Origin: Alphaproteobacteria bacterium
GTDB lineage: Bacteria > Pseudomonadota > Alphaproteobacteria > Bin95
Direction: 5' to 3'
NCBI GenBank assembly: GCA_963665325.3
Contig: CAXXWS020000004.1
Coordinates: forward strand, 128,001-192,000
DNA: 64,000 nucleotides
Of this stretch, positions 1 to 64,000 are shown in pieces. Position numbers and translations under genes: made by a program. Position 1 is the first letter of the stretch, and each line of letters opens with the position of its first letter. Below the pieces are notes generated by a model. It made no database searches. It had not been told where the DNA came from and was given only the letters and a program-made list of their open reading frames with translations.

Positions 1-1
1 G

Positions 2-646
2 GCGCTCGCCGCATGGACGGCGCGGGAGCAGCGGCTGCTCGACAAGGGCGGCCTCGTCTTCCCGCCGGACCCGGCGGGCGCGGTTCCCGGCGGGTCGTGC
101 GGCCTGCACGGCTTGCGGACCCTGCCGCCGCGCGAGAACGGCGGCAACTTCGACGTCAAGCAACTGACCAGGGGCTCGAAACTGGTGCTGCCGGTGTTTG
201 CCGAAGGCGCCCTCTTCTCGACCGGCGACGGCCACTTCGCGCAGGGCGACGGAGAGGTCTGCGTGACCGCGGTTGAGATGGGCGCCTCGCTTGCGGTGCG
301 CTTCAAGCTGCACAAGGGCCTCGCGGCGTCGCGCAGGTTCCAGGCGCCGGTGTTCTCGCAAGAGCAGTACTTCGCGCCGCCGGAAATCGCCGTTCCGCAA
401 CGCTTTCTCGGGGTCATGGGCATGCCGATCACCGAGGACGGAGAGAACGAGGGCGAGAACCTGACGCTGGCCTGCCGCAACGCTGTCCTGAACATGATCG
501 AACTGCTGCAGGAACGCGGATACAGCCGCGAGCAGGCCTACGTGATCTGCAGCGTCGCCGTCGACCTCCGGGTCAGCAACGTCGTCGATGCGCCGAACTT
601 CGTGATCTCGGCGCTCTTGCCCGAGATGATCTTCGACGGCGATTGA
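2..646 (+). CDS. Acetamidase/formamidase (FmdA/AmdA) family protein, 5'-partial
   Basis: Frame is open from the window edge; motifs PPRENGGNFD, GDGHFAQGDGEVCVTAVE, AYVICSVAVDL, VVDAPN. Confidence 0.9.
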   Translation, partial: ALAAWTAREQRLLDKGGLVFPPDPAGAVPGGSCGLHGLRTLPPRENGGNFDVKQLTRGSKLVLPVFAEGALFSTGDGHFAQGDGEVCVTAVEMGASLAVRFKLHKGLAASRRFQAPVFSQEQYFAPPEIAVPQRFLGVMGMPITEDGENEGENLTLACRNAVLNMIELLQERGYSREQAYVICSVAVDLRVSNVVDAPNFVISALLPEMIFDGD

Positions 647-1068
647 GCGCGCCACGGTCCCGCGGCCCCGCGGGTCATCGCGTGCGTCATGACATGCGGC
701 TCTTCGAGGATGCCCTCTTCGGCGACGAAGAGGTCCTGTTCGAAGATCCCGCGCCGCGGGCGCTCTACGTCTCGGCCGGCACTATCTCCGTGAATGGAGA
801 GGATGTTCCCCTGGATGGAGGAGTCGTCCTGACGGAGGCGGCGACAGTGCGCGCCGGCGCTGGCGGCGCCACGCTCTGGCGCTGGGAGGTCGGGTCTGCC
901 GGTGCCGACGCTACCGGATGCGGTCATCGGACGACCCATCGCCTTGCCGGCCGCATCGATCCGGCCGCGATCGCCGACGAACTCCTGATCCAGCTCGACA
1001 GCGTCGCCTTCCCGACGGGGGGAAGGGCTCTTCTGCACACGCACCAGGGTCCCGGTGACTTGAACTGA
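643..1068 (+). pseudogene. Cupin-like protein, probably 3'-truncated
   Basis: Ends a few codons after DSVAFPTGGRALLHTHQGPG (the first cupin motif); lower-GC sequence begins at about 1055. Confidence 0.5.
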
Positions 1069-1080
1069 AACTGTCGCACA

Positions 1081-1383
1081 TCAGGCACGCCGGAATTCGA
1101 GATAAGCGACAACTGCATCCTTGATGGAAGCCGTTCCAGTAACTGGATTCGCCCCGCGACGGAAGGAAATCCGGTGGCGCGGTTCCCCAGAAGGCGAGCA
1201 ACATAGAACTTCCACCAAAGGTTCAATGCGACCGTGGTCGAACAGTTCATCCAAATCGCCGTAATAGCGTTCAACCCGCCGGCACCTGCTGATTTTGTCT
1301 CGTATCGCCGGATCGCCGATCCGACGGGTCCTTTTCAGCCAAAGACGGAATGCGCTTTCCGTAGCCTCTTTCAACAGCTTCAA
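1081..1383 (-). CDS. Hypothetical protein (100 aa) in a lower-GC insert
   Basis: Protein-like composition (ISRCRRVERYYGDLDELF...GTASIKDAVVAYLEF); lies directly downstream of the co-oriented ORF 1398-1682. Confidence 0.55.
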   Translation of the reverse strand: MKLLKEATESAFRLWLKRTRRIGDPAIRDKISRCRRVERYYGDLDELFDHGRIEPLVEVLCCSPSGEPRHRISFRRGANPVTGTASIKDAVVAYLEFRRA

Positions 1384-1397
1384 TCCGGCCGGTGCTT

Positions 1398-1682
1398 TCA
1401 GTTGACCGACACGGGCCGCAGCGCCGCGCGGGCCAGTTCCTCCGGCGTTGGTAGCGTCCCGTCGGGTCGCGTCATGTCCATCGGCTCCTCCAGCTCGGCC
1501 TTGCTCGGCTGATACTCCGAGCGCGCCAGATTCACCGGGACCGGTTCCGGCATCTGCCGCTCCACAGGGTGGTCTCTTGGTAGCTTCGGCTTGTCTATCA
1601 TCGCTTCCTCCATTTTAGGGCCATAATGAGCGGACCGTCTCTGCCAAAATGGCACGGCTGGCGATGCGCTTGCATGCGCCAT
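1398..1682 (-). CDS. Small hypothetical protein (probable start near 1601, MIDKPK), likely mobile-element passenger
   Basis: GGAGG before MIDK; motif YQPSKAELEE...TPEELARAALRPV, which I recall from small ORFs next to IS1595-type elements (unverified). Confidence 0.5.
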   Translation of the reverse strand: MAHASASPAVPFWQRRSAHYGPKMEEAMIDKPKLPRDHPVERQMPEPVPVNLARSEYQPSKAELEEPMDMTRPDGTLPTPEELARAALRPVSVN

Positions 1683-1918
1683 GCTAGTCCTTTAATAGAA
1701 TGATTTCAATATGATAGTCTGGGAGGGTGTCAACAGCGATATCGAATGTGCCACAAAATGCCGAGCGTCTCTCGGCGGTGGGCGCGGTCTCTCCCGGCTG
1801 AACGACATAACCCTCGGTGCAACCCAGCAAGCCGACATTGTGGGCAATTGAAAGGGGATTATGTAGGAAAGTGCCGAAGGCCGCTTACCGTGGCCGATCG
1901 CAAACGAGGAGCACCGAT

Positions 1919-2275
1919 ATGCCCGTCAGCACCCGCTACGTCTTCATCGCAAGCATGGATGTGAACCCGGAGAAGGAGGATCTGTTCAACGAAGTCTACG
2001 ACACCGAGCATGTGCCCTACCTGCTGGAGGTGCCGGGTGTGATAGCGGTCACGCGCCTGAAGGCACTGGACTTCGAGGTGTCGATGGGCGGCGAGCTCAA
2101 GTCCGTTGCACGCGGCGAGACCCCGACATGGCACGCCATCTACGAGATCGAAAGCCCCGACGTCATGAAGAGCGCGGCGTGGGCGGAGGCGGTCGAGCGC
2201 GGGCGCTGGCCCGGCGAGGTGCGCCCGCACACCCGCAACCGGCGCCATTCGCTCCAGCGGGTGATGGGGGCGTAG
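1919..2275 (+). CDS. EthD-like / dimeric alpha-beta barrel protein
   Basis: GAGGAG RBS then ATG at 1919; FNEVYDTEHVPYLLEVPGV and HAIYEIESPDV patterns. Confidence 0.75.
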   Translation: MPVSTRYVFIASMDVNPEKEDLFNEVYDTEHVPYLLEVPGVIAVTRLKALDFEVSMGGELKSVARGETPTWHAIYEIESPDVMKSAAWAEAVERGRWPGEVRPHTRNRRHSLQRVMGA

Positions 2276-2281
2276 CAGCCC

Positions 2282-2522
2282 ATGTACAGGATCCTCGACA
2301 GGTTCCGTGCAGACTCAGCAAGTCGCGTCTCTCTCAGACATTACGGAATACGATTGCAGAGCCGTCACGTCTGCGATGACGAAATGCTCACGATGGCTGC
2401 GGGGACACGATGACGCTCCGGCTGCGCGGACCGAAGTGCTCGAACCTGCGGAGCTAAGGCAGGACATCGAGAAGCTGAGTAACCCTCCGAGGAGGACGCT
2501 GAACAGCGCCATAAGTAGCTGA
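2282..2522 (+). pseudogene. C-terminal remnant of a large AAA/SMC-like ATPase gene
   Basis: SVQTQ...DITEYDCRAVTSAMTKCSRWLRGHD...PAELRQDIEKL resembles the C-terminus of accessory AAA ATPases; there is no N-terminus. Confidence 0.4.
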
Positions 2523-2722
2523 TCGCGTTGGATCCCGAAGGGTCAGGACCCGGCGCTTAACAACAGCGGCAATCCGGTAACGCGGGCCGACGTGGCCCGG
2601 GCGGCCGACGAGACGATCGGGTAGCGGCGCATATCGGGCCTGCCGGCCCTGCCGCATGCTTGGCCGGCGCATGGCGGCAGGTTATATGTTTCTATAATGT
2701 TCCACACTCTGCGAGATTCCAC

Positions 2723-2977
2723 ATGCACAGCGAAGACAGCCACCCGGCGCCGAGAGAGGAGGTTCTCTTCGATATCGAGATGGCGCTCAGCAAGGAAGAG
2801 AAGCTGTGGCCGAAGCGGTTCAGGCCCGGCGATCACGATCGCCTCAAGCCCATGGCGCGGGCGATCCTCGAGCATCTCGAACACTGCGGTCTGCAGTTCT
2901 TCCGCAAACCGCCCGCGCCGAGACACAGCACGCCGGATCCCTGGGGCGGCGCCGGAACAGGGAAGGAAAGCGGCTGA
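2723..2977 (+). CDS. Hypothetical protein (84 aa)
   Basis: Coding-like codon usage; MARAILEHLEHCGLQFFRKPP pattern of small alphaproteobacterial proteins. Confidence 0.55.
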   Translation: MHSEDSHPAPREEVLFDIEMALSKEEKLWPKRFRPGDHDRLKPMARAILEHLEHCGLQFFRKPPAPRHSTPDPWGGAGTGKESG

Positions 2978-3000
2978 AGGGGGCGATTTCGCCCCTCCTG

Positions 3001-3051
3001 GAGCGAGCCGAGACCCAGGGCCTTGCCACCGGGATTGCCGAGGTGTCGCCG
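3001..3051 (+). repeat. Inverted partial copy of the cupin gene segment 3330-3380
   Basis: About 45/51 identity to the reverse complement of 3330-3380, including a 28-bp exact core gggccttgccaccgggattgccgaggtg. Confidence 0.85.
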
Positions 3052-3095
3052 CGGGCGTCCAGGCGTTTCGGGAACCGCACCATCGTCGGGGGAGG

Positions 3096-3572
3096 TCAGC
3101 GCTCGAAGTGGTAGGCGATCTCGTCGAAGCGGTCGCGGGGAAAGGCGAACACGAACACGAGCGGCTCCGCTCCGGTGCAGCGCAGCGCGTGCCGGACGTC
3201 AGGCGGGATGTAGATCGCACAGCCGGGACCCACCGGCTGCGACCGGTCCCCGATGTCCACCTCGCCCCGGCCGCTGACGATGAAATAGATCTCGGCAGGC
3301 TCATGGCGGTGACCCGTTAGCTCCGCGCCCGGCGCCACCTCGGCAATCCCGGTGGCAAGGCCCCGGGTCTCCGTCCGCTCGCCGGCGATCAGCACCTTCC
3401 AACGAATCCCCTCTCCCGCGGCAAGGCTGGCGTCTTCGCCGCCTTCCCACTCGAGATCGGCCTGGTCGACAATCGCAGGTCTCGGAGCGAACAACGGAAA
3501 ACCCGTCGACCCGCCGCCGGGCCAGCGGACCTCTGGATCCGGTTCGTCATGCATGATCGCGTAAGCGTCCAT
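3096..3572 (-). CDS. Cupin-domain protein, DddW-like (possible DMSP lyase)
   Basis: WEGG...RWKVLIAGERTETRGLATGIAEVAPG..L..HRHEPAEIY...G.G...YIPPDVRH...F..I.YHF; cupin metal ligands H,H,E,H; start uncertain. Confidence 0.75.
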   Translation of the reverse strand: MDAYAIMHDEPDPEVRWPGGGSTGFPLFAPRPAIVDQADLEWEGGEDASLAAGEGIRWKVLIAGERTETRGLATGIAEVAPGAELTGHRHEPAEIYFIVSGRGEVDIGDRSQPVGPGCAIYIPPDVRHALRCTGAEPLVFVFAFPRDRFDEIAYHFER

Positions 3573-3997
3573 GGGGATCAGGCCTCGGTTCGCGCCGGTG
3601 CGCCGTTGTCGGGACGAAGGGGCGGCACGACCCGGACATGACAGGCTGAAGGGCGACGGGAACCGACGAGCAGCGACATGACGATCCCATCTCCCGGAAC
3701 AGCCCGGCCGCCTGACATCGGCGCCGGTTTCCTGTGCCGCGAAGAGAATCCTCGCTGCCGGGGACCCACACTTGTCGCGATGCGACCGGCAAGAAACCCG
3801 AATGCGACCTTCAGACAAGAAAACGCCAACGGGAGCGGGAAGCCTACCTTGTCGGGCTATGCCGCCCGCCCTGTTTCGGTCAGGCGGATGTCTAACGTCA
3901 GCGCCTATAGGACAAGCTGAGGCATTTCGAAAGGCATTCGGTTCCCGTGCCATCGACTTCGCCCTGCTGACGGGAGCCGAGAGGCTTCTGTATGAGG

Positions 3998-4032
3998 TGT
4001 CAACGGCGGAGCAAAACTGTACCGGCGCGGCG
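3998..4032 (+). mobile_element. Orphan IS21-family terminal repeat
   Basis: TGTCAACGGCGGAGCAAAACTGTACCGG is nearly identical to the IS21 end at 42906. Confidence 0.7.
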
Positions 4033-4235
4033 TCTCGGACGTGCCTGGGCTCTGCTTCCCAGGGTTGCCGTGGCTATCGAATCGATCTTCTTCCTTCATT
4101 CGGGGCGTCTGGCACGATACCAGATACTTGGCGGAGCACATCGCCAGGCGACAGCAATCTCGGGCCGCTTGACCACGCGAACGCTCGAACGCATAGACGA
4201 CGGTCAGGCGCTATCAGACGGGATCGAAAACACCA

Positions 4236-4649
4236 ATGGCTCATGAGCGAATCCGAAAATTCAATACGGCGGACACCTACCCGGAGCAGAACCTCGACAA
4301 CGATCTCTGTCAGGCCGTTGTCGCTCGAGGGAGCATGGTCTTCCTGCGCGGCCAATGTCCGCAGAGTCTCGAGGACGGTGCGAGCATCGACAGCCATGAT
4401 CCGGTGGAGCAAACGCACCAGGTCATGCGGAATATAGGGCAGTTGATCGAGGAGGCCGGCGGCTCGATGGAACATCTGGTCAAGATCGTCGTCTATCTGA
4501 CCGACATTCGTCACCGCGAGCCGGTCTATCGGACCATGGGCCTGTACATCAAGGGTGTTTATCCGGTGTCCACCGGGCTCGTGGTCCAGGCGCTGGCGCG
4601 GCCCGAATGGCTTGTCGAAATCGACGCCACCGCCGTTATTCCGGACTGA
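4236..4649 (+). CDS. RidA/YjgF/UK114 family protein
   Basis: VFLRGQ, VKIVVYLTDIRHR, STGLVVQALARPEWLVEIDATAV. Confidence 0.93.
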   Translation: MAHERIRKFNTADTYPEQNLDNDLCQAVVARGSMVFLRGQCPQSLEDGASIDSHDPVEQTHQVMRNIGQLIEEAGGSMEHLVKIVVYLTDIRHREPVYRTMGLYIKGVYPVSTGLVVQALARPEWLVEIDATAVIPD

Positions 4650-4660
4650 GGAGGAGATTC

Positions 4661-4996
4661 ATGGTGAGGTTGCGCAGCGAACAGATTGCGCAGTATCGCC
4701 GGGACGGCGTTCCGGTGGTCGAGGACGCTACCTCCTCCGATGGCAGCCCCCGGTTTGTCCTTCGACCGCCATCAAGCACCCGGCCTGCCTCGCCGCGAGC
4801 CCTCTTCATCTCTGTTTACGGCGCAGGCGACGCTGTGCCCTGCTCAACCCGCCCGTTACCGGGCATGCATGAGGACCGGTTTGAGCGCGGCGGCAACCCC
4901 CATCGGGTCCGCGCCGAGGATTATGAGATCGAAGTGCCGGAGTTCCCGAAGACCCCGTTCTTCACTCAACAGTCGGAACAGGAGCGCCTCGCGTGA
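4661..4996 (+). pseudogene. Phytanoyl-CoA dioxygenase (PhyH) family, with in-frame internal deletion
   Basis: N-terminus LRSEQIAQYRRDG..VVED joins the C-terminal PRALFISVY.A.DA.P; the catalytic HxD...H core is missing; strong RBS. Confidence 0.65.
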
Positions 4997-5667
4997 CATT
5001 CTCCATTGCTGCCCGCTGCGCCGACACAGGCATGTTCGGCGTTGCCGTCTCATCATCCTCCCCGGCGGTCGCCGCCCGCTGTGCCTACGTGCGCAATGGA
5101 GTCGGCGCAGCACTTAGCCAGAACGTCACGGACCCACGCTTGGGCGACCGGATCCTTGACCTGATGGCGCTAGGCGCGAGTGCCGCGAATGCAGTCAAGG
5201 TAGTGTCCGAGACAAGCCCGGACATTCAGTATCGACAATTGCTCGCGGTTGACGGCGCTGGCCGGGCGGCGGTTTTCTCCGGCTCGAACGCACTTGGAAG
5301 CGTGGGGGAGGCATCGGGACCGGATGTCGCGAGCGGCGGTAATCTGCTGGCGGTCGACACGATTCCACGAACCATCGTCGAGGCGTTTCTCGCGAGCAGG
5401 GGACACCTTGCCGATCGCCTGCTTGCCGCCATGCAAGCCGCGGTCGATGCCGGGGGCGAAGCAGGCCCTATCCACTCCGCCGGCATGAAGCTCGCGGGCG
5501 ACGTCACCTGGCCGATCGTCGATCTACGAGTGGATTGGACCGAAGGCTGTCCGATCCGGGAACTCGCGCATGTCTGGAAGGTCTACGCCCCGCAACTTGA
5601 CGACTACGTGACCCGTGCTCTCGACCCCTCCAAGGCCCCCAGCTACGGCGTGCCCGGCAACCGATAG
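4993..5667 (+). CDS. DUF1028 family (Ntn-hydrolase-like) protein
   Basis: MTFSIAARC..TGMFGVAVSSSSPAV, YRQL, GN.L, AGGE.G..HSAG, DLRVD. Confidence 0.92.
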   Translation: MTFSIAARCADTGMFGVAVSSSSPAVAARCAYVRNGVGAALSQNVTDPRLGDRILDLMALGASAANAVKVVSETSPDIQYRQLLAVDGAGRAAVFSGSNALGSVGEASGPDVASGGNLLAVDTIPRTIVEAFLASRGHLADRLLAAMQAAVDAGGEAGPIHSAGMKLAGDVTWPIVDLRVDWTEGCPIRELAHVWKVYAPQLDDYVTRALDPSKAPSYGVPGNR

Positions 5668-5700
5668 ACCGACCTTGACAGCTTTTCTGCAACCGCGATC

Positions 5701-5760
5701 TTGGCCCATCGGCAATTCGAATATTTCGTGGCCGTGTGTGACGCCGGAAGCACTGCTCCG
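5701..5760 (+). pseudogene. LysR-type regulator N-terminal remnant
   Basis: Translates LAHRQFEYFVAVCDAGSTA, matching the LysR HTH start (LRQLEYFVAV..GS), and then degenerates. Confidence 0.55.
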
Positions 5761-5822
5761 TCCTCGCCCTCAATATCTTCGAGGGGGTACAGGAGGTCAG
5801 AGCCCAATTGACGGCGATCGCC

Positions 5823-7466
5823 TCATTCCCCGGCGCGCTCGATCAGGTGATAGTGGCCGATCCCGGAGGAAGTCACGCCCGGAAACTGCCAGCCAGAAAC
5901 CACCTCCGGATTCACGGCGACCTGGGTGAACACCTGGAACAGAGGGATGTCGTTGTATTGCTCAAAGAGATAGTTGAAGACCTGGCGGGCAACCCGGTCC
6001 CGCTCTTCACCGTTGAATGAGCCGAGCATCTCGCTCACTCGTGCGCTGGTCCAGTCGTCCTCCCATCCCTGGTAGGGGCCGCCGGGATTCGAATAGAACG
6101 CGCGGAATGCGACCTCTGTCGGCCGCGGCGGCGCATTGCGGATAGGGTTGAGATAATACAGTTCCCGGGCCCGGCCCAGGGCGCCGACTCGGGCGTGTTC
6201 GATCTCCACGATCTCGGCCTTGAACCCAACTGCGGTCAGGTACTGGTGCACCAATTCCATCTGTACCGGGATTTCCGGCTGTCCGCCGACCGCCGTCAAG
6301 ATGAGGGGAATCGTGGGATCCTCGAATGCATCCGGATAGCCGGCATGCCACATCAACTGCTTGGCCAGCTCCGGATCGTAGCCGTACTCGGCGTCGAACC
6401 GCTCCACGAGCATCGGATCGAAGCCCTCGTGGCGCTCGACCATAGCGAAGCGCGGCAGAAGGTCGGCGCCGCCGCCGGGGAAGAGGACTTCCAGCATCTC
6501 CTCGCGATTGATGGCGCGGTTTATCGCCTCGCGTATCCGAACGTCGAACCACGGCACGTCCCTGCGGCACGCCGGGTCGTCGGATTCGCAATACAGGCCG
6601 TTGAATACGATGTCCGTCTGCATCGTCGCCCGAGCGGACTGCACCGTACTCATCCCCGCACCTGTCGCATCGGGAATCAGCTCGCGCGGCAGGTCGGCGA
6701 GATGCGCCTCGCCGGCCAGCAGCATCGCCAGCTTTGTGGCCGCCTCGTCCACGAACCGCAACTCCAACTCCGCGAAATCCGGAGTCAATCCCGAATAGTG
6801 ATTCTCGACGCGCTCATAGAGGATACGGCCAGGCGAACGGGAAACGAGCCGGTAGTGGCCCGTTCCTGCGAACCGCTTGTCGTAGCCTTCGAGGCCCTCC
6901 TCGTCGAACTGCTTCTTGCTGTAGATCTTCATGACGGTGCGGCCGCCGTGAAGAAACAGCTTCTCGACGCGCGGGCTGTCATAGACGAAACGCACCGTGT
7001 GGTCGTCCAGTGCCTCGACCTTGGCGCCGCGCAGCTGCGCCACGCCGGGCACAACAGCGTCTTCTCCGGTGTGCAGCGCGTAGCTGTGCACCACGTCAGC
7101 GGCCGTGAACTCACCGTAGCCGAAATGAAACTGCACGCCTTCCCTCAGCTTGAAGGTCCACTCCGTGAAATTCGGGCTGTGTTCCCACGAGACGGCCAAT
7201 CCGTCGCCGGTGTATGCGCCGGTTACCGGGTCTTGGGCTACGAGGCCCTCCAGCGACGGGTCGAGCGCATGCCAACTCAAGGAGGCCGACCAGAACCGGT
7301 TGGACTCGGAGCCGGGCGAGATCAGCGCGGCGACTACGCGCTCGGCTGCCGCCACCGCCGAAACCGGTCCGGCGACGAATGCGAGCATCAGTACAACAGC
7401 AAGAGGGGACGCCGGCCGGGCAAGCAATTTCCATGCGGTTCCGAATGAGCAATCATGTGCTCTCAT
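5823..7466 (-). CDS. ABC transporter substrate-binding protein (family 5, peptide/nickel type)
   Basis: Signal-peptide-like N-terminus; LAVSWEHS...WTFKLREGVQFH.GYGEFTAADV; GTGHY; RIREAINRAINREE; start approximate. Confidence 0.9.
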   Translation of the reverse strand: MRAHDCSFGTAWKLLARPASPLAVVLMLAFVAGPVSAVAAAERVVAALISPGSESNRFWSASLSWHALDPSLEGLVAQDPVTGAYTGDGLAVSWEHSPNFTEWTFKLREGVQFHFGYGEFTAADVVHSYALHTGEDAVVPGVAQLRGAKVEALDDHTVRFVYDSPRVEKLFLHGGRTVMKIYSKKQFDEEGLEGYDKRFAGTGHYRLVSRSPGRILYERVENHYSGLTPDFAELELRFVDEAATKLAMLLAGEAHLADLPRELIPDATGAGMSTVQSARATMQTDIVFNGLYCESDDPACRRDVPWFDVRIREAINRAINREEMLEVLFPGGGADLLPRFAMVERHEGFDPMLVERFDAEYGYDPELAKQLMWHAGYPDAFEDPTIPLILTAVGGQPEIPVQMELVHQYLTAVGFKAEIVEIEHARVGALGRARELYYLNPIRNAPPRPTEVAFRAFYSNPGGPYQGWEDDWTSARVSEMLGSFNGEERDRVARQVFNYLFEQYNDIPLFQVFTQVAVNPEVVSGWQFPGVTSSGIGHYHLIERAGE

Positions 7467-7650
7467 GGCCTCTTCTCCCCTTGAACGTCGCCTCGATGAA
7501 AGTCGCCCCGTTGGCTTTAACTCATCGTTGGCTTCTAACATGGCGGCCGGACCGCGGCAATTGAGCCTCGCACGATGCTCGGCGGTCGCAGCGGCACCGA
7601 TGATCGAGGACGCGGCGCGCCGGTTGGAGTATCCGATCCGGCACCGCGCG

Positions 7651-8631
7651 CTAATACAGATGACAAGCCACCCAGTGGTCTTTCACCTGCGGCACGGGCT
7701 TGAGTTCCGGCGTCACCTCGGCGCAGACCCGGCCGACCTTGAACGGGCAGCGGGGATGAAAGCTGCACCCCGAGGGTGGATCGATGGGTGAAGGGACTTC
7801 GCCCGACAGGATGATCTCCTCGCGTGCGAGGTCCGGATGGCCGGGAAGAGCGGCGGAAAAGAGCGCCTTGGTGTACGGATTCCGAGGCTCCCGGAAGAGC
7901 GACTCCTTTTCCGCATACTCAACGATCCGCCCGAGATACATCACCGCCAGCCAATCCGCCATGTAGCGTGTTGTGCCGAGGTCGTGGGCCACGAGCAGGT
8001 ACGACATTCCATATTGTTTCTGCAGGTCCTTCAGCAGATTCAAGATCTGCGAACGGATGGATACATCCAGCGCGGAGACAGGCTCGTCCAGTATCAACAG
8101 GCTCGGCTCGGAAACGAGGGCGCTCGCGATTGCAATGCGTTGACGTTGGCCGCCGCTGAACTCGTGGGGGAAGTTGCGGGCCTGTTCCGGCTGCAAACCC
8201 ACATCGACGAGTCCCTTCGCGACGCGCTCGTCGATCTCCCGGCTGGACCATCGCTCGTTCACGACCAGCGTCTCGGCAATGATGTCGCGCACTCGCATCC
8301 GCGGATTCAGCGAGCTCCAGGGATCCTGGAACACCGCCTGCACGCGGGTTCGGAAGCGTTTGAGCGCGGCGCCTTCGAGCCCGTGGACGTCTTCGCCCTC
8401 CACCAGGACGCGTCCTTCGGTCGGGGTCTCGAGTCTGAGCACCAGGCGTGCGGTGGTGGTCTTGCCGCATCCCGACTCTCCGACCAAGGCGAGTGTTTCC
8501 CCGGTTGCGCATGAGAGGTCGACTCCGTCCACCGCATGCACCCGGCCCAACTTCTTCGAGAACAGCAGTCCTCTCGTCACCGGGAAGTGCTTCTTCAGGC
8601 CTTCGGTCTTCAGCATGCGATGTTGTTCCAC
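7651..8631 (-). CDS. Oligopeptide/dipeptide ABC transporter ATP-binding protein (OppF/DppF-like)
   Basis: GESGCGKT, FSGGQRQR, LDEPVSALD, C-terminal GCSFHPRC; start at 8631 (GTG) or 8616 (ATG). Confidence 0.93.
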   Translation of the reverse strand: MEQHRMLKTEGLKKHFPVTRGLLFSKKLGRVHAVDGVDLSCATGETLALVGESGCGKTTTARLVLRLETPTEGRVLVEGEDVHGLEGAALKRFRTRVQAVFQDPWSSLNPRMRVRDIIAETLVVNERWSSREIDERVAKGLVDVGLQPEQARNFPHEFSGGQRQRIAIASALVSEPSLLILDEPVSALDVSIRSQILNLLKDLQKQYGMSYLLVAHDLGTTRYMADWLAVMYLGRIVEYAEKESLFREPRNPYTKALFSAALPGHPDLAREEIILSGEVPSPIDPPSGCSFHPRCPFKVGRVCAEVTPELKPVPQVKDHWVACHLY

Positions 8632-9632
8632 TCGAAGTCTTCGAGCTTCCAGCAGCTTGCCGTGTGTAACTCCTGTTCGGTGCCGCGACCGGGAAGCGTC
8701 GGCGGGTAGTTGTCGAGACAGCGCGGCTCTGCCCACCTGCATCTAGGTGCGAACCTGCACCCCGAAGGCAGGTTCCAGAGCGGCGGGGGATGGCCGGGAA
8801 TCGAGTAGAGGCGGTCGACCGTCCGGTCGAGGGCCGGCACGGAATCCAGCAGTGCCCGCGTGTAGGGGTGCGCCGGGGTGTTGAAGATGGCCCGCACCGG
8901 TCCGTGCTCGACGATGCGTCCGCCATACATCACCGCGACCCGGTCGCACATGGTCGCCACGATGCCGAAATCATGCGTGATGAAAATAATCGACAGACCG
9001 GACTCTCGTTGAATGTCCTTCAGCAAGCGCAAGTACTGAGCCTGGATGGTGGCGTCCAGGGCCGTCGTCGGCTCGTCGGCGATCAGGATCTGCGGCTCGC
9101 ACGAATTCGCGATCGCGCCCACGACACGCTGCTTCATCCCGCCGCTCAATTGGTGCGGATGCTCATGCACCCGCTGCTCGGGCGCTGCGACACGTACCTT
9201 TCTAAGCGCGTCAACGGTGTGCTCGAGGAGATTCGAGCGCGAAACCTTGCGATGCATTGCGATCGCTTCGGTAATCTGTCCGCCCACGGTGTAAACGGGA
9301 TTGAGCGAGGTCTGGGGATCCTGCAGCACCATCGAGATGCGCCGTCCTCGCACCCGCCTCATCTGTTCGGCGCCGTAGCGCAGGAGGTCCTCGCCATTGA
9401 GCAGAACGCGGCCGCCCACGATGCGCGCCGCCGGTCGCGGCACCAGGCGCAGGATACTAAGCGCAGTCATCGACTTGCCGCTTCCCGATTCACCGACGAT
9501 GCCCAGGGTCTCGCCCTGATGCAATGAGAACGAGACGCCGTCGACGGCTTTCACCAGCCCCATCTTGGTGTCGAGGTGGGTCTGCAGGTTCTCGACCTCC
9601 AGAATAGGAGCTCCGGAAAAGATGTCAGTCAC
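8610..9632 (-). CDS. Oligopeptide/dipeptide ABC transporter ATP-binding protein (OppD/DppD-like)
   Basis: [37 protein letters not shown]. Confidence 0.94.
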   Translation of the reverse strand: MTDIFSGAPILEVENLQTHLDTKMGLVKAVDGVSFSLHQGETLGIVGESGSGKSMTALSILRLVPRPAARIVGGRVLLNGEDLLRYGAEQMRRVRGRRISMVLQDPQTSLNPVYTVGGQITEAIAMHRKVSRSNLLEHTVDALRKVRVAAPEQRVHEHPHQLSGGMKQRVVGAIANSCEPQILIADEPTTALDATIQAQYLRLLKDIQRESGLSIIFITHDFGIVATMCDRVAVMYGGRIVEHGPVRAIFNTPAHPYTRALLDSVPALDRTVDRLYSIPGHPPPLWNLPSGCRFAPRCRWAEPRCLDNYPPTLPGRGTEQELHTASCWKLEDFEWNNIAC

Positions 9633-10525
9633 AGCTGGGTGACCTTTGGATCCAGCCGGTCACGAACCCAATCTCCCAGCAGGTTCAGCGCGAACACCGT
9701 CAATGTGATCGCCAAGCCGGGGAAAAAGGCGATCCACCAGGCGCTCACGATGAGTTGGCGGCCGTCTGCGACCATCAGGCCCCATGCGGGCGTCGGCCGT
9801 GGAATCCCGACCCCGAGAAAGCTCAGTGCCGCCTCGAGAATTATCACCGAGCCGACCTGCAGTGTGGCCAGAACCACGATCGTGTTCGCGACGTTTGGCA
9901 GGATGTGGCGCACGATAATTCGAGCGTGCGAACTGCCGCTCACCCGAGCGCGTGCAACGAAGTCCCGTTCGCGGATGCTCAGAACTTCACCGCGAACCTG
10001 CCGGGCATAGAACGCCCAAAGAACGAAAACCACCACCAGGATGACAGTCTGAAAACTGGGGCCGATCACGATTGCAAGCACGAGCGCCAACAGGATGCTC
10101 GGAAGCGCCAGCGAAATGTCGACGAGCCTCATGATGACAGCGTCGATCCAGCCGCGGAAGTAACCGCCGATTAGGCCGAGCACGGTTCCGAGGATCCCGC
10201 CGAAGAAGATGCCGACGAGGGAAATGGAGAGCGAGACCTTTGCTCCGTGCATGATGCGGCTGAGAATATCCCGGCCGATACGGTCTGTGCCAAGGGGATG
10301 CTCCCAGTCGCCCCCGAAGAACACGGGCGGCTGTCGGCGGTCGGGAACGGAGCCGTGGATGGGATCGTGAGGCGCCAGCCAGTCGGCTGTGATGGCCGGG
10401 AAGATGAGCAGCGCGACAAGGATGAAGATGGAAACGATGGGAAAGCGCCGCAGCGCCAGGCGCAGTCGCCTGCTCGCAGACGGTCGGGCGAGGACTGACA
10501 CGGTGTTCGGGTCGGGGGGGCCCAT
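9629..10525 (-). CDS. ABC transporter permease (OppC/DppC-like)
   Basis: HPLGTDRIGRD, HILPN, EAALSFLG, NLLGD..RD.LDP. Confidence 0.93.
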   Translation of the reverse strand: MGPPDPNTVSVLARPSASRRLRLALRRFPIVSIFILVALLIFPAITADWLAPHDPIHGSVPDRRQPPVFFGGDWEHPLGTDRIGRDILSRIMHGAKVSLSISLVGIFFGGILGTVLGLIGGYFRGWIDAVIMRLVDISLALPSILLALVLAIVIGPSFQTVILVVVFVLWAFYARQVRGEVLSIRERDFVARARVSGSSHARIIVRHILPNVANTIVVLATLQVGSVIILEAALSFLGVGIPRPTPAWGLMVADGRQLIVSAWWIAFFPGLAITLTVFALNLLGDWVRDRLDPKVTQL

Positions 10526-10545
10526 CCTTTGCCGATCCGCCGGGC

Positions 10546-11466
10546 TCAGCCGTAACGAATTCGCGGATCTACGTAGGCGTACAGCGTGTCCACGATCAGG
10601 TTGGCCAGAATAAACACCGATGCGAAGGTCAGTACCACTGCCTGAACAACCGGATAGTCCCGCCCGCGTATCGCTTCAATTGCCAACTGTCCCGTGCCGG
10701 GCCAGGCGAAAACGGTCTCGATGACGACCGACCCGGTGAGAATCACGCCGGCGATGACGCCAAAATAGGTGAGCGGCGCGATGGCCGCGTTTCGGAGCGC
10801 ATGCACCCAGATGACCCGCCACTCCGGCACGCCCTTGATTCGGGCAAGCTTGATGTACTCGCTGTCCAGAACCTCCAGCATTGCGGAACGGGTGAGCCGC
10901 ATAAGGGCAGCCACCTGGAACCACCCCATGGCAATCGCCGGCAGCACCATGTGGGAGAATCCGCCGCGGCCCGAGGTCGGGAACCAGCCGAGCTTGACCG
11001 CGAAAATCCAGATGAGCACGATTCCTAGCCAGAAATTGGGCATTGCCTGGCCGAGCAGTGCTACGAGCTTACCCGCGGAATCGAAGGGGGTATCCTTGTA
11101 GACTCCGGCTAGCACTCCGATTGGTATTGCGATGATCGTGCTGACCAGGACCGCGAACCCCCCGAGTTGAATGGTCGCCGGCAACCGCTCCATGACCACT
11201 TCCAGGGCCGTGTAGCCGCGCCACTTCAGCGAGTCGCCCAGATTGCCCTGTAGCGCGTTCCCGAGAAACGTGAAGTATTGGACGTGAATCGGCCGATCCA
11301 GCCCCCATTCGCGGGTCAGCCGTTCAGCCTCCTCGGGCCCCGCATCGTCCGGCAGCATCGAGTCGACAGGGCTGCCGCTCAGGTGCGACAGGCCGAAAGT
11401 GATAATGCTGATTGCCAGCAGCGCCATCAGGCTCTGTGCGATTCGAAGGAGGAGGTAGCGGCGCAT
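10546..11466 (-). CDS. ABC transporter permease (OppB/DppB-like)
   Basis: GLDRP, RLTRSAMLEVL..EYI..AR.KG, HALRNA, RDYPVVQ, DPRIR. Confidence 0.93.
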   Translation of the reverse strand: MRRYLLLRIAQSLMALLAISIITFGLSHLSGSPVDSMLPDDAGPEEAERLTREWGLDRPIHVQYFTFLGNALQGNLGDSLKWRGYTALEVVMERLPATIQLGGFAVLVSTIIAIPIGVLAGVYKDTPFDSAGKLVALLGQAMPNFWLGIVLIWIFAVKLGWFPTSGRGGFSHMVLPAIAMGWFQVAALMRLTRSAMLEVLDSEYIKLARIKGVPEWRVIWVHALRNAAIAPLTYFGVIAGVILTGSVVIETVFAWPGTGQLAIEAIRGRDYPVVQAVVLTFASVFILANLIVDTLYAYVDPRIRYG

Positions 11467-11472
11467 CCCGGA

Positions 11473-12270
11473 TTACAACTGCCGTCGCAAGAGACTGAAC
11501 GATTGCGCTGTCGGCCCGGGATTCGGCTGACAGGCGAGGAAAAGCGCTAGCGACACGACGTCCTCGGGCTGCTTGACCCATTCGTTCGGGATCGAAGCCA
11601 CCGCCCAGCCGGTAGTCTCGTGCTCCTGCACCGTTGCCGGCGTCCAGACCGGACCGGGGATGATTTCGTTGACCGTGATGTCGTGTTCAACCAGTTCCTC
11701 GGCCAGCACTCGCGTAAGCATCCAGAGACCTGCCTTGCTTACCGCATATGCGCTGGCGCCGGGAGCTGCGCGGTGTCCTATTCCGCTCCCCATCAGCAGA
11801 ATACGGCCGCCGTCGCGCGCCCTCATGTGAGGAACCGCCTCGCGCGCTGTGTAGTAGGCTCCGACAAGGTTGAGCTGGAGGGTTGCGACCCAGTTGTCCG
11901 GATCGTCCTCGCCGACGACATTGCGTTCCAGATTGCCCCCCGCATTGATCAACAGAATGTCGAGCCCACCGAATTCTGACGTCGTCTGCGCGATCATCCG
12001 CTCTACTTCGGAACGGTCGGTCACGTCGGTGCGGACCGCGAGGGCCGTACCGCCAAACCCTTCGATTTCGGCGACGGTATCGGCGAGGCCGTCGACGGAA
12101 CGCGCCGCACAACCGACCATCGCTCCCGCTCGGGCCCAGGCAACCGCGATAGCCCGGCCGATTCCGCTGCTCGCCCCTGTGATCAGGGCCACCTTGTCCT
12201 TTAAGGGCAGGTCGGGCGCATTCACTCTCGTCTCCTCCTCGCCGCTGACGCGGCCAACCTTATCGGCCAC
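11473..12270 (-). CDS. Short-chain dehydrogenase/reductase (SDR)
   Basis: TGASSGIG, INAG, YAVSK catalytic motif, PG.V.T; true start may be a few codons downstream. Confidence 0.92.
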   Translation of the reverse strand: MADKVGRVSGEEETRVNAPDLPLKDKVALITGASSGIGRAIAVAWARAGAMVGCAARSVDGLADTVAEIEGFGGTALAVRTDVTDRSEVERMIAQTTSEFGGLDILLINAGGNLERNVVGEDDPDNWVATLQLNLVGAYYTAREAVPHMRARDGGRILLMGSGIGHRAAPGASAYAVSKAGLWMLTRVLAEELVEHDITVNEIIPGPVWTPATVQEHETTGWAVASIPNEWVKQPEDVVSLALFLACQPNPGPTAQSFSLLRRQL

Positions 12271-12580
12271 CGTGGCCCGATCCGGTATTCCGTTCCCATC
12301 ATCGTCGCCGTCCTATCCCTTGCGCAGGATGACGGCGAACGGAATCCACTCTCTTCAGTTGACGATACAGTGTCGCCGGCCAACTGCTGGGGGACTTTGC
12401 GACTATCGAAGTTCGCCCGACCACGGTTCAAGAAGCATGGCCAAGTGTCAAGGGCGACCCTATGGGGCAGGGCAATCGCCTTTGGATATTTCATGCAACG
12501 GCGCGGATCGAGTTTAGGAGGAATTCATCGTTCCAGGCGACGCGTTTGAGCTTGCCCCGCATGGCGTCCTTTGTCGGTTC

Positions 12581-13630
12581 TAGAGCGGGATGATTTAATT
12601 GAGAATCGCAAGGGGATTCCGGTTTCAGGCTTGAGCTGATTCACTGTTGTTTTTCCGACAGTGGAGGCTTGGGCGATGAGCCGTGCAATTTCGATGGACT
12701 TGCGCGAACGCGCGATGGTCCGGTTGGCCGAGGGACAGAGCGTCCGTCAGGTGGCGTCGGCGCTCTCTGTGGCGCCGTCGAGTATCGTGAAGTGGTCGCA
12801 GCGTCTGCGGGCGACCGGCAGTTGCGCGCCGGCGAAGATCGGCGGGCGGCGTCCGCGCAAGATCGTCGGGGCGTATGAGGACTGGCTTCTGGAGCGGATC
12901 GAAACCCCGTTCACCCTGCGTGGTCTGGTGAGCGAGTTGGCCGCGCGCGGCCTCCGGGTGGATTACCGCACGGTCTGGTCGGCGGTGCATCGGGCGGGCT
13001 ACTCGTTCAAAAAAAACCGCGCTGGCCAGCGAGCAATGCCGCCCGGACGTCGCGCGCCGACGGACGCGCTGGAAACGCCACCAGAAACGGGTTGATCCGC
13101 GCCGGCTGGTCTTCATCGACGAGACCTGGGCCAAAACCAACATGGCTCCGCTGCGCGGCTGGGCGCCGAAGGGCAAACGCCTGATCGGGCGCGCGCCGCA
13201 CGGCCACTGGCGTACCATGACCTTCATCGCCGCACTGCGCGTCGACCGGATCGACGCGCCTTGCGTCCTCGACGGACCGGTCAACGCCAAGGCCTTCCAA
13301 ACCTATGTCGAACACTTCCTCGTCCCCACGCTGGCCCCAAGCGATGTGGTCGTTATGGACAATCTTGCCAGCCACAAAAACGCAACCGTCAGAAAGGCCA
13401 TCCGAAATGCCGGCGCCCACTTGCTGTTCCTGCCGCCATACAGTCCCGACCTGAACCCGATCGAGCAGGTCTTCGCCAAACTCAAACATCTGTTGCGAGA
13501 CGCCGCCGAACGAACCACCGAAACCACATGGCAGCGTATCGGCACCCTCCTCGAACGCTTCTCACCCCGTGAATGCGCCAACTACCTACAAAACGCTGGA
13601 TATGCTTCCGTATGAAATCATCACGCTCTA
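12581..13630 (+). mobile_element. Complete IS630-family insertion sequence
   Basis: Inverted ends TAGAGCGGGATGATTTAAT and TAGAGCGTGATGATTTCAT; duplicated TA in a CTAG site. Confidence 0.95.
12676..13615 (+). CDS. IS630 transposase (orfA + orfB joined by a +1 shift at the A8 run 13009-13016)
   Basis: HTH orfA (SMDLRER); orfB has VFIDET, VVMDNL..HK and LPPYSPDLNPIE. Confidence 0.9.
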
Positions 13631-13916
13631 GCCTTGCGATGTTGCGGGTGAGGCGCCGCAGCATGGCGAGGTTTTCGGGGCCGTGTTCCTGTCGGTTTCG
13701 CTGGCGGTCCTCGTTCATGGTCACGTCGAGGACCCAGTGCAGGCAGTTCTAGATGGCCCAATGGGCGCGCACGGCATTCTGGAGGCGTTCGGGCGAGAGC
13801 GGCGCGCTCATGATGTAGTAGCGTGTTTCGGTTGTTGCGCGCTTGGCGGTTTCGCGCCTCGCGTCGATCTTTCCGCCGGCAACACCGGTATGGGCCAAGT
13901 GCGTTGCGCCCAGGCT

Positions 13917-15938
13917 TCAGACAGCGGCAATCTCGACCTCGATGCTGTGGACGCAGGTGCTCTCGCCCATATCCGACTTGATGCCGGGGTTGAGGACATT
14001 GACGTTGGCGCGCGCGCCTTCCTGACGCGGCCAGCGGCCTTTGGGGCTGAGCGCGACGCCTTGCGGGATGGACCCGGCAACCGCCAGCGCAAGCTCCAGG
14101 CTGCCGGTCTCGTTGCTGAGCCGCACCTGCTGCCCTTCGGTCAGGCCGCGGGCCGCCGCGTCCTCCGGATGCAGCGTCACCGTCGCTTCGCCCATGAGCT
14201 CGCCGACGCGCCGATCGTTGGCATAGGAGCCGTTCATCAGCCAGGGCGAGGCCGGCGTCAGCAGGCGCAGTCGCCCGTTCCGGGGTTTCGGGTCGGCGTC
14301 GGCGAGCGGCAGGCGGGGATGGCCGTCGGCCTCGGCGCGGGCCGAGGCGATCTCGATCTTGCCGCTCGGGGTCGGGAAGGCGAGGTCGGAGAACTGGATG
14401 ATCGGTTGGGTGGTGGGAAACACCGTCCCGGACTTCTTGAACTCTTCGAAGGAGCCCTCGACACCCACCTGGCCCATGATCCGCTCAATGATCGTTGCGT
14501 CGTCCTCGTAGAGCTCGGGTTCCGCGAAGCCCATGGCGCGTGAGAGGCGGCGGAAAATCTCCTGGTTGGGCAGGGAGTCGCCCAGCGGCTCCTGAAGCTT
14601 GGCCTGGGCGGAGAAGGAGAGGTTGAAGTAGCTTGAGACCAGATCGTCGAACTCCATGAACGACGCCGCCGGCAGCACATAGTCGGCATAGTCTGCGGTG
14701 TCGGTCTGGAAAATGTCGACGACCACGGTGAAGAGGTCTTCCCGCATCAGCGCGCGGCGCAGCCGCGCCTGCTCCGGGCTTGAGGCAGCCGGATTGATGT
14801 TCCAGCAAAGGAAGGCCTGGATGTCCGCCGGATCTTCGAGCCTCGCCGCGAGTTCCATCTGGCTGAAGCTCGGCGGGCTCCGGTCTATTGCCGCGCCCGA
14901 CAGATAGTCGCCGTCAACGCCCCTCCGCCCGCTGCCATTGAGGTAAAGCATCCCCGCGCCGGGCTTGCCGAAATTGCCTGTGACTGCCGGCAGCAGCGCA
15001 CAGGCGCGCATCACGTTGCCGCCCATCGCCTGGCGTTGCAGTCCCTGGCCGAGCCAGAGCAATGCGGGCCCCGCACCGTAGATCCGCGCCGCTTCCTCGA
15101 TCTGCGCCGCCGGCACGCCGGTGCGGGCCTCGCCCCAGGCCGGCGTACAGGGGGCGATGGCGGGCTCCAGCTCGTCCCAGCCGAGCGCGTGGGCAGCGAG
15201 GAAGGCGCGATCGATCAGCCCGTCGCGCACCAGCACGTGGACCATGGCGAAGGCCAGGGACGCATCGCTGCCGGGAAAGGGCTGCAGATGCATGTCGGCC
15301 TGCTCGGCGGTCGGGTGGCGCACCGGGTCGACCACGATCACCGTGCCCGGCGCCTCCTTCAGCCAGTGCTTGTGCTGGTGCGGCGCGGAGGCGGAGGGGT
15401 TCGCGCCCCAGACGACGATGCAGTGCGAGTCTTTGGCGGTGCGCGGGTCGAAACCGATCGCGGACGTGCCGATCGCGTAGTCGAGTGCGACGTGGCCGGC
15501 CATGTTGCACACCGTGTCGGGCTCGACCTCGCGGGCGCCCAGGCGGCCCAGGAAGCGCATTGGGAAGTTGTTGGCGATCAGCGAGCAGGTGCCGGTGTAG
15601 TGCGCGTGCACGATCCTGTCCGCGCCGACGCCCTCGGCAATCCGGGTGAAGCGCGCGGCGATGTCCCCGATGGCCTCGTCCCACGAGACCGGCTCGAAGC
15701 GCCCTTCGCCCTTGGCGCCGGTGCGCTTGAGCGGCGTCTGCAGCCGTATCTCGGGATCGCGGAAGACGCCGTTGTAGGCAAGCGCACACTTGCCGCAGAG
15801 CGCACCTCGGCTCACCGGGTGGTCCGGGTCGCCGAGCACGCGGGTGATCGCGCCGTCGCGCTTGATCGCGACGATGCCGCAGGCGTCGTAGCAGTCGCGC
15901 GGGCAGGTGGTCTTGAGGACTTCCTTCTCGCCTGTCAT
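13917..15938 (-). CDS. Molybdopterin (bis-MGD) oxidoreductase with N-terminal [4Fe-4S] cluster, uncharacterised YoaE-like group
   Basis: CPRDCYDAC...LCGK, SWDEA, TVCNMAG (Cys ligand), WGANP, TADYADYVLPA, HPEDAAARGL. Confidence 0.92.
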   Translation of the reverse strand: MTGEKEVLKTTCPRDCYDACGIVAIKRDGAITRVLGDPDHPVSRGALCGKCALAYNGVFRDPEIRLQTPLKRTGAKGEGRFEPVSWDEAIGDIAARFTRIAEGVGADRIVHAHYTGTCSLIANNFPMRFLGRLGAREVEPDTVCNMAGHVALDYAIGTSAIGFDPRTAKDSHCIVVWGANPSASAPHQHKHWLKEAPGTVIVVDPVRHPTAEQADMHLQPFPGSDASLAFAMVHVLVRDGLIDRAFLAAHALGWDELEPAIAPCTPAWGEARTGVPAAQIEEAARIYGAGPALLWLGQGLQRQAMGGNVMRACALLPAVTGNFGKPGAGMLYLNGSGRRGVDGDYLSGAAIDRSPPSFSQMELAARLEDPADIQAFLCWNINPAASSPEQARLRRALMREDLFTVVVDIFQTDTADYADYVLPAASFMEFDDLVSSYFNLSFSAQAKLQEPLGDSLPNQEIFRRLSRAMGFAEPELYEDDATIIERIMGQVGVEGSFEEFKKSGTVFPTTQPIIQFSDLAFPTPSGKIEIASARAEADGHPRLPLADADPKPRNGRLRLLTPASPWLMNGSYANDRRVGELMGEATVTLHPEDAAARGLTEGQQVRLSNETGSLELALAVAGSIPQGVALSPKGRWPRQEGARANVNVLNPGIKSDMGESTCVHSIEVEIAAV

Positions 15939-15948
15939 TGCTGTCTCC

Positions 15949-15971
15949 GGGGTGCGGGTGCGGGTGCGGGT
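15949..15971 (+). repeat. (GGGTGC)n tandem repeat / G-quadruplex-forming motif in a divergent intergenic region
   Basis: GGGGTGCGGGTGCGGGTGCGGGT: four G3 tracts with 3-nt loops. Confidence 0.75.
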
Positions 15972-16047
15972 CGCAACCTATCCCTGCGCGTTCCGATCCG
16001 GAAGCCCGTGCTAGGTTCGCGGCCATGACGGGAGGGGGAGCGCGACG

Positions 16048-16881
16048 ATGCGGACGGTCAGACTACCGGGCGGCGACGAAGTCGTGGCCCTCGGCCAGGG
16101 CACGTGGCGCATGGGCGAGCGCCGGGCGGCGCGCAAGGACGAGGTAGCGGCGCTCCGGCACGGCATCGCCTGCGGCATGACGCTGATCGACACGGCGGAG
16201 ATGTACGGTTCCGGCGGTGCCGAACGGGTCGTCGGCGAGGCGATCCGCGGACAGCGCGACAGGGTCTATCTGGTGAGCAAGGTGCTGCCGTCGAACGCCG
16301 GGCGAAAGCGCATGAAGCGCGCCTGCGAGACGAGCCTGAAGCGCCTCGGCACCGATTATCTCGACCTCTACCTGTTGCACTGGCGCGGCGGCGTCTCCCT
16401 CGACGAGACCATCGAAGGCTTCCTCGCGCTGAAGGAGGACGGCAAGATTCGCCGTTTCGGGGTCAGCAACTTCGACACCGGCGACATGGAGGAGCTGTGG
16501 GAGACCTCAGGCGGCCCGGGCTGCCAGACCAACCAGATCCTCTACAACCTCAAGCGGCGCTGGCCCGAGGCATCGCTGATGCCGTGGTCCCGGCACAACC
16601 GCCAGCCGCTCATGATCTATTCGCCGCTGGAGCAGGGCAGATTGCCGGCGGGCGGTGCGCTTGGCGCTATCGCCGCCGCCCGCGGCGTGACGACGATGCA
16701 GGTGGCGCTCGCCTGGGTGCTCCGGCACGAGGACGTTTTCGTCGTGCCCAAGGCGAGCCTTGTCGTCCACGTCGATGCCAACCTGGGCGCACTCGATATC
16801 ACGCTCAGCGATGACGAGCTTGCGGCCCTGGACAAGGACTTCCCGCCACCCGAGGGCGGCGCACCCCTGGAGCTTCTGTAG
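16048..16881 (+). CDS. Aldo/keto reductase (YeaE-like)
   Basis: LGQGTW, IDTAEMY, SKV, DLYLLHW, GVSNF, QILYNL, YSPL. Confidence 0.95.
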   Translation: MRTVRLPGGDEVVALGQGTWRMGERRAARKDEVAALRHGIACGMTLIDTAEMYGSGGAERVVGEAIRGQRDRVYLVSKVLPSNAGRKRMKRACETSLKRLGTDYLDLYLLHWRGGVSLDETIEGFLALKEDGKIRRFGVSNFDTGDMEELWETSGGPGCQTNQILYNLKRRWPEASLMPWSRHNRQPLMIYSPLEQGRLPAGGALGAIAAARGVTTMQVALAWVLRHEDVFVVPKASLVVHVDANLGALDITLSDDELAALDKDFPPPEGGAPLELL

Positions 16882-17258
16882 GGCGCACTGCAGGGAGCGT
16901 CAGTCTCCCGGGCCGACCATCCTCATGATGCCGGAGCCAAGAGCCACCGGGTGGCGCGCGCTTGCCGCAGTCGCCATCCGCGGTCCAAGCCCTGCTATCC
17001 GTCGGTGCGCCGCCCCGCGCGCGGGGCCCTCCCATGGATCTACGAGGACAAGCTACCGCCAAGCCCGTGGTACGCCGCCGTTGACATAAGGCATAACGCT
17101 CCCGGACCGCATTCGGGAACGGGGCTCGCCGGACCTGAATCTTGACCCACTCCCGGACCTCAAGTTACGCATGCAACGGGCACGACGCATGCGGCCCTTG
17201 TTTCGTACCTCGATATTGCGCATTCGACAGCGGAAGCCGATGTCTTGCAGGCCGGTGA

Positions 17259-18749
17259 ATGGAACCCGAGAATCTGACCTTGATGCGACTCTCCAACGCC
17301 ACGTTGAACGACCTGCCGACGTCCATTGCGCGGCCTGTCTACGACCGGGCGGCCCTGACGCCGGGCATCCTCCACATCGGGCTCGGCAATTTCCACCGCG
17401 CGCACCAGGCGTGGTACCTGCATCGACTATTTCAGCGTGGCCATAACAGCGATTGGGCGATCGTCGGCGCCGGGGTCCGTGCGAACGATGCGATCCAACG
17501 CGAGAAGCTCTTGAGACAGGATTGTCTGTCGACGCTGATCGAACTCGACCCGGCCGGCCGGTCGGCGGAAGTAAGCGGTGCGATGATCGACTACGCGCCC
17601 GTTGCGGAAGGCAACGCCGCCCTCATTCGCCGGATGGTAGATCCTGCAATTCGGATCGTCTCGCTCACGGTGACCGAGGGCGGATACTATGTCGATCCCC
17701 CGACGAACGGCTTCGACGCAGCACATCCCGACATCCGGCATGACATCGCATATCCGGACCGTCCGCGCACTGCATTCGGCGCGATGGTGGCGGCGCTCAA
17801 GTTCAGGCGGGACCGGCGGATAGGCCCGTTCACCGGCCAGAGCTGCGACAATCTTGTCGGCAACGGCGCCTTGTTGCGCCAGACCGTGGTCTCGCTTGCC
17901 CGGGCCTCCGACCCGGACCTCGCCGAGTGGATCGACGAGAACTGCTCGTTCCCGAACTCGATGGTCGATTGCATCGTTCCTGCGACCGGCCCGAACGAGC
18001 TGGCTCTGGCGCGGTCATTCGGCGTCGAGGACGCAGTTCCGGTCACGCACGAAAACTTCCGCCAGTGGGTCATCGAGGACGATTTCTGCTCCGGGCGGCC
18101 GGACTGGGAACGCGTCGGCGCCACTTTCTCGGACAGGGTCCACGACTACGAGGCGATGAAGATTCGTATCCTCAACGCCGGGCACCAGATCATCGCCAAT
18201 GCAGGCGAGCTTCTCTCGATCGAGACTATCGCGGAGTGCATGGCGCGGCCTCCGGTCGCCGCTCTCTTCCGCAAGGTGCAACGCGAGGAAATTGTGCCCC
18301 ACGTCAGGACAGTCCCGGACTTGACTCCGGACGAGTACGTGGACCTGATCGCCCGCCGCTTCTCCAACCCCGCCATCGGAGACACCACACGGCGCGTCGC
18401 TTTCGACGGATCGTCGCGCCATGCGGGCTTTGTCCTGCCGAGTCTCCGGGATGGCCTCGAAACCGGCGTACCGGTCGAGGGGCTTGCGCTGGTGGAGGCG
18501 CTCTGGGCGCGCATGTGCGAGGGCCGACGCGAAGACGGCTCCATCATCGAGCCGAACGACCCTCAGTGGGACAGGCTTTCAGCCGTCGCGAAAGCGGCGC
18601 GGAACAATCCGCGCGCCTGGCTGGAGCAGCGCCAGATCTATGGCGACCTCGTGGAGGCGCCGCGTTTCGCGGCAGCTTTCGAGCGTTGGCTCAACAAGAT
18701 TCTGTCAGACGGTTGCGAGGCGTCGTTACAGGCCTACGTGAGCTCTTAG
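17259..18749 (+). CDS. mtlK: Mannitol 2-dehydrogenase family protein
   Basis: HIGLGNFHRAHQ, SLTVTEGGY, SCDN, FPNSMVDCIVP, QWVIEDDF, KIRILNAGH; adjacent to smo ABC genes. Confidence 0.92.
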   Translation: MEPENLTLMRLSNATLNDLPTSIARPVYDRAALTPGILHIGLGNFHRAHQAWYLHRLFQRGHNSDWAIVGAGVRANDAIQREKLLRQDCLSTLIELDPAGRSAEVSGAMIDYAPVAEGNAALIRRMVDPAIRIVSLTVTEGGYYVDPPTNGFDAAHPDIRHDIAYPDRPRTAFGAMVAALKFRRDRRIGPFTGQSCDNLVGNGALLRQTVVSLARASDPDLAEWIDENCSFPNSMVDCIVPATGPNELALARSFGVEDAVPVTHENFRQWVIEDDFCSGRPDWERVGATFSDRVHDYEAMKIRILNAGHQIIANAGELLSIETIAECMARPPVAALFRKVQREEIVPHVRTVPDLTPDEYVDLIARRFSNPAIGDTTRRVAFDGSSRHAGFVLPSLRDGLETGVPVEGLALVEALWARMCEGRREDGSIIEPNDPQWDRLSAVAKAARNNPRAWLEQRQIYGDLVEAPRFAAAFERWLNKILSDGCEASLQAYVSS

Positions 18750-18803
18750 CCGGGCTTCGGCGACATTTCCAGCGGCGCGAACATCCCCCAATCCCGGGCC
18801 CCC

Positions 18804-19808
<1,005 letters not shown>

Positions 19809-19818
19809 TTCCTTGTCC

Positions 19819-20649
19819 TCACTTCACGGCGCCGAAGGTCAGGCCGCGCACGAGTTGTTTCTGGCTGAACCACCCAAGGATCAGGATCGGCGCGATGGCC
19901 ATGGTCGAGGCTGCGCTCAGCTTGGCGTAGAACAGGCCCTCGGGGCTCGAATAGCTGGCGATGAAGGCGGTCAGCGGGCCGGCCTTCGCCGCGGTCAGGT
20001 TCAGCGTCCAGAACGCCTCGTTCCACGCCAGGATGAAATTCAGAAGGACGGTCGAGGCGATTCCCGGGACGGCCATGGGCGTCAGTACGTGGATGATTTC
20101 GTTCCTCAGCGACGCGCCGTCCATCCGGGCCGCTTCCAGGATCTCGCCGGGAATTTCCCTGAAATAGGTGTAGAGCATCCAGACGATGATCGGCAGATTG
20201 ATCAGCATCATCACGATGACGAGACCGGTGCGCGTGTCGAGGAGTCCCAGCTCGATGAAGACCAGGTAGATCGGGTAGAGAACGCCGACCGCCGGCAGCA
20301 TCTTGGTCGAGAGCATCCAGAGCAGCACGTCCTTGGTCCGCTTCGACGGTACGAATGCCATCGACCATGCGGCGGGAACCGCGACGACGATGCCGACAAG
20401 CGTCGAGCAGCCGGCGATGATCACCGAGTTCCACAGGTAGCGCATATAGTCCGAACGCTCCTGCACGACGGAGTAATTCTCCAAAGTCCAGTTGAAGAAG
20501 AAAAAGACCGGCGGGTCGGCGATCGCCTCCGCCTCGGTCTTGAAACTCGTCAGCACGGTCCAGAGGACCGGGAAGAAGATCAGCAGGCCGATCGCCCATG
20601 CGACGGCGGTGTTGAAGGTCTTTCGCTGGTTCGTGACGGCGCGGGCCAT
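19819..20649 (-). CDS. smoG: Sorbitol/mannitol ABC transporter permease
   Basis: [37 protein letters not shown]. Confidence 0.92.
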
Positions 20650-20661
20650 GGCTCTACTTCC

Positions 20662-21528
20662 TCACGCGTCCAGGTTCTTGCCGACGATGCGCATCAGGAA
20701 CAGCGCCACGATATTAGCGAGGATGATCGCGTAAACGCCGCCTGCGGACCCGAGACCCACATTCTGGCTCTCCAGCACGCGCTGGAAGATCAGGTAGGTC
20801 AGCGTCCGGGTGCCGAACGAGCCCTGCGTGGTGACGAAGATCTCGGCAAAGATCGAAAGCAGGAAAATCGTCTGGATCAGAATGACGATGGTGATCGCCT
20901 GCCCGAGATGCGGAAGGACGATGTGGCCGAACCGCGCGAGAGGAGAGGCGCCGTCCATCTCCGCCGCCTCCAGCTGCTCGCTGTCGAGCGATTGCATCGC
21001 CGTCAGCAATATCAGCGTTGCAAAGGGCAGCCATTGCCACGAGACGATCAGCACAATGGAGAAGATCGGGGCCTGGCTGAGCCACTCCACCGGCGCCAGC
21101 CCGAAGAACTTCCAGAGATGCGCGAAGAGCCCGTTCACCGGGTCCATGAGCATGTTCTTCCAGACCAGTGCGGACACCGTCGGCATCACGAAGAACGGCG
21201 CAATCACCAGGATCCGGACGATACCCTGCCCCCACATCGGCTGGTCCAGCAGGAGCGCCAGAAGCACCCCCAGGACCACAGTTATCAGGAGCACGCCGCC
21301 GACGATGACGAGCGTGGTCTGGACGCTCGGCCAGAACGAGCTCGAGGTGACGAAGCGGACGTAATTGTCGAGCCCGACCCATCCCAGGTCGCCGCCTCGC
21401 AGCGGCAGGTAGCGCTTGAGGGAGAAGTAGAGCGTCATGGTCAGCGGCACGAGCATCCAGACGAGGAGCAGGAACACCGCAGGCGCCATCATCAGGCGGG
21501 CGGCGGACCTGGAATGCTCGGTGGCCAT
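20662..21528 (-). CDS. smoF: Sorbitol/mannitol ABC transporter permease
   Basis: PFFVMPTVSALVWKN, WQWLPFA, EAAEMDGA. Confidence 0.92.
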   Translation of the reverse strand: MATEHSRSAARLMMAPAVFLLLVWMLVPLTMTLYFSLKRYLPLRGGDLGWVGLDNYVRFVTSSSFWPSVQTTLVIVGGVLLITVVLGVLLALLLDQPMWGQGIVRILVIAPFFVMPTVSALVWKNMLMDPVNGLFAHLWKFFGLAPVEWLSQAPIFSIVLIVSWQWLPFATLILLTAMQSLDSEQLEAAEMDGASPLARFGHIVLPHLGQAITIVILIQTIFLLSIFAEIFVTTQGSFGTRTLTYLIFQRVLESQNVGLGSAGGVYAIILANIVALFLMRIVGKNLDA

Positions 21529-21694
21529 GACGCATCTCCTTTCGTGCCGGAGACGATTGCCGCTGCGGACGGAGGACGGCGAATGCCGCCCTCCGCTGCA
21601 GTTGGGGCTTTGGCTAGAACGACCTGTTCATTCGGTTCGTCAGCCCTTCGGTTCGAGGAGAGGTTGAGACCTTTCGGTTATCCGGCCTGACTCC

Positions 21695-23014
21695 CTAGTA
21701 GCCGGCGGCTTCCATTTCGTCTGCCGTGAGCGCCTGGGCCTTCTCAAGCGCCTCCGCAACGGTCTGCTGACCGGCGAGCGCGGCCGAGAACTCTTGCCCC
21801 ACCAGCGTCGCGATGCCCGCAAATTCCGGGATCGCGACGAACTGCACGCCGGTATAGGGCACGGGATCGACGGTCGGCTGCGTCGGGTCCGCGGCGTTGA
21901 TCGAGTTCAGCGTCATCCGGGCGAAGGGCGCCGCCTCGAGATAGGCCGCGTTCTGGTAAAGCGATGTCCGCGTGCCTGGCGGGACATTGGCCCAGCCTTC
22001 CTTCGACGCCACCAGCTCGGTGTAGCCCTTGCCGGTCGCCCAGGTGATGAACTTCTTCGCCGCATCCGTGGCATCGGAACCCGCCGGGATCGCCAGCGAC
22101 CAAGCCCAGAGCCAGTTTCCGCGCTTGCCAAGCCCATTGTCCGGAGCGAGAGCGAACCCGACGCTGTCGGCCACAGTCGAATCCTTCGGATTGGTCACGA
22201 ACGAGGCCGCCACGGTCGCGTCGATCCACATGCCGCACTTGCCCTGCTGGAACAGCGACAGGTTTTCGTTGAACCCGTTGGTCGAGGCGCCCGGAGGACC
22301 GTACTCGGTCATAAGGTCCATGTAGAAGTTGAGCGTGTCGGACCATGCCTTGCTGTCGAACTGGGGCTTCCAGTCCTCGTCGAACCAGCGCGCGCCGAAG
22401 GAGTTCGAGGTGGCGGTCAGGAACGCCATGTTCTCGCCCCAGCCGGCCTTGCCGCGCAGGCACACCCCGTAGATTTCCCCATCCTTGTCGGTCATTGCCG
22501 CGGCGGCTTCCTTGATGAAGGCCCAGGTCGGCGCTTCCGGCATCTCAAGGCCGGCCTTTTCCATCAGGTCGGTCCGGTACATCACCATGGAGCTCTCACC
22601 GTAGAACGGCGCGGCGTAGAGCTCGCCGTCAACGGTCAGACCGGAGCGGATTGCAGGCAGGAGGTCGTCCGCATCCCACTCGGAGGGCAGATCGTTCAGC
22701 GACACGAGCCAGCCGTTCTTCCCCCAGATCGGAACCTCGTAGGTGCCGATGGTCAGAACGTCGAACTGGCCGCCCTTTGCGGCGATATCCTGGGTCACGC
22801 GCTGGCGCAGAACGTTTTCTTCCAGCGTCACCCATTCGAGAGCGATGTCGGGATGCCGGGACGTGAAGTCTTCCGTCAGCCCCTGCATCCGGATCATGTC
22901 TCCGTTGTTCACGGTCGCAATGGTGACGGTCGTAGTGTGCGAGTCGGCGTAAGCGCCCGTCGCCGCGAAGAGCGCAAGCGCGCCGGCCGCACAGATTGTG
23001 GTCTTCAACCGCAT
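21695..23014 (-). CDS. smoE: Sorbitol/mannitol ABC transporter substrate-binding protein
   Basis: Signal peptide; TIATVNNGDMIRMQ, APFYGESS, CLRGKAGWGEN, WLWAWSLAIP. Confidence 0.94.
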   Translation of the reverse strand: MRLKTTICAAGALALFAATGAYADSHTTTVTIATVNNGDMIRMQGLTEDFTSRHPDIALEWVTLEENVLRQRVTQDIAAKGGQFDVLTIGTYEVPIWGKNGWLVSLNDLPSEWDADDLLPAIRSGLTVDGELYAAPFYGESSMVMYRTDLMEKAGLEMPEAPTWAFIKEAAAAMTDKDGEIYGVCLRGKAGWGENMAFLTATSNSFGARWFDEDWKPQFDSKAWSDTLNFYMDLMTEYGPPGASTNGFNENLSLFQQGKCGMWIDATVAASFVTNPKDSTVADSVGFALAPDNGLGKRGNWLWAWSLAIPAGSDATDAAKKFITWATGKGYTELVASKEGWANVPPGTRTSLYQNAAYLEAAPFARMTLNSINAADPTQPTVDPVPYTGVQFVAIPEFAGIATLVGQEFSAALAGQQTVAEALEKAQALTADEMEAAGY

Positions 23015-23055
23015 CCGGTTTCACTCCCGTGTATTTCCAAAGTTTCCCAACTAGA

Positions 23056-23087
23056 TTGACTTAATTGGCCGCCCGTTCGCGAGTCAA
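23056..23087 (-). promoter_or_regulatory. Candidate promoter/operator of smoE
   Basis: TTGACT (23056-23061) ... AGTCAA (23082-23087) inverted pair in an AT-richer patch upstream of smoE. Confidence 0.35.
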
Positions 23088-23150
23088 GCAATAAATGGCA
23101 TTGGCACCGGCAATTTCGGGAGATCGGTCCCGCCGGGCCGGCCACGGCGT

Positions 23151-24407
23151 TCAGGTCATATCCCTGGCCGCAGGCACTGCCCCCGACCTGCCCGGGTCGT
23201 TTGCGGGCTGCCGATTGACCGATTGGGAAATCCTTGCCGTTTTCACCAGCAGGTCCGTGTCCGGTGAGAACCGTCCGATGAGGGGCAGCAGCGCTGCGCC
23301 TAGGACACGCGCCGGCGGCCCGATGGAGCCCGTCGCAATCTCGATGGGCGAGAGGCCCGCGCAATCGAACCGGCCGTAGGCGCCGGCTACGCCCTCGACC
23401 ACGCGGCGGCGCCAGTCGGGGCGGAGGAGACCGTCGATCACCACCTCCTCGAAATCCACCACGCTCATCGCCGTCACCACGGCACGGGAGAGAGCGGCGA
23501 CGGCACGTTGCAACCAGGCGTCGAAGATGGCGTCGGCCTCCGGCGCGCCCTCAGGACTCAGCATCTCCGACACGTCGAAACCGCCCGCAGCCAGCGCCCG
23601 TTCCAGGTCGATCACCGAGGCCTGATGGATAAGCTGGTGTGGGCGCCCGCCGCTGCCCGCCTCGTCCATCGGCATCGAGCCGAGAGCGCCCGCATTGAGT
23701 TGCTTGCCCCGATAGAGGCGGCCGTCGATGACCACCCCGCCGCCTACAAATGTGCCGAGATAGATATAGAGAGCGCTGGTCCGGTCGATCCGGTCGCCGG
23801 CGATCATCTCCGCGGCGCAGGCCGCGGTAGCGTCGTTGTAGAGCGACACCGGAAGGCCGGTTGCGGCCTCGAGGTCGGCGGCGACATCGATCTCGCGCCA
23901 TGCCGCGATCGCCTCGCGCTCCAGGCCGAGCACGTCCGACCATTCGTACATGACCCAGGGCATGGCGACGCCGAGTCCGACGATTCGGTCGCGCAGGCAG
24001 GGTTTCAGGGAGCCGGCAAGCTCCAGGGCCGATTCCTTGGCGAGCACCATCGTCTCCGACGGAAGCGGGGCGGGATAGGGTGTGGACCGGGACACGACGA
24101 CGGCGCCGCTGAAATCGACGAGGAGGACCTCAAGACTGCGACGTCCGATCTTGACGCCCAGGGAAAACGCGCCTTCGGGATTGAGCGCGACCGGCGTAAA
24201 GGGTTTGCCGATCCGCCCGCGCACCTTCTCGCGTTTGACGAGAAGCCCGTCGTCCAGCAGGGAGTTGACGATCACGGTGGCGGCCTGGCCGCTGAGGCCG
24301 GTGGTCCGCGCAATTTCCGCCTTCGACAACGCGCCCGCCTGCCTTATGGCAGCGATCATCAAGCGCTCGTTGTAGGCCCTGAGCCCGGTCGATTCTCCGC
24401 CTCGCAT
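23151..24407 (-). CDS. ROK-family transcriptional regulator
   Basis: N-terminal HTH (SKAEIARTTGLS), NDATAACAAE, GTFVGGGVVIDGRLY.G. Confidence 0.92.
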   Translation of the reverse strand: MRGGESTGLRAYNERLMIAAIRQAGALSKAEIARTTGLSGQAATVIVNSLLDDGLLVKREKVRGRIGKPFTPVALNPEGAFSLGVKIGRRSLEVLLVDFSGAVVVSRSTPYPAPLPSETMVLAKESALELAGSLKPCLRDRIVGLGVAMPWVMYEWSDVLGLEREAIAAWREIDVAADLEAATGLPVSLYNDATAACAAEMIAGDRIDRTSALYIYLGTFVGGGVVIDGRLYRGKQLNAGALGSMPMDEAGSGGRPHQLIHQASVIDLERALAAGGFDVSEMLSPEGAPEADAIFDAWLQRAVAALSRAVVTAMSVVDFEEVVIDGLLRPDWRRRVVEGVAGAYGRFDCAGLSPIEIATGSIGPPARVLGAALLPLIGRFSPDTDLLVKTARISQSVNRQPANDPGRSGAVPAARDMT

Positions 24408-24538
24408 CCCGTATTCGTTCCCTCGCGAGTATGCGGTCGTGTCGATGCAGCTGCGAATTCAAGCATAGTCCGGAACGTTCACATAGCGACATGAGCGCCG
24501 GATTTCGCGCCTTCGCAAGGCGGGGAAAGTATCCGCGG

Positions 24539-25471
24539 CTAGACTCCGGGCAAGTCGGGCCGGCGAGGCATATCGGCGCCGCGCCGCGTGCAGGTCATGG
24601 CCGCTGCCGCCATGGCGAAGGCGACGACCCGGCGGCATTCGTCCAGCGAAACCTGCGACAGTCCCGATTTCGTCGCCTTGCCGAGCTCGTCCAGACCGCA
24701 GAGCAGCGCCGCCTGAAAGCTGTCGCCCGCCCCCACCGTATCCACAACCTCGACCGCGCGGCCCGAGGCTTCGAAAACCTCGCCGCGCAGGGATACCACG
24801 GCCCCGTCGTCGCCGCGCGTGACCACGACAAGCTGCACGCCCCGGGCGCTCCAATGCGCGACCGCGCTGTCGATGCCGCTGCCGGGAAACAGCACTTCCA
24901 GGTCCTCGTCGCTCACCTTGATGAGGTCCGCGACCTCCGAGAAAGCCTCGACCTGGCGGCGCCAACGGCCCACATCCGGTTCGACGTTCAGGCGCAGGTT
25001 GGGGTCTAGGGAGATGAGCTTCCCGTCGCGATGGCGCCGGGCGAGCCGAAGCAGGGAGGAGCCGGTCGGCTCGACGACCAGCGAATAGGAGCCGAAATGC
25101 ATGGCCGTCACCGAAGGCGGTAGATCGGGCAGGTCCGTTTCGCTGACCGAGCGGTCGGCCGCCTCGCGGCCGTAGAAGCTGTATCGGGGAACGCCGCTCG
25201 GCTCCAGACCCACAAGCGCCAGCGTCGTCGGGTTCCGCTTGCTGACCAGATAGGCGGTTTCCACTCCCTCTTCCTGCAGCGTGCGTTCCAGTCGGCGACC
25301 CAGGGGATCGGTGGACAGTCCGGTGAACAGCGCGGCTTCGCGCCCGAGGCGCGAGAGTCCGACAGCAACATTGAAGGGCGAGCCGCCGATGCGCGCATCG
25401 AAGATGAAACCGGTATTCGTCTCGGCCGAAGGGAAAAGATCGAAGAGCGCTTCGCCGCAGCTGAGGAACAT
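24539..25471 (-). CDS. PfkB-family carbohydrate kinase (fructokinase-like)
   Basis: GEALFD, GGSPFNVAVGL.RLG, DPNLR, KVSDED, DTVGAGDSF. Confidence 0.93.
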   Translation of the reverse strand: MFLSCGEALFDLFPSAETNTGFIFDARIGGSPFNVAVGLSRLGREAALFTGLSTDPLGRRLERTLQEEGVETAYLVSKRNPTTLALVGLEPSGVPRYSFYGREAADRSVSETDLPDLPPSVTAMHFGSYSLVVEPTGSSLLRLARRHRDGKLISLDPNLRLNVEPDVGRWRRQVEAFSEVADLIKVSDEDLEVLFPGSGIDSAVAHWSARGVQLVVVTRGDDGAVVSLRGEVFEASGRAVEVVDTVGAGDSFQAALLCGLDELGKATKSGLSQVSLDECRRVVAFAMAAAAMTCTRRGADMPRRPDLPGV

Positions 25472-26615
25472 GCCAATCCACCGTATTTCATTACCGACGG
25501 AGCCTCAGCATACAGAACCGGCGAGTATGACGGCTGAAGCACCGGCCGGGCCTGCCTTGCCTGGCGTCTCGTTATGGAGCCCCAATATAGCCCGCCGCCC
25601 CAGTGGCCTGTGTGTAGCATAGCCCGCTTCAACCCGGTTGCGGTTCGCGAGTTCCGGATTGCCCGGAGACAGCCCCGGCCCATGCCCGCCGACGTTGGAC
25701 ATAAGGAGACAGACCTCATGCAGCAAAAGATCCGGATTGAGCGTGTGAAACTGTTCTAGATGCTCCCGGCCGCGGAAGCGGCGGCGGACAGGATCGGCGA
25801 GGCCCGCGCCTGTCCGCTGGTGGACACGGACCGGGAGCCGGTCGGCTGGATCGTCGAGCACCGGAGCGGCGCGGCGCGCTTGTCCGTGGCCGGCGAGTGG
25901 ATCTGACCGATCGCTGACGACGGCCGCCCTTGTCTACCGGCAAGGGCGGGACGGGGAAGACGGCGCTTTCCGTCCCGCTTGCCGCCGAAGATGAGAAGCA
26001 GACCTCGCCGCGGATGGACGAGCTGGGCCGGCAGGACCCGGACGCGCCGATCCGGAACTTTGCGGCTTCCGCGCGTCCGGGTCTGGGGGTCCTCCGGTGG
26101 TAGGCCGAAGGCCAGAAGGTGGAGCCGGCGTCCGCCATCGCGCCTTCAGTGCCGCGCCGGGCGGCTGGCCAGCTCCTCGGCCCGGTCCAGCATCCGGATC
26201 ACGTCCCGCAGGCTGAGGCGCGCACGCTCGCTGTCCGACGCCCGATCGATGTTCTCGATCACCGCGTCCATGGCCGGCGCGTCCAGGCCCTATAGCGCGA
26301 CAATCTGGATGAGAAGTCTCAAGGTAATTGCCGCGCCGCGAAGCCCTTGAGCTGTGGCCGTTGACACGCTGCCGAAAACCTCGATATGGCCGCATGACTC
26401 AAACCAAACTGGCTTGCCGGATGCTCACACAGAGTCCGATGACGTACCGTCTTCTCCACCACCGACACAGGACTCTGTGTCCCGGACTCCGGACTGGAGT
26501 TGCCCCGGCTTCTTGGATGGTCATGGATTCGGTCGAGCGGGGGGGTAGTTTGCTCCGTTCGCAGTAAGACCGAGGCTTGGCCCTTGCAGATTGTCTGCGA
26601 AGCCTGCGCCCGCAA

Positions 26616-29600
26616 TCACCAGCGCAGGGTCGCCCGTATCGCGGCCTGGTCGTCGACGTCGTTGTCGTTGGCGCTCACCCTGCGTTCTAACTCCGCGCCA
26701 AGTTGGAATGCGATGCGACCGCCTTCGACAAATCCGAACCCGTAACCAAGCCGATAATCGCGGTCGTACTCGGATTGCCCGTACTCGATCCCGAATTCGG
26801 CCCGGTTGATACTCAGGCGGTAGCCGAACCGGTAATCTCCCGCCTCTTCCGCGAGCCCGACACGGGCCCACGGCGTGCCGGTAGCCCGGCCGCCAAGAGC
26901 CGGCAGTCCGTACCCGATTTCGGCGTCCAAACGGCCGTCCGGGCTGTCGGCTCCGCCGAAATTGTCGAAGCTCCCGAGGGCCGCACCGGCACCTGGAGCG
27001 GTCTCCCACATGCTCTCGACACCGCGCTGTCCCGCGCCCCAAAACGGCGACACAATCAACGACAACCCGAGGTCCGAATAGGGTTGCGGGTCGTAGCGCA
27101 GCGATCCCGACACGCCATGGTCCCGGAACGTGTTCTCCTCGTGCATGAGCAAGCCGTGCCCGCTGATCTCCGCCGACAACCCCAGCACCGGATCGGTGAG
27201 GGCCAGTCCGCCGCCGAACTCAAGTCCGAAGCCTGTCTCGGCGTCGCCGCCATCGTGGCGCATGCCCACCTCGAAGGTCGGCCGCAACGAGGAGTCGGTT
27301 CCGAGGCTCGTCTCCCAGGACCCTTCCAGGGCGAGGCGCAAGCGCGTCACGTCGGCAGTCGTGGCCTCGAGGCGACCGCCCGAACCCTCCACAGCCTCCG
27401 AGCTGGTCTGCACGCCGAGCGCATCCGTCTTCAGGGCCAGGTCGAAGCTGTCACCCTCCTCTGACGAGAGCAGCGCTCCGCGCGCCCCGGCAGCCGCCAT
27501 CCGCAGCGCGAGCCCGGCTTCGAGCGGCTCATGGCCTTCGGGTGAAACCGTCAGGGTGCCGCTGCCGTAACCCACCGTCCCCCAAAGGGAGAAGCGCTTG
27601 CCGATGCCGTAGGCGGCGTAGGGATAAAGGCCCGTCACATCGGATTCGATGGCGCCGCCAGCATCGCCGTCGCGCCAGCTTCCTTCGCCGCGGCTCTGCG
27701 AAAGGGCCAGACCGGCGATCCAGCCGCCGGCCGCATAGTCCGCGCCGAGCGTCGCCGTCGAGACGTCGCCCTCGATAGCCATGCCCGCGTCCTGTCCCGA
27801 GAAGCTCGTGTAGGCGCCCCGGCCCCAGAATGACGCGAGACCTCCCCCTGACGTCTCCGAGCCGAATTGCAACGATGTCCCCGCCAGCACTTCCCTGCCC
27901 GTCATGCCGCGCGACAGTGTGTTGTCTCCGCCCAACGACGCGTCGTTCCCACGGTAGGCCTCGTCCAGCGAGCCACTCGTCGTGTTGTCGGCGCGGCCGC
28001 TCGCCATGCCCTCCAACAACACACCCAGAGCCTCGCCCATCTCTGCCCCACCCGTGGTGGGGTCAGCGCCGTCGATGCCGGGCGACGTTTCGCTGCCAAT
28101 CACGTGCCCGGCGATCGCGATCCGCGTCCCCTCTTCGCGCGTTGCGGTCAATCTCTCCTCCACGCCTTCGAGCACATGCTCTGCGGCGGTCCTGCCGAAG
28201 CGTGCGAGCCAGGCTCGCGGAATAGGCCCGGTGTTGACGATCGTGCCCGTGGCCTGCGCATCGGAGAGCTGGGCGCCAAAGGGGCGCGACAGCGTGAGCG
28301 TCAGTGTCTCCGAGCCCTCGTCATGGGTGTCGTTCAGAACCGGCACCCTGACCGTCTTCCGCGTCTGGCCGGCCTCGAAGTGCAGCGCACCCGACACCGC
28401 CTCGTAGTCCGCGCCCGCGGCGGCCGTGCCGTCAGACGTCGCATAGCGCACCGAGACGGCAGAGGTTTGCGCCGCGCCCAGCGTCACTCGGAAGGAAAGC
28501 GCCGCCCCCTCCGCCTCCTGGACCCGCGCATCGGCAACCGCGATGCCGGGCGGCGTCGCTACCGTCCCGTCCGGATCCTCGCGTGTGAGCTTGACGGCAA
28601 CCTCCTGCCCGTCCTGCCAGCCGGGATCTTCGACCGTCCAGACGAAAAAGTTCAGCCCCTCGACATCGTCCAACCGCAATTGCAGATCGTCGAGGTGCAG
28701 CGTCAATTGCCCGGGCTCGGGGGGAGCAGAAGCCGTCGCGAACGCCAGCTCCGAACTACCGGGGAAGAAATAGAGATTGCCGGCGCTGTAGCGAACCCCG
28801 TCTTCGGTCCAGCCGTCGGGCGACAGAGAGCCGCCCAGACCATCGTGGCGGCCGATGATGATGCCGCGGAAATCGGTTACCGTCAGCGTCGAGGTCCATA
28901 GCGTCTCGACCGCTGTCTCCGCTGTGGCCTGGTCGTTGTCGAACACCGCGACACTGGCGGAGGCCGCATCGGTGTCCACGATGTAACCGGATCCAGCCAC
29001 GAGTGACGCCGTCACCCGCCCGTCCGCTTCGGCCACCCCGTCGTCTTCAGTCGCCACGCCGAGCGTCGCCGTGCCCGAGCCCGCCACGAACGTCACCGTC
29101 GAGGCCGGCGTGCCCGCCACCGTCTCGCCGGTCTCGCTCACGCTTACCGCGACCGTGAGCGCATCCGTCGTGTCGCCCGTCCGACTCAGCGTGAAGGAGG
29201 CTGAAGTCCCCTCCGTCGCGGTGCTCGTCGCCGCCGCTATCGAGACCTCGGGCGGTGCCGCCGCAACCGTCGCCGTCGCGGCGCTGACCAGCATCTCCTC
29301 CGTGCCGCGGTCGTCGGTATAGGTGAGGCGTACCTTCACCGTCTTGCCCGCTTCCGCAGACGTCAGCGTGTAGGTGGACCCGGTTGCGTCCGCGATGTCC
29401 GTGTCTGACGTGTCGTCGTTCGCGAGCCACTGCCAGGCGAAGACCGCGTTCGTGAGCCCGTCGGCATCCGATACCTCAGAGGCCGAAGCCGTCACCGTCT
29501 CGCCCTCCTGCGCCACACCCGATATCGCCGGAAGACCCACAGGCGCCGTGTTGATCGGCGCAGGCGTGTCGTTGGTCACGGCCTGGGCCGAGAAGCCCGC

Positions 29601-30109
29601 CGCAGGATTGCCTGCCAGGTCGCGGAGCGGGTTCGCATTCGCACCCGTCGGGGCTGCATACCCGACCGTCACCGTCTCCCCGGCGACAACAGCCGAGGCC
29701 AGTGTCAGCGTTACCGCGCTGCCGCCCATGGCAACGCCCGAAACGTCGCGCGCCGCACCATCGACCGATACGGAGAAGGCGTTTGAGGCGGGCGCGGCGC
29801 TCTCGTCCAATGCCTCGCTGAAGGTCAGCGTGAGCGTGGCGCCATCTACGCGCGCATCCGACACGGTGGGCGCAATGTCGTCCATATCCGTAAGCTGCAC
29901 CGTCAGGTCCGCGAGGGTCTCGTTGGCGCCGTCGCTCACCTCAACGGTCACCTCGTAGGTGCCGTCCTGATCCGCGTCGTCCGGCGCCTCGAAATCCTTC
30001 GCCGCCGTGAAGGACAACTCGCCGGCCGCCGTCAGCGCGAACGCACTCGCGTCTACGCCCCCGACCGCCCCTTGCGGGATCGACCACACAAGATCCGCCG
30101 CCGCCGTGT
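26616..30109 (-). pseudogene. 3' part of the giant modular surface protein (cadherin, SwmB-like, Calx-beta repeats, autotransporter-type beta barrel)
   Basis: FEAPDDADQDG.YEVTV, LTLTFSEALD, V.YATSDGTA.AGADY, WLARFGRT, terminal ...RATLRW; fuses in frame with 34494-41635 once the element is removed. Confidence 0.88.
29130..30015. repeat. Intragenic module duplication (copy 1; copy 2 at about 34780-35660)
   Basis: Long near-identical DNA stretches encoding GANANPLRDLAGNPAA, SEVSDADGLTNAVFAWQW and GKTVKVRLTYTDDRGTEE. Confidence 0.85.
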
Positions 30110-30256
30110 TGAGCGGGCGCAGGCTTTCAGCGGCGATCAGGGGCTGATCGGCTCGGATTAATCGAGGTTTTGGATTGGGTGCCCCCCGGCGATCTTGCAA
30201 GAAGGCCGCCGGAGGGCTTGTCTCGGTGACAGTGACATCAACCTGAGACGGCCCCA

Positions 30257-30871
30257 ATGTCGCACAAGCTGTTCCGGCACTCCAATCTCTCCAACGCCCG
30301 GGTTTGGGATTTTCTGAAGCAGGTCGACGCGGCCGAGGCGGAGGCGTGCCGGGCGGCGGGTTGCCCGCGCTGCGGCGGCGCGCTTCACAGCGCGAGCTAC
30401 CCGCGCAAGCCGCACGGTCTGGCGGCGAATCTTCGGAACGACGTTCGGCGCTTCAGCCTGTGCTGTTCGGTGTGCCGACGCCGCGTGAAGCCGCCGTCGG
30501 TGCGTTTCTTCGGCAGGCGCTTTTACGTCGGGGCGCTGTTCCTTGTGGTGAGTGCGCTGGCTGTGGCCGGCGGCGCGCGGTTGCAGACGATCGCGCGGCG
30601 GTGCGGGGTTCCGGCCTCGACGCTGAAGCGCTGGCGGCGCTGGTGGCTGGAAGCCTTCCCGCTGACCCGGGAGTGGCAGGCGAGACGGGGCGAGCTGGCG
30701 GCGCCGCCCGAAGAGGCGCCGCTGCGCCGGCTGCTGCGCATCATGCGGGGCCGTGGCTTCCGCTCGCGGCTGCTGCGGAGCCTGGTCTGGCTGATGCCGT
30801 GGACCGGCTTTTGCGCGCTCGGCGCAGGTCCGGCTTCGCCCGCAGAAAGCGTTTCTATGATGCACGGATAG
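30257..30871 (+). CDS. Zn-finger + HTH accessory protein (DUF6431-like)
   Basis: CPRCGG...CCSVCRRR..PPSVRF; helix-turn-helix TIARRCGVPASTLKRWRRWW. Confidence 0.8.
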   Translation: MSHKLFRHSNLSNARVWDFLKQVDAAEAEACRAAGCPRCGGALHSASYPRKPHGLAANLRNDVRRFSLCCSVCRRRVKPPSVRFFGRRFYVGALFLVVSALAVAGGARLQTIARRCGVPASTLKRWRRWWLEAFPLTREWQARRGELAAPPEEAPLRRLLRIMRGRGFRSRLLRSLVWLMPWTGFCALGAGPASPAESVSMMHG

Positions 30872-30919
30872 GGCACCGCATCATCGGCACCTCCACGAAG
30901 CAGCGAGGGGGATGCCGGA

Positions 30920-32395
30920 ATGAACAGCAACGACGGGAGCGAGCGTCGCGACCGGTGGGCGCGGTTGCGCTTCGCGGTGGTCGGGCCGCTTCTGGCCTCG
31001 CCGCCGCCGGCGGGGCGGCTGCACGCCGAGCTTGAGCGGCTTGCCGAACGCGAGTGGGATCACCCGTCCGGCAAGGGCCGGGTGCGCTTCGCGGTGTCCA
31101 CGATCGAGCGCTGGTACTACCAGGCGCGGGCGGCGGACAACGATCCGGTGGGGGCGCTCAAGCGGCGCCCGCGCGCCGATGCCGGGCGCCCGCGCGCGAT
31201 GTCGCCGACGCTGATCGAGGCGCTGCACGAGCAGTACCGGGCGCATCCGTCGTGGTCGGCGCAGCTTCATCACGAGAATCTGGCCGCGCGGGTCGAGGCC
31301 GATCCCGAGCTCGGCCCGATACCGTCCTACGCGACGCTGACCCGGGCGATGCGGGCTCGCGGGCTGGTACGCAAGCGCCGGCGCAAGTGGCATGAGAGCG
31401 AGGCCAGGCCGGCGGTCGAAGCCCGCGAGGTATTGAGCTACGAGGTCTCGCGCTCTCACGCCCTGTGGCACGCCGACATGCACAGCGCCAAGCGTCGCGT
31501 GCTGACCGCCTCGGGCGAGTGGAAGACGCCGATCCTGCTCGGCTTCCTCGACGACCACTCGCGCCTCGGCTGCCACCTTCAGTGGTACCTCGCCGAGACC
31601 GCCGAGGTGTTCGTCCACGGCCTTTGCCAGGCCTTCATGAAGCGCGGTCTGCCGAGGTCCCTGCTGACCGACAACGGCGCGGCGATGACCGCGGGCGAGG
31701 TCGAGGAGGGGTTGCACCGGCTCGGCATCGCGGGGGTCACGACGCTCGCTTACAGCCCCCATCAGAACGGCAAGATCGAGTCGTTCTGGGGCACGGTCGA
31801 ATCGCGCCTGATGGCTCAGCTCGAAGGCGTCGACGCGCTTACCTTGAAGATGCTCAACGACGCCACCATCGCCTGGCTGGAGCAGGACTATCACCGCCGC
31901 AAGCACCGCGAGCTCGGCATGACGCCGCATCAACGCCTGGCCGGGAGCGTCGACGCGTCGAGATCCTGCCCCGGCTCGGCCGAGCTCAAGGCGGCCTTCC
32001 GCATCACCAGGAAGCGCACGCTCAGGCGCTCGGACGGCACCGTCTCGGTCGAGGGCATCCGCTACCAGGTGCCACAGCCGTGGCGCCACCTGCGCGAGGC
32101 CTGGATCCGTTACGCGCGCTGGAACCTCGCCAGCGTCGATCTGATCGACGGTCGAGGCGGCGAGCGCCTGTGCACGCTGTACCCCCTCGACAAGCGCGGC
32201 AACGCCGATGGCGTGCGCCGTCCCGCCGGCCCCGGCGGCAACGATGGCAATGGCGGCGCGGGGACGGGGGAACTTCCGCCGCTGCTCAAGGGCATGCTCG
32301 ACGCCCAGGCCGCAACCGGCCTGCCGCCGGCCTGGCTGCCCCATGACAAGACGCCCGGTCCGGGCGAGGACGAAGATCGGGGAGATGCGCCATGA
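30920..32395 (+). CDS. DDE integrase/transposase (rve core, Mu-type C-terminal domain)
   Basis: HTH STIERWYY; WHAD, LDDHSR, LTDNG, QNGKIE (D-D-E triad); DGTVSVEG..YQVP. Confidence 0.92.
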   Translation: MNSNDGSERRDRWARLRFAVVGPLLASPPPAGRLHAELERLAEREWDHPSGKGRVRFAVSTIERWYYQARAADNDPVGALKRRPRADAGRPRAMSPTLIEALHEQYRAHPSWSAQLHHENLAARVEADPELGPIPSYATLTRAMRARGLVRKRRRKWHESEARPAVEAREVLSYEVSRSHALWHADMHSAKRRVLTASGEWKTPILLGFLDDHSRLGCHLQWYLAETAEVFVHGLCQAFMKRGLPRSLLTDNGAAMTAGEVEEGLHRLGIAGVTTLAYSPHQNGKIESFWGTVESRLMAQLEGVDALTLKMLNDATIAWLEQDYHRRKHRELGMTPHQRLAGSVDASRSCPGSAELKAAFRITRKRTLRRSDGTVSVEGIRYQVPQPWRHLREAWIRYARWNLASVDLIDGRGGERLCTLYPLDKRGNADGVRRPAGPGGNDGNGGAGTGELPPLLKGMLDAQAATGLPPAWLPHDKTPGPGEDEDRGDAP

Positions 32396-33225
32396 ACCGG
32401 GAACTGCTCACCTTCTACGGGCTCAAGTGGAACCCCTTCGCCACCGACCTGCCGGTCGACAGTCTCATGGCGACGCCTGCCGTCGACAGCTTCTGCCTCA
32501 GGATCGAGCGCCACCTGGTGCGCCAGGGCGGCTTCGCCTTGATCGCCGGCGAGCCCGGCGCCGGAAAGAGTGTGGCGTTGCGCCTGCTCGCCGACCGTCT
32601 CGGCCGCTGCGAGGGGCTCAGCATCGCCGCCATCACCCATCCCTCCTCCCGGCTGTCCGACTTCTACCGCGAGATCGGCGAGATGTTCGGCGTCGACCTG
32701 ATGTACAACAACCGCTGGGCCAGCTTCAAAAGCCTGCGCGAGCGCTGGCTCGCCCATGTCGACGATACCCGCATGCGCCCCGTCGTGCTCGTCGACGAGG
32801 CCCAGGAGCTGCTGCCCTCGGTGTTCTCCGAGATCCGCCTGCTGGCTTCGACCGACTTCGACTCGCGCGCCATCCTCTCGGTCGTCCTCGCCGGCGACAC
32901 GCGCCTGCTCGACAAGCTCCGCCAGCCCGATCTGCAGCCCATCGCCTCGCGCATCCGCCAGCGCCTGGTCATGACCAAGGCCGAGGCCGGCGACCTCGCG
33001 GCCCTGCTCGACCATCTGATCGAGCAGGCCGGCAATCCCGGCCTCATGACCGCGGGCCTCAAGGACACCCTGGTCGCCCATGCCGACGGCAACCCGCGGG
33101 CGCTCACCGTCATGGCCGACGCCCTGCTCGCCGCCGCCGCCGAGAAGGAGCGCGAGGTCCTCGACGAGAAGCTCTTCATCGAGACCCTGGGCGAACCCGC
33201 CAAGCCGAGGAGGGCGCGGCGGTGA
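32392..33225 (+). CDS. ExeA/TniB-like AAA+ ATPase (transposition helper)
   Basis: FYGL..NPF, GEPGAGKS, VDEAQ, LAG, SRI, GNPR; ATGA overlap with the transposase. Confidence 0.9.
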   Translation: MNRELLTFYGLKWNPFATDLPVDSLMATPAVDSFCLRIERHLVRQGGFALIAGEPGAGKSVALRLLADRLGRCEGLSIAAITHPSSRLSDFYREIGEMFGVDLMYNNRWASFKSLRERWLAHVDDTRMRPVVLVDEAQELLPSVFSEIRLLASTDFDSRAILSVVLAGDTRLLDKLRQPDLQPIASRIRQRLVMTKAEAGDLAALLDHLIEQAGNPGLMTAGLKDTLVAHADGNPRALTVMADALLAAAAEKEREVLDEKLFIETLGEPAKPRRARR

Positions 33226-34220
33226 AGGGCTTCCCGACACGGGCGCCGGCGGAGCTCGAAGAGCGCCCCCAGGCGCGCCGCTGGATGGTCGAGGCGTTGT
33301 GGTCCGAGCAGGGCGTCGGCATCGTCGGCGGCGAGCCCAAGTGCGGCAAATCCTTCCTCGCACTCGACATCGCCGTCGCGGTCGCCGCCGGCGTCCCCTG
33401 CCTGCGCCACTTCCGTCCCGCCGCAAGCGGCCCCGTGCTGCTGTTCGCCGCCGAGGACGCCGGCCATATCGTGCGCGCACGCCTCCAGGGCATCGCAAAG
33501 GCGGCAGGCACCGCGTTCGAGACCCTCGACATCGCCGTCATCGACGTGCCCACGCTGCGTCTCGACCATCGCGCCGATCGCCAGCGCCTGGTCGAGACGG
33601 TGGAGCGCGTCTCACCCCGCCTCGTCGTCCTCGACCCCCTCGTGCGCCTGCACGGCGTCGACGAAAATACCGTCGCCGAGGTCGCCCCCATGCTGGGCTT
33701 CCTGCGCGACATACAGCGCCGCTTCGAAACCGCCGTCCTCCTCGTCCATCACGCACGAAAGAGCGGCGGCTCCCGGCCCGGGCAGGCGCTGCGCGGCAGC
33801 AGCGAACTTCACGCCTGGGGCGATTCGAATCTGTACCTGCGCCGGCGAGACCGCCAGATCCTCATGACCGTCGAGCATCGCGACGCCCCTGGCCTCGAAG
33901 ACCTCGAGATCGAACTCGCCGACGACGACGAGCGCCCCGCCCTGCGGTTGCGCGAGACGCCGGAAGACCAGGCGCCGGAGCCGGATACCCCCGAACGGCG
34001 CATCCTGCAGGCCCTCGCCGACGCCGACGCGCCGCTCTCCCAGCGCCGGATCCGCGAGCGCGCGGCAACCCGGCCCGCAACCGTCGCCGAGGCGCTGCAC
34101 AGGCTCGTCCGCGAAGGACGCGTCGAGCGCGCATCCGAAGGCGGATACCGCCTCGCCGCCCTCAACGGCAACGACCGCAGGGACACGTTACCGAAAACCG
34201 TTACCGCCTCGAACCCCTAG
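33222..34220 (+). CDS. AAA_25 / RepA-like SF4-type helicase with C-terminal winged HTH (332 aa)
   Basis: GTGA overlap; WMVEALW, GEPKCGKS, AAED, VVLDP, LLVHHARK, LRGSS; C-terminal LSQRRIRE...VAEALHRLVREG.V. Confidence 0.85.
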   Translation: MKGFPTRAPAELEERPQARRWMVEALWSEQGVGIVGGEPKCGKSFLALDIAVAVAAGVPCLRHFRPAASGPVLLFAAEDAGHIVRARLQGIAKAAGTAFETLDIAVIDVPTLRLDHRADRQRLVETVERVSPRLVVLDPLVRLHGVDENTVAEVAPMLGFLRDIQRRFETAVLLVHHARKSGGSRPGQALRGSSELHAWGDSNLYLRRRDRQILMTVEHRDAPGLEDLEIELADDDERPALRLRETPEDQAPEPDTPERRILQALADADAPLSQRRIRERAATRPATVAEALHRLVREGRVERASEGGYRLAALNGNDRRDTLPKTVTASNP

Positions 34221-34247
34221 GGAGAGAGGGTAACGGTAACGGGTAAC
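34186..34247. repeat. Iteron-like GTTACC/GGTAAC repeats around a CCCTAGGG palindrome
   Basis: CGTTACC at 34186 and 34199; CCCTAGGG at 34215-34222; GGTAAC at 34229, 34235 and 34242. Confidence 0.8.
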
Positions 34248-34493
34248 ACCGCTCCCATTGTCACACTGCGTAAAGCGGCCGGCCCGTGGCCGGAAGCTTG
34301 CTTACGGCCATGGATGCACTCCGTCGGAGGGACGGCGGCGGGTCACCCGAAGGGCCGGAGCGCAGCGCAGGAGCCGCGAAGCGGCTTGACGCGCCGACGG
34401 CCGTCCGACACCCCCGCCGTCACGCCCGGCCCGACGCCTGAAAACCATCGAACAACGTGACCATCCCGCCATCAGATACCGAGAGCACACTCA

Positions 34494-37400
34494 GTGTCGT
34501 CGTCCGTCGCTGCCAGCGTCACGACCGTGGTCTCGTTCTCCGCAACCTCGACCGGCGAGACCGTCGTCACGACCGGTGCTGCATCGTCGTCCTCCACCAC
34601 AACCTCGGACGACGATGCGGTTCCATCCACGCTGTAGCCGGTCCCGGCCGCGACCGTCGTGGTGATCGTGCTCGCATCCTCCACGACCTCGTCGTCCTCG
34701 GTCGCGACACTCAGGTCCGCCGTGCTCGAGCCGGCGTCGAACGTCGCCGTCGCCGGTGCGGTGCCCGCCACCGTCGCACCGGTCTCGCTCACGCTCACCG
34801 CGACCGTGAGCGCATCCGTCGTGTCGCCCGTCCGGCTCAGCGTGAAGGAGGCTGAAGTCCCCTCCGTCACGGTGCTCGTCGCCGCCGCGATCGAGACTTC
34901 GGGAGGCGCCGCCGCAACCGCCGCCGTCGCGGCGCTGACCAGCGACTCCTCCGTGCCACGGTCGTCGGTATAGGTGAGGCGTACCTTCACCGTCTTGCCC
35001 GCGTCCGCAGACGTCAGCGTGTAGGTGGACCCGGTCGCGTCCGCGATGTCGGCATCCACCGTCCCGTCGTTCGCGATCCACTGCCAGGCGAACACCGCAT
35101 TCGTGAGCCCGTCGGCATCCGATACCTCGGAGGCCGAAGCCGTCAGCGTCTCGCCCTCCTGCGCCACACCCGATATCTTCGGCAGGCCTTCTGGCGCCGT
35201 GTTGGCCAGCGTGTCGTTGGTCACGGCCTGGTCCGAGAAGTCCGCCGCAGGATTGCCTGCCAGGTCGCGGAGCGGGTTCGCATTCGCACCCGTCGGGCCT
35301 GCGTACCCGACCGTCACCGTCTCCGCGGCCACAACGGCCGAGGCCAACGTCAGCGTCACCGCGCTGCCGCTCATGGAAACGTTCGAGACGTCCCGTCCCG
35401 CACCGTCCACCGTGGCGGAGAACGCGCTCGAGGCCGGCGGGGCGCTCTCGTCCAGCGCCTCGCTGAAGGAAAGCGTAAGCAGGTCGCCATCCACGCTCGC
35501 GCTCGACAGTTCCGGCGCGATCTCCTCCACGTCTGCGAGGCGGACGATGAGGGCCTTGTCCGTCCAATTGTATCCGTCCACGACGCGCACCGTGACTTCG
35601 TAATCGCCGTCCTGATCCGCATCGTCCGGCGCCTCGTAGTCCTTCGCTGCCGTGAAGGAGAGTACGCCTGCCGTCGTCAAGGTGAAGCTGGCGGCATCCG
35701 TTCCGCCCATGCTCCCCCACGGAATCGCCCAAACGAATCTCGGCTCCGCCGCGTCCTCGTCCGTTGCCGTCAGCGTTGCGACTACGCCCTGGTTCTCCGC
35801 GACAACGACGGGCGAGACCGTGGTGATCACCGGCGGCGCGTCGTCGTCTTGTACCTCAACCTCAGCGGATGTCGCGTTTGCATCCAGGCTGTAGTCGGCG
35901 CCGGCCGCAACCGCCGCGGTGATGGTGCTCGCGTCCTCCACGACCTCGTCATCCTTCGTCGCGACGCTGAGCTCAGCCGTGGCCGATCCGGCGGCGAAGG
36001 TCGCCGTCTCCGGTGCCGTGCCGGACACCATCGCGCCGGTCTCGCTCATGCTCACATCCACCGTCAGTGCGGCCGCCGTATCGCCGGTCCGGCTTAGCGT
36101 GAAGGCGGCGGGCTCACCCTCCGTCACCGGGCTCGAAGCGGGCGCAATGGATATCTCGGGGAGCGCCGGGCCCGGCACGGTGGCCGAGACCGCCTCCGAA
36201 AGAGTTCGGCCTTCCCTCGTGCACACCGCGCCTCGTTCGCCGCACGCCCGCGCGGGCAGCGTGACGGCGATGTCGCCGTCCGTGTCCGGCTCGAGCGTGA
36301 GGCGCCAGCCGATGTTGGAGCCCTTCTCCAGACGCTGCGCCCGTGTCACCGCCCCGCCGCTGACCTCGAATGCCCGGTCGCGCAGCTTCCGATAGCCGAT
36401 TCGGAACTCTTCGCTGAAATGCAGCTCGAACTGGAACGCGGTCAAGCCGTCGTGGCTCTCCGGAACGTTCTCGAAGCGCGCCGTGAGCCAGTCGCTCGCC
36501 GCCACCTCGACCGCAGCAGAGCCGATCGCGGTTCCGTCATGAGAGACCGCCGCCTCGATGGTCTCCGCCGGCTCCTGATCGGCGTCGTCGGTAGCCGTTA
36601 CCGTGGCCGTCACCGTGCTCGCGCCCGCCGCGAGCGTGAGCGCGTAGGGAGAGGCGAGCGCCTGCCCGCCGCCGTCGGCGACCCCGTAGTCCGCCGCGAC
36701 CGCTGTGCTGGCCGCGAAGTCGAGCGCGATCGTCTGGTCCGCCGCGAAGGTCAGGCCGTTCGCAATCGCCACCGTCAGCGTCGAGGCCTCCCCCTCCTCG
36801 ATCTGCGCCGGGCTCGCCGAGACGGTGAAGGTCGCCGCGTCGTTGTCGTTCACCGCCACCTCGGCGGACGAGGCGCTCGCATCGACGGTGTAGCCGGTCC
36901 CGGCCGTAACGCTCGCCGTGATCGTGCTTGCCGCCTCGACGACCGTGTCGTCCTCGGTCGCGACGCTCAGTTCCGTCGTGCTCGAGCCGGCGGCGAAGGT
37001 CGCGGTCGCAGGCGCGCTGCCCGCCACCATCGCGCCGGTCTCGCTCACGCTCACGTCCACGGTCAGTGCAGCCGCCATGTCGCCCGCGCGCGTCAAGGTG
37101 AAGGCGGCGGCCTCACCCTCCGTCACCGGGCTCGAAGCGGGCGCAATGGATATCTCGGACGTCCCTATGACGGCATCCGTCGTGATTTCCAAAGGCAGGC
37201 TTCTGGATTTCACGAGTGAATAGCCCGAGTGCGACGACGAGGGCAGGGAGGGAAGGGTGCCGATATCGACGGTCACTGCCCCTGTTTCTTCCGCCAGGCG
37301 GGCGACGCCGACCGGGGCGCTTTCCGTGCTGCCTGCGGGGATGACGACGGTGCTGGAGCCGTCGCTGAGCTGCCCGTTGGTGACGACGATCGGCAGCTCG

Positions 37401-40400
37401 ATGCGGAAGGGCGCGCCGCTGTCCGCCGTTGCCTTGAAGGTGCCGCCTCCTGCCGCTTCGAGTCCGATGTCAACGGGCAGTGGACCGACTGTGTTTCCAG
37501 TCAAATTGAGGTATTCAAGCGAAGTCAGTCCCGAGAATATCCCGTCCGGCAAGCTGCTCAGTCGATTGTTGCTCAAATTAAGGGCTTTTAGGGAGTTCAG
37601 CCCGGAAAACACATCTGCTTCCAGCACCGTTAGCTTGTTGGAACGCAGCAACAAGTATTCCAACTTGGAAAGACCGTAGAACAAATTCCGGGGTATGGTC
37701 GTCAAATTTCGATTCGAAGATATAGAAAGAGATTTCAGTCCCGAGAGGCCGGAAAAATCGTCCGTTCTCAGTACGCTCACTCTGACGCTTCCGCTGCCCG
37801 CTATCTCGAGCCGCCCGATCATTGCCAGCTCGGTGGCTGTAATGTCCGAGCAATCCTTCAGAAGCCTTGCAGCAATCGCATCGCGCACTATAGGGGTTCG
37901 ATCGCAAACGCCACCGATTGCATCGTTCGGGACCGACCTGTTCACGAAGCCCGCGGCACCATTGCTCGCCAGATCGCGAAGTTTCGAATCTCCGTTTGCC
38001 GTGGGCACCGTGTACGAGACGTAGACCGGTTCGCTTGCCGCCACCGCTGCGCTCAATTGCAACTCCACCGTGGCGCCCGATAGCGATACGGTCGTGACGG
38101 AGCGCGTTGCACCCGCCACTCTGACCGCATAAGCGCTTGTGGGCGGGATCGAGCCCGTGTCCAACGCTTCGTCGTAGATCAAGGTGAGCGCCGATCCGGA
38201 GACGGAGACGCTTTCGAGCTCTGGCGGCGTCGAATCTTCATCCTGAAGCGTAACGGACGCGGTCGTTACAGTGCCTGATTCCACGCCGTCAGGCAGTCTG
38301 CCGAGACCGAGAACGATGTGTTCTCCCTGCTCCGCCTCGCTGTCCGCAGACGCCGTGACCGTCACGGTTTGCGACAGCGGACCGCCACTTGTGAACGTTA
38401 CGCTGCTGGAGGATGTGTATTCCAGCGGGGATGCGCCACCCAGAGGCGTTGCAATTATGGGGATGGTGACCGTGCGCTCAGGATCATGGTTCAAGCGAAC
38501 CGTGACCGATGCCGTGCCCCCTTCTGTCACGGCATAGACCGTCTTTGCGAACTCGACTGTGACCGGCCGCGGTTGGCGCACCAGAGTCGCCGTAAAACTG
38601 TCTTGCGTGATTCCATCCTCTGCCGTTACCGAGACGGTTATGACGTTCTCACCAACCGATGGCTCGAACTCGTAGATTCGACAGTCGTGATCCGGTTGGC
38701 CACAGTAAGAGCCAAGGAGATTGTCCGCTCCAACCGCAGGCATGGAAGGCGAAATCGTGACGGTTGCTTCTGAATTGCTTGGCTCAACGGCCAAGTGCAC
38801 CAAACTGGTCGCCCAAGAAACGGTCGCTTCATAGTTCCCCGAGCTTAGCATGCTGGCGCCCGTCACGCCCGAATTGGGACTACGACCGAACATGACCCTC
38901 TTCGTACCCGTGTCCGTGGAGAGCGGCACCGATGTGTTTCGCACTGCGAAGTCGGCGAAAGACTCTGCCGGGTTTTGTGACAAGTCGCGAATTCGAGCCG
39001 CGCCCTGAGCCGTTGGAACCGTGTAGCCCAGCGACACGACCTCGCCCTCCACGACCGGCGAAGCCAGCGTAAGTTCGACCGCGCTTCCGGTTATGACCAC
39101 GTCGTCCACGGCACGATCGTTGCTGGCGACCGTTACCGAGAACGTTTCGGCTGCCGGTACGGACGCCGTATCCAGCGCCTCGTTCCATGTCAGCACGAGA
39201 GCGGCGCTGTCCGCGGTGGCTCGGAGCAATTCTGGAGCCGTTGTGTCCGTCGCCGATGGCGTCGCCGTGACTTCCGTCGAGGCGCCGTCCCCGTTCTGGT
39301 TGTAGGGCACGATTCGAACCGAGTGCTCCGTACCGTTCGTCAGCCCGGCAATCGTATGGGCATTCCTCTCGGCGACGTCGACGACCACGGCCTGCCGCGA
39401 GGTGTCGTATTGCTGCGAACCCGATTTCCACTGGATCCTGTAGCCTTCGATGGGTGAGCCGCCATCGCTGGCCGGGGCGCTCCAGGAGACCGCGAGCTTT
39501 CCGCTCCCTGCAGCGTTGGCCGCAACGCTCCCTGGTGCGCCTGGCACACAGCCACCGTCACGCCACGGATTGCGCGCAACGCCGTCTTCGAACGCCGATT
39601 CCGCCGCCTTTGAATTGCTGCAGTACCCGCCGAACGAGTTCCTGAGTTGATACACAACAATGCCTCTTTCGTGGCTGTCCTCCATACTCTTCACGTCAGC
39701 CCAAAGCTTTTCCAGGTCCGGGCCATCTGCAATAGCGCCATAGGTCGTGGAGAACCATGCGGGCATCGTGCCCGAAATCGCGCTGCGCATAACCGCGACG
39801 GCTTCTGCGGTTGTTCTCGAATTCCAGTCGGTGCAGGCATCCCAATAGGTAGGGTCGATATCCGGTAAAATGGACAGAAGAAATACGTCGGCGTAAAGCT
39901 CCGATATTCTGCAGTTATTGCCGGCCACGACCGGCAAGCTCTCGAGATACAGGCGAAAAGCGGACAAGGCAGCAATGTCGCCAGATAAGTCGCTATTCTT
40001 GTCGTAGTAGTGCGCCATTTCGTGAATCAGGATTCTCGCTAATTGTGCAGCCCCCGAATCAACTATGCTCTCTTGAACCACCGTACCGGTCACGCGGCAT
40101 GTGTGCAGTCCATCCGCTCGTGGGCTGCACGAAGATTGCACGGCCGCCGATCCGGGGGCTGCCTCGACAATGTTGAATACCTTCCCATTCCGCTTCATGT
40201 GCTCCCAGGAAGTACGTAGCCAAGGCGATGAATTGCCGTACACGGCAACGACCTGATCTTCTATGAAGCTAAGAAGGTAAGAATCGAGCGAAATCGGTGT
40301 CCCCGTGATTTCATTCGTAGGCTCACTGTCTCCCAACAAATTGTAAGCAATAACCCTCATCCGGTACTCGGTACCGTTCTGCAAGCCTGTAATCTTGTAC

Positions 40401-41635
40401 GCCCACCGAAAAGTGATACCGATTGGAACCATCTCCGTGACGATCGCTTGGTCGGACGACTCCCAGGAGTTCGGATCCGACGTCCACTGCACCTTGTAGC
40501 CGACAACAGGCGATCCACCGTCCCGTGCCGGTGGCCACCACCGGATACTGAGTTCGCCATCGTTTCGGCTGGACAGGTAATTCGAGGCAGGGGCCTCGGG
40601 CGGTGCCTGGGAGCGCGTCAGAGACAACGTATACGTCTTGCGATCGATGGTGTTCTCCGCCGTGACGACGATGTCCAGGGTGTTTTGTCCCGCGCCGAGA
40701 GGGACCTGATGGCCGGACGCATTGGTATCGGCGTCTACAGAGGGCGAGAAAGCGACTGTGGCACCGGAATCGCTCGGCGTCGGCGTGACAGTCGCCGCCG
40801 TCACGGAATACGGCACGACAGCGCGGTACTGCTCGGTGGCGGATGAGAATGCCGGCGTCAGCGTCGCTCCGGACACGGTCAGCGCACTCAACGTCGCATC
40901 GGATGATGCCGTTCCGGTATTCACGACGACTTGGTTGCTCAGAGCCGGCGCTTGGTTGCCCAACCAGTCCTGCAGGGGCTGGGCCGTGGCGCCGGTCGGT
41001 ACCGCATAGCTGAGCGTGACGGTATCGCTTGCGGAGGTAGCGCTCGACAGCGTCAGCGTGACCTCGGTCCCTTGGATGTTCACGCCGGAAACCGCTGCGG
41101 TGCTTCCCCCGGCGACGACGGTAAAGACACTGGTGGACGGTACAGAATTCGCATCCAACAATTCATCAAACGTGAGACGGAGGGTGGCGCCAACGACGTT
41201 GGCACTAACGAGCAGAGGCTGTTCCCCTGAACTTGATGTTGCAAAAATTTGTGAAGAATAGCCAGATGTTCTCGCGAATCTGGCGCCCACACGGACACAA
41301 TACTCCTGTCCGTTCTGAAGACCAGTAATCGTGTAGGATGTCTGCGTGGTTGCCACGTCGGTCCATGTCGCACCTGCGTAATTCCATCCGCAAAACTTAC
41401 CGCTCGGAGTGGGCACGTTCAGACGTGGAATGGTATAGTTTACGACATACTTGACGAGCGTCATATCTTGTTCGGCCGGTGGCTCCCAAGTCACACCCAG
41501 TATTCCATCTCCCGGCGTGACGCGGACATTGTTGGGCTCAAGTTCCGAGGCAGACAGTGTTCCGGATGTCTGCAGAACAATAACTGCCACAAGCACCGCA
41601 AGAGCCACGCGGCAGGCGCGAGCTATTAACGTCAT
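34494..41635 (-). pseudogene. 5' part of the giant modular surface protein (signal peptide, FN3 x3, SwmB-like, cadherin-like, HEXXH domain, LRR, Calx-beta-like); now ends at a premature stop at 34472 inside the element
   Basis: Hydrophobic N-terminus; W.PP..DGGSP..GY.VQW; DATLSALTVSG.TLTPAFS; HEMAH; LxxLxLxxNxL repeats after a CDRTPIVRDAI cap. Confidence 0.88.
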
Positions 41636-41950
41636 TGAGGCAACGCTCCCGAATTGGTGAGTCGCTTGGTGTGAACCTGGGTGAGAAGTGCGGAGACGCG
41701 TGTAGCGGCAGAACGTCTCTTTCCGCCTGGCTGGTAGATGCCTTGTGCCGGCTGGCCCACCGCCCCTTTGCTTCGGCGCTGGCGCCGCACGGCTTGGCCA
41801 ACAGGAAATTCTCCGCGATACGTGCCCAAGGGGGCTCCGTATCCCGACAGATGATCCCGGCTGTTCGCGCTCCCAGACAGGAGCGACCCAAGAGCGGCAC
41901 GTACTGCTCGCATTGCCTGCGGTCTTCGTTTAGGGTCTAACCTGCCGCAT

Positions 41951-42250
41951 TCATGCGGAAAACACGCACTGCGATCGGTGGCAATTCCCGGGCATATGCC
42001 ACCCCACAGTCTCTGTTTGGCCCTCGGCCGTGGCGGTCCGCTCAAAGTAGATCGCCGGCATGGCCAGCCTGTCTGCCCTTCCGAAAATTGTGGCCAGCTT
42101 GTTGGTCCGGGAGTCGGACGCGATCCGGTCGAGATCGCTTTGGGTGAGCGCCGGGGCGGCGCCGCTTCCGCCCCCGCCGCCTCCACACGCCGTCAGGGAG
42201 AGCGCGGCAGCCCCCGCAACCGCCGTTGACAGCAACACTCTACTTGTCAT
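41951..42250 (-). pseudogene. Lipoprotein (lipobox LTAC + Gly/Ser linker), probably truncated
   Basis: GAGG RBS; MTSRVLLSTAVAGAAALSLTACGGGGGGSG; only 99 aa; AT-rich upstream region 42270-42330. Confidence 0.65.
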
Positions 42251-42577
42251 CCTCTTCTCCCGTTGTTGGGCAATTGGAATGAACAATTTATTCATAAAAA
42301 TACATAATGAAAATATTTATTTCAATATACGGGCGCTCATCTCACAGGTATGCATCCGGAGAGGGCCGCAGGGTGTGTAGCTGTGGATCCGGGTTGGCTA
42401 TGCCGTTTCGGAATATCGGCGCGCCTTCCAAACGGGAGGGAAATGAGAAATAATCTGTCGAAAACCGGTCGGGCAGCGGACTTGTCTGGAACTATGAACG
42501 CCAGCCGATCTTCGCCTGATGCCGCCCCCGTTCGGATCCTAAACGCAATCCCGCCTGCTCAAGATAATACGGGCCTC

Positions 42578-42593
42578 CCTCCCAATTAGGAGG
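42578..42593. promoter_or_regulatory. Candidate operator palindrome upstream of the LuxR-like gene
   Basis: CCTCCCAATTAGGAGG, 14/16 self-complementary. Confidence 0.4.
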
Positions 42594-42688
42594 TATAAAC
42601 ATGATGCATGGCCAATTACTATTGTTCGCATGAAGCAATCCGAAGAACGCGCCATGTCCTGCGGCTTGCGGCCCGGGACAAATCCTCG

Positions 42689-42905
42689 ATGAGCCGGCAG
42701 GAGTTGTTCGAACGCCTTCTCGGCTCGCTGCACGAAGCCGTGCTCGACGACACGCTGTGGCCGCAGACATCGCGCCTGATCGACGAGGCCTTCGCGTCCA
42801 GGGGCAATTTCCTGGTGACCGGAGACGGGAACGCGCCCGACGATATCGACATCTTCTTCGCGCGCTTCTGCTTCAACGGCCAGCGCCGCGAGGACCTAGA
42901 GCAAT
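42689..42905 (+). pseudogene. LuxR-family (PAS-HTH) regulator N-terminus, interrupted by IS21
   Basis: MSRQELFERLL.SLHE..LDD..WP...IFFARFCF.G.RREDLE is homologous to 62993 onward and stops at the IS21 TGTCAACG end. Confidence 0.8.
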
Positions 42906-43460
42906 TGTCAACGGCGGAGCAAGAATGTACCGGTGGGGCGGCGCAAGAATGTACCACGGGCTTGGCGGTAGCTTGTCCCCATAGTCCATGGGAGGGCCCT
43001 GTGGTCTATGGGGGCAAGCGGGTTATTCGGACGAAGTCCGTCGTCGCGATCGGCTCTGCTTGAGCCTGTAGCTTTCGCCGTTCATCTCCAGGATGTGGAC
43101 ATGGTGGGTGATGCGGTCGAGCAGCGCGCCGGTGAGGCGTTCGCTGGCGAAGACCGAGGTCCATTCCTGGAAGGGCAGGTTCGAGGTGACGATGGTGGCG
43201 CCGTTTTCGTAGCGGCGGCTGAAGACGTCGAACAGCTGCTCGCTTCCGCTCTGCGAGAGGGGCACGTAGCCGAGTTCGTCGACGATCAGCAGGCTGGCCC
43301 TGGCGAGCTGGTCCTGGAGGCGGAGCAGCCTCTTCTCGTCGCGCGCCTCGATCATCTCGTGGACGAGCTGGGAGGCGGTGGTGAAGCGCACGGCGAGGCC
43401 CTTCTGGCAGGCGGCGAGGCCGAGAGCCAGGGCGATGTGCGTCTTGCCGCTGCCGGACGA
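42906..43460 (-). mobile_element. IS21-family remnant (one end + truncated istB)
   Basis: Terminal TGTCAACGGCGGAGCAAGAATGTACC with internal repeat GCAAGAATGTACCA; istA is absent. Confidence 0.88.
43023..43460 (-). pseudogene. istB: IS21 helper ATPase IstB, 5'-truncated
   Basis: SGSGKTHIA..LG, VDELGYVP, TSNLPF.EW..VF, ALLDRITHH.HILEMNGESYRL. Confidence 0.88.
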
Positions 43461-43591
43461 TCCAGTCCCATACTGCCCATGATCCGGGTGGCGTAGCGAC
43501 GATCCACTACCCGTTTCTGAAGACGACGCAGGGATGCGCGGCCAGCAGGAACCAGGTGCTGGGCTGGTGGATGCGCATCACCGTCATCTGG

Positions 43592-44811
43592 TGTAAAAGC
43601 CAAGACTTGATTTGACATTGCTGCCTTATCGGCTTGGTGGGTGTCAGAGATGTGGCAGCTGTCGGCGGTCAAGCAGCAGGTAGCAGTTTCTCCCGTGCAA
43701 GATGTGCGGTGTCAAGGAAGGTCGCCATCGGGGTCTTTCCGTAACACCATCGTCCCTGATGGGCCCGCGTCTCGTTGTATTCGCGGATCCAGCCATCGAG
43801 ATCGTGCTGCAGCTCCTCGACCGAGGCGTAGACCTTCTTTCGGAACGCCACGCGGTAGAACTCGTTGAGCACCGTCTTGTGGAAGCGCTCGACAATGCCG
43901 TTGGTCTGCGGGCTCCTGGTCTTTGTGCGGCTGTGATCGATGTTCTCGACCGCGAGGTAGAGTTCGTATTCGTGCCGCTCCGGGTTGCCGCAATATTCGG
44001 TGCCGCGGTCGGTCAGGATGCGCAGCAGCATCACCTCCTGCTCGTCGAAGAAGGGGATCACCCGGTCGTTGAGCAGCTCAGCCGCGCAGATCGGCGTCTT
44101 GCGGTCGTAGAGCTTGGCGAAGGCGACCTTCGAGTAGCTATCGATGAAGGTCTGCTGGTAGATGCGCCCCACGCCCTTCATGATGCCGACATAGAAGGTG
44201 TCCTGGGCGCCGCAGTAGCCCGGATGCTCGCTCTCGAAGGCGCCGTGCGCTTCCTTGTCGGCCTTGGCCTTCTCGAGCGCCGCGATCTGGTCTTCGGTTA
44301 ACACGAGGCCGTCCTGTGCGGCCTTGGCCTCCAGCGCCTTCAGACGCTTGTTCATGTTCTCCAGGTCGTGGCGATGCCACACGCAGCGCACCCCGGCTGG
44401 CGAGACCGACAGGCCGCGCGAGCGCAGCGCGTTCGACACCCGCACCTGGCCCCAGGCCGGCTGGTCGATCGCCAGCGCCACCACCGCCTCCTCGATCTCC
44501 GGCGCCACCCGATTCCTCAGGATCGGCTTCGAGCGGCTGATCTCCGTCAGGGCCGCTTCCCCACCTTTGTCGTAGAGCTCCTTGAAGCGGTAGAAGCTGT
44601 CCCGGCTGTAGCCCATCATCTTGCAGGCCTGGCTGACATTGCCGAGCTGCTTGGCCAGCTCCAGCAGGCCCACCTTCGCTCGAAGGATCTTCTGGTCCTT
44701 GGTCATCCTCAGGTTCCTTTTCGGGCGACCACGGACCAGGGCATGCCCCGCCCCGTGGTCAGGAACCCGCCAGTTATTACCAATCTGTCAGATTAAGTCA
44801 AAGCTAATACA
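43592..44811 (-). mobile_element. IS481-family insertion sequence
   Basis: 26-bp imperfect IRs TGTAAAAGCCAAGACTTGATTTGACA and TGTATTAGCTTTGACTTAATCTGACA; no target duplication visible. Confidence 0.9.
43669..44706 (-). CDS. IS481-family transposase
   Basis: [56 protein letters not shown]. Confidence 0.95.
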
Positions 44812-45191
44812 AGTCATGGGCCTTCTCATCTATGCCCTGTGTCTGCAGGGGCGGGTTCATCCGGCAGCCGGTGCCGCCGCACGAAATATGAACCGCATCC
44901 TGGGAACATACATCTCGCGGAGGACATCCCCGGCCAACGCAATCGGGATCAGGAATCGATCAAGCGATGGATCGCGCTCCGTGGGCGTCGTGCGTCCTTG
45001 CAGCAGAGGCTTCCATTTCAGTTTCGCTGTCGTGTCCTCATCGTATGCATTCACGGAATCTCCGCGCTCCGATCTATCTGTGAAAAGCCGGCCGCCGCCT
45101 ATGTCAACCGTCCCGCGGCAGATATACTCCCCGTCGCAAACAGGCCGGCGCAGTGGTTGCCTGTGGCCGAATCGCAAAGGGAGGAACAGCC

Positions 45192-46376
45192 ATGAAGCAG
45201 ATGCAATGGACGCGCCGCGCGTTCATGTATGCGACGTCGAGCATCGGCGCGGCTGCAATGTTGGGGCGGATTCCGGGCGCCTTGGCCGCAGATGGCCAAG
45301 CGCTCAAGATCTGGGCCAATCCGGGCGTGCACAAGGTCGGCGCCAAGGACTGGAGCGCCATGGAGGCCCAGGGCGGCATTTCTATTGCCGCGACCGCGAA
45401 GAGCGCGCGGGCCGACGAGGCGATCCAGAAGATGGTCGTGGGCGACGGCAACAAGCTCTTCGATGCGGTCACCGACAATGGAGGCGGCATGGAAGACGCG
45501 CTGGCCTCGCAGGGCGCCATCGTGCCGCTCGACACGAGCCGGATTCCCAACTGGAAGAATATCCTGCCCGTCTATAACGAAGACGGCCTCGCCGCTCACA
45601 CGATCCGCTATGAGGGCCAAGTCTATTCGACGCCGATGATCTCGAATGCCGATTCCATGGCGTACGATTTCAAGGAACTCAGTTTCCATCCGGATAGCTG
45701 GGGCATCATGTTTGACGCCCAGTTCAAGGGCCGCGTCGCGCTGCAGAACGATTTCGGGCCGACGCTCACCAATATGGCCATCTATCTGAAGGAAAGCGGC
45801 AAGATCGAGATCGAGAACCCCTCCGACATGAAGCCCAAGGAGGTGCAGGCGGTCTGCGAGTTCCTGATCGACTGGAAGAAGAAGGGCCAGTTCCGCACTT
45901 TCTGGGACGGGTTCCAGAACGGCGTCGGCATTCTGGCCAGCGGCGAAGTGCTGATGTCGTCCTGCTGGGAACCGATCCAGATCATCGCGAACCGCAAGAC
46001 CGGCGACAAGGCCGACGTCCGCTATGGCACCATGAAAGAGGGCCACCAGACCTGGAACAACATGATCATGTTGACCAAGGGCGGGCGCGAGCGCGGCGCG
46101 GACGAGCTCTACTACAAGCTCGCCAATGTGTATCTCTCGCCCTGGTTCGGCGCGCGGACCCTGTCGGGACTGGGATTTGCGCCACAGATGTTAGGTGTGG
46201 ACGAGTACATTAAGGCGCACCCGGAAGACTTCGCGCCCGATGTGCAGGAGTCCGTGCTCGACATCCTCACGCGCAAGAACGCCCGCTTCGCCGTCACGGG
46301 CAATGCGTGGCAGAACGTCTTCCCGACCCATATTCGCGCCTATCAGGACTGGTGGGCGCGCCTCCAGGCGGCCTGA
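45192..46376 (+). CDS. PotD/PotF-like ABC substrate-binding protein with Tat-type signal
   Basis: GGAGG RBS; TRRAFM; PLDTSRIPNWKN, SWGIMFD..FKGRVAL, LASGEV. Confidence 0.88.
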   Translation: MKQMQWTRRAFMYATSSIGAAAMLGRIPGALAADGQALKIWANPGVHKVGAKDWSAMEAQGGISIAATAKSARADEAIQKMVVGDGNKLFDAVTDNGGGMEDALASQGAIVPLDTSRIPNWKNILPVYNEDGLAAHTIRYEGQVYSTPMISNADSMAYDFKELSFHPDSWGIMFDAQFKGRVALQNDFGPTLTNMAIYLKESGKIEIENPSDMKPKEVQAVCEFLIDWKKKGQFRTFWDGFQNGVGILASGEVLMSSCWEPIQIIANRKTGDKADVRYGTMKEGHQTWNNMIMLTKGGRERGADELYYKLANVYLSPWFGARTLSGLGFAPQMLGVDEYIKAHPEDFAPDVQESVLDILTRKNARFAVTGNAWQNVFPTHIRAYQDWWARLQAA

Positions 46377-46382
46377 CCGGCC

Positions 46383-47321
46383 GTGACAGGTGCGGCGGAC
46401 AGCAGCCCGCCGCCGGCGCAGAGGGGCCGGGAGCTTCCGGCCCCTCCCGCCCGATGGCGGCAATATCTCGGCGAGGACGGCATCCGGAGATGGGTGTTCT
46501 ATATTCCCGTCGTTTTCTTCGTCCTGTTCTTCGCAGCGCCGATGGCGCTCACAGTGGTGTGGAGCGTTTTCGAACGCACGCAGTTCTGGATGGAGCCGGG
46601 TTTCACCCTGTTCGCCTACGATAATTTCTTCACATCCGCGCGGGCTGAAAACTACCTGTACTCCATGCTGCATGCGGCAGCCTCAGTCCTGATTTCATTC
46701 GTAATCGGCTTCCCGATCGCCGTGTTCATACGCCGGCGGGTGACCAGGGCGGCGCAGCACCGGGTCATTCTGCTGTTCATCCTGCCGTTCATGATTTCGG
46801 AGCTGGTGCGGGTTTTCGCCATGCGCCCGGTATTGGGCCGCAATGGCGTCGTCAATTCCGTCCTCATGGACCTGGGTATCCTGTCGGAGCCGATCACCGC
46901 CATCCTGTATTCGCCGCTCGGCGTCATCATCGGCGACGTCATGTCGTTCTTGCCGTTCATGATCTTTGCGGGCTTCCTCGCGCTGGAAGCGGTGCAGAAC
47001 TATGTCTTCGAGGTTTGCGACGATCTGGGCACCGGGCGGGTGCGCCTCTTTACCGATATCGTCCTGCCTCTGGCCGCGCCTGGCATATTCGCCGGCAGCG
47101 TGTTCATCTTCGTTAACTCGATGGGCGTGGCCCTGGTGCCGACGCTGCTCGGCGGGCCGGGCGCCGTCAATGCAGGGCTGATCGCCAATCAGGCCATAGT
47201 CGCCCTCGATTTTCCGCTGGCCATGGCGATCAGCACTATCATGATCTTTACCCTCGTCTTGCTGCTTTATATCGGCCACCGGCTGTTCGACCTGACCAAG
47301 ATCCTCGAACCGATCAGCTGA
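46383..47321 (+). CDS. PotB-like ABC permease
   Basis: GFPIA, LPF.ISELVR.FA, NGVVN.VL..LG, LPFMI, PTLLGGP. Confidence 0.88.
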   Translation: MTGAADSSPPPAQRGRELPAPPARWRQYLGEDGIRRWVFYIPVVFFVLFFAAPMALTVVWSVFERTQFWMEPGFTLFAYDNFFTSARAENYLYSMLHAAASVLISFVIGFPIAVFIRRRVTRAAQHRVILLFILPFMISELVRVFAMRPVLGRNGVVNSVLMDLGILSEPITAILYSPLGVIIGDVMSFLPFMIFAGFLALEAVQNYVFEVCDDLGTGRVRLFTDIVLPLAAPGIFAGSVFIFVNSMGVALVPTLLGGPGAVNAGLIANQAIVALDFPLAMAISTIMIFTLVLLLYIGHRLFDLTKILEPIS

Positions 47322-47328
47322 GCCGGCC

Positions 47329-48219
47329 ATGTACGACGATTTCGCCAGTCCCTGGAACATCCGGCTCAAATGGGCGTATCTGCTGGCGGTCGTGTTCGCA
47401 CTGCTGATGCCGGTCTTCTACACGATCGGTATCTCCTTCAATCAGCACGGTTTCGGCGCCCGGATTTACGAATTCACCTTCGATTGGTACCGGGTGGTTC
47501 TCGGCGACACACTGCTGGTCGTGTCGCTCAAATGGACGCTGTATCTGGCTTTGGCGACGATAGCGGCGACCATTCCGATGGCGCTTCTGTCGGCCAAATT
47601 TTACAAGCGGACCCGGCGCAAGGTCGGCTTCGTCGCGCTTATGCTCTCGCCGCTGTTTGTGCCGGCGGACATCATGGGTTCGAGCCTGCTGGTGTTTTTC
47701 AAGAACCTTGCCAGGGGGTTTGCCTGGCTCGGCGGCACTCTGGGCGTCGGCTGGTTCGACGGCTGGTTCGACCTGGGTTTCCTCACCGCGGTCATCGGTC
47801 AGATCATTTACACCCATCCCTATGCGTTCATCGTTATCCTGATAACGATGTCACGTTACCGCGTGCAGCAGACCGAGGCCGCCAGGGCTTGCGGCGCCAC
47901 TGCCTGGCAGGCCTTCTGGCATGTCGAGTTTCCGCAAATTCGCGTCGGTGTGTTCAGCTCCTGCGCGTTCGTTACCATCCTGTCGTTCAACGAAGCCGTG
48001 CGCACGGCGCTACTGAAGGGCGGGTTCGACACATTCTCCAACATGCTGGTCGCGCAGATGCTCAATATCGGCATGTCCGGCGAATCCTACGCCATGGCCG
48101 GTATAATGAGCATCGTGTCGATGCTGGTGATCGGGACGGTGATCGTCTACACCCTGGTGCGCGCCGAGCGGCTGGAACGCAGGGCGCGCGCCATGGCCGA
48201 GCCGGTGATGTCCAGTTGA
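47329..48219 (+). CDS. PotC-like ABC permease
   Basis: ISFN, FTFDWY, PL.VP.DI.G, EAARACGA, F...SFNE. Confidence 0.88.
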   Translation: MYDDFASPWNIRLKWAYLLAVVFALLMPVFYTIGISFNQHGFGARIYEFTFDWYRVVLGDTLLVVSLKWTLYLALATIAATIPMALLSAKFYKRTRRKVGFVALMLSPLFVPADIMGSSLLVFFKNLARGFAWLGGTLGVGWFDGWFDLGFLTAVIGQIIYTHPYAFIVILITMSRYRVQQTEAARACGATAWQAFWHVEFPQIRVGVFSSCAFVTILSFNEAVRTALLKGGFDTFSNMLVAQMLNIGMSGESYAMAGIMSIVSMLVIGTVIVYTLVRAERLERRARAMAEPVMSS

Positions 48220-48250
48220 CCGGCAAGCTAAACCAGCGACTCAGGAAGTC

Positions 48251-49351
48251 ATGACCGAATCCGCCGCTATAGCCGTGGAAGTTGTCGAGATCGGCAAGAA
48301 TTACGGCGCTGTCACGGCGCTGAAATCTGTCAGTTTTTCCATCGAGAGCGGCAAGTACTACGCGCTGCTGGGACCGAGCGGCGGCGGAAAGACGACGTTG
48401 CTGCGCCTGATCGGAGGCTTCCTGCGGCCGAGCGCCGGGCATGTCTATCTGCACGGTCGCGATGTGAGCCACCTGCCGCCCAACCGGCGGCCGACCTCGA
48501 TGGTATTCCAGAACTACGCGCTGTTCCCGCATATGACTGTGGAGCGCAATGTCGCCTACGGGCTGAAGCTGATCAAGGTTCCGGCGGGCGACATTCGCGA
48601 CAGGGTGGACCGGATGCTCTCCATGGTCGGGCTGGAGGGCTACAACAGGCGCATGCCGCACGAGCTTTCCGGCGGCCAGCAGCAGCGCGTCCAGCTTGCC
48701 CGTTCCCTGGTGCTGGAGCGCGACATCCTGTTGCTCGACGAGCCCCTTGCATCGCTCGACGCCAAGCTGCGCAAGGAGATGTGCTTGGAGTTGAAACGCA
48801 TCCAGGAAAAGGTCGGCATCACCTTCATCCATGTCACCCATAATCAGGAGGAAGCGCTGACCGTGGCCGACCGGATCGCCATCATCGCGGATGGAGAACT
48901 GGTCGAGGAGGGAACGGCGCGGGACGTTTACGAGACTCCGAACAAGCGCTTCACCGCCGAGTTCATTGGCGACAACAACGTGCTGGAAGGCACCGTTTCG
49001 CACACTTCGGACACCCGGGTCGCGCTTGACCTCGATTTCGCGAAGGTCGAAATCCCCGCGCCGGGCGCCGCCCTGTCCGCAGGCGAACGCGCGGCCTTCT
49101 CGATCCGCTCCGAACTGCTGCGCATTGCCGGTCGCGGCGAGGATATGGGCGCTTCCTGGCAGGTCATCCCTGCAAGCTATGTGGAAGACGTCTATCTGGG
49201 CCTCACCGTTTCGCATCTCGTCCGGCTGCCCGACGGGACGGAGGCTGTCGCGCGGGTTATATCGGGCGACGGCGACGAGAACCGCTTCGAACCGGGACAG
49301 GAGGTGGCCGTCGGATGGCCCACCGACCGTGCCCGCCTGCACATCGCCTGA
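48251..49351 (+). CDS. PotA-like ABC ATP-binding protein
   Basis: GPSGGGKT, VFQNYALFPH, LSGGQQQR, LLDEP, VTHNQEEA, TOBE tail. Confidence 0.93.
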   Translation: MTESAAIAVEVVEIGKNYGAVTALKSVSFSIESGKYYALLGPSGGGKTTLLRLIGGFLRPSAGHVYLHGRDVSHLPPNRRPTSMVFQNYALFPHMTVERNVAYGLKLIKVPAGDIRDRVDRMLSMVGLEGYNRRMPHELSGGQQQRVQLARSLVLERDILLLDEPLASLDAKLRKEMCLELKRIQEKVGITFIHVTHNQEEALTVADRIAIIADGELVEEGTARDVYETPNKRFTAEFIGDNNVLEGTVSHTSDTRVALDLDFAKVEIPAPGAALSAGERAAFSIRSELLRIAGRGEDMGASWQVIPASYVEDVYLGLTVSHLVRLPDGTEAVARVISGDGDENRFEPGQEVAVGWPTDRARLHIA

Positions 49352-49373
49352 TGATCGCCCTGATGCGGCGGGA

Positions 49374-51062
49374 CTACCCTTCGGAGCCTCCTGAGAGGCC
49401 GTAGTCCGCCCTTGCGGCCCTCTCGGTGATGTAGCCGTCCTTCAGGTCTTCCGCGACACGCGCCGGGTCGCGCTCGCCGGGGTCGCCATAACCCCCGCCG
49501 CCGGCAGACTGGAGATGCACCAGCGTACCGGGAGCAAGGTCGATATAGGGTGTCTTGCTTGGCAACACCCGTTCCCGGTCGAAGCCGGGGTCCAGCACAT
49601 ACCGCGCAGTCGCGCCCGGCATTCCGCCGGACAGGCCGGTCGGCTGCGTCTCGTGCCGGTCGGCGCAGAGGCATATCCGGGCGCCGCCGGTTTCCACGCG
49701 GAAGGCGCGGACAAAGCCGTTGCCACCGCGGAAGCGGCCGGCGCCGCCCGTATCGGGAACAATTTCGTAGGCCTCGAAAAACAGCGGATTTTCCATCTCG
49801 TCCGCTTCTATCGGGACGTGGCCCGCATTGCCCGGCCCGTAGCGGATGGCGTTCATCCCGTCGCGGGAAGCGCGCGCGCCGTACGCGCCGGAGGAAAGTT
49901 CGAGTGTGGTGAAATAGCCCCCGCCGTCTTCCTGCCGTCGGCGGCCCGCTATGACAGCAGTGCCGGTCGACCCCGATCCGCTGGCGATAGCCCGCTCTCC
50001 GACGGCGCCGGCGAGCGCCGCCATGGTCGCGTCCAGCACGCGGTAGCAGACCTCGCCGAATCCCACCATCGAAGCCGGTTTCCGGGCATCGACCAGAGAT
50101 CCGGGCCGGGTCCTGACAGCAATCGGTCTGTAGCTACCGGCATTGGGCGGGTTCTCGGGGTCCGTGATCGACTTTATGGCGTATTGCACGGCCGATGCGG
50201 CAGCCGAATGGGAGCAGTTCATGCCGCCAGCGGACTGCTCGCTGCTGCCGCTCAAATCGGCGACGATGTCGCTGCCGCAAATGTCGATCCGAACATCGAC
50301 CCATGTTTTCCCGTTCGACTGTCCGTCCCCGTCGAGGCAGTCCCGGGCGCGGTAGGTCCCGTCGGGGAACTCCGCGATGCGTGCGCGCGTCATCCGTTCC
50401 GACCGGGCAACGATCTCGTCCATCGCCGCCTTCAGCGTGCCGAGGCCGTATCGCACAGCCAGCGCGTCCAGGCGACGCCCTGCGGTTTCGCACGAAGCGT
50501 ATTGCGCGCGCAGGTCGCCCAGGCCGACCGACCGGTTACGGATATTCGACATGATCATCTCGAAGACGCCCGGATTGGGGCGTCCGGCTTCGAACAGCTT
50601 CACCGGCGGAATAAAAATGCCTTCCTGGTGGATGTCGGAGGTTGCCGGGGAATAGCTCCCGGGTCCCATGCCGCCAATATCCGCCCAATGGCCGCGATTG
50701 CAGGCAAAGGCGTAAAGCTCGTCCTCGAGGAATACCGGCCGCGCGATAAGCACATCGGGCAGATGCGTGCCGCCGATGAACGGGTCGTTCGTGGCAAGGA
50801 CATCCCCCGGCCGCAGGCTGCTCCGCCCGATTGCCTCGACCGCGCCCTGCAGCTGCAAGGGCATGGTGGTGACATGGATGGGAAAACCGTTGGGGTCCTG
50901 GGCGACGATCTCTCCATCTTCGTTCATCAGGCAGCAGGAGAGGTCTCCCTGTTCCTTCCATAGCTGGGTATAGGCCGTGCGCATGGTCATGATCTTCATG
51001 TCCCGCGCGATGGCGATGAGCGAGCCGTGTAGAACGGCGAGGGAGAAGGCATCGACCGTCAC
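49374..51062 (-). CDS. Hydantoinase B / 5-oxoprolinase family subunit
   Basis: NDPF.GGTHLPD, HWADIGG..PGS, QEG, DTGGAGRFRGG.G, GGGGYGDP.ERD. Confidence 0.93.
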   Translation of the reverse strand: MTVDAFSLAVLHGSLIAIARDMKIMTMRTAYTQLWKEQGDLSCCLMNEDGEIVAQDPNGFPIHVTTMPLQLQGAVEAIGRSSLRPGDVLATNDPFIGGTHLPDVLIARPVFLEDELYAFACNRGHWADIGGMGPGSYSPATSDIHQEGIFIPPVKLFEAGRPNPGVFEMIMSNIRNRSVGLGDLRAQYASCETAGRRLDALAVRYGLGTLKAAMDEIVARSERMTRARIAEFPDGTYRARDCLDGDGQSNGKTWVDVRIDICGSDIVADLSGSSEQSAGGMNCSHSAAASAVQYAIKSITDPENPPNAGSYRPIAVRTRPGSLVDARKPASMVGFGEVCYRVLDATMAALAGAVGERAIASGSGSTGTAVIAGRRRQEDGGGYFTTLELSSGAYGARASRDGMNAIRYGPGNAGHVPIEADEMENPLFFEAYEIVPDTGGAGRFRGGNGFVRAFRVETGGARICLCADRHETQPTGLSGGMPGATARYVLDPGFDRERVLPSKTPYIDLAPGTLVHLQSAGGGGYGDPGERDPARVAEDLKDGYITERAARADYGLSGGSEG

Positions 51063-53149
51063 GACTTCTCTCCTCCGCTGTCGGAACCGAGGACCAAGTT
51101 GCCGAAGCTGTCCACCTCGGCCGTCATGAATTCGAGAACCACCGTCGTCGATGAAGGCTCCTCGACGAGGGCGGGGCCGGCGATAGAGTCGCCCGGCGCA
51201 AGCCGGTCGCGCCGATAAACCGGGACAGGCCGCAGGCCGCCACCAGCCGGCAGCAACACCGCCCGCTCGCCGACCGGTTTCGCTCCGGACGCTTCGCTCG
51301 CCATCGCCGGCAGCGGCAGCGTTCCGACCCTGCCGACGGCATGCAGGCGCAGATTGACAAGTTCGACGGGCTCCTCCGGCACACTGTAGCTGTACAGGCG
51401 TTCATGCAGGCGGTGGAACCGCGCCGCCACGGCCCGGAACCCCTCCTGCAGCAGCTCGGCGCCGCCCTGCACCGGCACGGTTATCTCGGTCGTCTGGCCG
51501 ACATAGCGCAGGTCGAACGCATGCGACAGTTCCCGACAGTCCGAGGGAATTCCCTCGGCGTCGAGATCGGCCGCAGCGCGCCGCAGCAGAGTCTCCATGC
51601 CCGCGATGGCCTCCTCCAGGCGCATGTCCGCAACCGGCCGGAGGATGGACTGGATGTAATCGTGGGCAAAATCGGCCGTTGCGATGCCGCGCGCGGAGAA
51701 CAGGCCGGGATGGCGCGGCACGACGATGCGTCCGATCCCGAGCTCGCGTGCGACTGCGGCCGCATGCAGGGGACCGCCGCCGCCGAATGCCACCAGGGCG
51801 TAGTCGCGCGGGTCGCTGCCCCGTTCCGTCGTCACGGTGCGAATGGCTTCGGCGATCTGGCTGGTGGCGACCCGGAACACGCCGGCCGCCGCAGCGAAGA
51901 GGTCTACGGAGAGCGGCGCGGCCACTTCGCGCTCAACGACCGCCTCGGCGCGGGAACGGTCGAGCGGCACTTCGCCATTGGCGAAGCCGTCGGGCTCAAT
52001 CAGACCCATCAACAGATTGATGTCGGTCAGGGTCGCCCGGTCCCCGCCCAGGCCGTAGCAGGCGGGACCGGGCCGCGCGCCCATGCTCTCCGGCCCGATC
52101 CCGATCCGGCCGACTTCGTCAACGCGCACGACACTGCCGCCGCCGGCGCCAATGGTATGGACGTCCAGCATCGGGATGGCGATCGGAAACATGTCGATCT
52201 CGCGCGTCGTCGCGGTTTCCGCGACCGAACCGCTAATCAGGCAGGTGTCCAGCGACGTGCCGCCGATATCCATGGTGATCAGGTCCCGGTAACCGGCGCG
52301 GCCACAGATTTCCGCGGCGCCGACAACGGCCCCCGCGGGACCCGACAACATGGTGAGCGCCGGGTTGCGCATGACAATCTCTGGCGTGGCCACGCCGCCG
52401 CTCGACTGGAAGACATATAGGGGGCGGGCAATGCCGCGCTCCGCCAACCGGGCAAGCAGTCCGGATATATAGGCCCGCAGCACCGGCGCGACATAGGCCG
52501 CAAACACGGTTGTGGAGGTTCGTGGAAACTCCCGGAACTCCCGCAGGACTTCGCTGGACAGCACGATGTCGAGCCCAGGAAGAGCGGCGCGGAGGCGTTC
52601 GCCCACCTGTTCCTCGTGCACCGGGTTGAGAAAGGAGAACAGGAAACATACCGCGACGCTTTCCACTCCTTCGTCGGCGATCGCGGCGATCGCCGCCTCT
52701 AGTTCCGGGCCATCGAGCTCGGTGACAACCTCGCCTTGCCGGTCGATACGGCAGGCGACGCCGAGGCGCAGATGGCGCGGCACCAGCGGCGGGGGCTTGT
52801 CCCGGTGGATGCGGTAGATCAGTTCCGCCGGGCGCGCAAAGCGCCCGATTTCGAGAATGTCCCGGAAGTTCCGGTTGGTAATCAGGGCCGTCTTCGCGCC
52901 CTTGCGCTCGAGCACCGCATTGGTCGCGATCGTGGTGCCGTGGCTGATCCAGCCTATCTCGCCGGCCGTTACGCCCGTGCGGTCGAGCAGGCCCGAAACG
53001 GCGTCTGCAACGGTTTCAGCCCGGTCGTCCCGCCGGTTCAGCACCTTGGAGACCGACACGTCCCCGGTGGCATTGTCGACCAAGACGACATCCGTGAAGG
53101 TACCGCCCACATCGATGCCTATTCTGAAGCGGGCAGGCGATTCACTCAC
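51059..53149 (-). CDS. Hydantoinase A / 5-oxoprolinase family ATP-binding subunit
   Basis: IGIDVGGTFTD, HGTT.ATN, SGPAG, DIGGTSLD, IGAGGGS, FGGGGPLHA. Confidence 0.95.
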   Translation of the reverse strand: MSESPARFRIGIDVGGTFTDVVLVDNATGDVSVSKVLNRRDDRAETVADAVSGLLDRTGVTAGEIGWISHGTTIATNAVLERKGAKTALITNRNFRDILEIGRFARPAELIYRIHRDKPPPLVPRHLRLGVACRIDRQGEVVTELDGPELEAAIAAIADEGVESVAVCFLFSFLNPVHEEQVGERLRAALPGLDIVLSSEVLREFREFPRTSTTVFAAYVAPVLRAYISGLLARLAERGIARPLYVFQSSGGVATPEIVMRNPALTMLSGPAGAVVGAAEICGRAGYRDLITMDIGGTSLDTCLISGSVAETATTREIDMFPIAIPMLDVHTIGAGGGSVVRVDEVGRIGIGPESMGARPGPACYGLGGDRATLTDINLLMGLIEPDGFANGEVPLDRSRAEAVVEREVAAPLSVDLFAAAAGVFRVATSQIAEAIRTVTTERGSDPRDYALVAFGGGGPLHAAAVARELGIGRIVVPRHPGLFSARGIATADFAHDYIQSILRPVADMRLEEAIAGMETLLRRAAADLDAEGIPSDCRELSHAFDLRYVGQTTEITVPVQGGAELLQEGFRAVAARFHRLHERLYSYSVPEEPVELVNLRLHAVGRVGTLPLPAMASEASGAKPVGERAVLLPAGGGLRPVPVYRRDRLAPGDSIAGPALVEEPSSTTVVLEFMTAEVDSFGNLVLGSDSGGEKS

Positions 53150-53258
53150 GATCCGGTGCTCTTGTCATGCCGGTCGGGTTCCTCCAACGACTCATTGGTC
53201 TCGCTGCGACCTTCCAGAGCCACCTCACTTGAAAGTACCGCGCCGACGAGGCCTACGG

Positions 53259-54377
53259 TCAACCATTGCCCCTTGAATGCGCCACTGCCCGCTCGGCGAC
53301 TTGCGAGCGGTCCTCGCCGAGTTCGGGGAAGTGACAGATCGCGACGTGACCGTCGCCGATGTCAATCGGCGGGGGTCGATGTCGCACGCACACAGCTGGC
53401 AGTCGTTCACCCTGACTCTCCACGGTTTCGACGTCCGGTTTCGCCGCCTTCAACCGCGCCTTGTAACAGCGCGGGTGGAAACGGCAGCCGCTCGGCAGGT
53501 CGGTGGCGGAACCGATCTCCCCGTGCAGCACGACGCGGTCGTGGCCACGCTCCCGGTCCACCGTCGGCGCCGGGACTGCAGATAGCAGAGACACCGTATA
53601 GGGATGCATTGGCGACGCGTACAGCGCATCGCGCGGGCCGATCTCGACGATTTCACCCAGATACATCACTGCGACGCGGTTGCTGACATGGCGCACCACT
53701 GCGAGATCGTGCGCGATGAACAGGAACCCCAGGTCCGCCTGCTGCTGCAGTTCTCGTAACAGGTTGATGATCTGCGCCTGGATCGAGACGTCCAGCGCCG
53801 ATACGGGTTCATCGAGCACCAGCAATTTGGGCTGCAACGCCATCGCGCGCGCGATACCGATACGTTGACGCTGCCCGCCGGAGAATTCGTGTGGATAACG
53901 GTTGCGATGCTCGGCCTGCAAGCCGACCTGGCGCATGACCTCCAGCACGCGGTCATCGCGTGCTCCATGCCACAGGCCGTGCACAATCATCGGTTCGGCA
54001 ACGATGGAACCGACGCTCATGCGCGGATCGAGCGAGCCATAGGGGTCCTGGAAGATCATCTGCACCTGCTGGCGCATGCGCCGGATCTGGCGCTGCGAAA
54101 GCGCGGTGATGTCCTCGCCATTGAACAGGATGCGCCCGGCGCTGGGTTCTACCAGGCGCAACACCAGGCGCCCGAGCGTGCTCTTGCCGCTGCCGGTTTC
54201 GCCCACCACGCCGAGTGTTTCGCCGGCAGCGAGCGAGAACGACACCGAGTCCACCGCGCGCACGCCGGCGCCGCGAAACCGGGAGAACAAGCGGCGTTCG
54301 TGAAAGGTCTTGCTCAGCCCTTCGACGCTCAGCAACGGTTCGCCGCCCTTATTCGGGGTGTCCACCGGCGGCTTCAT
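53259..54377 (-). CDS. Peptide ABC ATP-binding protein (OppF/DppF-like)
   Basis: GETGSGKS, FSGGQRQR, LDEPVSALD, HPYT, GCRFHPRC; ATG overlaps the upstream stop. Confidence 0.93.
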   Translation of the reverse strand: MKPPVDTPNKGGEPLLSVEGLSKTFHERRLFSRFRGAGVRAVDSVSFSLAAGETLGVVGETGSGKSTLGRLVLRLVEPSAGRILFNGEDITALSQRQIRRMRQQVQMIFQDPYGSLDPRMSVGSIVAEPMIVHGLWHGARDDRVLEVMRQVGLQAEHRNRYPHEFSGGQRQRIGIARAMALQPKLLVLDEPVSALDVSIQAQIINLLRELQQQADLGFLFIAHDLAVVRHVSNRVAVMYLGEIVEIGPRDALYASPMHPYTVSLLSAVPAPTVDRERGHDRVVLHGEIGSATDLPSGCRFHPRCYKARLKAAKPDVETVESQGERLPAVCVRHRPPPIDIGDGHVAICHFPELGEDRSQVAERAVAHSRGNG

Positions 54378-55381
54378 GCGCCGGGCTCCGCATCGAGCAG
54401 TGTCCGCCAGTGCGGACAGGCGCTGAGGTGACGGTCGCTGGTGGTCGGCGAGAGCGCCGGCCGCTCGTTCCGGCAATCCTCGCGACCGTTGCCGAGGAAA
54501 CAACGCGGCTCGAAGGCGCAGCCCGCAGGCAGTCTGGCAAGATCGGGCGGCTGCCCGGCGATGGCCGTCAATGGCTGGTCCGCGGGCAGGTCCAGGCGCG
54601 GAATGCTGCGAAAAAGCGAGCGGGTGTAGGGGTGGCGCGACTGGCCGAATCCCCGCGCCATGGGGCTTGTCTCGACCACTCGCCCGGCATACATCACCGC
54701 CACGCGGTCGGCGTATTTTGCGACCAGTCCGAGATCGTGGGTGATCAGGACCATGCCCATGCCGAGTTCGCTGCGCAGTTCCGCCAGCAGCTCGAGGATC
54801 TGGGCCTGCACGGTGACGTCGAGCGCAGTGGTCGGCTCGTCGGCAATCAACACCTTCGGACGCAATGCGATGGCCATGGCAATCAGCACCCGTTGGCGCA
54901 TGCCGCCGGAGAGCTGATGCGGGTAGTCGTCGATGCGTTGCGCAGGTGCGGGAATATGCACGCGCTCCAGCACCTCCAGGGCGCGCACCCGCGCCTGGCG
55001 GGGACCCATTCCCGTGTGCGCGCGAATCACCTCGAGCATCTGGTCGCCGATGGTGAACACCGGATTGAGAGCCGTAAGCGGGTCCTGGAACACCATTGCG
55101 ATGCCCGCCCCGCGTATCGATCGCATCGCGGACGCGGACAGGGTGGCGATATCCGTGCCCTCGAACAGCACCTCGCCGCTCGTCACCCGTCCCGGCGGCG
55201 GCACCAGGCGCAGAACGGAGAGAAAAGTCATCGTCTTGCCCGAGCCCGACTCGCCTACCACCGCCAGCGTCTCCCCGGCGCCGAGCGAAAAAGACACCTT
55301 ATCGACCGTAGTGACCGGTCCTGCCTCGCTCGGAAACACCGTGCGCAGGTCGCGCACCGCAAGGACAGCGCCATCGCTCAT
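54374..55381 (-). CDS. Peptide ABC ATP-binding protein (OppD/DppD-like)
   Basis: [33 protein letters not shown]. Confidence 0.94.
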
Positions 55382-55418
55382 GAGGGCGCGAGTCCCCGGG
55401 CGGCGACCGGCAAGGCGT

Positions 55419-56327
55419 TCACAGCATCCGCTCGCCGGTGTAACGGCGCATCTGCGGGTCCAGCGTGTCGCGCAACCCGTCGCCCAGCAGGTTCAGGGCG
55501 ATCACCGTAACCGCAATGCACAGCCCGGCGGACAACGAGATCAACGGGTTCGATGTGATGAAGCCCTGGCCGTCCGAGATGATGTTGCCCCAGGTTGCGG
55601 TCGGGGGTTGCACGCCGAGACCGAGAAAACTCAAGCCGGCTTCGGCAAGAATCGCGGTAGCCGCGCTGACTGTCGTTACCACGATGACCGGCGGCAGCGC
55701 ATTCGGCAGCACATGGCGCAGCAGCACCCGGGACGAGGACATGCCGATGGCGCGCGAGGCTTCGATGAACGGTCGCGGGCGGATGGTAATCACGACCGAG
55801 CGCATGACGGCGGCGACCCGCGGCGTATAGGCGATGGACACTGCCAGGATGACGTTCTCCAGCGACGAGCCGCGCGCGGCGACCAGGGCGAGCGCCAGCA
55901 GAAAACCGGGGAAAGCCAGCAGGATGTCGTTGCACACCATCATGATGCGCTCCACCCAGCCGCCCGCATAGCCGGCGATGGCGCCGATCGCCGAGCCGAA
56001 GGTCAGGGACAATGCAACCACTGCGAGCGCCACTTCCAGCGAGATGCGGGCGCCCCAGATCAGCCGCGAGAGAATATCGCGACCATATTGGTCGGTGCCG
56101 AGCACAAACTCCCCGGAAGGGTGCGCCAGCGTGTTCATCAGGTCCGCCTCTGTCGGCCCGTGCGGCGCGAGCCACGGCGCCGCTATCGCCACGAAAGACA
56201 GCAGGACGAGAACGAACAGGCCGAGGCTCAATCCCGGGTGGCGCAGGTATCGTCCGAGGGCCCGCCGGACGATCCGTCCTCGCGGGACCGCAGCCGCCGT
56301 CGGTTCGGGCAGCATTTCCGCGCTCAT
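55419..56327 (-). CDS. Peptide ABC permease (OppC/DppC-like)
   Basis: LGTDQYGRD, HVLPN, EAGLSFLGLG, NLLGDGLRD.LDP. Confidence 0.93.
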   Translation of the reverse strand: MSAEMLPEPTAAAVPRGRIVRRALGRYLRHPGLSLGLFVLVLLSFVAIAAPWLAPHGPTEADLMNTLAHPSGEFVLGTDQYGRDILSRLIWGARISLEVALAVVALSLTFGSAIGAIAGYAGGWVERIMMVCNDILLAFPGFLLALALVAARGSSLENVILAVSIAYTPRVAAVMRSVVITIRPRPFIEASRAIGMSSSRVLLRHVLPNALPPVIVVTTVSAATAILAEAGLSFLGLGVQPPTATWGNIISDGQGFITSNPLISLSAGLCIAVTVIALNLLGDGLRDTLDPQMRRYTGERML

Positions 56328-57265
56328 GACACGCTCACCCTGGGATCCACCCAGCCGTAAACGATATCCAGCGAGGTGTTGACCAGGACCACCGCGCTTG
56401 CGAGCACGAACACGCCGGCCTGGACCAGCTGGTAGTCGCGCGCGAAGACCGCTTTCAGGATCATCGACCCGAGGCCGGGCCGGCTGAACACCGCTTCCAC
56501 GAGAATTGCGCTGCCCAATGACCACGCGAAGGTCACGCCGATAACGGCGAGCACCGGTATCAAGGCGTTACGCAGCGCAAGCCGGTAGACGATGCGCCGC
56601 TCCGGGACACCCATTGCGCGCGCAACCCGCACGAAATCCTGGCCCAGCACTTCGAGCATCGCCGAGCGGGTGAGCCGCGCAATATACGCCGCCACCGAGA
56701 AGCCGAGCACGAGCGCAGGCAACATCAGGTGATGCACCTGGGTGAAGAAATCCTGCGAGGAACTCGCGCCTAGCGCCGGAAAGAGGCGGACTTCATGGGC
56801 CAGCAGCAAAATGCACACCAGGCCGACCCAAAAGACAGGAAAGGAGATGCCAATCAGTGCGCCGAGCATGACGAACAGATCGGCGAAAGTGCCATGGCGC
56901 ACCGCCGACATCACACCCAACGGCACACCGGCCAACACCGCGATGATAATGCCGCTGACCGACAGGGCCGCCGACCACGGAATGCTCTCAAGCACCTCGT
57001 CGAACGCGGGCTGTCCGGTGACGACCGAGGTGCCCAGATCGCCGGTAAGCGCGCGCTTGACGAAGCCGAGATACTGCTCCCAGACCGGCCGGTCCAGCCC
57101 CAACTCCGCCTTCAGTGCCGCCACCGACTCTTCGGTTGCGTAGTCCCCGAGCATGTAGCTGGCCGGATCGCCGGGAATGGCGCGCAGCAAAAAAAACACC
57201 ACGGTGACCATGCCGATCACCGTGATGCTCATAAGCAGCAGTCGTCGGGCCGTGTACCTCAGCAC
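56324..57265 (-). CDS. Peptide ABC permease (OppB/DppB-like)
   Basis: PGDPA, GLDRP, RLTRSAMLEVL.QDFV..ARA.G, ALRNA. Confidence 0.93.
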   Translation of the reverse strand: MLRYTARRLLLMSITVIGMVTVVFFLLRAIPGDPASYMLGDYATEESVAALKAELGLDRPVWEQYLGFVKRALTGDLGTSVVTGQPAFDEVLESIPWSAALSVSGIIIAVLAGVPLGVMSAVRHGTFADLFVMLGALIGISFPVFWVGLVCILLLAHEVRLFPALGASSSQDFFTQVHHLMLPALVLGFSVAAYIARLTRSAMLEVLGQDFVRVARAMGVPERRIVYRLALRNALIPVLAVIGVTFAWSLGSAILVEAVFSRPGLGSMILKAVFARDYQLVQAGVFVLASAVVLVNTSLDIVYGWVDPRVSVS

Positions 57266-57301
57266 GCGTCAGCACCCCTGCCCGTTCGACGGCCGGAGGG
57301 A

Positions 57302-58813
57302 CTATTCCTCCAGCGAGACGGTGTGGGCCTGGACCGTGAACAGCGAGTTCTGCACGAGGCCCTTGACCTTGCTGCTGTGCGCCAGGAAGAGCTGATCGGC
57401 GTACAGCGGAAGCACGGGGACGTCTTCCATGGTCTGGCCCATGATCTGCTGGTAGATCGCGGTCCGCTGGGCCGGGTCCTGTTCCGCGGCTGCGCTTGCC
57501 AGCAGGTCATCGGCCTTGTTGTAGCGCGACGTGTTCATGCCGGGAGGAAACGACTTGGTCGCATACAGCGAGACCAGCGGCGAGTCCGGATCGGGGGGCC
57601 CGACGATGCCGGTGATGCAGGTCATGATGTCGCCCTTGCCCCGCGCTTGCAGGTAAGCGCCCCGTTCCAGCACCGTGATCTTGGTCTTGATGCCGACTTT
57701 CTCGAGGTCGCTCGCCATTGGGATAACAAGCTCGTTGTACGGGCTGAGACCCACGGTGACGAGCTCCAGGGTAAAGCCTTCCTGTCCCGCTTCCTTCAAC
57801 AGCGCCTTGGCCTTTTCCGGATCGTGGGCGTATTGCGGCAGCTCTTCGGTGTATTCCGGGAAGGACGAGGTGATCACGCTGTGTCCCGTCGCCTTGGTCC
57901 CCTTGAAATACCCGGAAATCAGCGCTTCGCGGTTGATGCCGTATGCGATGGCCTTGCGCACCCGGATGTCGTCGAGCGGCTTGACCGACTGGTTGAGCAC
58001 CAGGTTGATGGTGTGGTTGGCGACCCGGTTAAGCACGGCGATGCCGTCCGCCTTCTTCAGACGGTCGATGACCGGCGGAGACTGCAAGGCGAAAAACACG
58101 TCGATCTCGCCGTTCTCCAGCGCGATGGCCGCCGCCGTCTCGTCCTTGATGATCCGGAACGTCACGGCGTCGAGACTCGGCGGACCGCCGAAATGGTCCT
58201 TGTTGGCGACCACGCGGACCTGGTTGCCGGGCGACCATTTGTCGAACATGAACGGCCCGGTGCCGATCGGCTGCATCGCGTATTGCTTGTCGCCGATTTC
58301 GGTCACCGCCTTGCGGGATGCGATCCAGCCCTGGTTGAAATCGGTAAGCTTGTTCAACAGGCCTGCATTGGGGGCCTCCAGAACGATCTTCACAGTAAGC
58401 GGATCCGGCGCCTCTACCGCCTTTACGCCCGCGAGCTGACCCGCGTAGCGGCTCTTGGTGTCGGGGTTCAACACGCGCTCCAGGGAAAACTTCACGTCAT
58501 CCGAAGTGAGCTGGCCGTAGCCCTTGTGGAACATGACACCGTCGCGAAGCTTGAAGGTGTACTCCGTGCCGTCGGCCGATACGCTCCAGCTTGTGGCAAG
58601 ATCGGGCAGGATCTTGTTGGTGGCCTGATCGTATTTGACCATGCCGTTATAGACGTGGCTCGCGACCGTCTGGTTCTCGATACCGAAGATCCGTGCGGGG
58701 TCCAGATTACCGACGTCGGATCCGATACGCACACGTAGTTCAGCTGCGCCTGCCGTGGTGCCGATTAGCGCGACTGACAAGGTCAGCGCTAACGCGCTGA
58801 AGATCTTTCTCAT
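57302..58813 (-). CDS. Family 5 ABC substrate-binding protein
   Basis: Signal peptide MRKIFSALALTL...AGA; LDP, PDLATSW.VS.DG..YTFKLR.GV.FH, PIGTGPF. Confidence 0.93.
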   Translation of the reverse strand: MRKIFSALALTLSVALIGTTAGAAELRVRIGSDVGNLDPARIFGIENQTVASHVYNGMVKYDQATNKILPDLATSWSVSADGTEYTFKLRDGVMFHKGYGQLTSDDVKFSLERVLNPDTKSRYAGQLAGVKAVEAPDPLTVKIVLEAPNAGLLNKLTDFNQGWIASRKAVTEIGDKQYAMQPIGTGPFMFDKWSPGNQVRVVANKDHFGGPPSLDAVTFRIIKDETAAAIALENGEIDVFFALQSPPVIDRLKKADGIAVLNRVANHTINLVLNQSVKPLDDIRVRKAIAYGINREALISGYFKGTKATGHSVITSSFPEYTEELPQYAHDPEKAKALLKEAGQEGFTLELVTVGLSPYNELVIPMASDLEKVGIKTKITVLERGAYLQARGKGDIMTCITGIVGPPDPDSPLVSLYATKSFPPGMNTSRYNKADDLLASAAAEQDPAQRTAIYQQIMGQTMEDVPVLPLYADQLFLAHSSKVKGLVQNSLFTVQAHTVSLEE

Positions 58814-58878
58814 GTTTTCTCCCCTTTGAGGCAGTTGGACGGATGTGTTCTGCGTGTCTTCGTCCTCGAACGGCGATA

Positions 58879-59553
58879 TCAGCCGGTAGCCCGGAGCCGG
58901 GACGGGCCGGCAAGGCTGTCCAGATAGCTGACGACCGCCGCGCTGGAGACGACATCGGCATATTTCGCATCCATGTCGAACAGGTTCACGGTATGGGAAA
59001 GCTGCGCGCGATCGGCCACGCAATCCTCCGGCACGATGGTCCTGAAACCGCCCGATACCGAATCGCACACTGTCGCGCGTATGCACCCGCTGGTGGAATT
59101 GCCGACGACAACCGTGGTGTCCACGCCGACCCCGGTCAGCATCGATTGCAGGTTCGTGCCATAGAAGGCGCTCGGGAACTTCTTGACCATCAGATGATCG
59201 GACTCCAGCACCGGCAGGCGCGGGTCGATGTCCACCAGCGGCGATCCGTAGAGGAAGTCCTGCACCAGCCGCGCCTTCTTTCCGAACATGCCGGCGTCGG
59301 AAAGGTCCGCATGGTAGGCCACGGTCGTGAAGATTACCGGCGCCCCGACGCGGCGGGCTGCATCGAGTATGGCCGCGATGCACGGAATATGCGTATCCAT
59401 GTCGATATACATCTTGCCGGGCTCGGTTATGCCGCGGCACATGTCGATGACCAGTATGGCCGGCCGGCTCCCGAAGCCGGTGCGGTCGCTGAACCCAATA
59501 TTGTCGTAATGGGATTGCTGGGTTTCCATTCCCTTTGTCGCGACTTCGTCCAT
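58879..59553 (-). CDS. Isochorismatase-family cysteine hydrolase (NicF / N-carbamoylsarcosine amidase-like)
   Basis: GFGSRPA.LVID, KKFPSAFYGT, STSGCIRAT (D-K-C triad), DMDAKYADV. Confidence 0.92.
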   Translation of the reverse strand: MDEVATKGMETQQSHYDNIGFSDRTGFGSRPAILVIDMCRGITEPGKMYIDMDTHIPCIAAILDAARRVGAPVIFTTVAYHADLSDAGMFGKKARLVQDFLYGSPLVDIDPRLPVLESDHLMVKKFPSAFYGTNLQSMLTGVGVDTTVVVGNSTSGCIRATVCDSVSGGFRTIVPEDCVADRAQLSHTVNLFDMDAKYADVVSSAAVVSYLDSLAGPSRLRATG

Positions 59554-59822
59554 CTTTTTCCTCCAGCGCCGAGAAATCTGCCTGTCCAAACGTATGTTCG
59601 ATGCGATTAGAGCACGGCGTTCGCTGCCGCTTTGGCGACCGTTGCGACGCGCTCGAAGCGCTTTGGACCGGGGATTGACCGAAACCGATCAAGTGCATGC
59701 GGGAACCTCCGAGTCAAGCAGCGGTCCAGATGCGAGCGCCCGATCCCGGGGTGTATGTTGCGCCCGGTCCGTCGATAAGGCGGTCTCGGTAGGACCGGGA
59801 CCGGAAGAGCCGGAGGAACCGC

Positions 59823-61298
59823 ATGCTCCAGCCCGTTTCCCGTGACAGCGGCGCCGCACCGCGGGGCAGTTACGATCCGGCGCACCATCCGCGCCTGTCG
59901 TTTACCGGCGCGGTCGGGACATTTCACGATGGCAGCGACACGCCGCGCGCGTTCCTGGAGCGCTGCCTTGAGGCATATTACGCAAATGAGGCGGAGGTGC
60001 GCGCCTTCGCCCACATCGATATCGAGGGCGCCCGGCGCGCGGCCGATCTGTCAACGGGGCGGTATCGCGAGGGCCGGCCCCTGTCGCCGGTCGACGGTTG
60101 CCCGGTGGCCTTCAAGGACACGCTCGAGACTGCCGATATGCCCACCCAGCAAAACAGCGCGCTGTTTGCGGGCTGGATTGGCAAGCGCGATGCCGCATGC
60201 GTGTGGGCGTTACGCAAGGAGGGGGCGATCATCCTGGGCAAGACCCAGGTGCCGGAACTGGCCCTCGGACAACCGCCGCCGACGCGCAACTTCTTCGACG
60301 TCCGGCGCACGGCAGGAGGGTCGTCGAGCGGTTCCGGCGCTGCGGTAGGGGCAGGGATGGTGCCCGTAGCCATCGGCAACCAGACCATGGGCTCGTTGAT
60401 CCGCCCTGCCTCGTTCAATGCCAATTACGGCTTCAAGCCCAGTTGGGGCGCATTGAACATCGGGGGCATGCATCCCCTCGCGCCCAGTCTGGACCACATC
60501 GGCCCGATGGCGGCCACCCTCGCCGACATGTGGCTCGTGGCGCAGCGTATCTCGTTCGTTGCGGGCGGGCACAACGGACATCCCGGACTTGTCGGCGGTC
60601 CCTCGCTGCCGCCGCCGGTGAGGCCCAGGCGCCTGGTACATTTGAAGACGCTCGGCTGGTCCCAGACCGACGACACGACCCGTGCAGCCTTCGAGGGCGT
60701 GAAACATCAGCTTCTGGATGCAGGAGTCGCGATCGTCGATGCATCGACAAGCAACGCGGTCGCCGAACTCGAACGCATGCTGCTCCCGTGCGATGACATC
60801 GCCACCGCGATCTGCATGTACGAGCTGCGCTGGCCGGTAGCAGCCTACGCGCAGACCCATGGCGCCGGAATCCTGGGCGATGCGGTGCGCGCCCGGCTCG
60901 AAATCGGCCTTCGCATGACACCGGACGATTATCGCAAGGCGCTGCAACAGCGTGACGCGATTCGACGCCAGGTGCTGGAGGCAGCCGGCGATGCCGATGG
61001 TTTCATCACGCTCGCGTCGTCCGGACCGGCGCCGCTGCTCGAACCCGTCGACGCGCCGGCGCCGGCGCACGGCGAAGACGGCAGCGATGACGGGCAAGAG
61101 CCGTCCGGCGGCGGCGCCACGGCACATCTGGCGACGGGCAGTCGCAGTTTTCTCAGCCCCTGGTCAATGGTGGGGGGGCCGAGCCTGTCATTGCCATGGA
61201 TGGCAGTCGACGGCATGCCGCTGGGCCTTCAGCTGATGGGCAAGACCGACACCGATTTCAGGCTCGTCGGCATCGCCCGCTGGGCCGACGGCGCTTGA
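59823..61298 (+). CDS. Amidase signature family protein
   Basis: DG.PVAFKD, GKT..PE, GGSSSGS, GNQTMGS.IRPA, GMPLGLQL. Confidence 0.92.
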   Translation: MLQPVSRDSGAAPRGSYDPAHHPRLSFTGAVGTFHDGSDTPRAFLERCLEAYYANEAEVRAFAHIDIEGARRAADLSTGRYREGRPLSPVDGCPVAFKDTLETADMPTQQNSALFAGWIGKRDAACVWALRKEGAIILGKTQVPELALGQPPPTRNFFDVRRTAGGSSSGSGAAVGAGMVPVAIGNQTMGSLIRPASFNANYGFKPSWGALNIGGMHPLAPSLDHIGPMAATLADMWLVAQRISFVAGGHNGHPGLVGGPSLPPPVRPRRLVHLKTLGWSQTDDTTRAAFEGVKHQLLDAGVAIVDASTSNAVAELERMLLPCDDIATAICMYELRWPVAAYAQTHGAGILGDAVRARLEIGLRMTPDDYRKALQQRDAIRRQVLEAAGDADGFITLASSGPAPLLEPVDAPAPAHGEDGSDDGQEPSGGGATAHLATGSRSFLSPWSMVGGPSLSLPWMAVDGMPLGLQLMGKTDTDFRLVGIARWADGA

Positions 61299-61621
61299 GG
61301 CAATCGGGGTTGCGAGTCGGTGCATGTCGGATGCATCCGACTTCAGCGCCGCGACCGGCGCGTCCACCGTAGAGCTGCCCGTGTCACGCGTGACCGATAG
61401 GCTTGTCATCCGGCACCACCCCCGGTTCACGACGATCGGGCCGAGCGACGGTGGGGAGAGATTCTTCATGAGTGGCAAAAGTCGCAAACCGGCGGCGCCG
61501 GCATAAGCATCCACGTTTGCCCCGGAGAACGGGCAACAGGTGACGAGGTCAAGTAGACCCATCAACCCGAAGGTTTGACTTCGCATAGAAACCATACAGC
61601 GAACTCACCAAGCGCAGTCTC

Positions 61622-62138
61622 AGAGCGTGATGATTTCATACGGAAGCGTATCCAGCGTTCTGGATGTAGTTGGCACATTCTTGGGGTGAGAAGCGGTCGA
61701 GGAGGGTGCCGATACGCTGCCATGTGGTTTCGGTGGTTCGTTCGGCGACGTCTCGCAACAGATGTTTGAGTTTGGCGAAGACCTGCTCGATCAGGTTCAG
61801 GTCGGGACTGTATGGCGGCAGGAACAGCAAGTGGTTCACCGGCATTTCGGATGGCCTTTCTGACGGTTGCGTTTTTTGTGGCTGGCAAGATTGTCCATAA
61901 CGACCACATCGCTTGGGGCCAGCGTTGGGACGAGGAAGTGTTCGACATAGGTTTGGAAGGCCTTGGCGTTGACCGGTCCGTCGAGGACGCAAGGCGCGTC
62001 GATCCGGTCGACGCGCAGTGCGGCGATGAAGGTCATGGTGCGCCAGCGGCCGTGCGGCGCGCCCCCGATCAGGCGTTTGCCCTTCGGCGCCCAGCCGCGC
62101 AGCGGAGCCATGTTGGTTTTGGCCCAGGTCTCGTCGAT
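61622..62138 (-). pseudogene. IS630 3' remnant (degenerate copy of 12581-13630)
   Basis: Near-identical to about 13115-13629 including the right IR; carries small frameshifting insertions; flanking TA is now CA. Confidence 0.9.
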
Positions 62139-62706
62139 TGAGGTATTTCGCCTGCCGGTGCCTGGTCTCCTCCGAGCATTTGCCCTCCGCCTTCAATTCC
62201 GCGATGGCGGCGGCATAGGTCGGCGCCCGGTCGGTGTTCAGCACCTCGGGCATTTCCCATTCCTTCCATCCTCTCAGGGCCTTGCCGAGGAGCCGCTTCG
62301 CCGCCTTGGTGCTGCGCGTCGCCGACAGATAGAAATCGATCGTGTTCCCGAACTTGTCCACCGCTCGGTGCAGATAGGCCCACCTGCCGCGGACCTTGAC
62401 GTAGGTCTCATCGATCCGCCAGCTTGATGAGCGCGGGTCCCGCCATTGCCAGCGAAGACGCCGCTCCATCTCCGGCGCGTATCGCTGCACCCAGCGATAG
62501 ATCGTCGTGTGGTCGACCGCCACCCCGCGCTCGGTCATCATCGTTTCCAGATCGCGATAGCTGACGGGATAGCGACAGTACCAGCGCACGGCCCAGAACA
62601 CGATCTCACCCTCGAAGTGACGCCCCTTGAAATCGTTCATGCCGCTGCCCGTCGCCCTAGACAGGGCAGACTGTTCGTCAGTCCAAACCAACTTTGCAAC
62701 AGAGCC
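62137..62706 (-). pseudogene. IS6-family (IS6100-like) 5' remnant with terminal IR
   Basis: IR GGCTCTGTTGCAAA (62706-62693); MNDFKGRHF.GEI..WAVRWY.RY..SYRDL, WRIDETY, TDRAP.Y; truncated at KYLN. Confidence 0.9.
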
Positions 62707-62992
62707 CGCCGCGCTTCATTGAACCGCGCACCGGACATGCCTTGGGCGCGACTCGCAGGAGCTTGCTCACTCCGCCAAAGCCGGTGTATTTCGTTGATCG
62801 GGCTCCTCAGGGGGACAACAGCAGGGGTGCAGAAGGCGAGGACGTGGCGCAGCAGAGTGGGAACCGTTCTGAAGCGATGACGGCGCCGCATGGCGGAAAC
62901 GCCTCTCCCGCGGCTTCCACGCACCCCGACCGGCGCAGCGGGATGCACGGGGTTGCCGGGATAGTCGACGGGCGGACCGGATGGGTGCTGTC

Positions 62993-64000
62993 TTGAACAG
63001 GCAGGACCTGTTCGAGCGCATTCTGCTGTCTCTCAGCGATGTTGCGCTCGGCGATGTCCCGTGGCTGGCGTCCGCCGGACTGATCGAGGAGTTTGTCGAG
63101 GCGAGCGGCAGTTTCCTGATCTTCGGCGACGGGGCCGCGCTGGACGATGTCTGCATCTTCTTTGCGCAGTTCTGCATGGGCGGGGAACGCAGGGACGACC
63201 TGGAGCGCATGTATTTCGAGACCTACCACGCCGTGGACGAACGTCTGTCGCGCGTTCGGCTGCTTGCCGACAGCGAGCTGGTCACGACTCGCTCGCTGTT
63301 CACCGAGGATGAACTGAAGACCTCGGCAGTTTACAACGAGGCCATGCCGCTCGCCCGTACCCGGGACGGCCTCCATGTGCGCCTTGACGGGCCGAAAGGC
63401 TCTCGCATCGTGTGGGCGGTGGGCGATCCGGTCGAGGGGGACGGCTGGTCGGGCGGGCAGGTGGAGTCGATCCGGTTGCTGCTGCCGTATGTCCGCCACT
63501 TCGTGCGGGTCCAGCAGACGCTGGCCGATGCCGGGGCGCTCGAGTCGTCGCTCACCGGGCTGCTCGACAATGTCCGCGTTGGGGTCCTGCAGCTCGACCG
63601 GCGCGGCCGGGTGATGGCGGTGAACGATCGCGCCCGGGACATCCTGCGCCGGGCTGATGGGCTGACCGACCGGGACGGCCTGCTGCAGGCGGCGCTGCCG
63701 GCAGAGGATACGAGGCTGCAATGTCTGCTGGCGGGGGGCCCTGCCCATCCCCGGCCGCGTCCGGGCGGGCGGTTCGATGATGGTGAGCCGTCCACATGCC
63801 CCGCAGCAGCTGATCGTGCATGTGAACCCGGTGAACGAAGCCCGGCCGAACTCGTATCGAGCCAGCGTCGGCGCGCTGGTGCTGGTCATCGAACCGGCGA
63901 GCCGCAACGGTATCGACGAGGCCCGGGTGGGCGCCATGCTCGAACTCACGCCGGTGGAGAGCGAGATTGCTGCAATGCTGGCGCGAGGGCGGACGATTCG
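62993..64000 (+). pseudogene. LuxR-family PAS-HTH regulator, frameshifted at G6 (63733-63738), 3'-partial at the window end
   Basis: TTG start NRQDLFERIL; PAS-like GVLQLDRRGRV..VN..A; the +1 frame continues ALP...GGSM.V.R...LTPVESEIAAMLARGRT (HTH start). Confidence 0.75.

Follow-up and report, generated by a model that had tools for sequence, protein, structure and literature searches.

A 4384-bp element with TGAG...CTCA ends lies at positions 30110-34493 of the window, by which we mean the whole 64,000-nucleotide stretch of DNA analysed here. It carries four ORFs (O1 to O4), all in the same orientation, with O2 and O3 overlapping by ATGA at 32392-32395 and O3 and O4 by GTGA at 33222-33225. 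Downstream of these come a palindromic hexamer array and a structured non-coding element, here called BLK (Table 1). The element splits a host gene on the opposite strand: excising the element together with 4 bp in silico yields a single minus-strand ORF of 3641 aa, and the host frame is regained on removing 1, 4 or 7 bp with the element; other lengths fail. Read from its translation only, the product of the split gene would be giant and rich in repeats, of surface or adhesin-like type, with a C-terminal part resembling an autotransporter.

Table 1. Features of the element and the interrupted host gene, in window coordinates.
Feature	Position	Strand	Basis
Host gene interrupted by the element	26616..41635	-	ORFs 34472-41635 and 26616-30257 fuse on element removal
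Target duplication (TSD), left copy, GTGT	30106..30109	.	Direct repeat with 34494-34497
Left end, with the TGAGCG.. terminal inverted repeat and a pair of subterminal repeats (at about 30123-30133 and about 30156-30167)	30110..30256	+	Identity edge of 24 copies; end motifs kept in related elements
O1, 204 aa, CxxC...CCxxC cysteines and helix-turn-helix	30257..30871	+	HTH_23, residues 101-132, E 3.4e-6 (Pfam)
O2, 491-aa DDE transposase, HTH_32 + rve, MuA-like	30920..32395	+	Pfam
O3, 277-aa AAA_22 ATPase ('gspA' of Tn6049), MuB-like	32392..33225	+	AAA_22, E 5e-20
O4, 332-aa RepA-like RecA-fold ATPase (residues about 20-245) with C-terminal winged helix (about 255-312)	33222..34220	+	AAA_25, E 4.6e-36; IclR/GntR/MarR-type wHTH
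Inverted tandem-hexamer array spanning the stop codon of O4: two units of GTTACC type, loop, three of GGTAAC type	34186..34247	+	Same position in relatives
BLK, a non-coding element of 155 nt, conserved and structured (one hairpin, a three-way junction)	34264..34418	+	RNAalifold, 46 pairs
Right end: two subterminal repeats and terminal ..CTCA	34419..34493	+	Identity edge among copies
TSD, right copy, GTGT	34494..34497	.	Direct repeat with 30106-30109

With 24 copies in its genome, 21 of them identical, this is a real, recently and highly active multi-copy transposon. The 4384-bp query matched its own genome over its full length (1-4384) at 23 places, 21 at 100% identity and two at 99.98% with a 1-bp indel; the 24th has an IS of 2070 bp inserted at element position 4108-4111 and a TSD of 5 bp. 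TSDs of 4 bp (n = 8), 5 bp (n = 9) and 6 bp (n = 2) flank the full copies, and four have none. Two of these four, on contigs C2 and C4, have reciprocally swapped flanks (cross-pairing gives repeats of 5 bp and 4 bp), and the other two show a 5-mer with one mismatch. TSD sequences are unrelated among copies, and no shared sequence was found among the 24 insertion sites. Seven of the 24 copies lie inside 120 kb of contig C1. The terminal inverted repeat of the window copy is weak (about 8 of the first 12 bases), those of relatives reach 26 perfect bases, and relatives have two conserved subterminal repeats per end. Among the features kept are the ..T(C/T)GATGG-type repeats of the right end, which lie some 15-24 and 40-50 bases in from the tip.

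An earlier sequence-only reading of this locus had drawn exactly these boundaries, with weak terminal repeats, four co-oriented genes joined by ATGA and GTGA overlaps and a clean recent insertion by an active element, all of which held up. Its domain calls are borne out by the Pfam matches (HTH_23; HTH_32 + rve; AAA_22; AAA_25 + wHTH), and on end conservation, which it also raised, the end motifs and subterminal repeats are indeed retained in related elements. The 4-bp duplication GTGT that it gave is correct at this copy; the length is not fixed, other copies having 4-6 bp.

By similarity, O2 and O3 have the make-up of a Mu-like DDE/AAA+ transposition module. O2 matches phrog_310 (transposase, E 2.4e-40) in PHROG, and D186, D251 and E287 are invariant in its alignment, at a spacing that suggests a DD(35)E triad. 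O3 matches phrog_296 ('DNA transposition protein', E 1.4e-23), and in the PDB its profile finds MuB alone (8xvb, E 2.3e-4). The element almost certainly belongs to the Tn6049 family: O1, O2 and O3 are collinear with the first ORF, transposase and ATPase of the Tn6049 copy on pMOL30 of CH34 and of the P. phytofirmans copy, at 39-42%, 49-51% and 52-53% identity respectively, with C36, C39, C69, C70 and C73 of O1 invariant in Tn6049-type elements. Tn6049 was named in the Cupriavidus metallidurans CH34 genome paper as a 3.5-kb element with 12 copies in CH34 and a 'gspA' ATPase (PMC2864759), and its inverted repeat has been described as TG..CA, imperfect and 12 bp long, with a direct repeat of 4 bp (PMC4739549); in the cited passages of this literature it figures as a named type whose mechanism is unstudied. 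The earlier view that the element fits no familiar classical IS family is therefore not borne out, in that core genes, gene order, TG..CA ends and short TSD are those of Tn6049 as the same passages describe it (PMC2864759, PMC4739549).

Other families were considered and rejected. NCBI annotation assigns the Tn6049 transposase to the IS481 family, and IS481 is also the best NCBIfam model for O2 (NF033577), at 123.9 bits against a cut-off of 224; the family was set aside on that shortfall and on the four genes and 4.4 kb of the element, against a single-gene IS of about 1-1.3 kb. IS21, too, has a DDE transposase and a partner ATPase, and its duplications are 4-8 bp long; it was rejected with O2 scoring 45 bits against NF033546 (cut-off 160) and O3 being an AAA_22 protein with no IstB_IS21 match. 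Tn5053/Tn402 and Tn7-like elements were rejected on the absence of TniB, TniQ, TnsA or resolvase matches in O1-O4. On homology, then, the core three genes are not a new class, and the novelty relative to Tn6049 is the fourth gene.

The O4 profile found the RSF1010 RepA helicase in the PDB (1g8y, E 3.7e-12; collinear over 32-196 against 32-202). This was the sole match to its ATPase part, the other 16 matches at E<=1 being small wHTH proteins. O4 and RepA have in common the blocks GKS (Walker A), AED, VLD (Walker B), HH..K and RGSS, to which the residues invariant among nine O4 sequences (K43, E78/D79, D138, H176/H177, R191) correspond; we take these to be the SF4 Walker A, Walker B, catalytic Glu, His sensor and arginine finger. 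PHROG matches were to the helicase parts of phage primase-helicases. Foldseek, run on a structure model of moderate quality (pLDDT 69), returned the RecA-fold proteins Rad51/DMC1, RepA (target-normalised TM 0.67), RadA, KaiC and DnaB, with the Rad51/DMC1 recombinases ranking as high as RepA. O4 thus appears to have the RecA-fold core features of RepA/DnaB-type (SF4) hexameric helicases, and we infer that it has helicase activity.

Very probably, selection maintains the O4 module as a working part of the transposon. The gene is translationally coupled to O3 through their overlap, and its dN/dS is 0.22-0.44 as against 0.25-0.45 for O2. Among the 80 nearest DDE homologues, O4 is present in 12, clearly absent in 50 and unjudgeable in 18, so it is missing from most homologues overall yet universal inside its own clades: it occurs in every member of two clades of the DDE tree, one of 10 rows (support 100) and one of three. 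By these comparisons it is universal in two deep clades spanning several phyla. An O4-bearing deep clade, found mostly in Planctomycetota and Acidobacteriota, has all four genes at 42 of 60 loci and O4 directly behind the DDE/AAA_22 pair at 53. Among loci found with the O4 query, the pair lies directly upstream in 75 of 76, with only a partial pair visible on five short contigs. The sequence-only reading had named a sporadic passenger gene as the alternative to its own view; the gene is indeed lacking in 50 of 80 homologues, yet its universality within its clades and its transposase-like selection speak against a sporadic passenger. Selection, clade universality, linkage at 75 of 76 loci and capture by a second family together bear out the helicase-like gene as integral rather than a chance passenger.

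That second family (F2; 24 loci) has TGTTGT ends and an O4 at 73-78% identity, beside a DDE transposase only 28-29% identical to O2 and an ATPase 25-30% identical to O3. Its transposase has a Mu-transpos_C domain and its ATPase comes close to TniB (20.8 bits against a cut-off of 22.4). The F2 O4 sequences form one clade (99/97) nested within first-family (F1) diversity, and O4 was captured by this family once. At the level of sequence comparison, the module is both conserved and portable. Within the Tn6049 type the right end is mosaic, holding the 71-aa ORF of Tn6049, O4 alone, O4 with a Toprim gene or O4 with the structured element. Gene divergence can differ widely within one element (dN 0.044 for O2 against 0.242 for O4 in locus L013), which indicates frequent recombination. 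The module is not required for transposition of this kind, since helicase-less Tn6049 multiplies (12 copies in CH34) and 50 of 80 homologues are without O4.

One could also read the O4 module as selfish or beneficial cargo that takes no part in transposition, for instance a replication gene left over from a plasmid or satellite, or an anti-defence function, riding the variable right end; the mosaicism, the unequal divergence in L013 and the success of helicase-less relatives would all suit such a passenger. We regard this as unlikely, given the near-constant DDE/AAA_22 pair ahead of O4 in both close relatives and the deep lineage, its coupling to O3, purifying selection resembling that on the transposase, and its persistence in two or more ancient clades and across one capture between families. 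A search of 72,556 plasmids gave no close O4 relative at E<=1e-20, and O4 had no defence match in PADLOC.

The hexamer array occupies the same site in 30 of 32 distinct O4 3' regions from F1, F2 and the deep lineage, the exceptions being a truncated locus (L158) and a non-transposon one (L166). Its arms co-vary, and in 32 of 32 rows the hexamer type goes with two residues located where the wHTH recognition helix begins. The few independent contrasts of hexamer against wHTH on supported branches gave 3/3, 2/2 and 3/3 (p 0.25-0.5); the correlation could be plain linkage, which is conceivable because hexamers and wHTH lie within 200 bp of each other. We regard the array as a putative winged-helix binding and loading site. 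Next to the array stands one of two things, a primase-like Toprim gene or a structured element of 155 nt that shows covariation. The former, a DUF3991+Toprim gene directly downstream of O4 in sister elements, is absent from this genome and occurs in only some elements; six F1 lineages have neither.

Across 40 distinct BLK sequences, pairing is kept in 96.1% of cells, where slid controls give 24-41%. Both partners have changed in 17 pairs, and none of 500 shuffles attained the observed value; all these figures come from an alignment that was fitted to the structure model. No Rfam 15 family matched it at E<=1 on either strand of window positions 30000-34600. In this genome BLK is confined to the element (24 copies and one fragment). 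Elsewhere the structured element recurs beside RecD2-like helicase, SSB and DUF7146 genes, and it makes up the entire interior of two MITE families.

A sequence-specific wHTH fused to an ATPase, and a palindrome overlapping the end of the O4 gene, which is a common place for autoregulation, might instead point to a DNA-binding ATPase for target choice, immunity or regulation that steers or restrains the MuA/MuB-like machinery, with the palindrome as operator, by analogy with TnsD, TnsE or TniQ. Elements with AAA+ regulators often add a target selector (Tn7, Tn5053), and the grouping of copies on contig C1 would fit one. The insertion sites share no sequence and the TSDs are unrelated, however, and the module is partnered by two transposase/ATPase sets that are no more than 25-29% identical, a divergence that argues against tailored protein contact. 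Its neighbours are of replication type (either Toprim, or a structured element that elsewhere accompanies SSB and RecD2 genes), and O4 has no similarity to TniQ or TnsD in Pfam; we give this proposal, too, a low probability. Least likely is a RadA/Rad51-like recombination or branch-migration motor that repairs or resolves an intermediate or donor gap by homologous recombination and does not start replication: RAD51 paralogues, DMC1 and RadA helicase are among the top Foldseek matches (E about 1e-9) and element copies do recombine, as the swapped flanks on C2 and C4 attest, but the PDB and PHROG matches are to RepA and to primase-helicases, the Toprim partnership fits priming better, and host RecA alone suffices for flank exchange between 4.4-kb identical repeats.

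We therefore prefer to read the element as an active Tn6049-family DDE transposon with a replication-type module, an explanation to which, as a whole, we assign a probability of roughly 0.5. O2, as a MuA-like transposase, would cut at the TG..CA ends, and insertion would make staggered cuts 4-6 bp apart; O3, a MuB-like AAA_22 ATPase, would most likely present target DNA, with O1 as a Zn-ribbon/HTH accessory protein. The module would comprise O4, the hexamer array and either the DUF3991-Toprim gene or, here, the 155-nt strand-specific structured element. Its most likely mechanism would be to supply the transposon's own DNA-unwinding and priming start, so that a strand-transfer or copy-out intermediate could be replicated without waiting for host restart machinery; such a start would favour copy-and-paste spread. 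A replication-type helicase travelling with its own DNA hairpin repeats suggests that the element may help to copy itself, and we hold a role for the module in replicating the transposition intermediate to be plausible, at a little under even odds. More speculative still is a self-priming DDE transposon, in which an origin-like palindrome, an initiator-helicase and a Toprim primase or structured signal would let the intermediate or an excised circle be replicated by machinery of the element's own assembly, with the helicase loading at the palindrome. Were that true, the structured single-strand signal would recruit host primase or RNA polymerase, and the 155-nt element would represent a new class of portable priming signal common to unrelated transposons, MITEs and conjugative-element regions encoding SSB and RecD2-like helicases.

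Compared with known systems, the element resembles phage Mu in its MuA/MuB-like pair, a DDE transposase with N-terminal HTH domains and an ATP-dependent target-DNA protein, and resembles Mu and the Tn552, Tn5053 and Tn7 group in its TG..CA ends and duplications of about 5 bp. It is without Mu-type phage genes, and whereas Mu depends on host restart proteins for replication, it encodes its own helicase-type protein. It differs from the Tn552/Tn5053/Tn7 group in that O3 falls below the TniB model and TniQ, TnsA and resolvase are absent. RSF1010 RepA is only about 19% identical to O4, which has an additional C-terminal winged helix and is carried by a transposon instead of a plasmid replicon that includes RepB and RepC. 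Transposons known to carry replication genes use Cas1 (casposons), a retroviral-type integrase with PolB (Polintons) or an HUH Rep-helicase (Helitrons/IS91); the likeness is one of concept only, that of a transposon bringing its own replication proteins, and to our knowledge none of them combines a bacterial DDE element of MuA/MuB type with a helicase of SF4-like kind. A full-text literature search found no paper on a DDE/AAA+ transposon carrying such a helicase and no catalogued element with the four-gene set. The sequence-only proposal of a candidate undescribed class fails for the core, which is that of Tn6049; on this search the combination is undescribed. The nearest relative remains Tn6049 itself, known also from P. 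aeruginosa plasmid pHS87a. It begins with the same three genes, in unchanged order and with the DDE and ATPase genes overlapping; its TG..CA ends likewise carry a short and imperfect inverted repeat, its duplication is short (4 bp), and it too is multi-copy. Tn6049 is 3.5 kb long and lacks both the hexamer palindrome module and the structured element (none of the 68 O4-less loci searched matched the structured-element model), and its fourth ORF, of 71 aa, matches no Pfam family and bears no resemblance to O4. At 4384 bp and with a 332-aa AAA_25 + wHTH protein as its fourth gene product, the present element is therefore a Tn6049 variant and not Tn6049 itself, and would belong to a large, previously undescribed Tn6049 subfamily in which a portable module replaces the small fourth ORF.

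The 4384-bp element (window 30110–34493) starts with TGAG, ends with CTCA and has GTGT on each side. As the sequence-only reading had described, four co-oriented genes lie within this GTGT duplication, the last three joined by ATGA and GTGA overlaps, and the domains it assigned to them agree with the Pfam-type domains found here: a Zn/HTH protein (O1), a DDE transposase (O2), an AAA_22 ATPase (O3) and a RepA-like RecA-fold ATPase with a winged helix (O4). The insertion splits a very large minus-strand gene (window 26616–41635), whose two parts (ORFs 34472–41635 and 26616–30257) form one 3641-aa frame once the element and one GTGT are removed. Read from its sequence, this gene is predicted to encode a repeat-rich surface protein with a C-terminal autotransporter-like part; the repeats flanking the insertion are near-duplicates of one another.

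Positions of genes and hexamer array in the window element and of related features at loci in other genomes (L numbers)
Feature	Position	Strand	Description
O1	window 30257-30871	+	ORF; HTH plus conserved CxxC...CCxxC cysteines
O2	window 30920-32395	+	ORF; HTH_32 + rve
O3	window 32392-33225	+	ORF; AAA_22; ATGA overlap with O2
O4	window 33222-34220	+	ORF; AAA_25 plus winged helix; GTGA overlap with O3
Hexamer array	window 34186-34247		GTTACC-type units facing GGTAAC-type units
DUF3991+Toprim gene	L106:7103-7972; L100:7102-7971		Fifth gene directly after the palindrome in sister elements
Second transposon family (F2)	L128:2973-7352; L143:2957-7342; L148:2826-7389		Example elements

The same genome (5.58 Mb in five contigs) holds 23 full-length copies of the 4384-base element, 21 of them at 100% identity, together with a 24th that is interrupted by a 2070-bp IS and has a 5-bp duplication. 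Identity ends at exactly the same bases in all copies. Around the full-length copies the flanking duplication is 4 bp (n = 8), 5 bp (n = 9) or 6 bp (n = 2) long, and is absent from four, two of which have a 5-mer with one mismatch, while the other two, one on contig C2 and one on C4, have swapped flanks with each other. Comparison of the target sequences of these copies revealed no common motif. The element is mobile and very active, accounting for about 105 kb of identical repeats, for gene disruptions (such as that of the giant surface-protein gene) and for exchange between replicons.

Several further features of these copies were recorded. In the swapped-flank pair (C2:25283–29666 and C4:930514–934897), duplications of 5 bp and 4 bp emerge only if each left flank is matched with the right flank of the other copy, implying that two replicons exchanged DNA by homology at the repeat, or that the assembly made a join there. 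Seven of the 24 copies fall inside 120 kb (C1:1982775–2101890) with unusually high local GC skew (0.08–0.15), a cluster that could reflect local hopping or an insertion-tolerant island. When copy orientation was set against GC skew, the contig skew curves proved irregular and gave no usable replication direction. The 2070-bp IS, which has CCCAAGTTTAAC terminal repeats, is present in 12 identical copies and one rearranged copy; one of the 12, at C1:2290873–2292942, splits a transposon copy at element position 4108–4111. Two short fragments (C1:446362–446548 and C1:452255–452358), 79–86% identical to the right part of the element, are remnants of an older related element.

The proposal of an undescribed class of element did not hold for the core (O1–O3). 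With O2 as query, a search of plasmid proteins returned 21 matches that cover nearly the full length and share about 50% identity, almost all of them from Cupriavidus and Paraburkholderia. The match sits, both on pMOL30 of C. metallidurans CH34 and on a plasmid of P. phytofirmans, in a four-ORF unit that comprises, in order, a 181–189-aa ORF, the DDE gene, an overlapping 277–285-aa ‘AAA family ATPase’ gene and a 71-aa ORF; O1–O3 are collinear with its first three ORFs at 39–53% identity (O1 39–42%, O2 49–51%, O3 52–53%). The unit on pMOL30 is Tn6049, reportedly first described in a 2009 paper. The core is therefore, as judged from sequence, a member of a named but unstudied family and no new class. 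The accessible portions of the published accounts describe Tn6049 as 3.5 kb long and present in 12 copies in CH34, each with the ATPase gene gspA (PMC2864759), and, on pHS87a, as having a 12-bp imperfect TG..CA inverted repeat and a 4-bp direct repeat (PMC4739549); those portions treat neither a helicase nor the mechanism.

O2 falls short of the curated IS481 and IS21 models, and a Pfam-type domain search of O1–O4 gave no match to TniB, TniQ or IstB. PHROG profiles identify O2 as ‘transposase’ (E 2.4e-40) and O3 as ‘DNA transposition protein’ (E 1.4e-23), MuB is the sole PDB match of the O3 profile, and by similarity the O2/O3 pair resembles MuA/MuB. The 71-aa fourth ORF of Tn6049 is unlike O4, a 332-aa gene; the idea that it is a shortened O4 was rejected, as neither BLASTP nor Pfam gave a match.

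The O4 profile matches the hexameric helicase RepA of RSF1010 (E 3.7e-12), collinearly over residues 32–196, and the Walker A, AED, Walker B, HH..K and RGSS blocks common to both are invariant in nine O4 sequences. Its PHROG matches are the helicase parts of phage primase-helicases. The O4 model, of moderate confidence (pLDDT 69) and with the winged helix at residues 255–312, matches RecA-fold proteins generally—Rad51/DMC1, RepA, RadA, KaiC and DnaB—and its predicted fold resembles recombinases no less than helicases. A recombination motor is a rival account of O4, one that the modelled fold would accommodate and that the RepA and phage helicase matches do not favour. Relatives of O4 are spread over at least 7,813 protein clusters (E ≤ 1e-20) and are named at most ‘AAA family ATPase’; annotators now have a name for these thousands of genes.

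A scan with the DDE alignment, taking one genome per species, found 527 relatives. Among the best 80 of these 527, O4 lies directly behind O3 in 12, is clearly absent from 50 and cannot be judged in 18 that are too short. The DDE tree places the O4-bearing rows in two clades, one of 10 rows (support 100) and one of three (support 88); 62 rows of the helicase-less Tn6049 type group together (support 91), and four further rows, in a clade of their own, likewise show no O4. The reverse scan with O4 found 478 relatives, the best 80 of which gave 76 new loci: 46 with O1-O2-O3 upstream, five on short contigs with a partial set, 24 with a different DDE/AAA_22 pair and one with neither. A third scan, with a deep-clade O4 as query, added 60 loci, mostly from Planctomycetota and Acidobacteriota, with all four genes at 42, part of the set upstream at 12 (O3 with or without O2 in 11, O1 only in one) and none on six fragments. 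The four-gene combination noted from sequence alone is therefore constant within the clades of O4 itself, but does not extend to most of the nearest DDE homologues.

The 24 loci with a different DDE/AAA_22 pair, found among the best 80 of 478 O4 relatives, constitute a second family (F2) of multi-copy, four-gene elements, 4.38 kb long, with TGTTGT...ACAACA ends and a 5-bp duplication. The F2 transposase has HTH_32, rve and Mu-transpos_C domains and the ATPase is AAA_22; identity to the window element is 28–29% for the transposase, 25–30% for the ATPase and 73–78% for O4. An upstream 214-aa Cys/His-rich ORF has no Pfam match, and no homology to O1 is claimed for it (hhalign probability 0.3% from shallow alignments; nothing by BLASTP). 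In the O4 tree, the sequences from F2 group into a single clade (99/97) that lies inside the diversity of the first family (F1, the type in the window), and this nesting indicates a single capture of the O4 module by F2. Because O4 function survives transfer to a very different transposase, a generic function, such as DNA unwinding, is more likely than a tailored protein contact. This bears on another rival, that O4 is an ATPase for target choice or regulation, with which a generic function fits less well.

O4 is constrained like the transposition genes, its dN/dS (0.22–0.44) lying alongside the values for O2 (0.25–0.45) and O3 (0.15–0.53), and a search of 72,556 plasmids with O4 gave no match at E ≤ 1e-20. 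From its distribution behind DDE/AAA_22 pairs, its dN/dS and the lack of close relatives on those plasmids, we conclude that O4 is probably a selected component of a large transposon subfamily; pure cargo, a further rival, would suit the success of helicase-less relatives and fits less well with this constraint. A defence reading was dropped: PADLOC linked O1, O2 and O4 to no defence system, and its only hits were a P-loop match of 24 bits for O3 and one of 29 bits for the Toprim protein of sister elements.

In 30 of 32 distinct O4 3′ regions, F2 and the deep lineage included, an inverted array of two to three tandem hexamers contains the O4 stop codon or lies no more than about 60 nt downstream of it; the exceptions are one truncated gene and one non-transposon locus. 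The arms of this palindrome change together (GTTACC, GTTCCC, GGTTCCC, GTTTCC), and in 32 of 32 rows hexamer type goes with the two residues that follow a conserved Arg where the recognition helix of the winged helix begins: P-A or T-A with GTTACC, N-A or N-S with GTTCCC, H/N then K/T with GGTTCCC, and A-T with GTTTCC. On a tree of the ATPase domain only, hexamer type and these residues each need 10 changes, and those contrasts that fall on supported branches are all concordant, though few (3/3, 2/2 and 3/3). As hexamers and winged helix are adjacent, linkage could yield the correlation; the predicted binding of the winged helix to the palindrome is nonetheless well motivated.

The space 3′ of the palindrome holds a DUF3991+Toprim gene, a structured non-coding segment of 155 nt, or nothing. 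The gene (289 aa, assigned by Pfam) occurs at L094, L098–L100, L102, L104–L108, L129, L134, L135, L155, L156, L164, L167, L168 and L018–L021; the accessible portions of the literature found describe no function for this domain pair. The 155-nt element occurs in the window (34264–34418), in several F1 lineages and at every judgeable F2 locus, six F1 lineages have neither, and the two types are intermixed in the O4 tree. That the 155-nt element is universal with O4 was rejected, its model matching only 2 of 92 loci searched.

RNAalifold folds the 155-nt element into one hairpin and a three-way junction (46 pairs). Across 13 sequences, 96.6% of cells pair, against 24–46% in slid controls, with nine pairs changed on both sides; across 40 distinct sequences, in an alignment fitted to the model, the figures are 96.1% against 24–41%; 17 pairs are compensated, the long stem holding 12 of these, and 0 of 500 shuffles attain the observed values. 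Because G-U or G-T pairs occur on the sense strand only, the structure is specific to that strand. No part of the transposon, this segment included, has a match in Rfam, and in its own genome the segment lies only within the transposon, apart from a partial copy in the remnant fragments.

Elsewhere, 76 exact-core pattern matches were found in other genomes, of which 50 follow O4. The remaining 26 have no O4 within 400 nt upstream, and the idea that the segment is simply the 3′ UTR of the O4 mRNA was dropped for that reason. Five of these 26 lie beside a RecD2-like helicase gene, an SSB gene and a DUF7146 gene, a set typical of regions that handle transferred or single-stranded DNA; at L306:19–4037 (also L280, L294, L248 and L274) the segment sits between the helicase and SSB genes, with DUF7146 following. 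Another 12 are MITEs of about 235 bp that have TGTCC...GGACA ends, are flanked by 5-bp duplications and consist internally of nothing but the 155-nt element. These TGTCCTGG...GGACA MITEs (L242, L243, L250, L251, L255, L257, L271, L284, L291, L298, L310 and L313, around position 2000 of each locus) are dispersed in three alphaproteobacterial genomes. A further copy, in genome G006, belongs to a different inverted-repeat-flanked unit, near an integrase. Given its retention by unrelated transposons and MITEs and the company of helicases, SSB and primase-like genes, the 155-nt element has the appearance of a cis-acting signal that operates on single-stranded DNA, or of an RNA in a comparable role.

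The window thus carries a highly active Tn6049-family transposon with a MuA/MuB-like core and a conserved, portable helicase-type module. We infer that O2 would nick the TG..CA ends and join them to a target held by O3, with a 4–6-bp stagger, and that O4 would load at the palindrome via its winged helix and unwind element DNA. The Toprim protein would do the priming or, in the window element, a host enzyme acting through the structured signal; the intermediate would therefore be replicated efficiently and the element would spread by copy-and-paste. The multiplication of helicase-less Tn6049 elements and the closeness of the O4 fold to recombinases both count against this replication mechanism.

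A portable cis-acting signal is indicated by the transfer of the module between families, by the 155-nt element making up the entire interior of two MITE families and by its SSB/helicase neighbourhood. The core was already known; the helicase module, the palindrome, the alternation of Toprim gene and 155-nt element and the transfer between families have no earlier description in the full-text literature searched, and the accessible portions of PMC10045372 and PMC6794481 do not concern such a transposon.

A large, multi-phylum, Mu-like subfamily encodes a helicase-type motor and its own repeat palindrome, often with a primase-like protein too. To our knowledge, how replicative or copy-out DDE transposons acquire a fork is understood in detail only for phage Mu. 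Phage Mu borrows host restart proteins; if the module described here starts replication, its carriers would be the first known bacterial DDE elements to supply replication-initiation functions of their own, and the question would be testable with a 4.4-kb element.
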